A stretch of DNA of 64,000 nucleotides. Origin: Lophium mytilinum. Taxonomy: Eukaryota. The translations under genes and the position numbers were made by a program. Positions within the stretch are counted from its first letter, which is position 1; each line of letters starts with the position of its first letter. Of this stretch, positions 1 to 64,000 are shown piece by piece. A model generated the notes under the pieces. That model did no database searches, was not told where the DNA came from, and was given only the letters and a program-made list of their open reading frames with translations. Where the stretch lies: NCBI GenBank assembly GCA_010093605.1, contig MU004186.1, positions 1,158,616 to 1,222,615 of the forward strand, given 5' to 3'.

Positions 1-23
1 CTGGCAAGGCTGGTCGACTAGCT

Positions 24-2014
24 ATGGAGGCCCGTCTGGCAAACAAGCCGCTCCCGGCATACCCCCCATCAGAGGATAGTAGCACGGATTACTCCGTTCT
101 CCCAGATCGCTACAGAACACTGGCTCCCATCCCGGACCTCCCTCGACCTATCACCCGGGGCAGATCCCTCGGGTCTCAGGGTACAGTTGCGCCAAAGTAT
201 CTGCCCCCGAAGGCTGCAGAATATCGTGGTGTCGTGAATGCCGGAATGAGGGTTGCCTCACAATATGCCAATGTTGAGGAGGGCAGCAGCCAGACGACTC
301 CTAGAGCCGCTGGAAGCCACCTGCCAACAACCTTCTACTCGCCCTCAAACTTCACTCTCGACACCGTTGATCGGGCCTCCGGTTTCAGTCCGTCGCGCAA
401 CGTAAGTCTCCCTTTCCTTCTGAAAGCGCCAAGAACGGCGACGTCATTGTTTTTGACATTCACTTCTTGTTGTCTTTCGCTTCGCCGAAGTTTCTCCGCT
501 AACATCTGCTGCTCCAGGCCGACCCTGCCCGTTACATCGTCGCCTCCCCACCTCGTCCATCCCGCCAGGAGATTGCGCAGCCGCAGCCTCTCTCAGCGCG
601 CACCCGTAGGGTTAATCGGGGAACGATTCATATGATCTTTCAGGGTGACGCCCACGACATCAGTCCAGACGCCACTCTTGAGCCGTTCGACCCGACCAGA
701 CTCACCCAGCCTCACGCCCTCTTCCTGAAGTCTTCCGACCCTGTACACCACACACCTACTCTCAGGCGGCTCGAATACCCGGCACGCCCCGACCTAGCTC
801 TCGCGAGACCACTCGCGCCTAAGAACAAGATGATTGCCAACCTGCAAGACAACCAAGATCGCAAGGTAGTTCGCCGTAGACCAGGCTCGGCGGACATGAA
901 AGATCAAGCTCAAGCTAACCGCCGTTCCTTGAAGGACGCGCAGCCCAGCCCGTTCCGCCCGCAGCACCCCAGCGCTCTGCCGATGCCTCTGTACGCCAAC
1001 GGCCGCGGTGCCATGTACAGCTTCGTCTCCTCGGCGTCTCCCACCCACGATGACGCCCGCCCTCCTACTCATGCCGAGAGCGGTGTCGCTGCTTACGACG
1101 GTAACGACTCTCAATCATCCAGCCGCCATGATGCTCCAGCGCCAGGCCACAACGTCGCATTGTTCCAGCCCTTCCTGTCCCCTCCTCCGGAGCACGCATT
1201 CTATGCCTCCCCCATCAGCGACGTATTCTCGCCTACTGCTTCGGTCCCACCGATGCCAGCCGTGCTCTACGACGGCAGCGATGTTCTGACTCACTTCGGC
1301 GTGGTCAACCACCACATGGACGAGTTGCACAAGAAGGTTAAGGAATCGTTCGGGAAACTTAATGATGACCTTGATAAGAGCGGCGATGGCAGAAAGAACG
1401 AGCTCTCCAACAAGTTGGACGCTCTACTCCCCACCACCGTCATCCAGTCTATCAAGGCAACCGAACCCAAGCTGGACAAGGTCATGACGCTGTTGGCGGA
1501 CAGTGTCGTCGTCTCTCTAGCCAGCATCACCGAGCAGACGACGGGCTCGCAGGACAATAACAAGGTCATTCACCAGAAGTTGGACAAACAGCAGCAGACG
1601 CTTGAGGCCATTCTTGAGCAGTTGAAGCTGATTGCTGTACGATCAAACAACGGCCCTCAGTTTGGCCATCACCCTCGTCGCTCCTACGACAACCAGCGCG
1701 GAGCACCCGATCCCAACGCTTTCCGCATCAATCACCATGGCCAGGAAGGTGGCATCGTAGCTGGTCGCACGGGTCGGCATTTCGCCAGCGAGGCGGGACC
1801 AGCGAGATCGGATTCCAACATCAACCTTGTTCGCCAGCATCCAGAGGCCGTCGATGGCACTTACTATAACCAGTTCCCAACTCCAGGCCAAGTCATTGGT
1901 ACATTTGGTGGCATCACGTACGTTCAGGGCAATCCTCTTCCGCACAACGGTCCTGCGAACTACGAGAACAACGGTTCTACCAACTTCCCTTACGGCTACG
2001 ATTCGCGTCGCTAA
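24..2014 (+). CDS. Hypothetical protein, Pro/Ser-rich with a central coiled coil; may start upstream of the window
   Basis: ORF 24-401 joins ORF 632-2014 in frame through a GTAAGT..GCTAAC..CAG intron (402-517). The frame is open back to the window start. No domain recognised. Confidence 0.7.
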
Positions 2015-3039
2015 TCACTGATCTTCGACGACGTACCTTAAAAAGCACTAGCGACAACTTTACACAACCCAAGTTTCAAGGATGATGGTAGGAGTCATGC
2101 TTTACTATACCTCTGGGCTTTCCTCCTTTGGAAAGCCTTCTTTTCTTAGGACCTGATTGTTCTTGCCGGCTTTTCTTCAACTTCCCGGGCCTTCTTCAGC
2201 TTCTCTCCAGACTTGCGACGACTCACAATGACTAATGCTCACGACTAACCGACCTTACGAACACTAACGCTCGAGACAACTGACTTTCACGTCGTGGTTG
2301 GTACAAAGTGGATGGTTGGGACTGTGCGATGTCTATGAAAGTCGTTCCCCGGGAGGTCATACTCTGCTTTTCCTTGACTCTGGTGCTTTCCATGCTATGC
2401 TTGGATCGTCTTGTCCTGGATAGCCTTTTCTTTTGCGATTGGAATTTGGGATGGATGCGAGCAACCTAACACGGTCTTACGAGCCGTTTGGATTTCTCGA
2501 CTTGAAGTAGGTTCGCCGTAGCCTTACAGTTGGTTGGGATTTCTGGCGACTTGACCATAGTGTTCTGGTGTCACTTTATACCTCTAAAAATGGAATGCAT
2601 GAACATTCGACATATCAGTGCCCTTGTGAAGTGATTGTGAGATTGTCTACCTTAAATGCACCATCTGGTCAGCATAGACACTGCAGCATGAACGTGGAGG
2701 ACGAGCTGCACTGCGGGTAGATGGCCACGACGCTATCAAAGCTCGGATTTAGATGGCCTGAGCCGACATGTAGTTTCTTCACCTCTGTTGCCCTCATGAG
2801 TCGTTGTTGCAAGCATCTGTGTGGCGACTTCAACACCACGGGCTCCATCCCACTTCCCCAGACATCCCACGCGGCGCATCGAATCCGCGCCCTCGATTTG
2901 AGCACCTGGCACTGGCCCTGGCCCGAGACATCCAGCGCCACAGCAGCTAACGACGCGCCCGTCGGTCGGGATCCACGTTGCTGGCGCAAGCCCTTGCCGG
3001 GCGCAGCTCAGAGACTCTGCTCTCAACCCTGCATTCATC

Positions 3040-5149
3040 ATGGCCGCCCAAACCCGCCCCAAGCCCCCCCTCCAGGGCTCCCCTCATCCCGCCGCAACGT
3101 GCCCGAATCCGCTGGACAGCCAGACGACGGCCGAGCACTCGACGCCGGCCGACGACGACACGGCAGCGCTGGACACGAAAGACAACACCACTCCTGCCGC
3201 CTTGGCCGCCGCGAACTGCGCCGCCGTCACTCGAAACGCTGAATTGGCTCCAGAGATAGAGTCGCTGCAGTCCCCAGCCTCCCTCCCAGTCATCCCCAAG
3301 TACCACATCCGCACGCCCTCGGCTGCTGGCCTCTTCCTCCAGACCGATCTCCCCTCCGAGCTCGCGACGACGCTGCCGAACCAGTCGCCCAACACGCCAA
3401 CTAGAGTGGGGAGCAGAGGAGGAGTACAGATCCGGGCCTCGGCGACTGCGCCGATTGCAATACCAGGGGCTTCGCTCAGGAGCACGCTGTCGGCGGCGAG
3501 CATGACGAGTTCTCTCTCGCCTGGATCTGCTGTCTCTTCGCCGATGCTGAACGCGTTGACGGACATCACACCCCTGCCATCACCGCTGGCAGTGGGCGAC
3601 TCTCCAGGCCCGTGGATGCGGGCGACACATGCACGTCCAGGCTCTCGGGGTTCGTCTGGTGTCACCCGCGACGACTCGTTCTTCCTCTCGACCAGCGTGA
3701 CGTCTCCGTCGAAGAAAAAGAAGGCTTATTCGGGTCTCATGCCCACAGCGGTCGAGGGCGCGAGTTTGCAGGCATACCCGCAGAGTGAGTCGGGACATGG
3801 GAGGAACAGGAGTCTCAGCGAGTTTGTGCCGGAGCCGCTCCATAATATACGGCATCGTCAGATTACAGTCTCGGCTGGATATGGTCACATAGAGGCGGAA
3901 GCCGCGCTCCATCGCGAGCAGTATCTTGCAGCGCAACGTGGACCGTGTCTTGCAGTGCCAGCGTCCCAATCTGGACCCCAAGCAACTTTCCCAACGCCGC
4001 CTGCTAGCAATCGAAGCGTGACCGAGAGCGAAGAGGAGGAGATTCCCGAAGACACCGAAGGCGTCAAGTACCTCACTGTCCGCCACAAGCCCAATACACG
4101 CAAGAAGCTATGGCGATGTGTGCGTCTGCTAGGCCAGGGAACATTCAGCAAAGTTTACCTTGCGACGAGCGAGAAGATCACCGCGAAAGACCCACTAGAC
4201 GAATCGACGTTGAACCCTAGAAAGCTTGTAGCTATCAAGGTCGTCGAGCACGGCCCTGCTGGAGGTGCTGACGAGCAACGCGTAGAGCTGAGCTTGAAAC
4301 GAGAGGTGGAGATGCTGAAATCCGTCTCTCATCCCTCTATCGTCCATCTCCGGACCTTCGATTACGATGATCAGGAGGCTCACCTTGTCCTGACGTACTG
4401 TCCTGGGGGCGACCTATTTGATCTCGCCAGCGAACATCGCAATCTCTTAACACCCGCCCTCTTGCAGAGGGTAAACGCCGAGATGGTTGGCGCGGTGCGA
4501 TATCTCCACTCTGAACTAATCGTGCATCGAGATATCAAGCTAGAAAGTCTGCATTTCCCCTGAATGCCCTATTTCGCAACACTAACACCTACTAGACGTC
4601 CTCCTCAACATTCCCGCCGCTACTCTCTCATCAATTGAATCCCCTCAATCCTACCCGCACCCTCTAATCACCCTCACCGACTTGGGTCTCTCCCGCAGAG
4701 TCCCCAACCCGCAAGAACTCCTTACCACCCGCTGCGGCAGCGAAGATTACGCTGCACCCGAGATCCTCCTCGGCCAGCCCTACGACGGTCGTGCCACTGA
4801 CGCTTGGGCGCTAGGTGTGCTCCTCTACGCTCTCATGGAAGGCCGGTTACCCTTTGATCCGCCGCCCGGGAAAGCGGGTGCGAGGAGTAGGGCAGCACAC
4901 CGCATTGCGCGATGCGACTGGGTATGGTGCCGCTTTGGAGACGCAGACGGGGAGTGGGACCCCAAAGCCGGTGCAGAGTGGGAGGGCGGGCGTGAGGTAG
5001 TGGAAGGCCTGCTCAAGAAAGTCAGTCGAGGCCGAAAAAGCCTCGACCAAGTCGCGGAGATGGAGTGGGTGCGGCACGGCATCACCGTCGAAGGGGGACT
5101 AAAGAGGCGGGAGGATGACCTGGAGGACGAGATGGAGGTGGAAAGGTAG
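3040..5149 (+). CDS. Ser/Thr protein kinase (CAMK-like, PRR1-type) with a long low-complexity N-terminus
   Basis: Motifs LGQGTFSKV, VAIK, HRDIKLE|NVLL across a 49-nt intron (4547-4595), DLG in place of DFG, CGSEDYAAPE and DAWALGVLLY. Confidence 0.93.
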
Positions 5150-5825
5150 TCGCTAGTGAGGAGCCTTCAGCATGCTCAGACGCTGCTTTGGGTTAGATCT
5201 GAAAGCACGAAAGCGAGGGTGGGCGATATGTGGAGGAGCCGTCCATCTACGGAGACTTTAAGCCGTTGGTGGGGTTTGATACGCGTTTTGGCGAGTGTGT
5301 TTGGCGTTTTGTATTATCATATCCTTTTCTTTGTTTCTTTCTTAGTAGGTAGGCCGCTCGCTGGGCGTTTTATACGTTCGTTTTTGCCCGCGAGTGCAGG
5401 GATGGGTATTGGGATTGGATTGGATTGGATGGACTAAGGTGGGGGTTGGGGATCAACATATAAAAGATACCACTGATGCGCTCTTTCAGCGCTTTTCTTT
5501 ACTCCATTTTCTAGTTCGACTCATCTCGTTTTCGTCTTTTCGCCTTCCTCTTGATTCGCTTCTTTCGTATGTTGCTTCTTCAAACAATCTACTCACTCTA
5601 CTAAGTTCACGGCGGTCTTCAAAGCCGCAGTGCCGCATTTCCCTATCCAGCGTCTTTTCTCTGTCTTTCAAAGTCGAATTGCAATGTTGAGCTGGCATAT
5701 AGATAAAAGATAGCAGTAGCATTGGATTGGATAGACAAATATTGTGGTATCTCAAACTCATTTATCGACTCATGTATTTCCTTAGTAGTCTCGTGATTCA
5801 GCATGACTAATCTACTTCCCGTAGA

Positions 5826-6115
5826 TATATAAATCTTCCGCTCCTACGTCTGGGGTTGGTTCTTGCATGGAAGCCTTCTGGGCTTGGGGGAGGATCAAAT
5901 CGCCAGACCACGGACGGAATGGTTCGCAGCTCTTGTGGGATTCTGAAAAATTCAAGTTGGACAAACTACTGATGGGTGGAGGAGAATCAACCTCTGGCCC
6001 CAACCTCTATGGTTGTGGGTGGTGCGACTTCTTCAAAAGCGGCATATCACATGGGGAAGAAGTTCGGCAGCTGTGTGCTGCAATCTTTGATGGGTGGTAG
6101 CTTGAGGAGATCCAA
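5826..6115 (+). repeat. Degenerate ATGG/G-rich repeat array A with TATA leader
   Basis: TATATAAA at 5826. Units begin with ATGG at 5867, 5919, 5972, 6009, 6051 and 6090. Confidence 0.5.
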
Positions 6116-6199
6116 TGATACTCATCATCTCTCATCCTTCGTGACCATGAACAGGACCACAGCTTCACAAAGACGAGTCTTAGGAACGGAGAGAGGTAG

Positions 6200-6456
6200 C
6201 GAGTAGCATCAACAGATGATGAACTCCACCTTCCTCATGCTTATGGTTTTAGCCTAGCTTTGCTCCCGATTCCCACCCATGAGAGATCTTCGACCTTGTG
6301 TTGTTGAATCCAGCGCTCCACCTCTAATCCTTAGAATTTTCGGAAGTGTTGTTTTGACTCCACTCCATCAGCCTGTCTCATCGCATCTTGTGAACTCCGA
6401 AGAATTCCCCAATCCGCTTGCTGTTCGACTTCCAGAGGGCGGTGGAGGTTTATATA
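6200..6456 (-). repeat. Degenerate repeat array D (minus strand) with TATA leader
   Basis: Minus-strand TATATAAA at 6456-6449. Minus-strand units start near 6368 (ATGGAGTGGAGTCAAAAAC), 6328, 6280 (ATGGGTGGGAATCGGGAGCAAAG) and 6238. Confidence 0.5.
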
Positions 6457-6605
6457 CCCAGCTGAACGAGGCGCTTACTAACAACTCTAACGGTCATGCG
6501 GCTTCTAAAAGGCCAGCACAGTACCTTCACAGAGGCTTGCCAGGTGGGACCGGCACATATCACGTTTCAGACGCGTGACCTCGCAATGTCCACGCTTCGA
6601 CGGGG

Positions 6606-6930
6606 TATAAAAGCTCCACGTTCTGCGGGTTCTTGGACTTCAGGGCATGGGAGTTGTGGTTTGAGTTTCTGCAAAAATCATCCAAAGGCGAGTCATATGG
6701 TGTGGCAGACTTGGGGCTCGTGGTGCAAAACCCCGAAGCTTGCTAAGCAATGGGGTGGGAGAAAGTGGTTCAAACACCTGGTGAAACTATACATTATGGT
6801 GTGGGCTTCAAGGGGAAATCATGCGCAGACACATTCGATGGTGGGGTGGGCTGGGTGGAGAGTACTCGAGGTGGTGATGTCGAGCAGCTAGGCGATGACA
6901 GGATGGTCGGTATGAGGTTGATATGAAAGG
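6606..6930 (+). repeat. Degenerate repeat array B with TATA leader
   Basis: TATAAAA at 6606. Units start at 6647, 6697, 6750, 6796 and 6838, e.g. ATGGTGTGGCAG..GGTGCAAAA. Confidence 0.6.
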
Positions 6931-6959
6931 ACTCCATAGCGAGCGGTGGTGTGGACGGT

Positions 6960-7209
6960 ACGCACTTTTGTTAGAGGCTGATACTCGCTATCAGCATGAC
7001 ATAAGGAGATAACCCCGGAGACGGCACCCATCTGCTGTCGTCGATGCTTGTTTTGATGCTCCACCACTCCACTTCCTCCTCCATAGAATATTCTTGATTA
7101 GGTAATTGAACGAGCACTCATGATAGTCCCCGTTTCTAGTTATTTGAACCTCGGCCAGGAAATCCAACCCCCCTGCCCTTCCAAGTCCGCAACAAACAAC
7201 TTCTATATA
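6960..7209 (-). repeat. Degenerate repeat array E (minus strand) with TATA leader
   Basis: Minus-strand GGGTATATAG at ~7212-7203. One clear unit at 7084 (ATGGAGGAGGAAGTGGAGTGGTGGAGCATCAAAAC) and weaker ones near 7121, 7031 and 6997. Confidence 0.4.
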
Positions 7210-7354
7210 CCCGATCGAAATCCACGGCTGACAAACCTCCACGTGACTCTCGATGCCCCTGTGACCCCTTACCACCACTCACAGTCCTGTCATGCGCACT
7301 CAGAACATCACGTTGAGTTCCTGTGACACGGTGACTAATCCCCTTTCTTTCGAG

Positions 7355-8430
7355 TATATAACCTCGCCCGCTCGACCTTCCCTCCGACTTCTCCAGGGAA
7401 AGAACGGGGTTTCTGGGATTTTGCAACAAGTCAACCTTGCATTCGAGTCACCCATGGAGTGGGTGGAGGGTGTTTGAAAATAAATTGGTTCTTCACAGCC
7501 ATGTTGAACTTGGAGTCTTGCTGCAAACACCTTGGCGGAAAAGATTCATGGGAAGGGAGGAGCGGAGGGATTGAAAACGACACAGGACTCAGCATATGGT
7601 GTGGGAGGTGTGGGTGGAGGGGTTTTAAAACTCTACGATGTCTGTGTACATGGCGGACTCGGGGGTCTTGCTGCAAAAACACTCGACAAAGAAACTAATG
7701 GGAAGGGAGGAGGGGAGGGATCGAAAATAACCCTCGTCTGACAAGAGTGAATGGTGTGGGAGGGGAGGGATTGAAAACGACACGAACAACAGTATAATGG
7801 TGTGGGAGGAGGAGGGTTGCAAAAAGCTGGCCCGGTCATCTTTATGGTGGGGGTGGGATGAGGTCCAACAAATTCAATGACGAAGACGATGAAGTGGGAG
7901 GGGAAGGGTCAGAAATCAACTATTGAACCCAACAATAGTGTGGCCGGAAGTTTTTTGCAAACACTTTGCATGGTGGAGCTAGGGAGTTTGGTGCAAAAAG
8001 GGACAACAAAACATACCATGGACTGCAAAGGTCATCATGGTGGGGGTGGGAGGTGTGGTGCAAAAGAGAAACATTGGGGACAGACGATGGAGTGGGAGGA
8101 CAAAAAATTGCCTAAACGGGCTGCTCATGCGTGGTCGGAAGTTGTTCGCAAAAACCTCAGCAGTGGAGTTTCATGGTGGAGTTGGGGGGAGGGTGGTCCA
8201 CAAAGAATTTGGAGAAGAACTTCATGGAGTGCGGAAGGCGCGAGCAAAAGAGATCACCTATTCTTCCATGGCGTGGGTGGAGGCGGTCCGCAACAACAAC
8301 ATTTGCTGGGACTGCCTGATGGGACTGGAGAGGGTGTTGCAAATCACAGTCTGGATGGATGCCATGGAGTGTGGAGGGAGGTAGCAAAATCATGCACGGC
8401 AAGCATTCATGCGGTGTGGCCCGAATATTC
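7355..8430 (+). repeat. Degenerate repeat array C, ~22 units of ~47 bp, with TATA leader
   Basis: TATATAA at 7355. Unit starts at 7454, 7501, 7548, 7596, 7650, 7698, 7751, 7797, 7844, 7889, 7935, 7970, 8018, 8037, 8087, 8127, 8173, 8224, 8268, 8319, 8364 and 8409. GGAGGGATTGAAAACGACAC occurs twice exactly (7564 and 7764). Confidence 0.8.
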
Positions 8431-9199
8431 CCAGAGGCATGATGCAACGTCGGGTCGGCTGGGCGGTGGCTGATTCGAACATGCGGTCATGTGCTTCGTC
8501 GATCCTCGCTGGTGTTGTTCGAGTTGATACACCGATGTTGGAGAGCCTCTCCTTTTTAGATCGGGGCTCTACGATGTTTAAAGTGCTTGGGGACGTTTGA
8601 TGGACCTACTTGCTGGTGGACTTCGGCATCGTTGCTAGGTAGAGACTATCACGCGTGAACACTTGCCCTTCCACCGCGTAGTTATTTTGGAATAGTGCTG
8701 TTAGTAGTCATGCTGAAGACAGACATCCACCAGACCATGTCTTGATGTTGTGCAGGCTTTGACTGCACCGAATCTTCAAGTCTCACAGAGCATCTTTCCC
8801 TTCTTTAATGCCTCGACAGACCCTTGCTTGACCGGAGAAGAGTTGAAATTGAAAGTAGGCTTTAAGCCCGAAGAGGAATCTGAAAGCAAACATGTGACCA
8901 AGTACGTGGGGAGAAAAGTTTCAGATAGACTTAAGAAAGGGTATTGATTGAACCATCGAAACCAGCTCAAAGCACACTTCATGAATCCCGTCCATCCCAG
9001 GCCGTAGCCACCAACTCATGCAAACCTATTGAACAACTCGTAGTTTCCCCGCGAGACAAATCATTTCCAAAACACTCATGAGATGAACCGCCCATGCGCG
9101 CCAAAACGCCCATATCCAGAAAGAATCGCAGTTCCTTAATCCCGCCTGACGCTCCAGACGCCTTCCAGGAAGAACCAGCATCCAGTATCCAGCACTCGC

Positions 9200-10460
9200 T
9201 TAATCCAAAACCTCGTAGCTGACATCCTGCTTCCTCTTCCGCACGCCCACAAACAGCCACTTGAAGCCCCACCCGACCGACTTGATGATATCCCATGGGT
9301 TGAAAGTGTTCAGCAGGGCGCGTGGCCCGCCATGCGCATACTTCGTTGGCGTAGTCAGATCGCTCGTAAGCTGCTTGTTCAGATCGTACGGTTGCCATTT
9401 GAACGCGAAGATGTGCATGACTGCAAAGATGGCCATCTCCACACATAATAGCATATTGGGTATACCGACCTTGATGTCCTGGTACCCTATCTTCTTGCTC
9501 GGAGTGATCGTTCCAGACGACACGAGGAAGGAGATGAGGAGGGATTGCCAGAAAGAGAAAAAGATGACGAGCTTGATGCAGGCGATCTTGAGACCTGGCC
9601 CGTGCGGCGCAAGCTCGTTCTTCATCTGCAGGTAAAATTGAATAAGGCAGTACATTGCTATTGTGACGGAGAGTGCTTCGAAGGCCATGACCCAGATGTG
9701 GGCAAAAGCTGGGTGGAGGGAGCTTTCGCAGTAGCGGCCGGTGGCTTGAGTGATGCCGGCGACGCAGGTGAAGAAGACGCGCACGAAGCAGTATTGGTAG
9801 ACGCCGAGCCAGACGATCTGTGTGCGCAATTAGTTTTACTCGATAGCGTCAGAGTCATGAAATCCAGTCTACGTACGTTGAACCACGTCAATCCACTCAT
9901 CGGTTTGCGAAGAAAGCCTTTATTCTCCCCGCCAGTGCACTTCTGTATCCAGGTCATGGGCCAGACCCAATTGCGCGGTTTCACGGTCCGGAAGTAGTTC
10001 TTCTGGTCGTGCAGATCATGCGCGAGGTAGTGGCACATGAGGGTGAAGAAACTGGAAATCGCAAAGGCTTCATAGCAGTCGCGCAAGATCTCGAAGTATA
10101 CGGCGTGTCTGTAGTAGAGGTAGGAGAGGAAGCTGACGGTCGCGTAGATTGGGATCATGAAAAGAATCCGTATAATACTGTGATGTCGGGTTAGCTTACG
10201 GCCACAGTTGCGCTCGTGAAGGCTGTGTATCAAGCCTTCAAGGCTGGAATGTTTTGGCGAGACGGGCGAACGTACTGCTTCTGCTCCCATGGTTTCAGGT
10301 AGTGCGTTATGTGTCTAAAGATGAGGTAGAGGGCGATGGTAGTCGCTATCAGGCCAAAGACGGCGGATATGAAGAGGCCGATGTGGTGGAAGGTGACTTT
10401 GCCGGCAATAGGATCCTCCTTCACCCACTGCTCAGTGAGGGTGGTATTACAGAATACCAT
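9200..10460 (-). CDS. TMEM184/OST-alpha family (DUF300) membrane protein
   Basis: Exons 10460-10276, 10177-9877 and 9817-9200. Motifs EQKHIIRILFMIPIYA, RDCYEAFAI, KLVIFFSFWQ and CVEMAIFA. Confidence 0.92.
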
Positions 10461-10863
10461 GGTAGGCGATTTGTTGCGAAGATGCGCAGGAAGGCGGCAT
10501 GCGCTATGGATGTAGCAGAAGAGGCGGTTCAGCAGACGCTGGGTATGCGGCGAGTAGTAACAGTAGTGAAGGAGGCACAGAGGAGGGTGGCAGTGCAGTG
10601 TATGAGCATCCTTGGCTTAAACGACGTTTCGGCGCTTGGAGCAAGGGGTCCGGACCCGCTGTACGAAGGTGCGTCAATCGTTTCAGGTGCGCTCTATCCC
10701 CGCCGCTAGAATTAAACCCCTTCGAATGCGCCTGTGTGGCATGAATATCCTCATAAAAGTCGTAGGCATCTGTCGAACTGGATGCGCCCCTCTGGAACCA
10801 ACACTGGACCGCGAATCCACCACCTCCGCCCAGCAGTGTCTTAGGCCCCCACACTACGACATC

Positions 10864-11168
10864 CTTTAAGAGCAGGGAAGAGCAGGGCGCCGCTGGCCTA
10901 AGGCCCCCAAAGGGACCTCAGTACGGTGTCGCTGGCGCCAGCCTCGCTCGCTGAATCACGCTGAGAATAGGCGCGCTTGACCACATACCGCGCTCAAATC
11001 GCCAATACGGCGTTATGGTGCGCCGCTGAGGCTGGTGTCTCCTCACATCCCTGCCAAGAACCGTTTTTGACGTCAACCCGCGCTCGTTAAGCTTTGCTCC
11101 GAGGGTTGGCGAATGGCGATGAGATCGCAGCCGCTATTAATAGGCCCGTATACAGTCAGCGCTTAAAG
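10864..11168 (+). ncRNA. Candidate structured RNA or structured cis-element, family unassigned
   Basis: Intergenic GC-rich segment with nested complementary helices: 10934-10946/11027-11039, 11071-11079/11103-11111, 10895-10900/11141-11146 and 10864-10870/11162-11168. G-U pairs favour the + strand. Confidence 0.3.
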
Positions 11169-11641
11169 ACCACCTAGGTATCCCGTGAAAGCATCACCGC
11201 TTTGAGAAGGGTTACTATATCGATGAGTTATGGACGAGTTTGCAACTGGCTGAAAAATAGGATGTAGGTACGTGTAGAGAGGAGCCCGCACTGAGGCACT
11301 TGGGCAGGGGTGTCCATCCATCACCTCCACAATTAATCTTCTGGCGATCAAGCTTGGCTCCATAGATTACCCAGAGCTTCCATCACCAGTCACGACTTTG
11401 CGAATCCTAGACTTGAAGAAGGTTAAGAAGGAGATAAAACAGGAGTCAGACCAACATCCAATATCCATATAAAGAAAGTACAATCGGAATGTTAAGTGTT
11501 ATAACATATATCAACAGTATATTGTTATTACCGAATAAGAAAGGGTCTGCTGGACAGAGTGGCATTTGCGCATACACTGAGGATGGAGGAGGCAAGGGAT
11601 AAAGAATAGGCATTATCCAGAAATCAGTTCATCTATTGGTA

Positions 11642-13574
11642 TCAAGACTCCCCCTTCGGCGTCTCTACGCCCACTCCACCCTCTTCCTTCTTCTCCTCAC
11701 CCCCGCCTTCACCGCCGCCGGCTACCTCCCTGACCTCCGACGTTTCCACGCCCTCTTCAATCGGCGTCGTCGTCCCAGGAGCTTTCGCCCCGTTTCTCCG
11801 CTTTCTCGCCTCCGTCTTCAGCGCTTCCCACCGCTCCCGATACTGCCCCAAGACACCTTTCAGCTTCTCGTTCTGCGCCGCTGTACGTTCCTGTTCCTTT
11901 CGCGCCTGTTCTGACACCTGCAGCTGTGCCTCGAGTAGCTGTGTTAATTCTGCGATCTTGGCCGCTGAGACGTCGTCTTCAGCCGTGACTGGTGCTGTAG
12001 CTGCTGCTGATGTTGACGAAGCATCGGGTATTGGTTGGGGTCCTGCGCTTAATTTGAGCCTCGAGGAGGGCGTGCGCGCGGCAGCAGCCGAAGGCGGAGG
12101 CATCATATTTGCCCCCTTCATAGCTTGCGCGAGTGCAGCTGGATCGCTGGTGGCGGCGTGGATGCCGGGTGAACCACGATTGCGCAGACTGGCTGCCAGC
12201 GCCAGCGATTGGCTCTGGGACGTTGCCTCCCACATCTGTAGTCTGCGGGACTGCTTATCTAATAGAGCACGTAATGTGGTATTTTCTAACTCTATCTCTT
12301 CCACAGTTTTCCGCCCTGCACCTCGGCCCGCGGGAATGCTGTTAGGGGGTGGTTTCGTCGCGGTATTTGCGTTTGGTTTGCGCCGCATGTGACGCGGAGC
12401 CGTAGGAGAGGGTGGATATGGTGTCTCCATCGCGTCTACGAACTCATCATGTTGGCTACCACGGTCGGAGGAGGTTTCCTCGACCAGGTCGGGAAGGTGA
12501 CCTGATGCGTGCTGGAGGATGCCGGCATAAGATACAGTGCCGCCGGAAGTGGGCACAACATAAAACGATTCGGCGGCACCACCGAAGCGTCCATTGCGGT
12601 CTGGGTCCTCTCGAAGGGCACGGAGAGCTGGTTTTGATATCAAAGTCGCATAGTCGGGCTCGTTAGTCGTGGTCGAGCGCACGGGCTTGATAGGAGCGGG
12701 GGCGGGGTTAGGAGTTGCAGGAGTCGGAGTAGAATATGGCCCCAGAGGAAGACTGGCAAAGGCCAGAGGTGCGGAAATCGCCGAGAAGACATTCTCGAAC
12801 GTGGAGTAGAACTTATGGAAGCGGTCGTCGGATGTAGCAGTCGCTGCCTCGGAAGCTTGGGAGACTTGTGACTGTTGCGCATTATCAACGGACTGTGACC
12901 GTCTCTGCGAACCCTCTGTCCTCGTTTCGTCAACTCCTTTCACCTGACGTTGTACGGCATCCTTCGCTGATAATGCTGACTCTTGCGCTTCTGCGCGGCT
13001 TTGTCTCTCAATGCGACTAGGTGCGTTAGCTATAGCATTCGCGACAGATACAGTCGCGCCAGCTGCTACCCCCCTCTTTGGTTGTGCACCCGGTATCCCT
13101 CTTGCGTTTGCTAGGTTGGTCACTATGGATGATGCAGGATCTCGGGAGGGTCTGCGATGGGTAGCCAGTCGGGACGGTGAAGAGGTAGATGCGGGAGAGG
13201 CGGATCTGGTACCGGGAGCGCCTGGGGAAGCTAGCCGAGGCCGTGTTGAAGATACTGTAGATTCTGACTGCGGATCCTGGTGGCTTGCAACAGACGCACG
13301 TGCTGCTGGTGTCTTGATAATACTCGCAAGCCGGTGATGCTGGCTTTCGAGGAGTGCAAGGATCCTCAGGGCCTACCTGCTTGTTAGACTATCCCTGGGC
13401 TTGGATGAGCATATTCTGTCATACCTCTGGGTCTCCGGTCGTTTGGGCTGCTTTTGCAAAGTGCTGCGCGGCCAGCTCATGCTCAGCACTCGCAGTGGAC
13501 ACGTCGGAATTAGCGGTCGCGGCGACGGCGTTTCTGACATGGTTTTGAGCGAGGGTGAGGGGTGCTTGTTCCAT
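11642..13574 (-). CDS. Conserved fungal protein with an N-terminal MIT-like helical domain and C-terminal coiled coil; possible Atg38/NRBF2-like
   Basis: Exon 13574-13425 (MEQAPLTLAQNHVRNA...), intron 13424-13373, then ALRILALLESQHHRLA in frame with ORF 11642-13123. Internal ESFYVVP motif and coiled-coil segments. Confidence 0.8.
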
Positions 13575-14479
13575 CGTTGCAGATAGAAAAGAGTCTGGTA
13601 GGATACGCAGTGTTCATAGTTCGGGTGGAGGTTCGAGGGTGAGGGGCAGTCGGTGCCTGTTCACTGATGTCTGGTGCTCATCCATGGATGTGAAGACGAG
13701 CCAAGACTTAGAAGGCTGAAGCCGAATGACTCTGTGTGGTAGCCAATCAGAGACCAGCATATCAGAGCATCGTGGGCACCTGATAAGTCTCTATATTTGA
13801 ACTTGTCTATTCACTATAGCTAGTAATGGCAGACCTATCTTACATGCTTCGGCCGGACCTCTGGCAGCCACAACGTATATATCAGAATGCAGCATAAGCT
13901 CTCACAGAGGTTCGTGGTTCGAGGTATATTGTGCAACTCGCAGTATAGTTGCGCAGACAGTTCATAAACGGCGCCATGTCACCAAGCGTGATACAAATGC
14001 CGCTACCATCGTCCGTGGCACTGAAGTGCTGTTGCAAAGTATGGCGTGGTCCCCAGTGATGGTGATGGCTTCACCATTGCCACAGTCGAGATGACGTGCA
14101 GGGATGGCTTTCAGATTGTACCTGTAGGGCTGTTCATGCATCACCAGGTGCCAGGATCACCTCGGCCGTGGCTGTGCAGAGTTCCCCGTCCTTCAGCTCT
14201 GCTCTCTTGCTTCTGCACTCGCTACCCCGAGCAGCCTCTTGATCCTGCTCCAGCTATTATGAATATGCTTTGAGCGCTTGTCGCTGCTTTCGGGAGCCAC
14301 CTTTCGCATTTGTACGTCACCATTCGCCAGCCGCAGAGTGACCAAGCACTTGCACTCTACACAAAGCTCCTAGCTCCACCATCCATGGGCCCATTCCTAC
14401 TGTGGACTGACGCCATTCCCACTCTCCTGCCTGCCGAGCGTCTATTCGCAGTGCCCCTTTGCCGCTGCCGATAACAAGT

Positions 14480-17400
14480 ATGGAGGCCTCGATTGACCGA
14501 ACTCCCAGCAACGTCTCCGAAACCAGTCGCTCCAACTCAGGCCTGTCCACCCTCCTCAAAGGCCGGCGCAAGTCTAAACCGAACAATTCGTCCACAAACT
14601 CCATCGCAAGCAGCGATACACATGGCGACGGTTCGAGTGGGATGAGGTCATCCTTGGACGGCGCGCTGGAGAAGCTCAAGACGAGGAACTCGGAGGAGCG
14701 GCGCGACAGCACAGAGTCTACCAATGGCACCAGGGACAAGATGGCGAAGCTCTTCAAGGGCCGGCGACGGCGCAGGAAGTCGAGTGCACAGGACGATGCC
14801 TCCCAGGTCGACTTGACTGAGGACATACCCCCGCTTCCCAGTACGAGCATGCTGTCCTTGGGCAACAGCGCACACAGCGAGGAATCGCTGCGACTGCATA
14901 GGAGCGTGCCGAGCAGCCTGTTGACGGAGGATTCAGACACGGAATCGTAAGTCAACTGTTTCTTTCACGTCTTGAATTCGTTGTCGAGCATCGCGCCCAG
15001 CCCGTGCTTTATTGGAGCTGAAAGATGGGAAGTCCCTGCCACCTGCGAGCTCGGATCTCCGCTGGCGAACAGCACAGGCTTCAGCCATCAACATCCTCCC
15101 CACCATCTCTACCACCTCATTCATACAAAGCCGCAGGCGGTTGCTTATACGCATTTGTATCCTCATTCGTGATACCTTAGACTCTCGTTGCGCTTTCCCT
15201 TTGTCCCTGCGTCTTTGCACGCCATGTGTCACCGCTAATCAGCCGCTTTCTCACTCAGCCCACCTGTTCGGCCCTCACTCTCACCGCACCAGTCGCATGC
15301 TGGCTACTTGACCACCTCATCGCCCTTGATATCCTCCGAAACCCTCGATTCCCCTACCTCCATATCAACCGTCACCGAACACGCAACCCCCCTCGACGAC
15401 ACGCTGGCTCCCAAAAACACCAGCACGCTCAGCGCAAACTCCGAACCCAAACGTAGCCCTTCGCCAGTAGGCAAACTCAAGGAAGCCTTTGCGCCTACAC
15501 GTCGATCGACCTCGCCAAGACCTGGAGGGGACAACGACTCCACCAAGTCTGGGTTGGGTGGCGGTCTCGGAGGGCTATTTGGGGGAGTGGGCAAGAAGGG
15601 AGGATCCACCTCGAGACGCGGCTCCAGTACGCTCGACGAACCCCCTACAATACACATTTCGCACGAGACGCAGTCGACGCCCGTTCTACCATCTGCTTCG
15701 CCACCTAGGATAATAACCACCATCCCGGCTACTCCACCCAACCTAGGGGAAGCTCCGACCACGTTGGTGACGCCGCCCACGCCTACCGACGGAAAGGCCT
15801 CGTCACCAACAGACTCGAACAGAAGCTTGCAGACTTCCGCAAAGCCTGTCACGCACCAACAGTCGCAGTCCAACTCAAACATCGTAACATCTCCTTCGGG
15901 GAACATGATATCGCACAGACGCGTGCGATCAGCTACAAATCCTCCCAGCAAACTGTCGAACTCCATATCTGCGCCTCTAACACCCACAATAGAAGAGACA
16001 AAAACACCCGGGGGGTCTCTCTCTAGTCCTCAAAACAACAGTGGTTTTTTCTCGTCTGTCTTCTCTGCGGCCCAGAACGCCGCCACGCAGCTCTCGACGA
16101 CTATAGCAAACACATCAATCTCCACTGGGTCCAAAAACAAGGCCAACAGCAACCTTCAGACCGAGGAAGATAAAACGGGCGACGTCGGCGGCGAAGAAGT
16201 AATTGGGCCAGAGTCCGAAGGTGTATCCACGGAAATTCCCGGGACCGAGCCTCGTCAGCTCGCTGTGGAGACGTTAGGATCTGGGGATCTTAGTTTGGCT
16301 CAGCTTGGCATTTCTGAAAGCACAGACCCAAGTCCCATGACTTCAAAATCGAACCTCGTAGAGCCGTCGTTGCTACCAAATGACCACGCTTCTGCGAAGG
16401 CAGAGGACATAGCTGCTGCACAGGCAGTGTCCGCCGCATATGCTGCAGAAAAGCCCAATGGAGTTACAAACTCTGAAAGACCCCGCTCGCTAACCACGCT
16501 TTCAGGCGGCGGCGTATCGCCTCCAAGGTTACCCGATAGTCTTGACTCCCCTGGCAGCGTAGTCCAGCGTACTGGTAGCATTAGAAGCCGGATAAGTGGT
16601 GGTAGAAAGAGGAGGCACCGAGGTAGTTCAGCAACCACTGGCCACACGATAGCAGCAGCTATAGGTGCCAGTACTGCTACATTGGCACATCCAGCTGCAC
16701 TCGCCAACGGTCAGCGACTGCAAGGAACAGGTTTTGCGGTCGCACCCGCGAAGCGCAACAGGGATTTTCACAATCTTTTTCGAAGTGTACCAGAGGACGA
16801 TTATCTTATCGAGGATTACAGCGCAGCATTACAACGAGACATCCTGCTTCATGGCCGCTTATACGTTTCGGAGGGACACATATGCTTTTCCAGTAACATC
16901 CTTGGATGGGTCACCAACTTGGTAATAAGCTTCGACGAGATAGTGACAGTAGAGAAGAAAAGCACGGCGGTAATCTTCCCTAATGCTATTGTAATCCAGA
17001 CATTACACGCTCGGAACGTATTCGCGAGTTTTGTTTCCCGAGATTCTACCTACGATCTCATAATAGGCATCTGGAAAATCAGCCATCCGAACCTCAAGAG
17101 CTCAGTGAATGGTGTGACGCTTGATGGAGCTGGGACTGGCGACAAGACCGAAAAGGACGAGTCAGTGGGCAGTGAAGATGGTTCTATCGACGGCTCAGAT
17201 GATGAGGTCTATGACGAAGATGCCGAAGACGAAGAAGGCTTAGGCAGCTTCACCGAAGCCGGCGAAGGCAGCATCGCCGGTAGCGAGGGTGATTCTATGC
17301 AGGCTGCGAGTCGGAAGGCGTCTGCGGCTGCACTTGGTGCGCCAGTGAGTGGAGGTACGAGCAAGATCGTAGACAACGCCGAAGCCGCTCTTGCCGGAGC

Positions 17401-18617
17401 CACGGCCACACAGGACTTCCCTGGATCGCCTACGCATGCACCCACAGAGTGCGGTGATGGAGATAGTCACTACGACAAGCTCCTGATCGATACGACGATT
17501 GCTGCCCCGCTCGGAAAAATCTATTCCCTCATGTTCGGGCCCGCGTCTGGCCAATTTATGCGGAAATGGCACATTGAAGACCAGAAGTCGACAGAGTTGC
17601 AAATGGAGGATGACAAAAAGGGCCTCGACCAGGATATAAAGACCATGAACATTTCTTACATCAAACCCCTAGGAGGTGGCTTGGGCCCGAAGCAAACGAA
17701 ATGCCTGGTGGCGATGACACTAGAACAATTTGATCTAGACAGGGCGGTCACGGTCTTATGTTCAACGCAGACGCCGGATGTACCAAGCGGTAATGTGTTT
17801 CTCACAAAGACAAGGTACTGCTTGATGTGGGGACCAGGCAATTCGACGCGCCTAATTATGACGTGTACGGTGGAATGGTCTGGGAAGAGCTGGCTGAAAG
17901 GTAGCTAACACCCTTACATGCTCAGACCGAGCTGGCAAGATCTGACTGTTGTACTTAGGGCCAATCGAAAAAGGCGCAAACGACGGCCAGATTTCCTACG
18001 CGAAGGACATCACGACCGCCCTCAGAGCCGCCGTCACGACCAAAGCAGCCGTCAAGGGCGCTCAACGCGGCAGAGGCAAAGGCCGCAAGCGCCGCGGCGA
18101 CACCTCTCTCGACGAAAGCCTGATACCCACACCTGGCGACGAAATCGAAAAGATAACCACCCACAAGCCTGTTAGCTGGGGCGTGTTGGAGCCCTTGCAC
18201 GGCCCCCTCGGCCCTGTTGTCGACATCATCGGCAGCTTTGTGTCCGGGCCGACTGTTATCGCGGTCCTGTTTGCTTTGCTACTAGTTTCGTGGCTGAGGA
18301 GGCCCGCCGCACCGGGCTTGGGCAGTCTCGGTGTCCCTGGGCTCGCAACGCCGCAGCGCGTAGCAGCGTACGAGGAGATGTGGCGCAAGGAGGAGAGCGA
18401 GCTGTGGCGATGGCTCGAGGAGCGAGTGGTCATCGACCGCGTGCTTACGCCGCCTGCTGAAAGCGATGCGTGGCGTAAGAAGCAACGTGTCGGAGGGATG
18501 CAAGAGAGGTTGGTAGAGGAGAAGATGAGCGAGCGGCAGATCGATGAGGCGATCAGGGTGACGCAGGAGAGGCTGGAGGCGTTGAAGGATGCGGTTGAGA
18601 GGAGGAGGGAGCGTTAG
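14480..18617 (+). CDS. LAM/Ltc-family sterol transfer protein (GRAM + VASt + C-terminal TM), Ysp2/Lam4-like
   Basis: Exons 14480-14946, 15259-17900 and 17959-18617. GRAM motif RNRDFHNLF..LIEDYSAALQRDILLHGRLYVS, VASt motif TQTPDVPSGNVF..WLKGPIEKG, and TM segment VIAVLFALLLVSW. Confidence 0.93.
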
Positions 18618-20441
18618 GAGTGTATAGGCTTGGATTATTGAAAGTTCTGGCATTCGCAAACGGTGTATTATATAAGCGTATTGAGGAGTTGTTATGTGAG
18701 ATGGATTCACTCGATGGGTTCTTGGACTTTGGTGGACTTTTGGACCTTGTGGAGTGTGTACGCGTTGCGCGTTAGTTGAATAAATACCCTCCTTGAGAGA
18801 AGTGTGAGTTTATATTGTTGTGTTGATTTGACCCGCCGCTTTTGTGTATTCTTTTCCAATATCCCTAGCATATCCTGTTGATCTTACCTTTGTACCGTGA
18901 ATCTTTTCGGATGCCTACGGGCCCTAAAGCGCCGTGCCTCTATGTATATATAACTCCTCGCACGAGTCTTCATATCTGTAAGCCATCATTTTAGCAAAGG
19001 CTCTTCAGGGACGAGAAAAGCTGAGCAAAAGTGTGACAAAAAGGGGGATCAATCAGACATCCAAGGAAGAAATTGCCGCTCAACGCGCATCTGTCATAGG
19101 TTCGAGTCGATGGCTAGCGTGGAAACCGCGAATGTAGGAATGTTTCATCATATGATCGTGGGGAATTGAAATAATTGAGATATATTGCTTACCATAAGCA
19201 AAGATAGAGGAGGCCAGGTTATATTATGAAGCTGTTTTGGCGGGTGAGATTTGCTGTGCTGGTTGAGTGGAAGGGCTTGGTAAGGAGAAACGCTGGTCCT
19301 ATAGAACGCTTGGTTTCGTGGAACGGTTAGTGCTCTTCGGCGAGAGGCTTTGCGCAGATGAGTTGAAATCCTGGGTCGAACTTCTCATGTGTGGAGCTAG
19401 TATGGCTCATTGTCACCACATGTTGTGGGATTGTCTCGGTTCGGGTGATGTTTCTTTGCCTTGGCCTGCGTGGAAGCCTAGTGACTTATACATTCATGTC
19501 GAGGTGGTGGATGGTGAAAAAGTGCTTCGTGGATCGAAATCATCATAGGCGCGGTCGTCGAATGAAAGGCCCTACTGCCATGTGTTATGACACAGCTGGG
19601 GGCGTGTCATCTTTCTTTGCCTTGGCTACCGAATCTTTGAGGCGGAGGAGGTGGTACGGACCTGTGATGCCGCAGCAGAATTTGTATCAGGTCAGGAAAC
19701 ACGACGTTGAAGGAAAGGTTTGGGTGCTGACCCACGTAATCCATGGCTTAGGTGATGCGATCGATTCAGCCCCACCGCGGCGAACCGAAGGCATGGGACT
19801 CGCTTCATCCAAGGTTGACTGCACCCTGGATGTTACAAGAATAGTCGCAGGCCTCCATGGATGTGCTCACTTATCATATGCGCCTCAACCTTTCAACACC
19901 CTCCTTTTGCAATCTCCTTCATCTGCCTCGATGCTGCTACTCGCTTGATAAAACCGCTCTCTGATATTATCGTCTTGGATCTCTTGTACGTAATCACACT
20001 GTCAGCGACCCTCATCTCGCGAATGATAATTGAAAGAATACCTGTCTCAACATCGCGCATACCATCCAAACTAGAGTTCACAATCGGGTTGGTTATCCGC
20101 CGTCCCGTCCAACTCAGCGAGCATGCAAGTCACGAATATCAAGCAGCCCTCGTAGAGAAAAGAAACACTCGTCCCATTCCCAATACTGACTGGTAATACT
20201 AACCCATCCCCGGATCTCTATCCACTAAGATCTATGCTGAGCTACTCGACCAATGTCCGACTTCGCTAGCTTTTGTCGATCCTTACAAGACCCCCCCACT
20301 CCTCATGACCCTCTTACTTAGTCGAGGGTCTCATTCGCATACCAAGCTCAACTGAAACTCCCAACGCCTTACAAGAATAGTAGAATTCATATAGGCTTCA
20401 ATGATGCGGCGCGGCCGCGAGGCGGACGTAGCTAAATTTAA

Positions 20442-21891
20442 TCAATGCACGTGCCCAATCTGCGTAACCAGCGGAATCAGCATGCCCACCACCGCCGTCG
20501 CGACCTCGCTGGCGGACGGGTGGGCGCTCTTGGGCGCGGCGCTGCTGCGGCTGTACGGGTCCGCGTAGCCGTTGGAGCCGGCATCGAAGTCGTGGGAGTG
20601 GGTGGGCGTAGCCGCGGAGTCGGTCATGGAGTGCATGGCGACGTACCTTCGCTTCATATTAGCTACACATCGTTTAATAGTAGGAGGGAGGAATTAAGCG
20701 ACTTACAGAAACGTCCCCCCTGAAAATAGCAATACGCACCCCGTGGCCCATGTCAGGCCGTCGTCGCCGCCGAGCCGGGCGCGGCCAAGGAGGTGCACGG
20801 CGGACCAGGTGACGAAGGCGCCGGCGGGCGCGGCGAGGCTGAAGAGGAGGAGGTGGGTGCGCGCGGTGCGCTTGGAGATGCCTTGTTTGAGCAGCACGGA
20901 GGTGAGGCCGAAGGCGGCGGGGGCTTTGTGCAGCATTATGGCTAGGAAGACGATGAAGCCGAGTGATGTCGATGGGGCGGTGGTGGAGGCGCCGAGGGCG
21001 ATGCCGTCCGCGAAGGCGTGGATGATGAGGCCGATTGTGGTCGCTGAGGAGCGCGGGCTTGGTGGTTCCATTCCTGGAGCCGGGGAAGAAGGGATGCCGG
21101 GCGAATTCGAGTGATGCGAGCCGCGGGATAGATTAGAAAGGTCTATGTGGAGGGGTCTGTATTTCGGCTGCGAATGGCCGAGCGTGTCTGGTAGCACGTC
21201 CACGAGATACATGAGGATGAAGCCGAGGACGAGGGAGACGCCAACCCAGGCGTGAGGCTCGCGGCCTTCGCGCTCTTCTGAAGTCTCGACTTTGGGTTGT
21301 GGGTGGATACGCTGCTTGCCCAAATCACCTTCGGATGAGTCGTCATCGCCTTGGGGCTTCTTGGGGTGGTTCTCGTCCTCGTCATCGGTGTCGTGGGTGG
21401 CATCTTGCGCATCTTTTGCGGCGTCTTGAGCGTCCTTTGCTCGCGGCACTATGACTACACCGGGAGCTTTGATGGCGCGGAGCTCAAGATAGTCCGATTT
21501 CACAGCCTTGGAGGCTATGGTGCGGGGGGGCACAGCGGTCATTTGGGGGTGTTCAGCGTATTTCCATTGCTGAGCTTCTGACCACTCTACTGACCGCGCC
21601 GCATGGTCATGGCTATGGCTCTTCTTCCCAATGCTGTACAACGTCTCAATGCCTTCTGGAATGATGACTATGAGCGCAGTTCCGACTAGCACACCGGTCC
21701 CCAATGCGGATATGAATCGTAATTGGCGTTGGGAGAGCGAAAGGGAGAGGGGAAGGGCGCCGGCGAGAAATGACCTGTATAGCTAGAAATTAGACCAAGA
21801 CACTCCGGAGGTGGCGGATTCCAGCAGCGTTTTCTTACGCGATTGCCATGAGGGTGCTCAGAGCGAGCAGCATAAACAGGCCGTCCCACAT
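20442..21891 (-). CDS. ATX2: ZIP-family zinc/manganese transporter (ATX2/ZIP9-like)
   Basis: Exons 21891-21839, 21774-20707 and 20646-20442. Motifs GVLVGTALIVIIPEG, IHAFADGIALG, LHKAPAAFG and FSGGTFLYVAMH. Confidence 0.9.
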
Positions 21892-22153
21892 GATGGGTGG
21901 TTGATGGCCTCAAGCAGCCAGGTGGAACAAGGGGGATGTATACGGGGGAGGCGGCTACGATGGCAGGACTGAACAGTACACAGCGGCGGTCATGTTGCTC
22001 CAGATTCAGACATGTCTTCGGTGTGTAGATGCAGCAATGGTGGTCTTTGGTAAGAGTGGAGTGGAGGAGGTCCAACAATCTTGAACTGGTAGGGCTGATA
22101 GCTTCGCCCGTGCACAGTCCACCGTAACCCGTTTTCTTAAGAGCTGCGCCAGA

Positions 22154-22252
22154 ACGCGTGAAGTGCTTCGCGCGACTGCTACACCATTTCTCCACCTCAC
22201 TTGCTCGCTCGCCTCTTGTCGAACTCTACAACACACATTATTTGCGCGCGAC
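22154..22252. promoter_or_regulatory. MCB-like (ACGCGT/CGCGA) motifs in the divergent ZIP/HAT1 promoter
   Basis: ACGCGT at 22154-22159, TCGCGCGA at ~22168 and GCGCGCGA at ~22244, upstream of the HAT1 ATG. Confidence 0.35.
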
Positions 22253-22337
22253 TATTTCGACGTACTCATAGCATAGCGCATACCTCCTTTCATTTGATAG
22301 AGTGTCCATCGCGCTTCCACGCGCATTACTCACCACC

Positions 22338-24183
22338 ATGGAGGAGATTACCACAGACTTCGAGAAGTGTAAGCCTACCTAGCGTTGACAACTATCGCGA
22401 GCCCTTGCTTGCCACCGTTTGAGGTGCTTCAACAGCGCATAAAACTTCCAAAAATATATAAACTCCTTCAAAGCCCGAATCAGAGCCAAACCCCCCAACA
22501 ACTCGAACGCTGAACGCTTCACAATTCCTTTATCCCAAACCCGATGCTGACGATATCACCAGGGCTGACTCCCGCGAACGATGCCTTCAACCTGAATCTG
22601 GTGCGACCCACCAGCGAAGCAGGCGACCCCCAGCGCATCTTCGAAGAGCCTTTCCACCCAGAGTTCACATTGGATATGTTCCCTCAAGAAGAGATGATTA
22701 TCGGATACAGCGACCTAGAGCTAAATCTTGACTTTCGTGCCAATGACCTCAAGCCGTCGCTGCAGATCTCATATGGCGAGAAGTGGAAGGGAGTTGGGGA
22801 ACTTAAGCCCATGGATTTGAATGAGGTGCTGAAGAAGTTCCTACCACCCTGTAAGACATATCCAAGCTAAAGCTCCATCATGGGAATGTTTGGAGCAAGC
22901 GGGATGAGGAGAAGCGCTGACATGATACAGATGCATTCGAAGGCGTTGAAGACGACTCAACCGGTCCGGACGCAACCGACAGCTCCTGGAAGCCCCCTGG
23001 CAAGCATATGAAGTCCTATGCTCTTCACGGCAGGCAGTTTGAGATATGGAGCGCCAGCTTTAGTGACCCTGTGGCTAGAGACATCTTTCGCCGAATGCAA
23101 ATATTCATTCCGTTCTTCGTTGATGGTGGTAGCGTACAACAGCTAGACGACGAAAGTGAAGATGCTTGGCAGATACACCGATGGACGCTGTTCTTGACGT
23201 ACGAGGTTACGCCGCTGAAGAAGATGCCTGGTGTCTCTCCCTACACACTAGTCGGCTTCGCGACATCGTACAAGCACTGGATATACCCAACTAAGGAGGT
23301 CATGGAAGCTACACAGACAAAATCCTTCTTTCCAGACCCGGAAAAACCTCCTGTTCCACTGCAATCCGCGATAGACCCCCAAACCTCTGAGTACCTCGAG
23401 CCATACGATCAGCTTTCAGGTCCCTCCCGCGAATGCATCTCCCAGTTCGCCATTCTACCACCCTACCAAAAGCAATCGCACGGCTCGCACCTTTACGACA
23501 CCATGTTCGCAGCCTTCGTCGCCCTCCCTAACATCTACGAAATCACCGTCGAGATGCCTAACCAGGCCTTCGACGACATGCGCGACTGGTGCGATCTGCT
23601 ATACCTGCGCAAAATACCAGAGTTCACCGCCCTCACTCTCCCCACCGCCATAGAATCCAAGGAACTCGCAAAGGACGCCCCAATCCCCAAAGACAAAATC
23701 ATCGGCTCCGAGAAAGCCCTTACCGCGCTACGCCACAAGTGCAAGATCACTACTCGCCAGTTCCAGCGCCTGGTCGAGATGCAACTCCTCAGCACCATAC
23801 CCGTAGGGAACCGCTCTGTGAGCCGCCTCACACGGAAGGAGAAGAGCAAGGATGAGAACGACCGCCGGTTCTACTTCTGGCGGCTGGCGCAAAAGCAGCG
23901 TCTGTACCTGCACAACTTCGATAGTCTAATGCAGATTGAAGCGGACGAGCGGATTGAGAGGGTCGCGGAAACGGCGAACATTGTCCAGGCGGATTGGGAG
24001 CGGTTGTTGGAGGGCGCAAAGCGGCGTGCTGAGTGGAGGGCTCAGGATGGCGACAGCGCCAGTGCCGGATTGAGGGGGCCGAAGCGGAGGAGGGTGGTTG
24101 AGAGCGAAGAAGATGACGAGGACGAGGACGAGGACGCTGATGAGAGGGAGACTGTGGCTGCTAAGCGGCCGAAGGTTTCGTGA
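22338..24183 (+). CDS. HAT1: Histone acetyltransferase type B catalytic subunit
   Basis: Exons 22338-22368, 22563-22850 and 22931-24183. Motifs FHPEFT..F..EE.IIGY, FFVDGGS, ISQF.ILPPYQ...HGS.LY and EITVE.PN.AFDDMRD. Confidence 0.9.
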
Positions 24184-25207
24184 AGTGTTTCCTTCTGCTG
24201 ACGCTTGATGATACTTTAGCCCGTCTGCAGCAGCCCTCTGCAGCGAGTGAGTCTCCACCCTCAGCTGTGGCACAATGGCAGGCTACGGTGGTGGAGATGC
24301 CTGAAGAGTGGGTAAAGCTGTGGCGAAAAGGCAGTGTAGAGCGGTGTCTCTTCTTGCTGATGGAGTGGCGTTTTGGGTGCATATGAATGGCAAGGCTTCT
24401 GGAGACATGGCAGCCTCACTTTGGGGTCCTTTATATACCTTAGCATGCCGAGCTATAGGGCTCTGTGCCTGTGCAATGGCGGCAATAATGAGAAACAGAA
24501 CTACAAATCAGACTATCAGACTTGTCGAGGACTTAGTGCTGTTAATGATATGTGCATTCTGCTATCAACACAGACTCAGGCCTGACACCCAACCCGAATT
24601 CCGCCTCTTATACACTGGTCTGCCGCTGTTTGGGGTGCTTCAATACATCTTTTGAAAGGTGAAATAACTAAAACCTGTTAGCTTTGGGCTATATGAAAAG
24701 TTGTTGAAGTACTCCGAGCAGTGGCAGATAGGTGTGAGCACGACTGCAAAAGACAGATGATGAGTGTGCCACTTTTCTCATGCCCAGCATGCCTGGATGC
24801 TTTTGTGATAGAAAAGCAACTACGTCGAGTACCCTTGGCGTGCACATATTATATGCCCTCTCAGTATATACAGCGTCTGACAACGTTCCTATCACGCAGT
24901 CGATTCTGTAGAAACTTCTCGCTAATTGACCAGAAGTGTCCAGAAAAACGCTTCGTACCCTTGTCCTGTATCTCTTGTTTGCCAGTTACTCTCGTGAACC
25001 AAAGGGCACGAACTGTAGTACGCGGCGTGTACTATGTGTCTGCCCAAAACTCTATCACGCGGTTGGATTCGCAAGTACTTGCAACATTATCTTGCAAAAA
25101 GGGCCCATCGGGCTATGATGATCATCTATATTCTCGCTTCCGATCTATACCATTACAAGCGCCAGATGACTATTATACCCAGAGCCACCTAAAGTATCCC
25201 AAGCCCC

Positions 25208-26188
25208 TCATTTCCCAAACTCAGACGACTTCACCAAGTCACTATACGATATAAACGGGATCCATACACTCGTCCGGGCCCTATAGTCCACATACTGGTC
25301 TCCAAAGAACTCAACAAGATGCTTCTCTTCATCTGTAGCCCAAGTTAGCCCCGATCCTCTCCTTATACCGGCAAAAATGTAGCACTTACGTCGTATGCGC
25401 GTACTGAAGAAATACCACAACACCCCCGCATACCCAACCAAACTGGCCGCATTCCCAAGCACCACCTGTGTCCCCAGCCCCCACCAGAAGAACCCGAAGT
25501 ACGACGGATGCCGGAAGTGCTTATACAGCCCTGTCGTCACCAGCTCGTGGCCCTCGTTGCGCTTGCTCTGCACCTGGTGGTTGAAGTTCGTCCCCGCTTG
25601 CGCCATGGCGACGCTGCGGACGGACTGCCCCACCAGCATCATTACCAGTCCCAACGCAATGACAGCGGGCGGATTTACCCTGGACTGCCAGTCCGGGAAG
25701 AACAGGCTGGTTATGGTCGTCTCGATCAGAGCGACGGTGTGGGCTTGGCGGTAGCGCTTCCCGTTCGTGAAGAGGAACGCGGCGATGGTCGCGGTGGGGG
25801 TGTTGTACTCGGCCGTCGTCCAGAACTCGAGGAAATGGAAGACACATAGTGCGGCGACGAAGAAGGGCGCACGCCAGAGGTGCTGCTTGTAGTAGAGGAG
25901 AAGGGCCGTGGCACAGATGCTCAAGCCCAGGACGCTGCCGAGGAGGAAGGCGCGCAGGGCGATGCCGGAGAGCGAGCGCTTGCCTGAGGGGTACAGGTCT
26001 TTGGAGACTAGGGCGGGGGTGTTTTGCTGGATTGTGGAGGCTTCGCGCGCGCGCAGGGCGGCGTCGAGGCGGGGGGTCCAGGGGCCTGAGTCTGGGGGAC
26101 GGTTCACGGGCCAGGAGATGCCGGGGCGAGGGGAAGAGGGGGATGGGGGTTCTTTGAGGGTTTCCTCGCGTTTGGAGGGGCTCGCCAT
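25208..26188 (-). CDS. STE14: Isoprenylcysteine carboxyl methyltransferase
   Basis: Motifs FHFLEFWTTA, AGTNFNHQV, LVTTGLYKHFRHPSYFGFFWW and EE..LVEFFGDQYVDYR. One 57-nt intron at 25389-25333. Confidence 0.95.
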   Translation of the reverse strand: MASPSKREETLKEPPSPSSPRPGISWPVNRPPDSGPWTPRLDAALRAREASTIQQNTPALVSKDLYPSGKRSLSGIALRAFLLGSVLGLSICATALLLYYKQHLWRAPFFVAALCVFHFLEFWTTAEYNTPTATIAAFLFTNGKRYRQAHTVALIETTITSLFFPDWQSRVNPPAVIALGLVMMLVGQSVRSVAMAQAGTNFNHQVQSKRNEGHELVTTGLYKHFRHPSYFGFFWWGLGTQVVLGNAASLVGYAGVLWYFFSTRIRRKCYIFAGIRRGSGLTWATDEEKHLVEFFGDQYVDYRARTSVWIPFISYSDLVKSSEFGK

Positions 26189-26543
26189 AGTGGTGAGGGG
26201 TGGAATCAGCGATTGAAGAGGAATTAGTATATATGAGATCAATCCCGGTTTCAGCGAATGTAGTAGATTGACGATCGAGAGAAGGGAACCGAAACACGCA
26301 TGGTCGGGAGTAAAGAGAAGAAAGAGAGGCCGCAGTACCTCTCCTATAAGCTAGCTGGAGCACAATATCAAGGTCGCGTGTTGTCTCTTTGTGGTGGAAC
26401 AGAATGCAGCGTCGTCGGAGGTCTTGGGGTTCTGCCACCGCTTTCATTCCGTACGGGATATCACGTGGTGATTACGAGGTCCATCCCACTTTCCTCTTTT
26501 ATAGTTTCTTGTAATCCAAGAAGAAACAGAGGGGGACATCAAG

Positions 26544-27340
26544 ATGGCCATGTCAGAAAACAAGCAGAAGATGCTCCGCGGGGAGCTCTACCACGCCTTC
26601 ACCGACGAACTCGTCGCCGAGCGCAGCCGCACGAAACATGCCTACACGCGTTACAACAACGCTAGTGATATTACGAGACGTGAACTGACTGTATTGTGGC
26701 GGGAGTAAGTAAGTCTCCAATCGCTATTACAGTTACCTGTCGTTTCTATCCATTGCTACTGATCTGACCCATGCACAGTGTTACACAAGACAAAACCCCA
26801 TTACCACCTCCGGCGTCAACGACAGCAGAGGACGATAAGCTATTCGAAAACGACCCTTGGATCGAGCCACCTGTCCGAATGGACTACGGATACAACGTCA
26901 TTCTCGGAGACAACGTGTTCGTCAATTGGAACTCCATCTTCGCTAACACGTGCCCTGTTACTATCGGCAGCCGTACACTCTGCGGGCCTAATTGCTCTTT
27001 CTATAGCGGCTACCATCCCCTCGATCCCGTGGTTCGCAACGGAACGCAGGGCCCGGAGCTGGGCAAGCCGATTACCATTGGTGAGGATTGCTGGCTGGGC
27101 GGCGGTGTGACTATCTTGCCCGGGGTGACTATTGGAAGGGGGTGCACGATAGGTGCGGCGAGTGTTGTGACGAAGGATGTGCCTGACTTCTGTGTCGTAG
27201 CAGGAAATCCGGCGAGGGTGCTTAGGAAAATCGAAACCAGTATGGATCCTACTCAGAAAGAGGTTGAGGGATCGAAGGATCAGGTACAGGGTGCGGAGAA
27301 GCCAATGGCCGAGATGGCGGAGAAGGCTGCAGCTGTGTAG
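26544..27340 (+). CDS. Maltose/galactoside O-acetyltransferase (Mac domain + hexapeptide repeats)
   Basis: Exon 26544-26704 (ENKQKMLRGELY), intron 26705-26778, then DYGYNV, HPLDP..RNG and IGEDCWLGGGVTILPGVTIGRGCTIGAASVVTKDVP..VAGNPAR. Confidence 0.93.
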
Positions 27341-27713
27341 AAGGGCGGATGTTATATGCAAGAAGACTCGTGCGTATACATGTCATTTCGTTCTTGCATG
27401 CTGGACATGACTCCATGGAGTCGTGAGGCAATGGCGAGCATACAGAAGAAATCAAGGTTCAGTTGCCGATACTCATATCTTTTAAGGGACGTAACAGTGC
27501 ATTGAAACCTCTCGAATGAGGCAAGCATGTATTGAGTACAGAGAGTAAAGAATCGAGAAGGGGGAGATTCGACTAGCAACACGACAAGAACGTTGCTCAC
27601 GTTACAGAGTAATATCAGCCCTCCGCTACCACAGCCAGGTAATGTGTCTTGCGATTCTTTTGAAAGAAGATTGGCTACTGAAGGTCACTATGATAGAGCG
27701 ATACCGTCCGAGC

Positions 27714-30700
27714 TCATTGTGCAGTCGTTGTTGCGAACTTCCACTCGTGGGGCTGATCAGCTGTTGGAAATTCTGGAATGCATCTGGTAGCACCCTGTCG
27801 CCCTTCATTCTCCCACATTTTCAACTTCCGCAACCACAGTGCGTCGGGGTTACGGCTTTCCAGGGCCCTCCGAACGTCCTCCTGCTCGTCCACCAACGGG
27901 TCTAACATGGCAAATATGTCGTCAAAGACATCCTCGCCGACCGCCACATTGTCCACGACGATGACCAGTAGTTTGACTAAACTCTCCCAAATCAACCTTG
28001 ACGGAGCATCGACGTAATACTCTGGTCGCGATTGAAGTTTCGAGCTGTGCTCTGATACGACGATCTCGCGACTGTTGAGACTTCGCTGAGATGGACCCAG
28101 AGATACAATATCTCCTCTCCCGTGGGAGGGTTTCCGTACGCTTTGTATGGTTCGGCGGTATATCGTCCTTATCTCCTCCCAAGTCCCGTCGATTCGAGTC
28201 CTCATAAAGTCACCCGCGTGAACACACATCAAGGCTATAACATCTAGAGCACTAGCGACAACGTACGCCTCTGGATCGTCTAACCGCGGAAGAAGGACCG
28301 GCCAAAGAGTGTTGATCAGAGGTAGGAAGGAATTTTCATGTGCCGATAGCGCCGGGAAAGTGGTATTGAGCAGCGACAACAGAGACGTTCGAAGCGAAGG
28401 AGAGGATGATGTCAAGTAGTGTTGAGTCAGTTGCGATATCTTTAAGAGGAGGTTGAAAGTTTTAGGCGCAGGAGGCAGTGGCTCCGGATTTTCGGCCGGT
28501 GGCTCGTCCTCAGGCTCCTTTTGTTGCGGCTCTTCTCCTTCTCCGTCACCTGAAGCTTCTTTCCATGGCCTTTGCGGAAAGGCTTCTTCAAATCGTTCAG
28601 ATCTATCTTTATCGGTTCTTGCAGCATCCTCCTTCATATTCCTCAGGATTCCGGCTACGTCTGGTAGAGTAATCGGGCTCCACGCCATTCTCTGATGCGA
28701 TGCCTTTTGGTCCATTGTGATGGCAAGCATTGGGCTTTTGACCCCTTCTTCAGCAATGCCCTTCAGGACCGCGAACAGTAGCTCTACCAGATTTGGGTAA
28801 CCATGGAAGTATTCCAGAGCAGAAAACATGCTCTCGACAAGGTCATCTAAATATGGCAGCAGAGACGGCCCTGATAATCGTATCATCATAAGTAGTACTT
28901 GCGGAGCTTGAGGGGATATATCGAAGTTGTTTAGCTTGAGCGCTATTGCATTGACTAGGTAGTCTGAATTTGAGACAATGAGATCGCTAGTGTGCTCGTA
29001 GCCGCAGGAATCGGAGATGATGTTGAGGCACGTGATTGCATGATTGCGCAGAGCTAAGTTTGAGCTGCCAATGTGATGGATCACAGGGTAGAGGGAATCC
29101 ACAAGCTCGATTCTAAAATTATCTTCATGTTGATCTGCTTGTAGCGCAATGGTCTCGAGAGCTAGTGCTTGGAAGCGCCAGTCGAGTTCCACATCACCGT
29201 CTGGCTCTGCTAAAAGGGATAGAGAGAACGAATAGAGTTCCTGGAGTAACTCTGTCCTCATGTCTCTGCTGGAGGGCCCAAGGTCAAGGAAGTCCTCAAT
29301 GCCAGGATTGAGGCTGCTGTCGGACCTCAAGAGATTCAATGACAACCAGAAACTGGCGAGCTGCATTTCTCCGTGTTCAAACCGGATGGAATCGACAAGC
29401 TCTTTAGCGATTGTAAGGGATGAATCAGACGTCGCGAGTTGGTCTATGAACGACGTAAGCTCCCCCGTGGTATCCTGTCTCCCTTTGAAGCCCATAATCA
29501 GAGGCTGGAAAGTACTCGACCGGGAACCTTCCAACCAGCTTTTAGAGACGGTGATTGAATCTGTAGGATTTGAAGAGATGATAGAGCCTACGCCTTTAGC
29601 CTCCTTGATCAACGCCGAGACGCTGTCTCGAAGGTTCGACGCCATGACGCGGTCAACAATAGTAAGGTCAATTCCCTGCTGGTTCAGAATCCGTAGTGAT
29701 ATTGAGATCTGCTGGATGATTTTCTGCTTGGTTGTGTCGTCGGACGATTGCATGAGGCGCGGGAGAGCCATCACCCAAGCGTGGAGGCTTGATCTTAGCA
29801 ATTCCGCTAATCTTGAGTCTTCCAGCAACATCAAGTTCAAGTCCATCTCAATGCCGTCTTGTTCATCTTTGGCTGCCAGCGAAACCATGGTTTCGACTAT
29901 CATATTAGTGCAATCGGAGAGCGAACTTCGACAATCTTGAATAATCCTCTTGCATAATCGAAGAAGTGCTTTACGGACCTCAATCCGCTCATGCTGGCGT
30001 AGTTTGACCATGTTCGCTAAAGCAAGTTTGAGCTGCCCCGAGGTGGCTTTCAACCATGATCTGCTACGCTGGGAGGTAGTTGGCTCTCCCGAGGAGGACG
30101 TGGACGGTACATCCGGAAGGTTTTTAGTCTGCTCGTCACTGATGACGGCCAGGAACAGGGCACTGAAAAGGTCTAATCCTCCCTCGATCAAACGAAAAGG
30201 TGTTCGAGAAGTGGAAGTATATGTCAAGATCTTCGTTACGAGTGCAGAGACAATTCCTGGCATGAAACTAGCAAGAGCATCTCGATCTTCAATGGTAAGA
30301 CATGCCGTCTTCAGCGCAGTCAGAGCCGCTAGTCGTATTTGAGTAGAGGCGCCATCAGTTATGCCCTGTAAGAGGACTGTGATGGTCTGGCCAAGGGCGG
30401 GAACGTTCGCTGTGGTGGTGAGAGACTTCTTTCCTTCCTGTGTCGAGGAAAATGAAGCGAAGAGCGCGGACAAGCATTGAAACGCGGTTGCTTGCAGCTC
30501 CTCGGATGACTTCTTGATCGTCCTTCCCGCAGACCCTGGGTCAGCTAAGAAGGTTGAGAGAATCAGAAGCTGTCCTCCTAAGCTCGAGCCAATGTGAGAT
30601 CGCCAGCCCGTGTTTAATAGAATGGCGAGACATTCTAGAGAGAGCTCCAGGGCACGCAGAGGCACCTTCTGAGATACCTTGAGGACATGAGATACAGGGA

Positions 30701-30946
30701 AAAAGACGTAGTCCGCAAGCCGTTCATCTAAAGCGCCTGGAGTGGATGTAACTTCTTTGAGAACTTTAAGTAATTGATTCAGGCCATCGATGACCTCTCC
30801 ACTGTTGCCAGACCCCCCGGCGAAGCTCAGAGCAGCCTGGCTCAGTCTTATACATGGAGATTTCAACTATTGGGAGTTAGATAGGTTGATCAACAGAAGT
30901 AAAAGGGTCGACGAACGGTCTGAAAGACTTGATTTCTACGCTCCAT
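27714..30946 (-). CDS. TTI1: TEL2-interacting protein 1 (HEAT-repeat TTT complex subunit)
   Basis: A 30-nt first exon (MERRNQVFQT) and intron 30916-30867, then a 1050-codon helical-repeat ORF with LADYVFFP, ASFMPGIVSAL, NSDYLVN and FLPLINTLWP. Confidence 0.88.
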
Positions 30947-31109
30947 CTCCGACTTTCTGGCTGCGGCATGGGCGACGCTGTATTTCTAAGTACATTTGTC
31001 TATTCCAGAAGGGTGTGTTTGCAGAGCAAAAGGCGTTTTAGATGAGACCTGATGCCTGTCGTTGTAGTGAATGAGGTTGAAGGGCGGGCTGGTCGGCCAC
31101 TATGCTTAG

Positions 31110-31245
31110 GCTGCGTCGCGCGTCTTTTATTCTAAAGCTACACGCGTGTGTACAAACCTCCTCGCACCACTCTCCGCCTCACCATCTCCCCACCCTCATC
31201 TCGACCAATTTCCCTTTCATTGATTCGCACTCTCGACGCGACTGA
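31110..31245. promoter_or_regulatory. MCB (MluI cell-cycle box) cluster in the TTI1/PDS5 bidirectional promoter
   Basis: CGCGCGTC at ~31117, ACGCGT at 31142-31147 and GACGCGA at ~31235, within the ~380 bp between divergent ATGs. Confidence 0.55.
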
Positions 31246-31329
31246 TCGGCCTCATTTTCATACACTTTTCTGGCGCAAGCTGCCAATTGTCGGGCGCCCG
31301 CATTACCGACTGCCGTACCACCACGCGAC

Positions 31330-34300
31330 ATGGCCACCCGGAGCAGGCGCAGCGCCGCGACAGAAGTCATGGAAGAAGAGGAGGAAGAAGAGGGCGGCCT
31401 AGTGAAGCTGCAGTTCAATGACAGCCTCGTCGGCCGGCCTGGGAAGCCCATATCTGTTGGCGACCTCTTGCGCCGCCTGCAAGAGCTATCTCAGGAGCTG
31501 CGGGGCATGGAGCAAGAGGAGGCCGAAAGGGACTCCTTGTTATCAGTCGCAAAGGAACTGGCGCATCATAATCTTGTGCTTCACAAGGACGGAGGAGTAC
31601 GCGCGTGGACAGCGTGCTGCATTGTGGATATGTTCAGACTATGCGCCCCAGACGCGCCGTATACGGCGTCACAGCTCAAGGTGGAAGAGACCAGATCCTG
31701 CAAGCTCGATAGCCAGAGACTGACTGAATGTTAGGACATCTTTACTCTGATCATCGCAAAGATATTCCCAGCGCTGGCCGACCCTTCGAATGCCTACAAC
31801 GGCCAACACCTATACGTCCTCAAATCCCTCGCTGAAGTCAAGAGCATCGTCCTCCTTACCGATATCCCGTCGTCGAACAATCTTGCATTACATCTCTTCA
31901 CAATCTGCTTCGACGTCCTCTCCGGTCCCTCGAAAGCAGACTCCGGCGAGGAGCTCAGCAAAAATGTAGAGCACCATATGACGGCGTTACTAGGGGCTCT
32001 CGTGGACGAATCGCAAGGCCTACCTCCTGAGGTTGTGGATGTGATACTGGCGCAATTCCTGCGCGCTGACCCAAGAGTCATGACGAGTGCCGGGATCAAA
32101 GGCAAAAAGCATGTGCAGGTTGATGAAAAGCAGATGACTCTTCTCTTGAAGGAGGCTCCTCCAGCGTACAACATGGCTAAGAACGTCTGCAATGCCTACC
32201 CTGATAAGATGGCTCGTCTTGTAGGGCAATACTTCAGCTCTGTGATTGTTGATGCGTCCACGGCCATCTCTTCAATTCCAAAAGTTCGATCGCGTAAGCG
32301 CGCCAGCAGCGACCTAGACGACTCAGAAGACGAAGGGCCAACGGGACCTTCTGAAGAGGATTTGAAGGAGGCAAAGAAGGCGCACAACCTGCTACGAGAG
32401 CTGTGGAGGTGTTCGCCAGATGTTTTGCAAGACATCATACCTAACCTTCAAGAAGAGCTCAGCGCAGAAAATCTACAACTACGCCTACTTGCCACAGAAA
32501 CCTTTGGAGACATGATAGCCGGTATTGGAGCTGCCGGTCCTCCACCATCGCCTGTCCTGGACCCCGCCGCCTTTCCTTCACAAAGTCTTGCGTCTGCATC
32601 TGATACTTTCCGCGTGTACAATTTCCTCACCACGCCAACTTCGCCTCATTCATTTCCATCTCGGTATACGCAGCCGTATCAGGCTTTCATCCAGAGGAAA
32701 CAGGATAAATCCCCCGTAATCCGTGCGGCCTGGGCTACGAGCATCGGCCGAATCCTAATGACGTCTGCTGGCGGGGCTGGCTTGGATCAAGAGGAGGAAC
32801 AAAAGCTGTTGAGGTATTTCTCACAATCGCTGATAGACAGCGACGAACGTGTTCGCCTTGCTGCGATCAATGCAATTGACCAATTTCAATTCCGAGATAT
32901 TGTGGAGAAACTTGGAAGCAACGGCATAATGTCCGAGCCGGGCTCAATTCTTTCCAATCTTGCCGACCGAGTCAAGGACAAGAAGCCCAGTGTACGAAAT
33001 GACTCCATGAAACTTATCGGCAAAATCTGGGGAGTGGCCGCCGGTGCCATGCTTGAAGGAAACGAGAGAGTATTAGCACTTCTCCAACCGGTTCCTTCAA
33101 GAATCCTCGAGACCTGCTATATCAATGACAAGGAAATCAACGTTCTCGTGGACCATGTCTTGTACGAATCTTTGCTGCCATTGGCCTTCCCACCCATTAA
33201 GGCGAAAGCCTCAACCAATGGAAATTCGCAGGCCACTAAGGACAGTCAAAAGAACGGTTACACTGAAGCCGAAATCGATAAGATCCGGACGGAACGACAG
33301 CTGCTTCTAGTAAAAGGTTTAGACGAAAGGGCGAAGAAAGTCTATTTTGCCAAACAAGGGAGCCAAGCCGCTGGCGTGAAATTTATGGAAACTTTTCTGG
33401 GCAAATGCGAGGAATACAACGGGGGCGTCATGGACAGTAACGAGAAAGAGATCAAGCAGCAACTGAATGGTCTCATATCCTACTACTCAGGGACCTTCGC
33501 GGACTCGCACCGAGCCCAGGAAGATCTCTGGAAATTTGTCAAGGCCCATGACCGGCGGAACTATCAGTTAATCAGATTTTGCATGGCACCGGATAGCGAT
33601 TATAGGAAGGTGCACAAATCAATCGTAAGTTGGACGTCTGTAGAAGCGAAACACGTCACTAACGTCATTTCAGAAAGAACTGAGGAAGAGGATAGAGGAT
33701 GCTCCAGGCTCATCAACTCTACTAGAGACCCTACAGGTACTCCTGTATCGAGTGAGCATACTTGCTTATAACCGAAGCCACGTACCTGCTATCATCCAGT
33801 ACTCACGCACAAACGAGAATGGGTTCGCATCAGCAGCCCATGAAATACTGAAGGAAATCTCTATCAAACATCCGGATGTCTTCAAAGCTCACGTACAGGA
33901 ACTATGCAAAGTCTTAGAAAGTGGAGCACCAACGGCTAAAAAGCCAAATGGCGTCAATGCGGTCGACGACCTCAAAGCTTGCTCTGGCTTCGCCCAAAAG
34001 TTCCCCGCGGAGCTGCCAAAAGACAGAAAATTCGTACAAAGCATGATCAGCTTCGCTCTTTACGGATCGCCTCCCAAGGCCGCAAAGCACGCGGTAACGA
34101 TTCTGATGAGCAGTGCAGATAAGAAGGAAATGCACGCGAAGGACCTCATCAGCAAATGCACTAAAGGTTTCGAATACGGCTCGGGTCACTATTTGACACG
34201 ACTTGCAGCCTTGAGCCAAATTATGCTGCTTGGTCCCAAAGATGAGGAAGATGTTGACGAGGTAACCGAAATCGCTATCTCGAATGTACTGCAAAGGGAA

Positions 34301-35902
34301 CCCCCGAAAACCACTGCTGGAGAGCCAGACTGGATGGACACTCCCGATGACGACCTGACCGCCAAAATATGGGCTTTGAAAATCCTAGTCAATCGACTCC
34401 GCTCCATCCCCGCGGACGCCCCAATCGCCGAGGCCGCCACTACGGTGTACAAGTTCTTGATGAAGCTAGTGACTAAAGAAGGCGAGCTTTCGGAGACTGG
34501 TGACTCCTCTGCTCCTCACAAGGCTCGCCTCCGACTTGTAGCAGCACAATTTCTGTTAAAACTCTCGTGCACTCGTCGATTGGATAATTTGCTCAATCCT
34601 ACCTCATTCTACTCTCTTGCTACCGTAGCTCAGGATCCCCACACCCCTGTGCGTACCGGATTCATCAACAAGCTGATGAAGTATCTTGGCCAAAGTCGTC
34701 TTTCCAGTCGGTTCTTCTCTATCATGTTTCTTCTCGCGTATGAGCCCGAACTGAGTCTAAAAGAGAGTGCGATAACGTTCGTTCGCTCCCAGCGTGCTCG
34801 CATGGCCGCGCGCAAGGAAACGACACTAGAGCAGGTCTTTGCGCGGCTTGTTAGCTTGTTAGCGCATCATCCTGACTTTGACACGGACCCAGAGAGCCTC
34901 CAGGATTCCGTACAGTACATCCTTCTCTATCTCAAATGTGTCGCTACCTCTGAAAACCTCTCTCTTATCTATCATGTGGCGCAGCGCGTCAAGGGTGTCG
35001 CTGATGGCATCTCGAACAATGTCGAGGCGGATGAGAGACTCTACATGCTCAGCGACCTGTCACAAGCAGTCATCAGACTATGGGAGGAGCTGAACGGATG
35101 GAGTATGCAGGCATGGCCGGGAAAGCTGAAGCTTCCGGCTGGCATTTTCAAAGCTTTAGAGAGTCATGAACGGGCGCAGGAAATAGCCAACAAGAACTGG
35201 GTGGACGAAGAGGTGACAGACGGTCTCGAGGCCATTGTCCGGAACAGCCTGCGAGGCAAGAAACGGAAGAGTCTTGCGGACCACAATGCGAACTTTAAAA
35301 AGAAGCTGAAGACGCCGGCCAACCCCAAACCTAAGCCGAAGGCTCCTAAATCTGTGCGCACCCCAAAGAAAAAGTCGAGGAGGAACGATGACAGCGATGT
35401 AGAAGGCGATGCTGAGCCGTCTAGCGAGATTACACGTCGCAGTGTCCGCAAATCGACAACGAAGAGCTATGTCGAACTAAGCGATGACGAGGATGAGGAA
35501 CCAATGCAGCAACCGCAAAATGCTGAGGAGGAAGACCAGGAGTCGGCCGAGGACACCGATGCCGATGGTGGAAAAGATGACAATGGCCATGCGAGAGATG
35601 TCAATATGGACGATGCCGATGCCGAACCAGGTGCGGAGGAGCCCGGTTCCGAAGATGAACTATACGCAGACCCCAAGCCAATAGAACAGAAAGAAACACG
35701 AACGAGAGGTGGTAAGAGATCAAATGGAGTGTCCCTACCATCTAGATCGAAAAAGCTTTCCTCGCCTGCTGTTAATGGGAAGGCCAAGCAGAAGCCGAAA
35801 GCTAACGGCAAGGCTCTTGCTAAAAAGCCGAACGGTCGGGCAACGAGAGCTACCGCAAAAACGGTCATTCCAGCCTCTGACGATGATGATCTATCCGATT
35901 AA
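31330..35902 (+). CDS. PDS5: Sister chromatid cohesion protein Pds5 (BimD/Spo76)
   Basis: Exons 31330-31680, 31735-33624 and 33674-35902. Motifs HKDGGVRAWTACCIVDMFRLCAPDAPYT, YVLKSLAEVKSIVL and RLVSLLAHHPDF, plus an acidic/basic tail. Confidence 0.96.
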
Positions 35903-36981
35903 GCTCAATTTGATCCACCATGACTACCAACGCCAAGGCCTTCTGGTCATCGGGTAGCGAGCTGTGTTTAGGGATGTAAAGAGTTCGTGGGGGCGTTGGA
36001 AAGGACTAGATCTCAACATCGGCGACCAACGAATAACGATCACCTACCAAGTCCTGCGTTTATGCCATGTCTTCCCCTTTTTGTTTGCACCTTTCCTTTT
36101 ATGATGAGGCTCAAGGGAGGCTAGGCAATGCATAGCGTCTGTCCGTCATCTCTTCGTTACTGATGGGTACTTCGCATGGCCGGCGTTTTGTTTTCTTTAC
36201 TGCCACAAAACAGTGCTTGCTTTAGCGTGGAGCGGGTGACACATGCCTGGCGTTCAGGGGGCATTTTTCTTTTGTCGTTGTTCCTTGATTTGGCTTGTCA
36301 TATTTGGCGCGCCTGGAGAAGGATAAAGGTCCACGAGATTTACGGTAGGATACTTCCCACAGTCTGCAAATACCAGATAGCTGAGATATGACAACCATCT
36401 GATTCCAAGAACGGATGGCCTCTTTGCATGTGTGAAGTGCGTTCTGATCGACGTATGCATGTACAGCGCATTTATCATAGTTAGGATCATAACTCAATTG
36501 ACTACCGCTTAGAGTTACAGGCGCGAGAGAGGCACTTAGTGGGTAATGATCTTTTGATCATTATCAGGGAAAGCTATATGCATTTGCAGGTTCCGTGCTA
36601 GCGGTCCACGCTTGGCAGAAAAGAAGTGGCACACTCAAGCAAATTCAACAGGTGTACGAAAGCCAGATTAGGGTGCCACCTTTTTCATGCCCCGCGTGAG
36701 GTCGAAGGATTTGTAAGTGCTAGGCTTCTTTGGGGTAGTTGTACCCTGGTCATCGTGCCCTCTTGACATTGGATGGAAACATCCGAAGCCTCCTTTGCTT
36801 CGCAACGTGCTCGCGCCGAATATTTCACCGTCATGCCGCCGTCCCAATTACCTTGTGGAGTATATGGATCTGCAATCTGCTTGCGGGGGCACATAGAAAA
36901 AGGCGGGCTTCCTCGTTGACACGCGCCAGGATGCGTTTCTCTCCTTGATCAGTACCACAGTACTGTTTACCGCTTTCGCTC

Positions 36982-38867
36982 ATGGCTATCCTCAACTCTT
37001 CCGGACCAAGGTTCGAATTTGTTTCGCAAGCATTCAACGACGATGGATCCAAGCAGTCCGTGGACCGGAAGAGAGTTCGCAAACAGGCCATGCGCGCTGT
37101 TGCTGGTTCAAGAAGAGCCCGTGGAAATTACGGGCAGCACAACCTTCGCCAATACCCAATTATGCTGCTGGATGAAGAGGTCAACCAAATTCGAATTAGA
37201 GAGAATGGACCAGAAGCAACCAGTCAGACTCAACGAGCGCCACGCCGAATCTCGTGCTCCATTCCGTCCAATCCAGCTGCACGGGGCTTCGAATCGATGA
37301 GGATGAGATTCGGTATCGACATTTTAGAACTCCCTAAACTCACTTCGTCACACTTAGCCCGACTTGCTTCGTCTAGGCTTGCGTCCGAACCCGCAATATT
37401 CGCCGGTCTCCTCCAGTGCAAACAGGTTTCCTACATCGGCCATGTACCGGCCAGATACGGGAATAGCGTCTGTATGGAAGACGCAGCCAGTTGTCTCGCA
37501 GCCAAAATGCGGCGAATGCTTTGCCCTAGCGATTCGGCCGTAACGGATGTGATGGTGCTAAGGCTGTATAATAAGGCTTTGAAAAGTCTTCAGAATGCGA
37601 TCAAGGATCCGGTTCAGGTCTTGGACCCAGATACACTATGCGCTACAGAGCTGCTAGCTACTTTCGAGGTGAGTCTAAATATGGCACGTAACTGTCATTC
37701 AGGCTAGATAGATCGACATGAGTACATGATGCATTAGCATAGCTCTCAGCGCAGCGTACGATCTTCTCGCAAAGACGCCATGTCTGAAGCTCATGAGTTG
37801 GGACATTGGTCATGGTTCTGCCTCAAACTAACTCTCTATAGTTTCTCGGTTTCTCGCAAGACTATCAAGGAAATATTTGGCAATCCCACTTGAAAGGAGC
37901 TGCTCGCATAATTCGACTTCGAGGTTCAAACAGGTTTACATCTGACTACGAGATATCCCTGTTCATGCCGCTCTCCGGACTCATCGTATGCGCATCTCAA
38001 TCCTCCAAACCGGACCGCTCTACTAATCAAGCGAGCGCGCAGTTCACAGAAGCCATGTGGCGATACGAGAGCTGCTTTCTCGTCGAGAAAGCGTGGCAAA
38101 AAGCAGTATACGCAATGATCGACCCGCACTCATCGCTGGAACGAAGCCCTATGGTCGTCGAATTCTGGGGTCGCATCGTCCATGTCAGCGCATACTTCTG
38201 CGACGTCACAGCGCTCATATGTGAGCAGGACTCTCTCCAAGTAATGAAGTACACTCTCACCCCTACATGCACGGAAGAATGTGACCATCCGCCCAAGTCG
38301 GTACACGAACTTGTTTGCCGCGGTCTCAACATCCGCCGTCGAATCCAAGAATGGCGGCACGAATATCAGGATATGCTCATAGAAGACGCCTCCTCCCGGA
38401 AGTCAGACGAAGCGTGTGCCGCCTTTCGCTGGCAAATTTTTGGTGTCTATCTCTCCGTAACTGCGCTCCTGAACCGTCTCATAGGAGCTGTGACTTCCTC
38501 TAAGCGAATTGAACTGGAAAGGGAGAGTCACCTATTTGCTTCGAGGGTGTTACTCATGGAACAAGAAGGTCGGGAAGACCAATTCGAGGTTGATTACTAT
38601 TCGCGTCCGAAGGTTGGCCGCGCAGCCGATTTCTATTCGACCCAAAAGATCGTCGTTGCTCGATCTATTCTAGCCACCTCGGCGTCATGGAGTGATAACA
38701 GCATGACAGAAGACTACTCGCCGATAGGCCAGGAGCACTTGATTGAAAAATGGAAGTTTGAATATTGGTGTAAGCTTCTGGGTCGCTGCAGCCAGAGCGC
38801 TGAACATAATACAACTACAGCATGTACATCATGCCCTCATGGGGAACTACTAGAGGTAGTCAAATGA
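36982..38867 (+). CDS. Fungal-specific transcription-factor-like protein with no visible Zn2Cys6 cluster
   Basis: Exons 36982-37668, 37842-37985 and 38043-38867. Basic RKRVRKQAM segment, VPARYGNS..LYNKALKSLQNAI..TLCATELLATFE and WQSHLKGAARIIRLRG. Confidence 0.75.
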
Positions 38868-40028
38868 AGCTCAACCGATGGATCACCATCGAACCACGGG
38901 ACGGGTAATGTTCTAAAGAGAGCGCCCTAGTGTGGCCTATTTCTCAAATTCCACTTAGCTGATCTCGTCCAAATATACCTCTTTCATGTCAACATTCCAT
39001 CGAGTCATCTGATCTCGGAGCTGCACGGCGAAGGAAAAGCAATGAGGTGTCCAAAACGTCCCTAAACCCCACAATACTGAAATAGAGTTACCCAAGAGCT
39101 ATCTCAACTCCCTAAACTGTTGTCCACCACCATCTCAAGTACCACGACACATGGAGCCCCTTCTTTTCTTCAACACACCATGAGGTCCGGCTTCACGAGT
39201 GATCAAAAAGGCACTTCTCTCCATTCAGAGCGATGTGCCTTTTCTTAGGCGGGTTTGCCGTCGAGGGTGTAGCTTCAAAGGGCGCAGCCTTGGCCTTGCT
39301 TCTCTAAAAGCTTTTCGTGGCCCCTCTTTTGTCAGCTACATACGAGCGGGAACGCCACTTCGTAACGTCTCGGCAGGAGGCGTTTGCGGGTTGCAAGAAT
39401 ACTAGCCGATCTTCGACGCTCATTTTCTAAACCTAGCAGAAAGAGCCACTATATGACCATTTTCAGCGACGGGATGAGCACGCCGAACCGTACAGGAACT
39501 TGCCTCGACAATCAAATCCAGGGGAGTCCCAAATAGGATGATTATCCGGTCTGTAGGGCTTGATCTCCACGTGGTGGGATGCAGTGGACGCGCAGGAACT
39601 GCCGTTACGTACGGTCGAGTGGAAGAGGACAAGTCCAAATTTGAGTAGATTTACGGAACCTGTACGTGCCTATCAGCAAAGTATGGAGTGGCTGCAGCGG
39701 ATGCGGGGTGCAGTAGCGTCAGGGAGGGTATAAGATGCCAGATCAAGCCAGTCACGGTACGAAATAGCAGGCCCACAGCTTTAATCCACTCCGCCGACAC
39801 ATGTAGCAACCTGTAAGGCCTTCCACCGGACAGCTCTCGTTCAGGCAATGCGTATTTCCGATCCCTGCATACGCCTCATAAAAAAGCCGTGTTAATTGCT
39901 ACCTCAACCACCTCCGTATATCACCCCTCTTCTACGTAGCGCGCGTCGAATAGATTTTGCCCGCCTTCCCCTTGCTAATAAATCATGTTCGCCATCTTCT
40001 GTAATCGCATCAAATTTCCTATCACGAA

Positions 40029-40938
40029 ATGAGGCTCCCTTATCTCGCCATTATCTTTTCCTTCCTCGCGTTCGCGGCGGTCTCGCGCGCCTCAAATGTC
40101 AGTTATTCCGGCTCCGCGGTCACAACGCGGTACTGGGACTGCTGCAAACCGTCGTGCTCATGGGCTGGGAAGGCGCATTTCTCCAGTCCGGTCCAGACAT
40201 GCGATGTACACGACAAGCCGCTGAGTGATTTCAGCGCTGGTACGGGCTGCAATGGAGGCACAGCGTACAGTTGTACAAACCAGAGCCCATGGGCTGTCAA
40301 TGACACCTTCTCATACGGCTTTGCGGGTGTGTTCATCAAAGATCATGTGGAGGACTACTGGTGCTGTGCTTGCTATCAGTTGACCTTCACGAGTGGAGCA
40401 ATAAAAGGAAAGACGATGGTATTGCAGGCACACAATACTGCGTACGACATCACATCAGTGAACAGATTTGCCTTGGGTGTAAGTGTCTAATCTCTCAGAA
40501 GACGGACTGCAGGTTCGCTAATCAGTACCCATCAGGTACCCGGGGGGAATACTTCCACGAGCGATGCCTGTGCTGCTGAGTTTAATGTACCTCAGTCTGT
40601 TTTCGGTACACCAGGCGTAGGCGTGAACTCCCGCTCGGATTGCGACAACCTCCCGGATGCGATGAAAGCTTCTTGCTACTGGCGCTTCGACTGGTTCCTG
40701 GACACCGATGATCCGACGCAAGTTACTCTACACCTTGGACTCTGATTATACTTATACCGATTTTAGTGTCGACTTCCAACGCGTGCAATGCCCAGCAGCT
40801 TTGACCAATATCACTGGCTGTCGACGCGACGACGAACATGACTTCGATTCGACTTCCGCTGCGCCCAAACTGTTACCGCTCTCGTCAACAGCGACGGCAA
40901 TTCTCGCTATAATACTGAGTACCTCATTACTCCTTTAG
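40029..40938 (+). CDS. GH45 endoglucanase-like secreted protein with a GPI-like C-terminus; catalytic acid substituted
   Basis: Signal peptide, TTRYWDCCKPSCSW, WCCACYQLTFTSG, CYWRFDWF and VQCPAAL..ITGCRR. Exons 40029-40478, 40536-40717 and 40767-40938; the second intron is GC-AG. Confidence 0.92.
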
Positions 40939-42055
40939 CATTGCATATTCGGCGAACCCTCGTAAATCACCATGCCCTTTTCTTCTCGTTGCATATGACG
41001 TTATCATGAAGTTCTGTACACATATCACTTTCCTACCGGAGGCAAAATGGGAGGGAACACTCATCGGCGGCTGCGCAGAGCACAGCTGACACCAAAATAT
41101 AACTGATACAAATCATATCACATTCGTCCGAAGTCTGCTCACCCATTTGGCGATCGCAAACAGAAGACGGTCAGCCGATAAGAAGAAGCTGCGCCGCCAC
41201 TCAATAAGCCATTAAGCATTTGCAATTAACCAGACCACATGCCCTGTATATGTGGCACACTAACACCCAGGGCCCTCTCAAGCGTCCTCTAGCACCCCGC
41301 CTATCGTCAGGGCAAGCCTCGCCTTCTAACCGCGGCGGATGCGGAGGATCAACATTGCAGCACATGGGGTGCGGGCGCCGAGGTTCTGAGCATATTGAGG
41401 GCGAAGGGGGTGCGTAGTCTCTCACGACTGAAATGAAGGAGGGTGAACACGTTTGCCCATGGCGATATTACTTGCCTTCAAGGATGGCGAATATCACACG
41501 GCTACAGTTCATCTCCTGGACTTCCATAGCTCTAACATACACGCGATCTTTAGAATATCATACTACACCACGTTGTGCAGGGAAACCCTTTAAAGAGCTG
41601 GGCGCTTCCGATCGCCCCCCCTCCGCTTTCCTCCCGCCTGATCACTCGCAGCTGCAACACGCAACGTGGCGCTGTCCCGGTCGCGCCAGTCAAGCTCCTG
41701 CGTTCCAGAAGCGGAAATGAGATGCTCAGAAACCAGGAACGGGGGATGCGGGGCCACCGGGATGTGCGGGCCTGAGCGCCGGGAGGCCCGCTGGAAGCGA
41801 GGGAGATGGGGAGGGGTAGTGAAATGACTCGTAGAAGTTTGGGGTTGAGGGGTAGTGGAGATTGGGAGCTTACTGCCTGGTGTGTATGGTGGAGAATTCT
41901 GGTGTTGGGAGGAGGTAAGGCGGGGATGGAACCGTGAAGTGATGGTTGAGGACGAGGAAGTGGGAGTAAGGAGAATCACGTGATTAGTAAGTCCATGAAG
42001 CTTGAAGAACATGATTACGGATTTTTTTGAGGTTTGACAATTTAGTCTTTTGATT

Positions 42056-43592
42056 TCAATGCTCTCCCCGTATCACACACGGCGAGATAGGACTCAATTC
42101 CGCGATCTTCGCCTCCATCTCCGCCCGATCCACGAGCGTCAAACTCCCTACACTCGTCACTGTCTCCAAAGCACCCCCTTTCTCGCTATCCACATCATCA
42201 AAAGTATCCAAACTAGTCGCCCTCTTCCGATCCCTATCTACCCTAAACTCCGTTGTCACTCGCACCGCATATTCCGACTCTCTGCTCCCCGCCGACTGCG
42301 GCACCACCATGCACGGCAGCAGCGCTCGCGCGAACCGACTCTCGTGCGCAACCCGTGCCACACGAGTGAAACCGGAGGAGTCGGAGGTGCTCCAGCCGCC
42401 TTGCGCTTCTGGGTCCATGGGGGTGGGTTTGGTGCGGAAGTTGAAGACCCAGCGGGTGACGAGACCGCGCAGGATGGGAACGTTTGCGATCATGATGGCG
42501 ACGTTATTCTCGATGTGGTTGATGCAGTAGTCGATTGGGTACGTCCAGTCGGGCTTGAAGAGGGAGTAGAGGCGGTCGCGGTAGGAGAGGTAGATCTTTG
42601 CCGCGCCGATGCCTGTGACACTGGTGCGTGTGAGTATGTGGAGGGAAGCTTGGAGTCAGTATTGAGGGGTTTGGAGGGAAGATGATTAGAGTTTTGACAT
42701 ACGCTAAGCTGGAGGTAAAGACGGCAATGACTACGAGTCTGGAGCGTAGTCTTGCACTCATCATCCTCCTTACTATCAGGAACGGGATTGGAAAGATCAG
42801 GATGTCGGTCAGGAGGTTGGCGCATGTCACCCAGATCAGCATCTCCCCGGTCCGGTGGCGCCCTACACAGTGCAGTTCCCCGAATGTTCTTGGCTTCCAC
42901 GTGTTGCCAGTTTGCGGTGGGCACATGAATATGTAGATGATCCAGGGGACAATTGAGGCTCCAACGTTGAAAACTAGCACAATGTAAAGTGCCCAACGGA
43001 TGGATCTCAAAACGGAGCCTACACGGAGAAGGAGCATGATGATTGATGCTTTGACAAGCGGAACTATGGGAATGTTGAGGAGGTTGAAGGCTAGTACGAC
43101 CTGTAGGACGTTAGACTGGTTACTGGGCTATTAGGAGAAGTCTTGACTGCGAGACAACTCACTGGATACCAGTCGTCGTAATTCGGCTCTATTTCATTGA
43201 CGGGAACTTCCCATATATGAATTCCGACGTGCCACATCTTCACATCTAGGTAATGTTAACGCTTTGGAAGTCAAGGAAATATGGAGAGTCAGTCCCTCAC
43301 GTTTGTATGAAGGTCCTATAAGTGCTATTGACAACAGCTTCAATTTGTGAGCTGGTTGCACTTTTACGAGTCTAATGTGCATCATACCAAAGGCGCTACA
43401 ATCAACCAGTCATCTATGATATTACTGTCAGCTTCCTTCACTTTGCAACGTTCACATTCGTCACTCACCCCATCCCAACCGTATCTTCAACTTCCTCCGC
43501 GTGTATATCCTCAACCCCACAAACACCGCCGCCAACATCGGCGTCCCACATATCACAGCCAAACATGTGATTTGAAGCGGGTAGGTTGGCAT
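42056..43592 (-). CDS. PTH11-like / fungal rhodopsin-domain integral membrane protein, no CFEM domain
   Basis: Six exons reconstructed: MPTYPL..VGLRIYTRR..LGWD|DWLIVAP, HVGIHIWEVP, VKASII, NLLTDILIFPIP and IENNVAIMIANVP. Confidence 0.85.
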
Positions 43593-44532
43593 CTCGAGTT
43601 TCACGATCAACCATTTCAGAAACTCTCAGTGGATTGACGATCTGATATAATCGGCAATAGGTGTGCCTCGAATCCATGCTGCCACCCTTGCTGCACCCCC
43701 AAGCACGGCCTTGCGGACCTTGCACCCCGCAATTTGTTTGGCACATCCGCCAGACAGGGCGGCAGCACGGCTGATCAGCCCGGCTTTTGGTAATGCCATA
43801 TGGTTTCAAGGCGTTTGTACCCACGTGTGCCGGGGGGTGCTTTATTATTTCGACGTGTTATACTGGTGTGATAATTCACTGTCTACTCGCTATTATAATC
43901 TATCCTTGCTTAAGTGGGAATACTCACTTAACTTTTCCGAGTTTCTGTAGACGAAGCCGGGCGCATGACCTGTTGAAGAGAACGTGGGTTGTGAAGCTGC
44001 ACATTTGAAGTGACGGTGCCCTTCAGCTGACAGAAGAGGGATCCACAGGATACCGTTAGAAGAAGCTAGGCCAAGGCTGTAACTTCATTAAAGCTACCCT
44101 CTCTGAGACCAGTCCGCTCAAAGAGACTCATTATGAATAGAAACGGAGGGCCTGATCGATCACTCCTAAGAGAAATCCTGGTGCTAACATATCGCCACTC
44201 GGAACGGCAAGTCGAGTCGTATGGATACGGAAGTAATCAGTAGCGAAAGAGAATGCGCATACCTAGCTATCAGTCCACATCTGAAGATCAGAGGGCGGAG
44301 ACATTTGAAGGCAGAAGCAACATTTGGCTAGTTAGACACTACTCGTTTGAGCGGTATGGGATCTTTACTAATGTCCTACTTTGCAGCAATTACAATGACC
44401 ACATATTCCTATAGAAAGGGTTGGGCGGGGAAGTTGAGACTAGTACCGTAGAGATAAGTACCACTGTCATAGACCGGGTAAAGAAGTTGGTCCAGTGCTT
44501 GACATAATGATAGAACGTCATTCGCTCCGAGT

Positions 44533-46538
44533 TTAGACGATATCAAAATCACAACGGGACTGGTCACCTAAGTAATCGTAATCCAGTGGTCTATCCACGA
44601 AAGCCTCGCCGACGTATGAGTACTTGTTTTCATGATACCGTAGTAGGTAGGGAACATGGCATCCGTCGAACGTGCACGACCAGTCACCTTCCCTTGCATT
44701 TGTAGGAGCTAGCCCAGCGAGACCATCCGGAGTAGTGAAGAGTCTACGGCCATACCACAAACGACTCACATCGTCTGTGAGTTCTACAGAATCAATGTCG
44801 CGGAGTCCACGTTCTAGCGGTAGCCCAAGGGTTTTCCGTATTGTTTGCAGCCCGGCTACATCTGGGCCAACAAGAATAGGATTCCAGGCCCATGGAACAT
44901 AGGTTGAGACAAGAGGAGAACTGATAGCGGCTATAGTGCGTGACGCAAATTGAATAGCGGTAGATATGGACACGGGTTTGCGAGCAACCAGCGGACTGAA
45001 TGTGGGACAATCTTCGATAATGAGAGTGAATTTCCAATCAAATAGGCAAGCACTTCGACGAGCCAGAGGAGCATTGGCATCAAAGACCTGTCCTAACGAC
45101 TTCAATCGGTCGAGTTTACACCCTGATAATGTAAGAATGCGGTAATCTGAGATGCGCAGGGAAATGCTATCGAACGAATAAGCCACATTGTTTCTTGTGG
45201 CTGCCCACGCGGGTACCCAAGAGCAAACGTCGCTTCCACCCAATACGGTTCTGCTATGAGGAACACTCCAGCCCGGTACCCACGTAGGCAGGCTCTCGAT
45301 GGCGGAGACTCCATGAATTGCTGATCAGACTCTAGGACCAATCCGGTTCATCATGACCACGGCCACTTCTGTGAAGACTTCTGCCGTTGACTTTCGGTAA
45401 TCGGCGGACAAGGGTGGTGTGGGACGGAGCAGAGACAAGATTCCAAATAACTTGTCTCTCGGTTCCTTGGCCTGGCACTGCCTTGTTTGACATAGCAGGT
45501 CGAAGAGATAAGCTTCGGTTCCGGCTGCACGACGCAGAGTACTTCTATATCTGATAGATATTGTAGGAGGAACAGTTTTTATGAAGTTGGCAGGAATGTA
45601 TAAGAAATGATGCCAAGGGATGGAAATATCACCACAGCGGACAACCGCGTCTTGAGCTAGAGCAGCCTCCTGTATAACCCAAATCTACAGCGTGTATTAG
45701 CAGCCACTCATCTCACCACTGACAAGGTGTTTTATGCTCATCCGGTTGAACCAGGGCCTCTGCAACAGACGTTTGATACGTTGGACTGCTCCGAGTGAGA
45801 TGGTCTCATGGCGCCGTTCGTAAGGCGAGAAATTAGATATTCTATACATAGCTAAATCACTATCCCCGCTTGTCTTTCCTAAGTATATGATGACTTGGCG
45901 AGCTCCGCCATAGATATCAGCCATCATTCGTACTTGTTCATTGCGCTCCCCGGTATCATTCTGGTTAATTCCAATAGCATCTACCCAGACTGTTCGTGGC
46001 ACTCCATTATACCGTAGCGCTAGTAGAGCTTCCTCGCAATTACGCGTCACAGAAATCTTAGCTGCTGTGGGTCGGATGGTGACGAGGACTCTGTCTGTCT
46101 CGTCCCCCCAAGTGTAGGAAACAGCGTCATAGATTTGGACGTAAAACAGGGCATGAATGATACGAATTTCCAAAGGGTCGGAAGCGGCTCCAGACTGTAT
46201 CTTAACTAGCCTGATCTCTTTGGCTAACGTTAAAGGCCGATATTGAAAAAGCAAGGAAGCAGAGGCGTCTGGAACGTGAACAGTATCTGAAAGATAGCGC
46301 TCTTTTGGCGCCTTTTGACAGACGTCTGTCTCTGTAGCTTGAGACAACGTTGACGTATCAGATGGCAATTGCGCAGGACTCCATGGGAAGCGATCTAGTT
46401 CATCGTCTGGTTGATGGTAGATGTGATAAGGGCCCCTGAAAACAAGCCAAATATGTCGAGGAAGTGCTTGCTGTTCAAAGTCTTTGACAGGGGTCAGTTC
46501 ATGCGAATCGCCTTTACTCTCCTTATGTTCAGAATCAT
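44533..46538 (-). pseudogene. HET-domain (PF06985, het-6-like) gene, probably disabled
   Basis: Motifs EIRLV, YDAVSYTWG, WVDAIGINQ..ERNEQVRMM.DIY, PWFNR|IWVIQE, PRDK.FGILSL, LPTWVPGWS and YVGEAFV. The intron at 45741-45685 starts AT instead of GT, and there is an in-frame TGA at 45327-45325. The start at 46538 is tentative and needs an intron at 46517-46471. Confidence 0.8.
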
Positions 46539-46756
46539 GGCTCTAGGGATTAGGTTCATCAATTTGGAGTGAGCTGAAGAACAAGCGGGTTGTTGATCCC
46601 GAAGCCATTGTGGTCACGGGACCGCTCTATAAACGCCACATTCCCTTCTAAGACAGCCCCTGCGTCCTACACGACTTGCCCAAAAATCAGCCCCAAAATG
46701 CGTATTCTTTCTCTGGTTGTTGTACGCGTCCTCCCTCTGGTAGAACACTATCCGCC

Positions 46757-48382
46757 ATGGTCTACGCCGTGGACATAATTACTTACGTCGGCATCCCTCT
46801 CGCTGTTCTCGGCGTCCTCCCTACCATCTATACCGCGTTCAAGGTCCTCCTCACACTGCGCGAGATCCAGCGAACACTAAAGAAGAATGGAGTCTCAGCC
46901 ATCACGCGCAGCGCTCTGCTGTCTGGCATCGTGGAGATTGAGATCCCTCGCAAAAGCATCCACCCACTGCACCGGTCCGACCCACCTTATTTCCAGCTCT
47001 CGAAAACCCCGTCTACTCTGAAAGGCGGCAGCTGGACGGCCTTCAATTGGAAAGAGATGGTTATAGGGGTGAAAGCGTACAGGATACAATACCACGATGA
47101 GCTCAGTCAGCCACAGGCCGAGATTGACTTCGAGCAGCTCGTTGCCTTCCTGCTAGATAGAGGAGCAGTGCCCGACAAGGCAGGCTTTAGCGATTTGAGG
47201 AGCTCAGGACTATGGACACCTGCGGGGACAAAACTACTTCTTGCGCCGACAACTTCAGACGCGGTGCTCATGGTTGCGACGTCTGACGACTCAGACGGCA
47301 TTCTCTCCCTGTCGCTACAATGGAAGAAGGAATGGGACCTCAGGAACTCCGACTCCATGCCTCCATACTGGACTCGTATCGACCCACCGCCAGAAGGCGA
47401 CAACGTCCTGCTTGCACTCAACGGCCCGAAACCTGACCCCCCTAAAGAGGAGAAAGAAGGCTTCCTAGAAGACGACAGCGACCAAGACAGCGCCCTCCTC
47501 TCCCCCAGCACGCCCTCCCCCATTCGCCTCCGAATTGGTTCCTCAGGCATCGAAGAAGCCTACTCCGAAGCCTCCCCCAAAATCCGCCTCTCTCTCCCCC
47601 ACCTTCACGAACCTAGCACTGCTTCAACCTACACCAGCTTCTGGTTCTCCTGCGCAGCAACCGCCCTCGGCGCACCTAAAGGCGGCCTCTGGAGCTTCGC
47701 GATCCCGGCCGACGTGCTCGCCGTCGCGCGGCGCGAAACCGTCCCCTGCGGCGTCATGGTGCTGCTGGGCCTGCTGACCGACGACGACGTGCCGACGTGG
47801 CGCACGCCCGGCGACGACAAGGCCGAGAACTTCGAGCGCCACATCCGCTTCGTCGAGCAGTCGCGCCGCATCACCGATGAGCTGCGGCTGCCGCCCGACC
47901 AGCGCGAGATCGCGCGGCAAAAGCGGATTCGCGATGATGCGGCTGAGTTTCATAATGAGAGCCGGCGGCGGCAGATGCGGGACGAGCAGAGGCGCGAGCA
48001 GGCGGTTACCGAGGCGATGCTGAGCCAGAAGCTGGGGATTCGGATTGTGGCGGAGGCGTGTTTGAAGTGGTTAGTTAAGAAGGTGTATGTGAAGGAGGAG
48101 ACTTCGATTGCGGATGTGGTGGAGCAGATTTTGTGGGGGATGATTCAGGATGAGGCGGTCGCGAAGAAGATGGCGACGATGTTGGATCATTGGAAGAGCT
48201 GGAGCCAGAGTGGGGGGATGACCAAGGCGCATTATGTGATGTTGAGGGAGAATCAGAATACGTTTGCGCTGGCAGCGTGCGTGCTGTTTGTAATTAAGAC
48301 GACGACGGCGGAGCCGACGGGGAGTGTGGTGTCGGATTTGCAGGAATGTCTGAGGATGTGGAAGAGGGTGAGGTTGGGGTGA
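46757..48382 (+). CDS. Conserved hypothetical protein with an N-terminal TM segment
   Basis: Intronless ~540-codon ORF beginning MVYAVDIITYVGIPLAVLGVLP in a good start context (GCCATGG), with coding-like codon bias. Confidence 0.8.
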   Translation: MVYAVDIITYVGIPLAVLGVLPTIYTAFKVLLTLREIQRTLKKNGVSAITRSALLSGIVEIEIPRKSIHPLHRSDPPYFQLSKTPSTLKGGSWTAFNWKEMVIGVKAYRIQYHDELSQPQAEIDFEQLVAFLLDRGAVPDKAGFSDLRSSGLWTPAGTKLLLAPTTSDAVLMVATSDDSDGILSLSLQWKKEWDLRNSDSMPPYWTRIDPPPEGDNVLLALNGPKPDPPKEEKEGFLEDDSDQDSALLSPSTPSPIRLRIGSSGIEEAYSEASPKIRLSLPHLHEPSTASTYTSFWFSCAATALGAPKGGLWSFAIPADVLAVARRETVPCGVMVLLGLLTDDDVPTWRTPGDDKAENFERHIRFVEQSRRITDELRLPPDQREIARQKRIRDDAAEFHNESRRRQMRDEQRREQAVTEAMLSQKLGIRIVAEACLKWLVKKVYVKEETSIADVVEQILWGMIQDEAVAKKMATMLDHWKSWSQSGGMTKAHYVMLRENQNTFALAACVLFVIKTTTAEPTGSVVSDLQECLRMWKRVRLG

Positions 48383-49118
48383 TGGACGTTACTTTACAGT
48401 TTGCAATATATACCCGGATTGGGATTTCGCTCAAGTATGCAACGCTGCCTGGAGTGCTTCAATGCTTCGTAAACCTCTGGGTTAGGTGTAAAGTCTGTCA
48501 CGCGGTGATTCAGACTGACAATCAAGTTGACCTAGGTGTAGCCTAAACTACATAGTGGCATGTTGCATCAACTCATGGATATCTTAAACGTACCAGGGGT
48601 CCTGACACTGTCAAGCAAAAACAAGAGATTTAGCCAAGGCATTGGCATCAAGGAACGCGCTACGTACTTCACACCACAAGCTGATCATTTATGGCGTGCT
48701 ATAAAGTTGCAGGCATTGCCAATATATATGAGCAAGGCAGTAGGTATAGTGGTATGATTGGCAGTGTGATGAACCTGCTTTCGCATCTTGATATTGGATG
48801 ACGTACCGGACAACTTTGGACAGTGTCAAGCAGTACGTAGGTCCGCATTGTGACGCGACAGAACTCATCGCGACTAGGTGCCTGGTCAAGTACCAAAGCC
48901 GTTTAGGTAGCATTCAAGCTAAAGTTAGTAAAGAGTCTTTACGATAGCATACGAAACGAAGTCACCAGCCTCACATCAACTGCAAGCATTTGAAGTTTTA
49001 CATGAATTCATGAAAGTACCCGTGACCTAATCCTCCATGTATTGGCCCATAATCCTACATGATTCTCAAGGGTGCGCGCCATGCGTCACCCAAGTTCAAG
49101 CTACACCGAGCAGTGAAC

Positions 49119-50133
49119 TTAGTAGTTATTGTTGCCACCACGGCCAGAGTCACCGTACGACGAATCCTGGTTGGTGGATCCGTACGAAGAGTCCTGGTTC
49201 GAGCCTCCATAAGAGTTGTCGTTGTCGCCGAAGCCCTTCTCCTCACGCTTGACACGGCCCTTCTCAGCGATGCCGTCGTTCTTCAGCAGACCGCCGGCCT
49301 TCTCCATGAGCTTGCCCATGGTAGAGTCTGTTGGGTATTAGTGATTGGAAGTTTAAAGACTTAGGTGGAATGTAAGACATACCACTCTTCTTGTTCGAGT
49401 TCGAGTCATCGTCATCACGACCTCCCGTCTTGTTGCCGTAGCCAGCACCACCAGTGGTTCCGCTTCCGTAGTCGGTGGACCCGCTATACGGTGTGGTCTC
49501 ATCGGACTTTCCGAACTTTGTGTCACTGCTGTCGAAGGTGCTGTCGTTGCCAGAAGACTTGTTGCCGAAGCCAGCTCCGCCTGTGGTGCCTGACCCGTAT
49601 TGGTTGCTGGAGGTGTCCTAGAAAAATGTTAGATTCTTGGCAGTATCATTGAAGCTAGTTGCACCGATGAAGCTCACATTTCCGTAAGAGTCGTTGTCTG
49701 AGCGCTTGGTGCTGCCATAGGTATCATCTCCTCCTAGGCCTCCCGTACGGCTGGAGTCATTGCCCTGTCCGTAGGAGTCTCCTCCTAGGCCACCAGTGCG
49801 GCTGGAGTCGTTGCCCTGTCCGTAAGAGTCTCCTCCTAGGCCGCCAGTGTTGCCCTGTCCATAAGAGTCTCCTCCTCCAAGGCCTCCAGTACGGGTAGAG
49901 TCTTGGGTCTGTCCATAAGAGTCTCCACCTAGGCCACCAGTGCGGCTAGAGTCGTTGCCCTGTCCGTAAGAGTCTCCTCCTCCGAGGCCTCCAGTGCGGG
50001 TAGAGTCTTGGGTCTGTCCGTAAGAGTCTCCTCCTCCGAGGCCTCCAGTGCGGCCGGAGTCTTGTCCGTAGTTGGACGAGTCTCCTCCGCGTTGGTTGGA
50101 GCCGTAGCTGTCGTTGTCGTTGTAGTTAGACAT
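49119..50133 (-). CDS. Gly/Ser/Asp-rich hydrophilin-like repeat protein with a CsbD-like C-terminal helix
   Basis: Exons 50133-49678, 49617-49383 and 49327-49119. About seven DSYGQxxDSxRTGGLGG repeats, two YGSGTTGGAG(F/Y)GNK motifs, and DSTMGKLMEKAGGLLKN. Confidence 0.85.
49725..50070 (-). repeat. Coding tandem repeat (51-54 bp units, one shortened)
   Basis: Repeated TGTCCGTAAGAGTCTCCTCCT..GGCC.CCAGTGCGG on the + strand. Confidence 0.9.
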
Positions 50134-50994
50134 GATGAATTGAGGTAGAGCAAAGTTCAATTGAAGGTGTAGGTGTGATGTGTGAATGTAGAGGATAGGT
50201 TGAGAATGACGGACAATAACAACAGCAGAGGCGGTCCTATTTATGCGCAATGGGGTAGCTGCCAAACAAACAAGCGCAAAGCAGGCTTGGAGGGGTTGGA
50301 GGGGTAGAATGGTAGCACTAGCGCATGTCGTCACCAAGGTCAGCTGTATGCAAGGGATCGGATACAGAGTCGATTTCAGCTGCGACGATCACCACCAGCC
50401 ACCATTGATGCCCATCGCAGACAAGCTTCGCCCGCTCTGTTGCCGGAGTGGCCCGTTCTGTGGCGGCTCTGGACCCCTGGGTGCATCGCGACCCCACACT
50501 TCGCCACCTCGGCTTCCAGAGGGGCTGGTTGCGGTCCGCCTGATGCGATGCGTGATGCGAGTGCACAGATAACTGGATTTGCTGCTAGTACGTCGCTCGG
50601 CCTGTCCGGTTGTCCGAGTGAGGGGCCTTGGCCGGTACCTGCGGATTGTGAACGTGGGGCCTTCCAAGATTCTCACACGCTAGATACTGCATAAAAACGA
50701 ATCTGCGGAGGCTGAGCATTTTGAATTAGGATGCAAGGCCCCTTGCAGGCCATGACGAAGACGTCGACTCTAGAGGAGGATTCGCGCCATGGGTTGAAGC
50801 ATGAATGGCGGTGCCACAGTGCATCCAGCTTGTTTGTTCCCGTTCGAGTGCCATCACCAGAGGTCCAGATAACCAAGTGGGACTCCAGATTTGCGTCACT
50901 GTTCTGCCCCTCAACTCCATTGGCCAATCGGAGTTACAAACGATGGCGCCCAACACCAAGGACGCAAAAGATGCAAGAGCACGATGCATTCAGC

Positions 50995-52013
50995 TCAGCG
51001 CACGTACTTGCCCTTTGCCACACGTTAGCCACGGTGCGCCCGACAGGCCCAGCGACAGGGAACTCACCATGAAGCGCTTGTGGAAGTCCGACCGCAGCAT
51101 GTCGTTAACGAATTCCTTCTTTTTCTTGTCCTCCGTGCCTCTAGCCTGGTTCTTGAACACGACATCGTCGTCCCACCTAAAGCCCTGCGTTAGCCGAAGC
51201 TCGCCCGATAGTGGAGCACGACGTACCGTCGCTTCAGGTTGAAGTCTTTCGGATTCAGTAGCGGATTCCCGCGCGCTATGTCGAACTCGCGTTGCTCCTC
51301 CTCTTCAGCTGCCCGCTCCGCTTCCTGCAGTGTCTTAGTATCTACTGCATGCATATATCTGCAGGAGGACACATACCTCCTTGGCTTTCGCCTCTGCTCG
51401 TTCCCGTTTGATCTTTTCGAGCTCTCGCATCAGCTCTGCTGTCTCGTCCTCTTCATCGTCGCTAACTCCGAGTCAGTATTCTCCTGACCAAAAAGGTGAT
51501 AGGTTCATTCCTACTCTTCATCACTGTCGCTGCTCTCACTACTGCTGCCGTCAGAATCTGCATCGATATCCTTGGCCTCCTCTAGTATCATCCGCCGCCG
51601 CTTCGCTTCTGATTCCTCCGTGTCCTCGTCGTCAGCGGTGGGTGCGTCTAACAATCGCTTGGGTGCGGCGGATGTGTTATCGGAGGTGTCGGCCTGCTCT
51701 GTGATGGCTCCGCCGTTCTTCTTCGCGAAGTGTGCTGCCTCAGCTTGAAGCAGCTCTGCGCGGAGGTCGCGTATGCCCGTGTCTGCATCTCCGCCTTGAC
51801 CGGGTTGCCTGTCGTCTGTCAGATCGGTGTTTTTAGATTGTGAATTAGGACCATACCTGTGTTTCAGGACTTTGTGAGCTGGGAGCAGCCGTTGGTGATA
51901 CGCCGGTCCGCGCTGCGCGTCTTTGCCGCGGGCCTAAACTGTTAGCCAGTGTGTAAAAAGTGAGTTCCGAATGGGCTTACGGGGTCAAACGTGGGCCTGT
52001 GAGCTGTTGTCAT
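50995..52013 (-). CDS. CWC15: Pre-mRNA splicing factor Cwc15/Cwf15
   Basis: Multi-exon gene: MTTAHRPTFDP|ARG, YHQRLLPAH, ETAELMRELEKIKRERAE, GNPLLNP, RWDDDVVFKNQARG and FVNDMLRSDFHKRFM|GKYVR. Confidence 0.95.
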
Positions 52014-52205
52014 TGTGTTAAGGGAGTGCGATGGTTGTGGACGTCGTCAGAATAAGATGTCGATCGTCAAGAGGCTCAACTGGCAGCTGCGAATTCGTGA
52101 GATCCTTGGCGCAATCAGTTTTGCCGAATATTAGCCTTGGACATGCCCAGGTGAAATTCAAGCCAGGAACAAAAGCGCGTTCCCCTCACTCATGAATATT
52201 CCAAG

Positions 52206-53191
52206 ATGCCTCGTGCAGCTGAGATATCTGTCAATGAACGCGAGTTCATTCTGCAGGGTCTCAAGGAGAACATCCGCCTTGATGGCCGACCTTTCGACGC
52301 CTTCCGAAGCCTCGAGCTCAATTTCGGCGACGAGCATGGCGTCGCAGATGTCCAGTTAGGCAAGACAAGGTAGGATCATATTGAATAGCTAATTCCCTTT
52401 ATGCTAACACGATCTCAGGGTGATTGCTAGAGTATCCGCGGAAGTGACCGCGCCCTTCGTTGACCGCAAATTCGATGGCATTTTCAACATCAGCACCGAA
52501 TTCTCACCCATGGCGTCGCCCGCATTCGAAATCGGCCGGTATGCAAATCCTTACCCTTGATCTTACATGTCTCAAGCACCCTAACTCAACTCGTAGTCCT
52601 ACAGAAGCTGAAAACATCCTGTCCCGAATCCTTGAGAAAGCTATCCGTCGCAGTGGAGCCCTTGACACCGAGTCGCTCTGTATAATCGCAGGCTTGAAAT
52701 GTTTCTCACTGCGCGCCGATCTACACGTCTTAGACCATGACGGCGGACTGATTGATGCGTCCTGCATTGCGGTCATCGCAGCTTTACAGCATTTCCGACG
52801 ACCAGACGTGGCGGTGGAGGGCGAGAATGCGACCATCTTCAGCATACGAGAACGCGAACCGATACCACTATCTATCCTCCACCACCCGATTTGTGTGACC
52901 TTTTCATATTACAACGCTGGAGGGATCATGCTAGTAGACGCCAACCTCGCCGAAGAGCAGGTCCGCGAGGGAGAAGTGGTGATTACAATGAACAGACATG
53001 GCGAAGTCTGTCAAATCGCCAAGTATGGGGGTGTTTCGGTGGACGCATTGGCTCTACTGAATTGCACCAGCGTCGCACTGGAGAAAGTCAAGGACATCAC
53101 CAAATTCATTCAGCGGAGATTGGAGGAGGATGCGAAGAAGAGAGATGTCGGTGGCTTGATTGCGGAACTTAGCGCTGAAAACGCTAGATGA
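52206..53191 (+). CDS. RRP45: Exosome complex RNase PH-like subunit Rrp45
   Basis: MPRAAEISVNEREFI..RLDGR, LGKTR|V and ALDTESLCI..LDHDGGLIDA..ALQHFRRPD. Introns at ~52350-52418 and 52539-52595. Confidence 0.95.
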
Positions 53192-53749
53192 TGAGCGACA
53201 CGCGAAACGACCAGCCAGTCGACTTATGCAAACTCCTTGATCAAAGGACTAACGAAGTGGATCTTTGCTCGGAAGCATGTTAGAATGGGCACGAGCCCTC
53301 TATGATTTGAGATACCCTTCTAGATTGGATATGATGGCTTCGGAACAGCGTTCGCATGAAGACGCGCAATCTGGCGCGAACGCCGCACGAATGACTGCGG
53401 ACGCAAGATGAGGAAATCACAAGCGTGAGGGACGAGGTCATGAATTGGGAACACGGAAAGATGATTTCACGATTTATTCGGCTTGGTGGTGGAAATTAAT
53501 GGCGTGGGGGACCTTCCAAATAGCTCGGCCGAAGTAGGTTGCAAAAACATGCTGGAATAACTAAAGCCCGTTCGAAGCCTTCGTTATCAAATACTTCCAG
53601 AACATCCGGATTACTACACGCACTCCAAATATGTTCTCGGCACCGAGATACAGGGGGAAGCTAATTTGTCGTATTTAAAACAGAGTACATTCCTTAGCGT
53701 TTTTCTCTATGCACCCCCCCTAATTTTATAAGCGCGCGCCTAGAATTAT

Positions 53750-55185
53750 TAGATAGGTTATATATTAATTTTTAACTACTTTTTAATATATCTATATTAG
53801 CTATTAGTAAGGCCTTTTATATATATATTAAAGCTTATATACTAATAATTTTTAGTATTTCTAGTATAAGTTAATAACTTAATCTATAGTTAAATCCTCC
53901 TCTCTACTAGCGCGTAAACCTAACTCTAGAATTAAACTCTAATATTAGTCTTATAATACCTAGATATTATATAGCTTCTCTAGCTTAATAAGTACTCTAA
54001 ATAGATTACTAAGGTTATTTATATCTACTAAAAGATAGTATATAATATAGAAAAATATATAATTTTCTATAGTGTACCTATAAGGCCTCTATAAATTAAG
54101 ATAGAATAGCTAAGAAGGCTTACTATAGTAGATAAAAAGGCGGTGCTTTAATAGCTTCTAGAAGATAGCTAGTATAATTAAGATAAAATTTAAATATAGC
54201 TTAATCTTAAGTATAGTATTAAAGCTTTATAGCTAACTATATTATATATAATAAAGAGAAATAGATAAAGTAAGAAGTAGGCCTAGCGCTAGTTAAACTG
54301 CGTAAGTAAGAAGTTAAGGTTAAAGTACTTAGAGCTTACTAGTTACTATAAGCTAAAAGATCTTATCTTCCTTAATAAGTCTATATTTAATAAGAAGACT
54401 AGCTAGCACTATTACGCGTATATATCTATTAGAAGTTCTACGCGCTACTAGGGGCCTATAAATTATAGAAATATATAGAGTATATACACGGTAATAAGTA
54501 TAGTAGAGTAGCTACTATATATAGCTATATAAGAGGGCTACTTTAATACTAAGAAGTTTTAAAGCTAGGTTATTACTACTCTTCTACTAGCTATAGAAGG
54601 CGAGTTTAAGGGCCGCTTAAAGGTTATTATTCTAGATAATATTAGAATATATACTAAGAAAGCTCTTATATATATAATCTAGGTATAAGAATATCTAGTA
54701 TATTTTCTACTACTATACTTACTAGATTTTAACTCTATAGAGTTAATCTTTACTATACTAAAGGCGTAGATCTATAGGTATTACTATTACCTGCGCCTAG
54801 CCTATTATAACTTTAGTAACTTTCTAAGGGCTACTATTAAGTAGAGCTAGTATAATTACTTTACTTAAAAGTAGTTCTATTATATAGCTAGAGAAGTATA
54901 CTATATAAGAAAAGAGATAGATAGAATTTAGGCTAAGCTAGATGCGTATAAGAGAGGTAATACTAATACTTAAATTAAGAAGAAGTAGATAGAGAAGTAG
55001 GTTAAGGCCTAAGTATATACTATATATAGCCTTTCTATTTAATATATACTCTATATATAGCCTTACTATTTTTTATATACTCTCTAGGCTAAGACTTAAG
55101 TATTAGCGCTAGCAGATAATCTAAGACTTAAGTATTAGCGCTAGTAGATAATCTATAGCTTATATATTAGTATAGGGTAAAGTTA
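53750..55185 (+). mobile_element. RIP-degraded Tc1-like (IS630-Tc1-mariner, DD34E) DNA transposon relic; ends approximate
   Basis: De-RIP reading gives FL(D)(E)SIFN at 54368, IILDN at 54626-54640 and FL(PP)Y(SP)DFN(P)IE at 54704-54742. There are 34 codons between D (54635) and E (54740). Confidence 0.85.
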
Positions 55186-56236
55186 TATAGTAAAGCTTAA
55201 TAGCTATTATTTATTTTTCTATATATTTTTATCTCTCTCTTAACTTTTTTCTTTCTTTAAACTCTATATACTATTAATTACTACCTTTATAATACTATAG
55301 CTAATAATACTATAGCTAATAATACTAGTAATTAAAGCTCTATTAATAGCCTAATTAATAATATTCTTATAGAGCCCTCCTTCTCTCTACCTCTTACTAT
55401 GCACCCCTTTAGGCCCCTTAGAGTTTACCTAGATCCTCTAGTAATGTAAGTAGTAGTAGCTAGGCCGCTTCTTACTAAAAAGAAGATAATAGGCGTTTAA
55501 GCTAAAGATAAGGCGCTAGAAGCTTTCTCTAGTAAAAGCCTAGAGAATTCTAGCCCTTAAAGGCTTTATATAGTATATAGTAGGCCTATATACTCTTTTT
55601 CTACTCTTACTATTAGTAGAGATATCTATAATATACCTAATTAGAAGAAGAATAAAAATAAGAAAGAAAAAAAAAGAACTAATCCCTCTCTACTATATAT
55701 AATTTCTAGTATAGTAGCTTAAGAATCTAGCTAACCTATTTATATAGAAAGCGCCGCGCTTACTATCTACTCTCTTCTTTTACTATTACTATTATTCTAG
55801 GCCTGCTAACTCTCTTTTAGTATACTAATAACCTTACTACTACTCTTAGCTTTTCTACTATTACTATAGCCCTCTAAGAGCACTTTTACTATACTAAGCT
55901 TACCTATATAAAGCTTATTAATGGCTAATATAGCTAGAATTAGATAGGCCTAGCCTATAGCGTATACCTAGAGTGCGCCTAGAATATACCTACTAGGGGC
56001 TATTATTAGTATAATATTAATTTCTATACTAATAATAATCTAGGTAGTAAATATAGTATATATAGAGTTAGAAGTAAGCGCTATACTTAGGTTAATACTA
56101 TAGGGGATATAGTAGCGTTTAAGCGGGCTCTAAAGCCTAGAGCTAGTTATACTAGAAGAAAGAAGTAGAGAATTAAGCCTATTTAACTATATACTTAGAA
56201 ACTATAACTATAACTTTAAAAGTTTATTACTACTAA

Positions 56237-56255
56237 NNNNNNNNNNNNNNNNNNN
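56237..56255. other. Assembly gap (19 N)
   Basis: Run of n characters. Confidence 1.
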
Positions 56256-56299
56256 TCTATATAGCCTTTCTATTTTATATATACTCTATATAGTATCTA

Positions 56300-56580
56300 A
56301 CTTAAGGCTTAAGTATTAGTAGTAAGAATTCTATTCTAATATTTTACGGCTTAAGTATTAGTAGTAAGAATCTTATTTTAATATTTTAAGGCTTAAGTAT
56401 TAGCATAGGGTAAATTTCCTCTACGCTAATACTTAAGCCTTAAAATATTAAAATAAGATTCTTACTACTAATACTTAAGCTGTAAATTATTAAAATAAGA
56501 TCCTTACTACTAATACTTAAGCCGCAAGATATTAAGATATATTTTTATATTTTACTAGTACTAATACTTAAGCCTTAAAC
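56300..56580. repeat. Palindrome built from 42-bp tandem units
   Basis: Units start at 56307, 56349 and 56391 and are then inverted. 56349-56404 is the exact reverse complement of 56425-56480. Confidence 0.9.
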
Positions 56581-57856
56581 TATAAATACTCTTTAATTAA
56601 TAGATAGTATATATATTATAGATAGTATATATTAAATAGATAGTATATATCTATTACTATACACTCTACTCTCTATTACCTAGTAGAGTAAGATTAAATA
56701 CTACTTTATTCTTCTAGTATAGCTACTTAAACCTATATAGCTCCTTAGTAAACTTTATAGCTATTCTATCTAATATTTCTAGCTATATAGCCTTATAATA
56801 CGCCTCTAAGCTTCTATTTATTATCTAATAGAGAAAATCTATATTCTAAGCCTAATCTATTACTACCTAAGCTATCTACTACTAGTACTAGTATAAACTA
56901 GTGTTCTATATACTATTAACTTTCTAATAGAAAAACACCTCTAGTATATCTATATCTTTCTTCTTAGGGTATACTAGGCTTAAGCTCTTTAGTTAGTAAG
57001 GTTCTATAGCGGCCGGGGCCTAAGTTAAGGGCGGTAGTAGTAGTAGTAGAGAAAGGGGAGGCATAGATATAAATATAGGTGCCGGCGTATATAGAAATAC
57101 TAGAAACCTAGTAGAAATATATAGATTTAGTAGATAATAGAGTAGTAGAAAAGAAGAAGAATAGTAGCTATACTACTACTATTAAGGCTATAACTAAGGC
57201 TATAATAGAGGCTGCTATATACTTAAAAACCTCTTAGCTATAGCTATTATCTATTATATACTACTAAGCTCTATAGTCTACTTTATTATTACCTTAATAT
57301 TATCTATAGTACTTACCGCCTACTATACTCTTATTATTTTTACTAGCTAATAATATTTTAAACCTATAGGCCTATTTATTTAAAGCTCCTTTAATAATTT
57401 AATTAGAGGCACTAATATAGTAGCCTTACTGCGCGCTATAGTATTAGCCTATACCTTCTACTACTTAGTAAGTATAATAAAGTGCTTGCTGCTATTAAGA
57501 AAGTAGTAGCTATTAAAGTTACTGCACCCTTTATTAGTATACTTCTAATACTATATTAGGTCTATATTATAGTCTTTTATATTAGTAATTCTACTTATTA
57601 TAGCCTTATACTACTATAGTAGCTTTCTACTATAACTCTTAAGTATAGCTATAGCTAGTAAGAACTTAAGCGCAATTATTATAGCTATATATTTATACTA
57701 TAATATATAACTAGAGGTTATATAATAGAGGCTCTATAGAATAGGTAAATATTACTCCGCCCTTTAGGTTATTATAATATCTATTCTAGAAACCTCTTCC
57801 TCTCTTATATTTATCTTTTATTAATATTAATACTATCTAATTTAATAATTCTAACA

Positions 57857-60800
57857 TTCTAACCTTAAGCCCTAATATAAGATAAATACCCTTCTAGCTT
57901 CCGGGAGTAACGGAAGCAACCCCTAGAAAATTTTCCGTAATAGAGTGCGCTCTTATAATAAGCTATAGTATGCGCCGCTATCTATATAGTAACTATTAGT
58001 AGTATTATAGACCCCTAATAAAGACTATACTTAATAATATAGTACCCTTCTATTAGTAGCGCCGCGGGCCTCTAATAAAGTAATCTAACTATTATATATA
58101 AAGTTAGATAATAGATCTTATAACTATAGTAGTGCTTATAAGCCTCTATAATAAAGGGGTAGTAGTAGTACTCTAGAAAGTTCTTACTAATTCTTATTAA
58201 TTACTTTAATAGCTCTATAACTTCTTCTTTTATCTATTTTACTATCGCCGTATAGAGACTAACGCCCGGAAAGCTTAGTATTAATAATAGCGCGCGCGCG
58301 CGCCTAGCGTTACTAATTAATTATAATTACTTAATTGCTATTACTATATAGAGACTAACGCCCGGAAAGCTTAGTATTAATAATAGCTAGCCTACGCGTA
58401 TACTTAGTATTATAGAATAAATATCTATAGACTATTTATTTTCTATATACTACCCGTTTTATAAATAGACTACCTAATATTATTATTTACTATAACCCCT
58501 AATAACGCCGCAACTAACTATAATAGGCGCTAGTTTCTTAAGCCTTCTATATAACTAGTGCGCGTAGTAAATAACCTAAATTTATTAATAGCTTATATAT
58601 AAATTTAATACCTTGCCCCTTTAAGTTTTCTTTCTTCTATACTAATCTTTTCTATCTTTTTATATAGCTAACCCTAACCGCTATACTTTTAACCGCGCTA
58701 AAGCCCTATAGTTTAGTAACTTTATCTCTAGTAGACGCTCTACTACTAGACGCCTATTTAGTAACGCTAATAGTATTTCTATTAACCCCCGCTATATTAG
58801 TATTATATTACATTAAGAAGGCGCCCTAAACTTATAGCACCTTCTTATAGAAGATAATAATAATAATATAATATAGATTAACTATAGTTCTTAACCTTCT
58901 CTTATTTAGCTAGTAAATCTACCCTTCTAAGCTACTTAGTTATAGTTCTAAATACTAGCTACTATCTTATAGCTAGCTCTATCTATTAAACTAATTCCTT
59001 CTATAATACCCGCTAAGCTCTAATATTATTAAAATAAGTTTAGTACCTTAGATAAACCCCTACTAGCTACTCTAGCTCCTCTAGTAGAGATTATAGTAGA
59101 GAATACTATACTTCTACTCTTCTACATTAGTAGCTATATACTAGGTAACTTTAATTTACCTATTCTTAATAATATAACTGCCGGCCTTAATAATATAACC
59201 GCCGCCTATAATAAGAACTTCTTCTCTAACTTTAATTTAGCTAATAAATATAACCGTTAGGAGGAAGAATATTAGTTTAGTAATAACGCGGACGATAAGG
59301 TTAATAAGCTTAAGACAGCCTATTAAGGCGTTACTATTAATACTTCTAACGCTATAGTATACTATAATACTATTTCTAAGCTATATTAATTCCGCGACCC
59401 TAAATATCTAAGAATACTATCTATTTATAGTATTCTCTTACCTAATATATCTCTATTATAATACTAATCTACCCGCGTTAAATCTATTACCGGACTTAAT
59501 ACTTCTAACCTAGCCTAGTAACTAGCGGGTATAGAATAGAGTAATAGATACTACACTATAATTTACGCGGAGGACTGTTAGTAGTTATATCTTATAATTG
59601 CGTAGCGCGCTAATAGCTCTATCTTTAAAATGCGCTATAGAGACGGCGTCTACTAATAATATAAACTATAAGGTCTATAGAACCTTATTAAAGATATTTA
59701 ACTTATACTAGAATAGTAGTAGAACTATATTATAATAGCTTACTAAGATAGTAATAACTATAAGTATAGAATAAATATTACTATCTAAGAATAGAATACT
59801 ACTAATACTAATATTAAGAAGCTAAATAAAAAATATTTACTTACTAATAGTAAACTTACTAAGCTCTAGACCTAAGTCTATACCCTTAATTATAAACTTA
59901 AGGCTAAATAAATAGAGTTAGCCTATATATAACGCCTATATAATAAAAAGCACGCTAACTTCTAAGCCTAAACCTATTAGTTTAATAACCTCTAAGCTAG
60001 ATACTAATAGGCCTTAATAAGAATTATCTAGCTTAAAGCTTAAGCCTAGTAGAATATATTAGTAGAATAATCTAATAATCTATATATAGACCTGCATAAC
60101 TACTCTAATTATAATTCTACTAATAACGCTTCTTCTCTACTACTAGTAGAACTATATACTCTTAACCTAGATAACTTTTAATATAACCGCGTTCTAGGTT
60201 AATACTTTACTATAGCTAGAGGAGGAGAGGGTAACCTAGATCTAAGTTAACTAGGTAGTTTTACTTAACTATAGGTCTATAGGCCTGTCTATCCTTAATT
60301 TAGATAAGGCTCTTAACCTAAGTATACTTACTTATAGAATTTTAAATTAGAAGCTATAGTATATATAGCCTAGAAGAACTACCTAATCTACTTAATCTAA
60401 GTAGACTAGTAGACTTACCCTACTACTATAACTTAAATTTAACTTACTATTAGTTATTATAAGGGACGCGCATATAAAGTTATTAAGAACTATAGTCTTT
60501 TTATATCTACTAATCTATATTATTTACTTAAGAAACTTATATAGGACCTAGACGCTATATTTTAAGAAAGTAATACTATTTATTATAATTGCCTTCTTAA
60601 CTAACTTAATAGTAAGGGTATAAAATAGAGATATAATAAAAAGACGTCTAACTTTCTATAATATCTTAATGTTATTCTTAACGGGCTTAAGTATAGTAAA
60701 ATTAATAATAGCCTTATAACTTAATACTATTACCTTAAAGAAATACTATATATAGATCTTACTAAATATATTAACTTTAGTTTATTAACCTAGTACTAGG

Positions 60801-62998
60801 TAAAAGATAATATTCTATATAAGGACTGTTATTATATTTAATATAAAAAATAGGCTAATAAAGAGCTTCTTACTATATAGATCTTAGCACGCCGCTTAAA
60901 TAATATATACGCGTAGAATAGCTATTATAACTTTAACTGCGCCTAGTATAAAGTATCTACTATTAAGACTAATAACCGTATTATAGTTAAGAAGACTACT
61001 ACTATTCCGCTGCTAAGCGTCCTACTACACGTCCGCCTGCGTCTTAGTAAGAAAGGACGCTACTTTAGCTACTTTAAGAAGAACTACTACGCCGGTAACC
61101 CTAAATATACTATAGCTAGAAAGACTATATTAGAGGCTTAGCGTAATAAGCGCCTTACTACTGCTAGTATTAATAGTATAAAACTTAATGCTTTTAATTA
61201 TAGTAGTAATTAGAAGTATTAATATAAGTATAAATATAATAATAACTAAGGCTAAGATAATAATAATAATAAGGCTATCTATTCTAACGGCTTAGGAAAT
61301 GCTTAATCTTTAATAAAAGTTATTATTAGAGATAGTTAGAAGATACGCTAGCTTAAGCTTTTATATATATCTAGAAGCTTAAGCTACCCCCTTTAAAACC
61401 CCCTAATATTAAACTTTTAGCTTGCGCTATTAGACTTGCCCTATTATTAAGTAAATAGATAGACTTTAACTATAGAATTAAGACTTTAACTAGAATAGTT
61501 AAATCTATAGTCCTTATAGACTCTAGATATAGCGGATTTATATTTATTTCTATAAGCTTTATAAAACACTATAACCTTAATATCTATAAGGCTACTCTAT
61601 ATAATATTAAACTACTAAATAGTTCTACCTTAGTTATTAATAAAGTAGCTAAAGTTACTATATAGATTAAAGAATACTATAATAAATTCTAGGCCCTTAT
61701 CTATAATTTTAAAGGCTATAATATTATTCTTAGTATAGGCTAGCTTATAATATATAATACCTATATAAAATTTAGTATCTAGATAATACAACTAGACTTA
61801 GATTACTACTATTTTTAGTACCTAGTTAATTATAAACTAGTCTATATCTAGTCTAAAGACTCTATTACCCGCACTAGTAAATGCCTATTCTAGTAGAAGC
61901 TTAACGCCTAACTTACTACTTTTAAAGCGCTTAATATTAATATAGTATCTAGTAATAAATATTTATATAACGCCTAGTAATTACTAGAGAAAGATACTAT
62001 CTATATATAGCCTAAATACTTTAAGTTAGCGCTTACTAATAAGAAAGCTAAAGCATAGGCGCGCGCTAAAGGGCGCCCGTATAAATTAGGTAATATTATC
62101 TTAGGTCTAGCTAATTTTACTAATAACCTGGCGGCTATTAGTCTCTATATAATATTAAAAGACAACTAATATAAATTCTTTAAGAAGATAGAGCGTAAAC
62201 TAATAACCTGTAATAAACTTAAAGTATTAGTACCTATAGAATACTATAGCTTCCTTAATATATAGAACCTAAAGAAAGCTAATAAGCTACTACTATGCTA
62301 TAAAGCTAAAGATAGTATAGATATTAATTACTATATTAATATTAAACCTAGTAGTAAAGCTCTAGCTTAAAAGGTATATAGCCTTTTATATAATAAGATA
62401 TTAGTTATTAAAATCTTTATTAATAAAATATATAGGAAAGGCTATATTAGAAAAAGTAATAGCTAATATACTATACCTATTATTATTATCTATAAACTAG
62501 AAGAAGGCCTCTATATTTATATAGACTATTAAGGTCTTAATACTATTATAATTAAAGCTTATAATGTTCCGCCGGCTATAAAAGACACCCTTGCGCTATT
62601 AAAATACGCTAGATATTATATAAAGTTTAATATTATAGCCGCTTTTAACGCTATTAGAATATAAGAAGAAGATAAGAAATATACAGCTTTTCTTATAAGA
62701 TATAGCCTATTTAAATTTACTATTCTACCTTTTAGCTTATATAATATACTAGCGATATTTTAAGCCTTTATTAATAATATACTCTTAGAATATTTAGATA
62801 ACTTCTATACTACCTATCTTAATAATATTCTTATTTTTAGCAAAACGCTTAAGAAATATATTAGTTATGTTAAGAAAGTCCTCTAGCGGCTTTATAAAGT
62901 AGGCCTATTTCTTAATATTACTAAATATAAATTCTATAAATAGGAAGTTAAGTACTTAGGCGTTATTATTAGCGTTAATAGTCTTAAAATAGATCTAG
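57857..62998 (+). mobile_element. RIP-degraded Ty3/Gypsy LTR retrotransposon (gag, protease, RT), interrupted after RT; 5' limit approximate
   Basis: De-RIP reading gives a Zn knuckle at 61058-61108, protease LIDS(G) at ~61513, RT GL..(CV)DY(R)GLN at 62507, TAF.(T)RY(G)LF(E)..LPF(G)L at ~62683, YL(DD)ILIFS at 62815, then VKYLG..I and LK(M)D(P). Confidence 0.9.
58251..58386 (+). repeat. 40-bp exact direct repeat flanking a (CG)n run in the retroelement leader
   Basis: TATAGAGACTAACGCCCGGAAAGCTTAGTATTAATAATAG at 58251 and 58347; CG dinucleotide run at 58291-58302. Confidence 0.85.
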
Positions 62999-63499
62999 TG
63001 TAAGGAATACAGCTATTAAGTATATGCACATCTCTAGCGTGCACGTACCGGCTAGTATATGCGCACCCTATATAGTTCTATTATAAAGAGCCTTATACTT
63101 AATATACTTTATAATATAAACTTATCTTTAATAACTTAATGCGCCTATACTCTATATCTATATAGCACGCTTACGTCCCTTATAATTAGTAGCTAATTAG
63201 GCTAATTTAACTTCTCTAGCAATAAACGCCCCTATTTTTCTCTTTTTAATACTCTTATCCGCAATAACTAGATACTTATCTTAGTTGCTTTTCTAACGTT
63301 AACGTACTCTATGCTAACGCCTAACCTCTCTCTCTCTCTCTCTCTCCCCTATCTCTCTCTCTCTTTCTCTCTCTTTCTAGTCTTTTTCTTTCTCTCCTAT
63401 ATAGAAGTTATAGATATAAAGATATTTTTATACTTATAACGCTATTATTAGTAATACTATAAGTTACTTCTATATCTAATAGTAGTAGTATTACTTACA
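62999..63499. mobile_element. LTR of a second retroelement nested in the Gypsy pol gene
   Basis: The pol frame stops abruptly at TGTAAGGAATA (62999), and a near-perfect inverted terminus TATTACTTACA ends at 63499. Contains a CT-rich microsatellite at ~63326-63395. Confidence 0.7.
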
Positions 63500-64000
63500 G
63501 TAGAGCAGCTGCTATTAAATCTTAGTTAGAAGCGTAGAGCTGTTAGCAACTAGGTTAGAATAGTAAGAGATAATAATATATTAATAAAATACTATCTCCT
63601 ACTTACTCTTCTATATCTACTTATCTACCTCTATTCTATACTACTATAATATCTGCCTTATAGATAGCTATAAATTAGATATTATTAGCTAGCTATAACC
63701 TTAGGTAAATTAAGTACTAATACCCGGCCTAATTTTTAGGTAATTCTATTAACTCTATATATATAACCCTCTATTTTAGAGCACGCTCTAGAAAGGCCTA
63801 TTCTATAGCTAACTACGGGTTTATAGTACGCCTTAACTAGTATAAGATATAATTAGCTACATTTCTATATCTAAAGTATAGTTATCTACGCCTAAGAAAC
63901 TATAACTATATAGTTATAGCTAATTAGAACAGCCCTAACTCTATATAATAGTAAAGAATATAGCTATATATATAGCTAGATTATTCTAATATAGCTATAT

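What the first reader, a model, noticed from the sequence alone, without database searches (positions are those of the whole stretch)
5800..8430. Five TATA-led repeat arrays in alternating orientation: candidate non-coding array system
Seen in sequence: the gene-free interval between two convergent genes is organised as A(+) D(-) B(+) E(-) C(+). Each array consists of related ATGG/G-rich/A-tract units and is preceded by a TATA box. The leaders resemble each other. A (TATA..GCTCCTACGTCTGGGGTTGGTTCTT) matches B (TATA..GCTCCACGTTCTGCGGGTTCTT), and both have the first ATGG 41 bp after the TATA. D (GTATATAAACCTCCACCGC..GGGGAATTCTTCGGAGTT..ACAAG..ATGGAGTGG) matches C (GTATATAACCTCGCCCGC..GGGGTTTCTGGGATTT..ACAAG..ATGGAGTGG). 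Inference: a duplicated cassette of leader plus repeat-spacer array, possibly a family of Pol II non-coding transcripts or small-RNA precursors. I know of no described fungal element with this layout. An ancient decayed satellite or transposon is the null explanation.
Basis: partly seen in the sequence, partly recalled or inferred. Interest (0 to 1): 0.8.

Follow-up and report, generated by a model that had tools for sequence, protein, structure and literature searches.

The report
Five promoter-led G-rich repeat arms
A gene-free gap between two fungal genes holds five old, related copies of a promoter-like head followed by short G-rich repeats, pointing in alternating directions; it does not code for protein, matches nothing known, and whether it does anything is unproven.

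Summary
The structure is real. Window 5815-8425 lies between the stop codons of a kinase gene (+) and a TMEM184/Solute_trans_a gene (-). It holds five paralogous arms, A(+) D(-) B(+) E(-) C(+), about 750-780 bp apart per (+)(-) pair.

- **Arms:** each starts with a TATA head. Arm-to-arm similarity beats shuffles (z 4.8-8.2, 0-1 of 150), and unrelated intergenic controls do not.
- **Array C:** about 20 units of 36-67 nt with a ~150-bp three-unit higher-order period. B has 4-5 units. A, D and E are weak.
- **Units:** the ~28-nt cores (ATGGnGnGGGnGG...GCAAAA) are conserved, but the spacers between them are at chance level.
- **Heads:** A, D and C carry a bZIP-like site 11-17 nt upstream of the TATA motif. 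These are the only three such composites in 53 kb.
- **Negative results:** no coding signal, no protein homologue (0 of 1.84 billion representatives), no Pfam or Rfam match, no hairpin, no RIP, no second copy in the window, and nothing similar in metagenome contigs.
- **Untested:** transcription and conservation in relatives.

Best reading (0.4): conditionally used promoters driving non-coding, multivalent G-rich repeat RNAs. Main rival (0.33): a decaying local amplification with no function. The organism is a Dothideomycete; a neighbouring ORF is 100% identical to a Lophium mytilinum protein.

The parts
5804..5833 (+). Head A: bZIP-like site TGACTAA (5804-5810) and TATATAAA (5826-5833)
5815..6110 (+). 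Arm A: head, leader and about 5-6 weak ATGG-led units. First ATGG at 5867, 41 nt after the TATA.
   Evidence: ATGG 6 against 2.4 in shuffles (5/300). A-D z 5.4. No unit-HMM hit.
6111..6224 (.). A/D tail-to-tail junction. Mirror-image last units of A and D: inverted repeat 6083-6097 / 6273-6287, 87% over 15 nt.
   Evidence: (I4)
6225..6481 (-). Arm D: TATA at 6456-6450, bZIP-like site 6475-6481 upstream of it, leader and 2-3 weak units.
6482..6594 (.). Centre between divergent heads D and B. The two TATA motifs are about 150 bp apart.
   Evidence: Similarity to the E|C centre is weak: z 1.1 in the same orientation, z 3.3 reverse-complemented.
6595..6900 (+). Arm B: TATAAAAG at 6606, first ATGG at 6647, 4-5 units (6697, 6750, 6796, 6838).
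   Evidence: 2 HMM hits; collinear with C over 6596-6860 / 7349-7619
6901..6984 (.). B/E tail-to-tail junction
6985..7222 (-). Arm E: TATATAG at 7209-7203, leader and 2-3 weak units.
   Evidence: (D-E z 8.2)
7223..7331 (.). Centre between divergent heads E and C. The two TATA motifs are about 146 bp apart.
7332..7453 (+). Head and leader of arm C: TGACTAA (7332-7338), TATATAAC (7355-7362), and a leader that aligns to B's first unit.
   Evidence: (D18)
7454..8425 (+). Array C: about 20 units of 36-67 nt. Each has a ~28-nt G-rich core (ATGGnGnGGGnGG...GCAAAA) and a 8-37-nt unconserved spacer. Three-unit higher-order period of about 150 bp. GC skew +0.36 to +0.44.

Best explanation
The interval holds a local family of five paralogous non-coding transcription units. 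Each has a TATA-containing head, which in three arms is preceded by an AP-1/Yap-type bZIP-like site. That head points into an array of 3 to about 20 copies of a conserved ~28-nt G-rich core, with the copies separated by unconstrained spacers.

**Shown**
- The architecture and the paralogy of the arms.
- The heads are kept better than the arm bodies.
- The cores are kept while the spacers have decayed to chance.
- There is no coding signal, no hairpin and no match to a known family.

**Inferred**
- RNA polymerase II starts a few tens of nucleotides downstream of each TATA, under conditions that were not sampled (possibly stress, given the bZIP-like site).
- This would give G-rich, AUG-laden, untranslatable RNAs.
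- The repeated core would act as a multivalent binding site for one sequence-specific protein, on the RNA or on the displaced G-rich DNA strand, so the locus would work as a decoy or scaffold.
- With GC skew of +0.35 to +0.44 on the non-template strand, such transcription would also favour R-loops.
- Arm C, if it runs on, would be antisense to the TMEM184 gene.

The family arose by inverted and then tandem duplication of one cassette that already had at least 4 units. C was later extended by amplification of a three-unit block.
For: 1. Five collinear paralogous arms in alternating orientation with a regular period. TATA motifs at 5826, 6606 and 7355 on + and at 6456 and 7209 on -. Unrelated intergenic controls are negative.
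2. The heads are kept better than the bodies. In the 5-way alignment, 8 of the 19 invariant columns fall among the first 17 positions of arm A (TTC...TATA.A), while mean column identity is 46%. A and C share TGACTAATC...TATATAA, although the A and C arms as wholes are not significantly alike (z 0.7; D18).
3. The composite of a bZIP-like site, 8-35 nt and TATAWA occurs 3 times in the first 53 kb, and all three are at heads A, D and C. Shuffles give 0.20 +/- 0.44 (0/200). This pattern was chosen after seeing the data.
4. TATA-like motifs are concentrated here: 7 of 20 distinct sites in 53 kb lie in 2 kb.
5. Constraint differs inside the units. Cores score 0.761 against 0.640 in shuffles (0/200), and inner cores without anchors score 0.708 against 0.563 (0/200). 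Spacers score 0.493 against 0.476 (17/200). Neutral decay of a tandem repeat should erode both alike.
6. It is non-coding:
   - unit lengths are mostly not multiples of 3;
   - stops are spread evenly over the three frames, 7/7/6;
   - GC at codon positions 1/2/3 is flat, unlike the kinase ORFs and a further upstream ORF (503-2014), where GC3 is 0.65-0.68;
   - there is no Pfam match and no homologue of the longest frame.
7. There is no RIP signature, although a heavily RIP-like block lies in the same window.
Against: - No transcript start was shown, and no run on record as RNA holds the stretch.
- The few thin contigs of run X3 (kind only guessed) that lie in the interval, 5769-6062 and 7226-7608, begin upstream of TATA A and TATA C. 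They do not begin downstream, as this model would predict.
- Conservation in other species could not be examined.
- The arrays in A, D and E are barely above chance as arrays.
- The bZIP-plus-TATA composite was defined post hoc. It may be shared simply because the heads are paralogues.
- Core conservation could come from core-limited gene conversion rather than selection.
- The 203-codon open frame in C is longer than in most shuffles (5/300).
- No binding protein is known.
Confidence: 0.4

Rival explanations
1. Neutral relic. A G-rich minisatellite with a ~150-bp higher-order period was caught up in local inverted and tandem segmental duplications and is now decaying. The TATA-like heads and the bZIP-like site are just inherited parts of the duplicated segment and drive nothing.
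For: - Copies are very diverged: 58.7% between higher-order copies and 46% mean column identity between arms.
- TRF sees no array.
- A, D and E hold only 2-6 doubtful units.
- There is only one locus in 64 kb.
- There is no structure, no coding signal and no known family.
- The interval lies between two 3' ends, where no promoter is needed.
Against: - At this divergence, neutral decay should have erased an 8-nt TATA motif in most of five copies, and should have eroded cores and spacers equally. Instead TATA is kept in 5 of 5 arms, the bZIP-like composite in 3 of 5, and the cores are kept while the spacers are at chance.
- TpA is depleted in array C (TpA/ApT 0.32), so the TATA heads are not a by-product of RIP.
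Confidence: 0.33
2. DNA-level element. The cores are binding sites for a sequence-specific DNA-binding protein, for example a multi-zinc-finger factor. The arrays would then act as a boundary, insulator or chromatin-organising element between two convergent genes, without needing a stable RNA.
For: - The core is conserved and about 28 nt long, at roughly regular ~48-nt spacing with free spacers.
- The ~150-bp higher-order period is close to one nucleosome.
- The position is between convergent genes.
Against: - It does not explain why each arm keeps a TATA head that points into the array.
- No factor or motif match was tested.
- Only 1 canonical G-quadruplex motif lies in the region, so a G4-array version fails.
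Confidence: 0.12
3. Decayed or unconventional coding sequence. These would be remnants of a small gene family for W/G-rich repeat peptides (RiPP-, pheromone- or Kex2-repeat-like), or many tiny ORFs starting at the ATGG anchors.
For: - Every unit starts with ATG(G).
- The longest open frame in C is 203 codons, against 114 +/- 30 in shuffles (5/300).
- ORFs of 78 aa (A) and 64 aa (B) begin at unit ATGs.
Against: - The frame changes from unit to unit.
- The first ATG after TATA B, C, D and E gives 2-7 codons.
- GC1/2/3 is flat.
- 0 of 21 ORFs hit Pfam at E<=0.1.
- There are no homologues among 5.8 billion indexed proteins or 1.84 billion scanned representatives.
- No repeated CaaX-ending ORF was found.
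- Position -3 of the ATGs is mostly T or C.
Confidence: 0.06
4. Mobile-element debris (foldback-like or MITE-like pieces, or solo LTRs with internal repeats), or a hairpin or convergent-transcript source of small RNAs.
For: - Arms in inverted orientation, head-to-head and tail-to-tail.
- A RIP-degraded repeat block lies 45 kb away in the same window.
Against: - No transposase or RT remnant.
- No other copy in the window at E<=1.
- No RIP signature.
- The inverted arm pairs fold no better than shuffles.
- Genome-wide copy number could not be tested, because no genome is held.
Confidence: 0.06

Closest known systems
Degenerate minisatellite / satellite with higher-order repeat structure
   Same: Head-to-tail units of about 48 nt, a three-unit ~150-bp higher-order period, strand-asymmetric G-richness, and a single locus.
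   Different: Part of each unit (the core) is kept while the rest is at chance. The array is preceded by a promoter-like head. The whole cassette exists in five copies of alternating orientation.
Decoy or scaffold lncRNAs of fungi (S. pombe meiRNA luring Mmi1; T. reesei HAX1 proposed as a decoy for Xyr1)
   Same: A non-coding Pol II unit whose proposed action is to bind and hold a regulator. The source is passages of PMC12566771 read. That meiRNA carries many copies of a short binding motif is recalled, not from a call.
   Different: No transcript, partner or phenotype is known here. The motif is a ~28-nt G-rich core, not a hexamer. There are five paralogous units, not one gene. No sequence similarity was tested or is expected.
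Natural arrays of protein-binding sites with free spacers (gypsy insulator Su(Hw) sites; EBV oriP family of repeats). Recalled, no call.
   Same: About 12-20 tandem degenerate copies of a conserved core of 18-30 bp, separated by unconstrained spacers.
   Different: Those belong to an insect retroelement and a herpesvirus, bind known proteins and are not promoter-led. No fungal counterpart is known to me. Searches listed none.
Immunoglobulin switch regions. Recalled, no call.
   Same: A promoter followed by kilobase-scale tandem G-rich units of about 49 bp on the non-template strand, prone to R-loops.
   Different: That is a vertebrate recombination target that depends on AID. Only the layout and the GC skew are alike. 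R-loops were not tested.
CRISPR array
   Same: A leader followed by repeats of about 28 nt that alternate with dissimilar spacers of about 20 nt.
   Different: The host is a eukaryote. The repeats score only about 0.76 against their best partner rather than being near-identical. Spacer length varies from 8 to 37 nt. No cas genes are present, and the spacers have no matches beyond chance. The resemblance is superficial.

Membership tests
Tandem repeat (minisatellite with higher-order period) | Head-to-tail copies of a 10-100-nt unit, more alike than chance | tested here: met
   Array C has 20 units. The unit pattern occurs 12 times against 4.0 +/- 2.1 (0/300). A self-match at a 150-bp offset has E 9e-20. 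TRF itself reports nothing.
CRISPR array | Near-identical direct repeats, spacers of regular length, cas genes, prokaryotic host | tested here: not met
   Core best-partner score is 0.76. Spacers are 8-37 nt. The flanking genes are a fungal kinase and TMEM184. A neighbouring ORF is identical to a Dothideomycete protein.
Protein-coding gene or repeat-peptide precursor | One maintained reading frame, codon-position bias, homologues or domains | tested here: not met
   Unit lengths are not multiples of 3. GC1/2/3 is flat. 0 of 21 ORFs match Pfam at E<=0.1. There are 0 homologues. One frame of 203 codons is longer than 295 of 300 shuffles.
Hairpin small-RNA precursor (milRNA or inverted-repeat siRNA source) | A fold more stable than shuffled sequence | tested here: not met
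   A+D gives z -0.48 (29/100 shuffles fold as well). B+E gives z -0.31 (38/100).
Known structured RNA families (snoRNA, telomerase RNA, snRNA and others) | A match to an Rfam covariance model | tested here: not met
   0 matches at E<=1 in 4500-9500. 0 at gathering score in the whole window. 0 tRNAs.
Transposable element, MITE or foldback element | Dispersed copies, terminal repeats with target-site duplication, or transposase/RT remnants | tested here: inconclusive
   No other copy in 64 kb and no TE domain. The genome-wide copy number is not testable, because no genome is held.
lncRNA gene (Pol II) | A defined transcript with start and end, not translated | not testable with these tools
   No run on record as RNA holds the stretch. 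Contigs cannot show starts, ends or strand. Promoter-like heads are present.
AP-1/Yap-type bZIP-regulated promoter | A TKACTMA-type site upstream of a core promoter, bound and used by the factor | tested here: inconclusive
   The motif lies 11-17 nt upstream of the TATA motif in 3 of 5 heads. These are the only 3 such composites in 53 kb (0/200 shuffles). The consensus and its assignment to Yap/AP-1 factors are recalled. Binding was not tested.
G-quadruplex array | Many G3+N1-7 four-tract motifs | tested here: not met
   1 canonical motif in the region (7700-7719), out of 8 in the window.

The most novel reading that the evidence does not exclude
A new kind of fungal non-coding locus: a small family of inducible promoters, each driving an RNA made of many copies of one conserved ~28-nt G-rich core separated by free spacers. 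It would work as a multivalent decoy or scaffold for a sequence-specific binding protein, or through R-loops on a strongly G-skewed template, perhaps also acting antisense on the neighbouring TMEM184 gene. No described family has this layout.
Probability: 0.15. Interest if true: 0.7.

Novelty: new variant of a known kind. Interest (0 to 1): 0.4.

Why it matters
If the heads fire and the cores bind a factor, this would be a compact natural example of a multivalent repeat RNA, or a binding-site array, in a filamentous fungus. Fungal lncRNA mechanisms are known from only a handful of cases, and this one would be easy to test by deletion and pull-down.

If it is a relic, it is still a clean example of how an inverted-then-tandem duplication and a higher-order minisatellite decay in a genome that has RIP-degraded repeats only 45 kb away. 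In that case it has no wider importance.

Tried and rejected
- **Own genome:** none is held, so copy number in the genome is unknown.
- **Earlier findings of this scan:** nothing by place, relatives, sequence or words.
- **Sequencing runs:** no RNA holder listed.
  - I laid X3-X6 (all contigs; the kind of X3 is only guessed as RNA) on 4600-9400.
  - X3 has identical contigs over 4600-5736 and 8872-9400, and thin ones over 5769-6062, 7226-7388 and 7393-7608.
  - X4-X6 (another organism) lie only on the flanks, up to 5648 and from 8727.
  - The uncovered parts say nothing about expression or conservation.
- **Relatives' DNA:** a metagenome scan with the TMEM184 C-terminal ORF gave 277 pattern matches, none a relative.
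- **Unit-pair pattern in metagenomes:** My unit HMM finds at most 1 weak hit in any of them (best E 0.11), so no similar array.
- **Known families:** Rfam, tRNA and Pfam searches found nothing.
- **Protein homologues of the 203-residue frame:** none. The other frames were not searched.
- **Hairpin or dsRNA idea:** rejected. Array C alone (1046 nt) was folded without shuffles, so there is no z-score.
- **G-quadruplex array:** rejected.
- **Pheromone-like CaaX ORFs:** 8 chance C-x-x-x-stop sites with no repeated pattern.
- **RIP as the source of the TATA motifs or of the divergence:** rejected. The indices are gene-like.
- **Guide-like spacers:** the longest exact matches outside the region average 9.8 nt, against 9.66 for shuffled spacers. 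This covers the window only.
- **A sixth arm:** no similarity above z 2.7 (3/100) in 8430-8900 or 5150-5800.
- **Telomerase-RNA idea:** one TAACCCT at 7726. That is what chance would give, and Rfam found no match.
- **Literature:** searches (listings only) show no paper describing such an element or this species' non-coding loci.
- **Not tested:** several transcription-factor look-alikes (CreA/Mig1 SYGGRG, STRE, Rpn4 PACE, Ste12, HMG-box) were considered by eye. I dropped them as untestable here.
Full report
**Setting**

The window is fungal nuclear DNA. The ORFs at 2902-4563 and 4586-5149 (+) carry a protein kinase domain. The ORF at 9658-10314 (-) carries Solute_trans_a, the TMEM184 type, and its last ORF ends at 8979. 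So the interval 5150-8978 lies between two convergent genes.

A neighbouring ORF (11642-13372) is 100% identical to an NCBI protein of Lophium mytilinum and 91% identical to one of Mytilinidion resinicola, both Dothideomycetes. No whole genome is held for the window.

Mostly yes.

- A TATA motif heads each block: 5826(+), 6456(-), 6606(+), 7209(-), 7355(+).
- With two more at 5374(-) and 5459(+), 7 of the 20 distinct TATA[AT]A[AGT] sites in the non-AT-rich 53 kb fall within 2 kb.
- Local alignment of the arms against 150 dinucleotide shuffles gives D-E z 8.2, B-C z 5.7 and D-B z 4.8 (all 0/150), and A-D z 5.4 (1/150).
- The alignments run collinearly from the head over 140-270 nt.
- In 20 comparisons of the arms with two unrelated intergenic stretches, on both strands, z ranged from -0.7 to 1.3.
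- No further arm lies in 5150-5800 or 8430-8900.
- Same-strand TATA motifs are 749-780 bp apart. The simplest history is therefore an inverted duplication of one cassette, followed by tandem duplication of the pair.
- B's first unit aligns to C's 'leader', and four or five later units align in order. The ancestral cassette therefore already carried an array.

**The arrays**

- C (7454-8425) has about 20 units of 36-67 nt.
- A unit pattern occurs 12 times there, against 4.0 +/- 2.1 in shuffles (0/300).
- A blastn self-match at an offset of about 150 bp covers 829 nt at 58.7% identity (E 9e-20). This shows a three-unit higher-order period.
- A profile built from the 20 C units re-finds 19 of them, by construction. 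It adds 2 hits in B, none in A, D or E, and one weak hit elsewhere in 64 kb.
- A has an excess of ATGG (6 against 2.4; 5/300). B, D and E are not significant alone.
- TRF reports nothing.
- The phrase 'five arrays' therefore overstates A, D and E. They are better described as short, decayed arms.
- The unit consensus beyond the chosen ATG anchor is ATGGnGnGGGnGG, then more G, then (T/G)GCAAAA.

**Core and spacer behave differently**

I split the 20 C units into a core (ATG to the A-run) and a spacer.

| Part | Mean best-partner score | Shuffles | Shuffles reaching observed |
|---|---|---|---|
| Cores, anchors kept in shuffles | 0.761 | 0.640 +/- 0.008 | 0/200 |
| Inner cores, anchors removed | 0.708 | 0.563 +/- 0.011 | 0/200 |
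| Spacers | 0.493 | 0.476 +/- 0.012 | 17/200 |

If the array were simply decaying, spacers should keep the same identity as cores, and at about 0.7 that would have been obvious. Either the cores are under constraint or they are homogenised by a process limited to them.

The spacers have no matches elsewhere in the window beyond chance.

**The heads look like promoters**

- In the five-way alignment, 8 of the 19 invariant columns lie among the first 17 positions of arm A (TTC...TATA.A), against 46% mean column identity overall.
- A and C share TGACTAATC, then 13-14 nt, then TATATAA (family D18). D has TTACTAA 17 nt upstream of its TATA.
- The composite of a TKACTMA site in either orientation, 8-35 nt and TATAWA occurs three times in the first 53 kb, and all three are at heads A, D and C.
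- Shuffles give 0.20 +/- 0.44, and none of 200 reaches three.
- I chose this pattern after seeing the data. Its reading as an AP-1/Yap-type bZIP site is recalled knowledge, not a test.

**What it is not**

- **Not coding.**
  - The frame shifts from unit to unit.
  - Stops are spread evenly over the three frames.
  - GC by codon position is flat, unlike the kinase ORFs and a further upstream ORF at 503-2014.
  - 0 of 21 ORFs match Pfam at E<=0.1.
  - The longest frame (203 codons, longer than 295 of 300 shuffles) has no relative among the indexed proteins or among 1.84 billion representatives.
  - There is no repeated CaaX-type ORF.
- **Not a known RNA.** No Rfam or tRNA match.
- **Not a hairpin.** z is -0.48 and -0.31.
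- **Not a G-quadruplex array.** There is one canonical motif.
- **Not RIP-affected.** TpA/ApT is 0.64 and 0.32 and the substrate index is 1.24 and 1.40. By contrast, 54-63 kb of the same window has 1.82 and 0.11 at 28% GC.
- **No TE protein remnant and no second copy in the window**.

**What could not be learned**

- No listed run is on record as RNA.
- The contigs I laid cannot show starts or strands, and the uncovered parts carry no information.
- The few thin X3 contigs inside the interval start upstream of TATA A and TATA C. If X3 is RNA, that does not fit initiation at those TATA boxes.
- No DNA of a relative could be reached. The flanking-gene scan and a unit-pattern scan of metagenome contigs gave only chance matches.
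- Literature listings show no described element of this layout.
- Passages of a 2025 review (PMC12566771) give meiRNA and HAX1 as the fungal decoy or scaffold lncRNAs to compare with.

**Verdict**

This is a real, unusual local structure. Two independent hints point to constraint: the heads are kept, and the cores are kept while the spacers are not.

I favour five conditionally used promoters driving non-coding RNAs built of a repeated G-rich binding core (0.4). A functionless decaying amplification comes next (0.33), then a DNA-level binding array (0.12), decayed coding sequence (0.06), and mobile-element or small-RNA sources (0.06). The remainder is left open.

Interest is moderate. It is one locus in a little-studied fungus, and neither expression nor conservation has been shown. 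Synteny in Mytilinidion and a stranded transcript-start map would settle it.

Noticed in passing
window 53500-64000: AT-rich block (GC 24-30%) with strong RIP-type indices: TpA/ApT 1.82 and (CpA+TpG)/(ApC+GpT) 0.11. It holds 250 of the window's 278 TATA-like hits and 22 of the 35 TKACTMA hits (all TTACTAA). It is probably RIP-degraded repeat or transposon DNA.
   Followed up: partly
window 5368-5748: Downstream of the kinase stop there is a (GGATT)3.8 microsatellite at 5412-5430. There is also a diverged duplicate of ATTGGATTGGAT... at 5419-5446 and 5721-5748. Two further TATA-like motifs face apart at 5374(-) and 5459(+), followed by a CT-rich stretch. This region shows no similarity to the five arms.
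   Followed up: partly
window 5094-5177: A 12-nt GGAGGACGACAT repeat (2.4 copies) sits at the 3' end of the kinase ORF. Contigs of X3 and X4 break or branch here, with loose ends at 5107-5164.
   Followed up: no
window 11642-13372 (-): A 576-residue ORF without any Pfam match is conserved across Dothideomycetes: 249 proteins at E<=1e-10 among 8000 scored. It is 100% identical to a Lophium mytilinum protein and 91% to a Mytilinidion resinicola protein. Nearly all are named hypothetical; single sources call relatives 'MIT domain-containing' or 'Subunit 21 of Mediator complex'.
   Followed up: no
window 8979-9848 (-): The C-terminal 289-residue ORF of the TMEM184-type gene has no Pfam match and low GC3 (0.40, against 0.65-0.68 in the kinase).
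   Followed up: no
window 6390-6397 (- strand, leader of arm D): GCGATGAG, identical to the yeast PAC ribosome-biogenesis motif as I recall it. It occurs once and was seen by eye.
   Followed up: no
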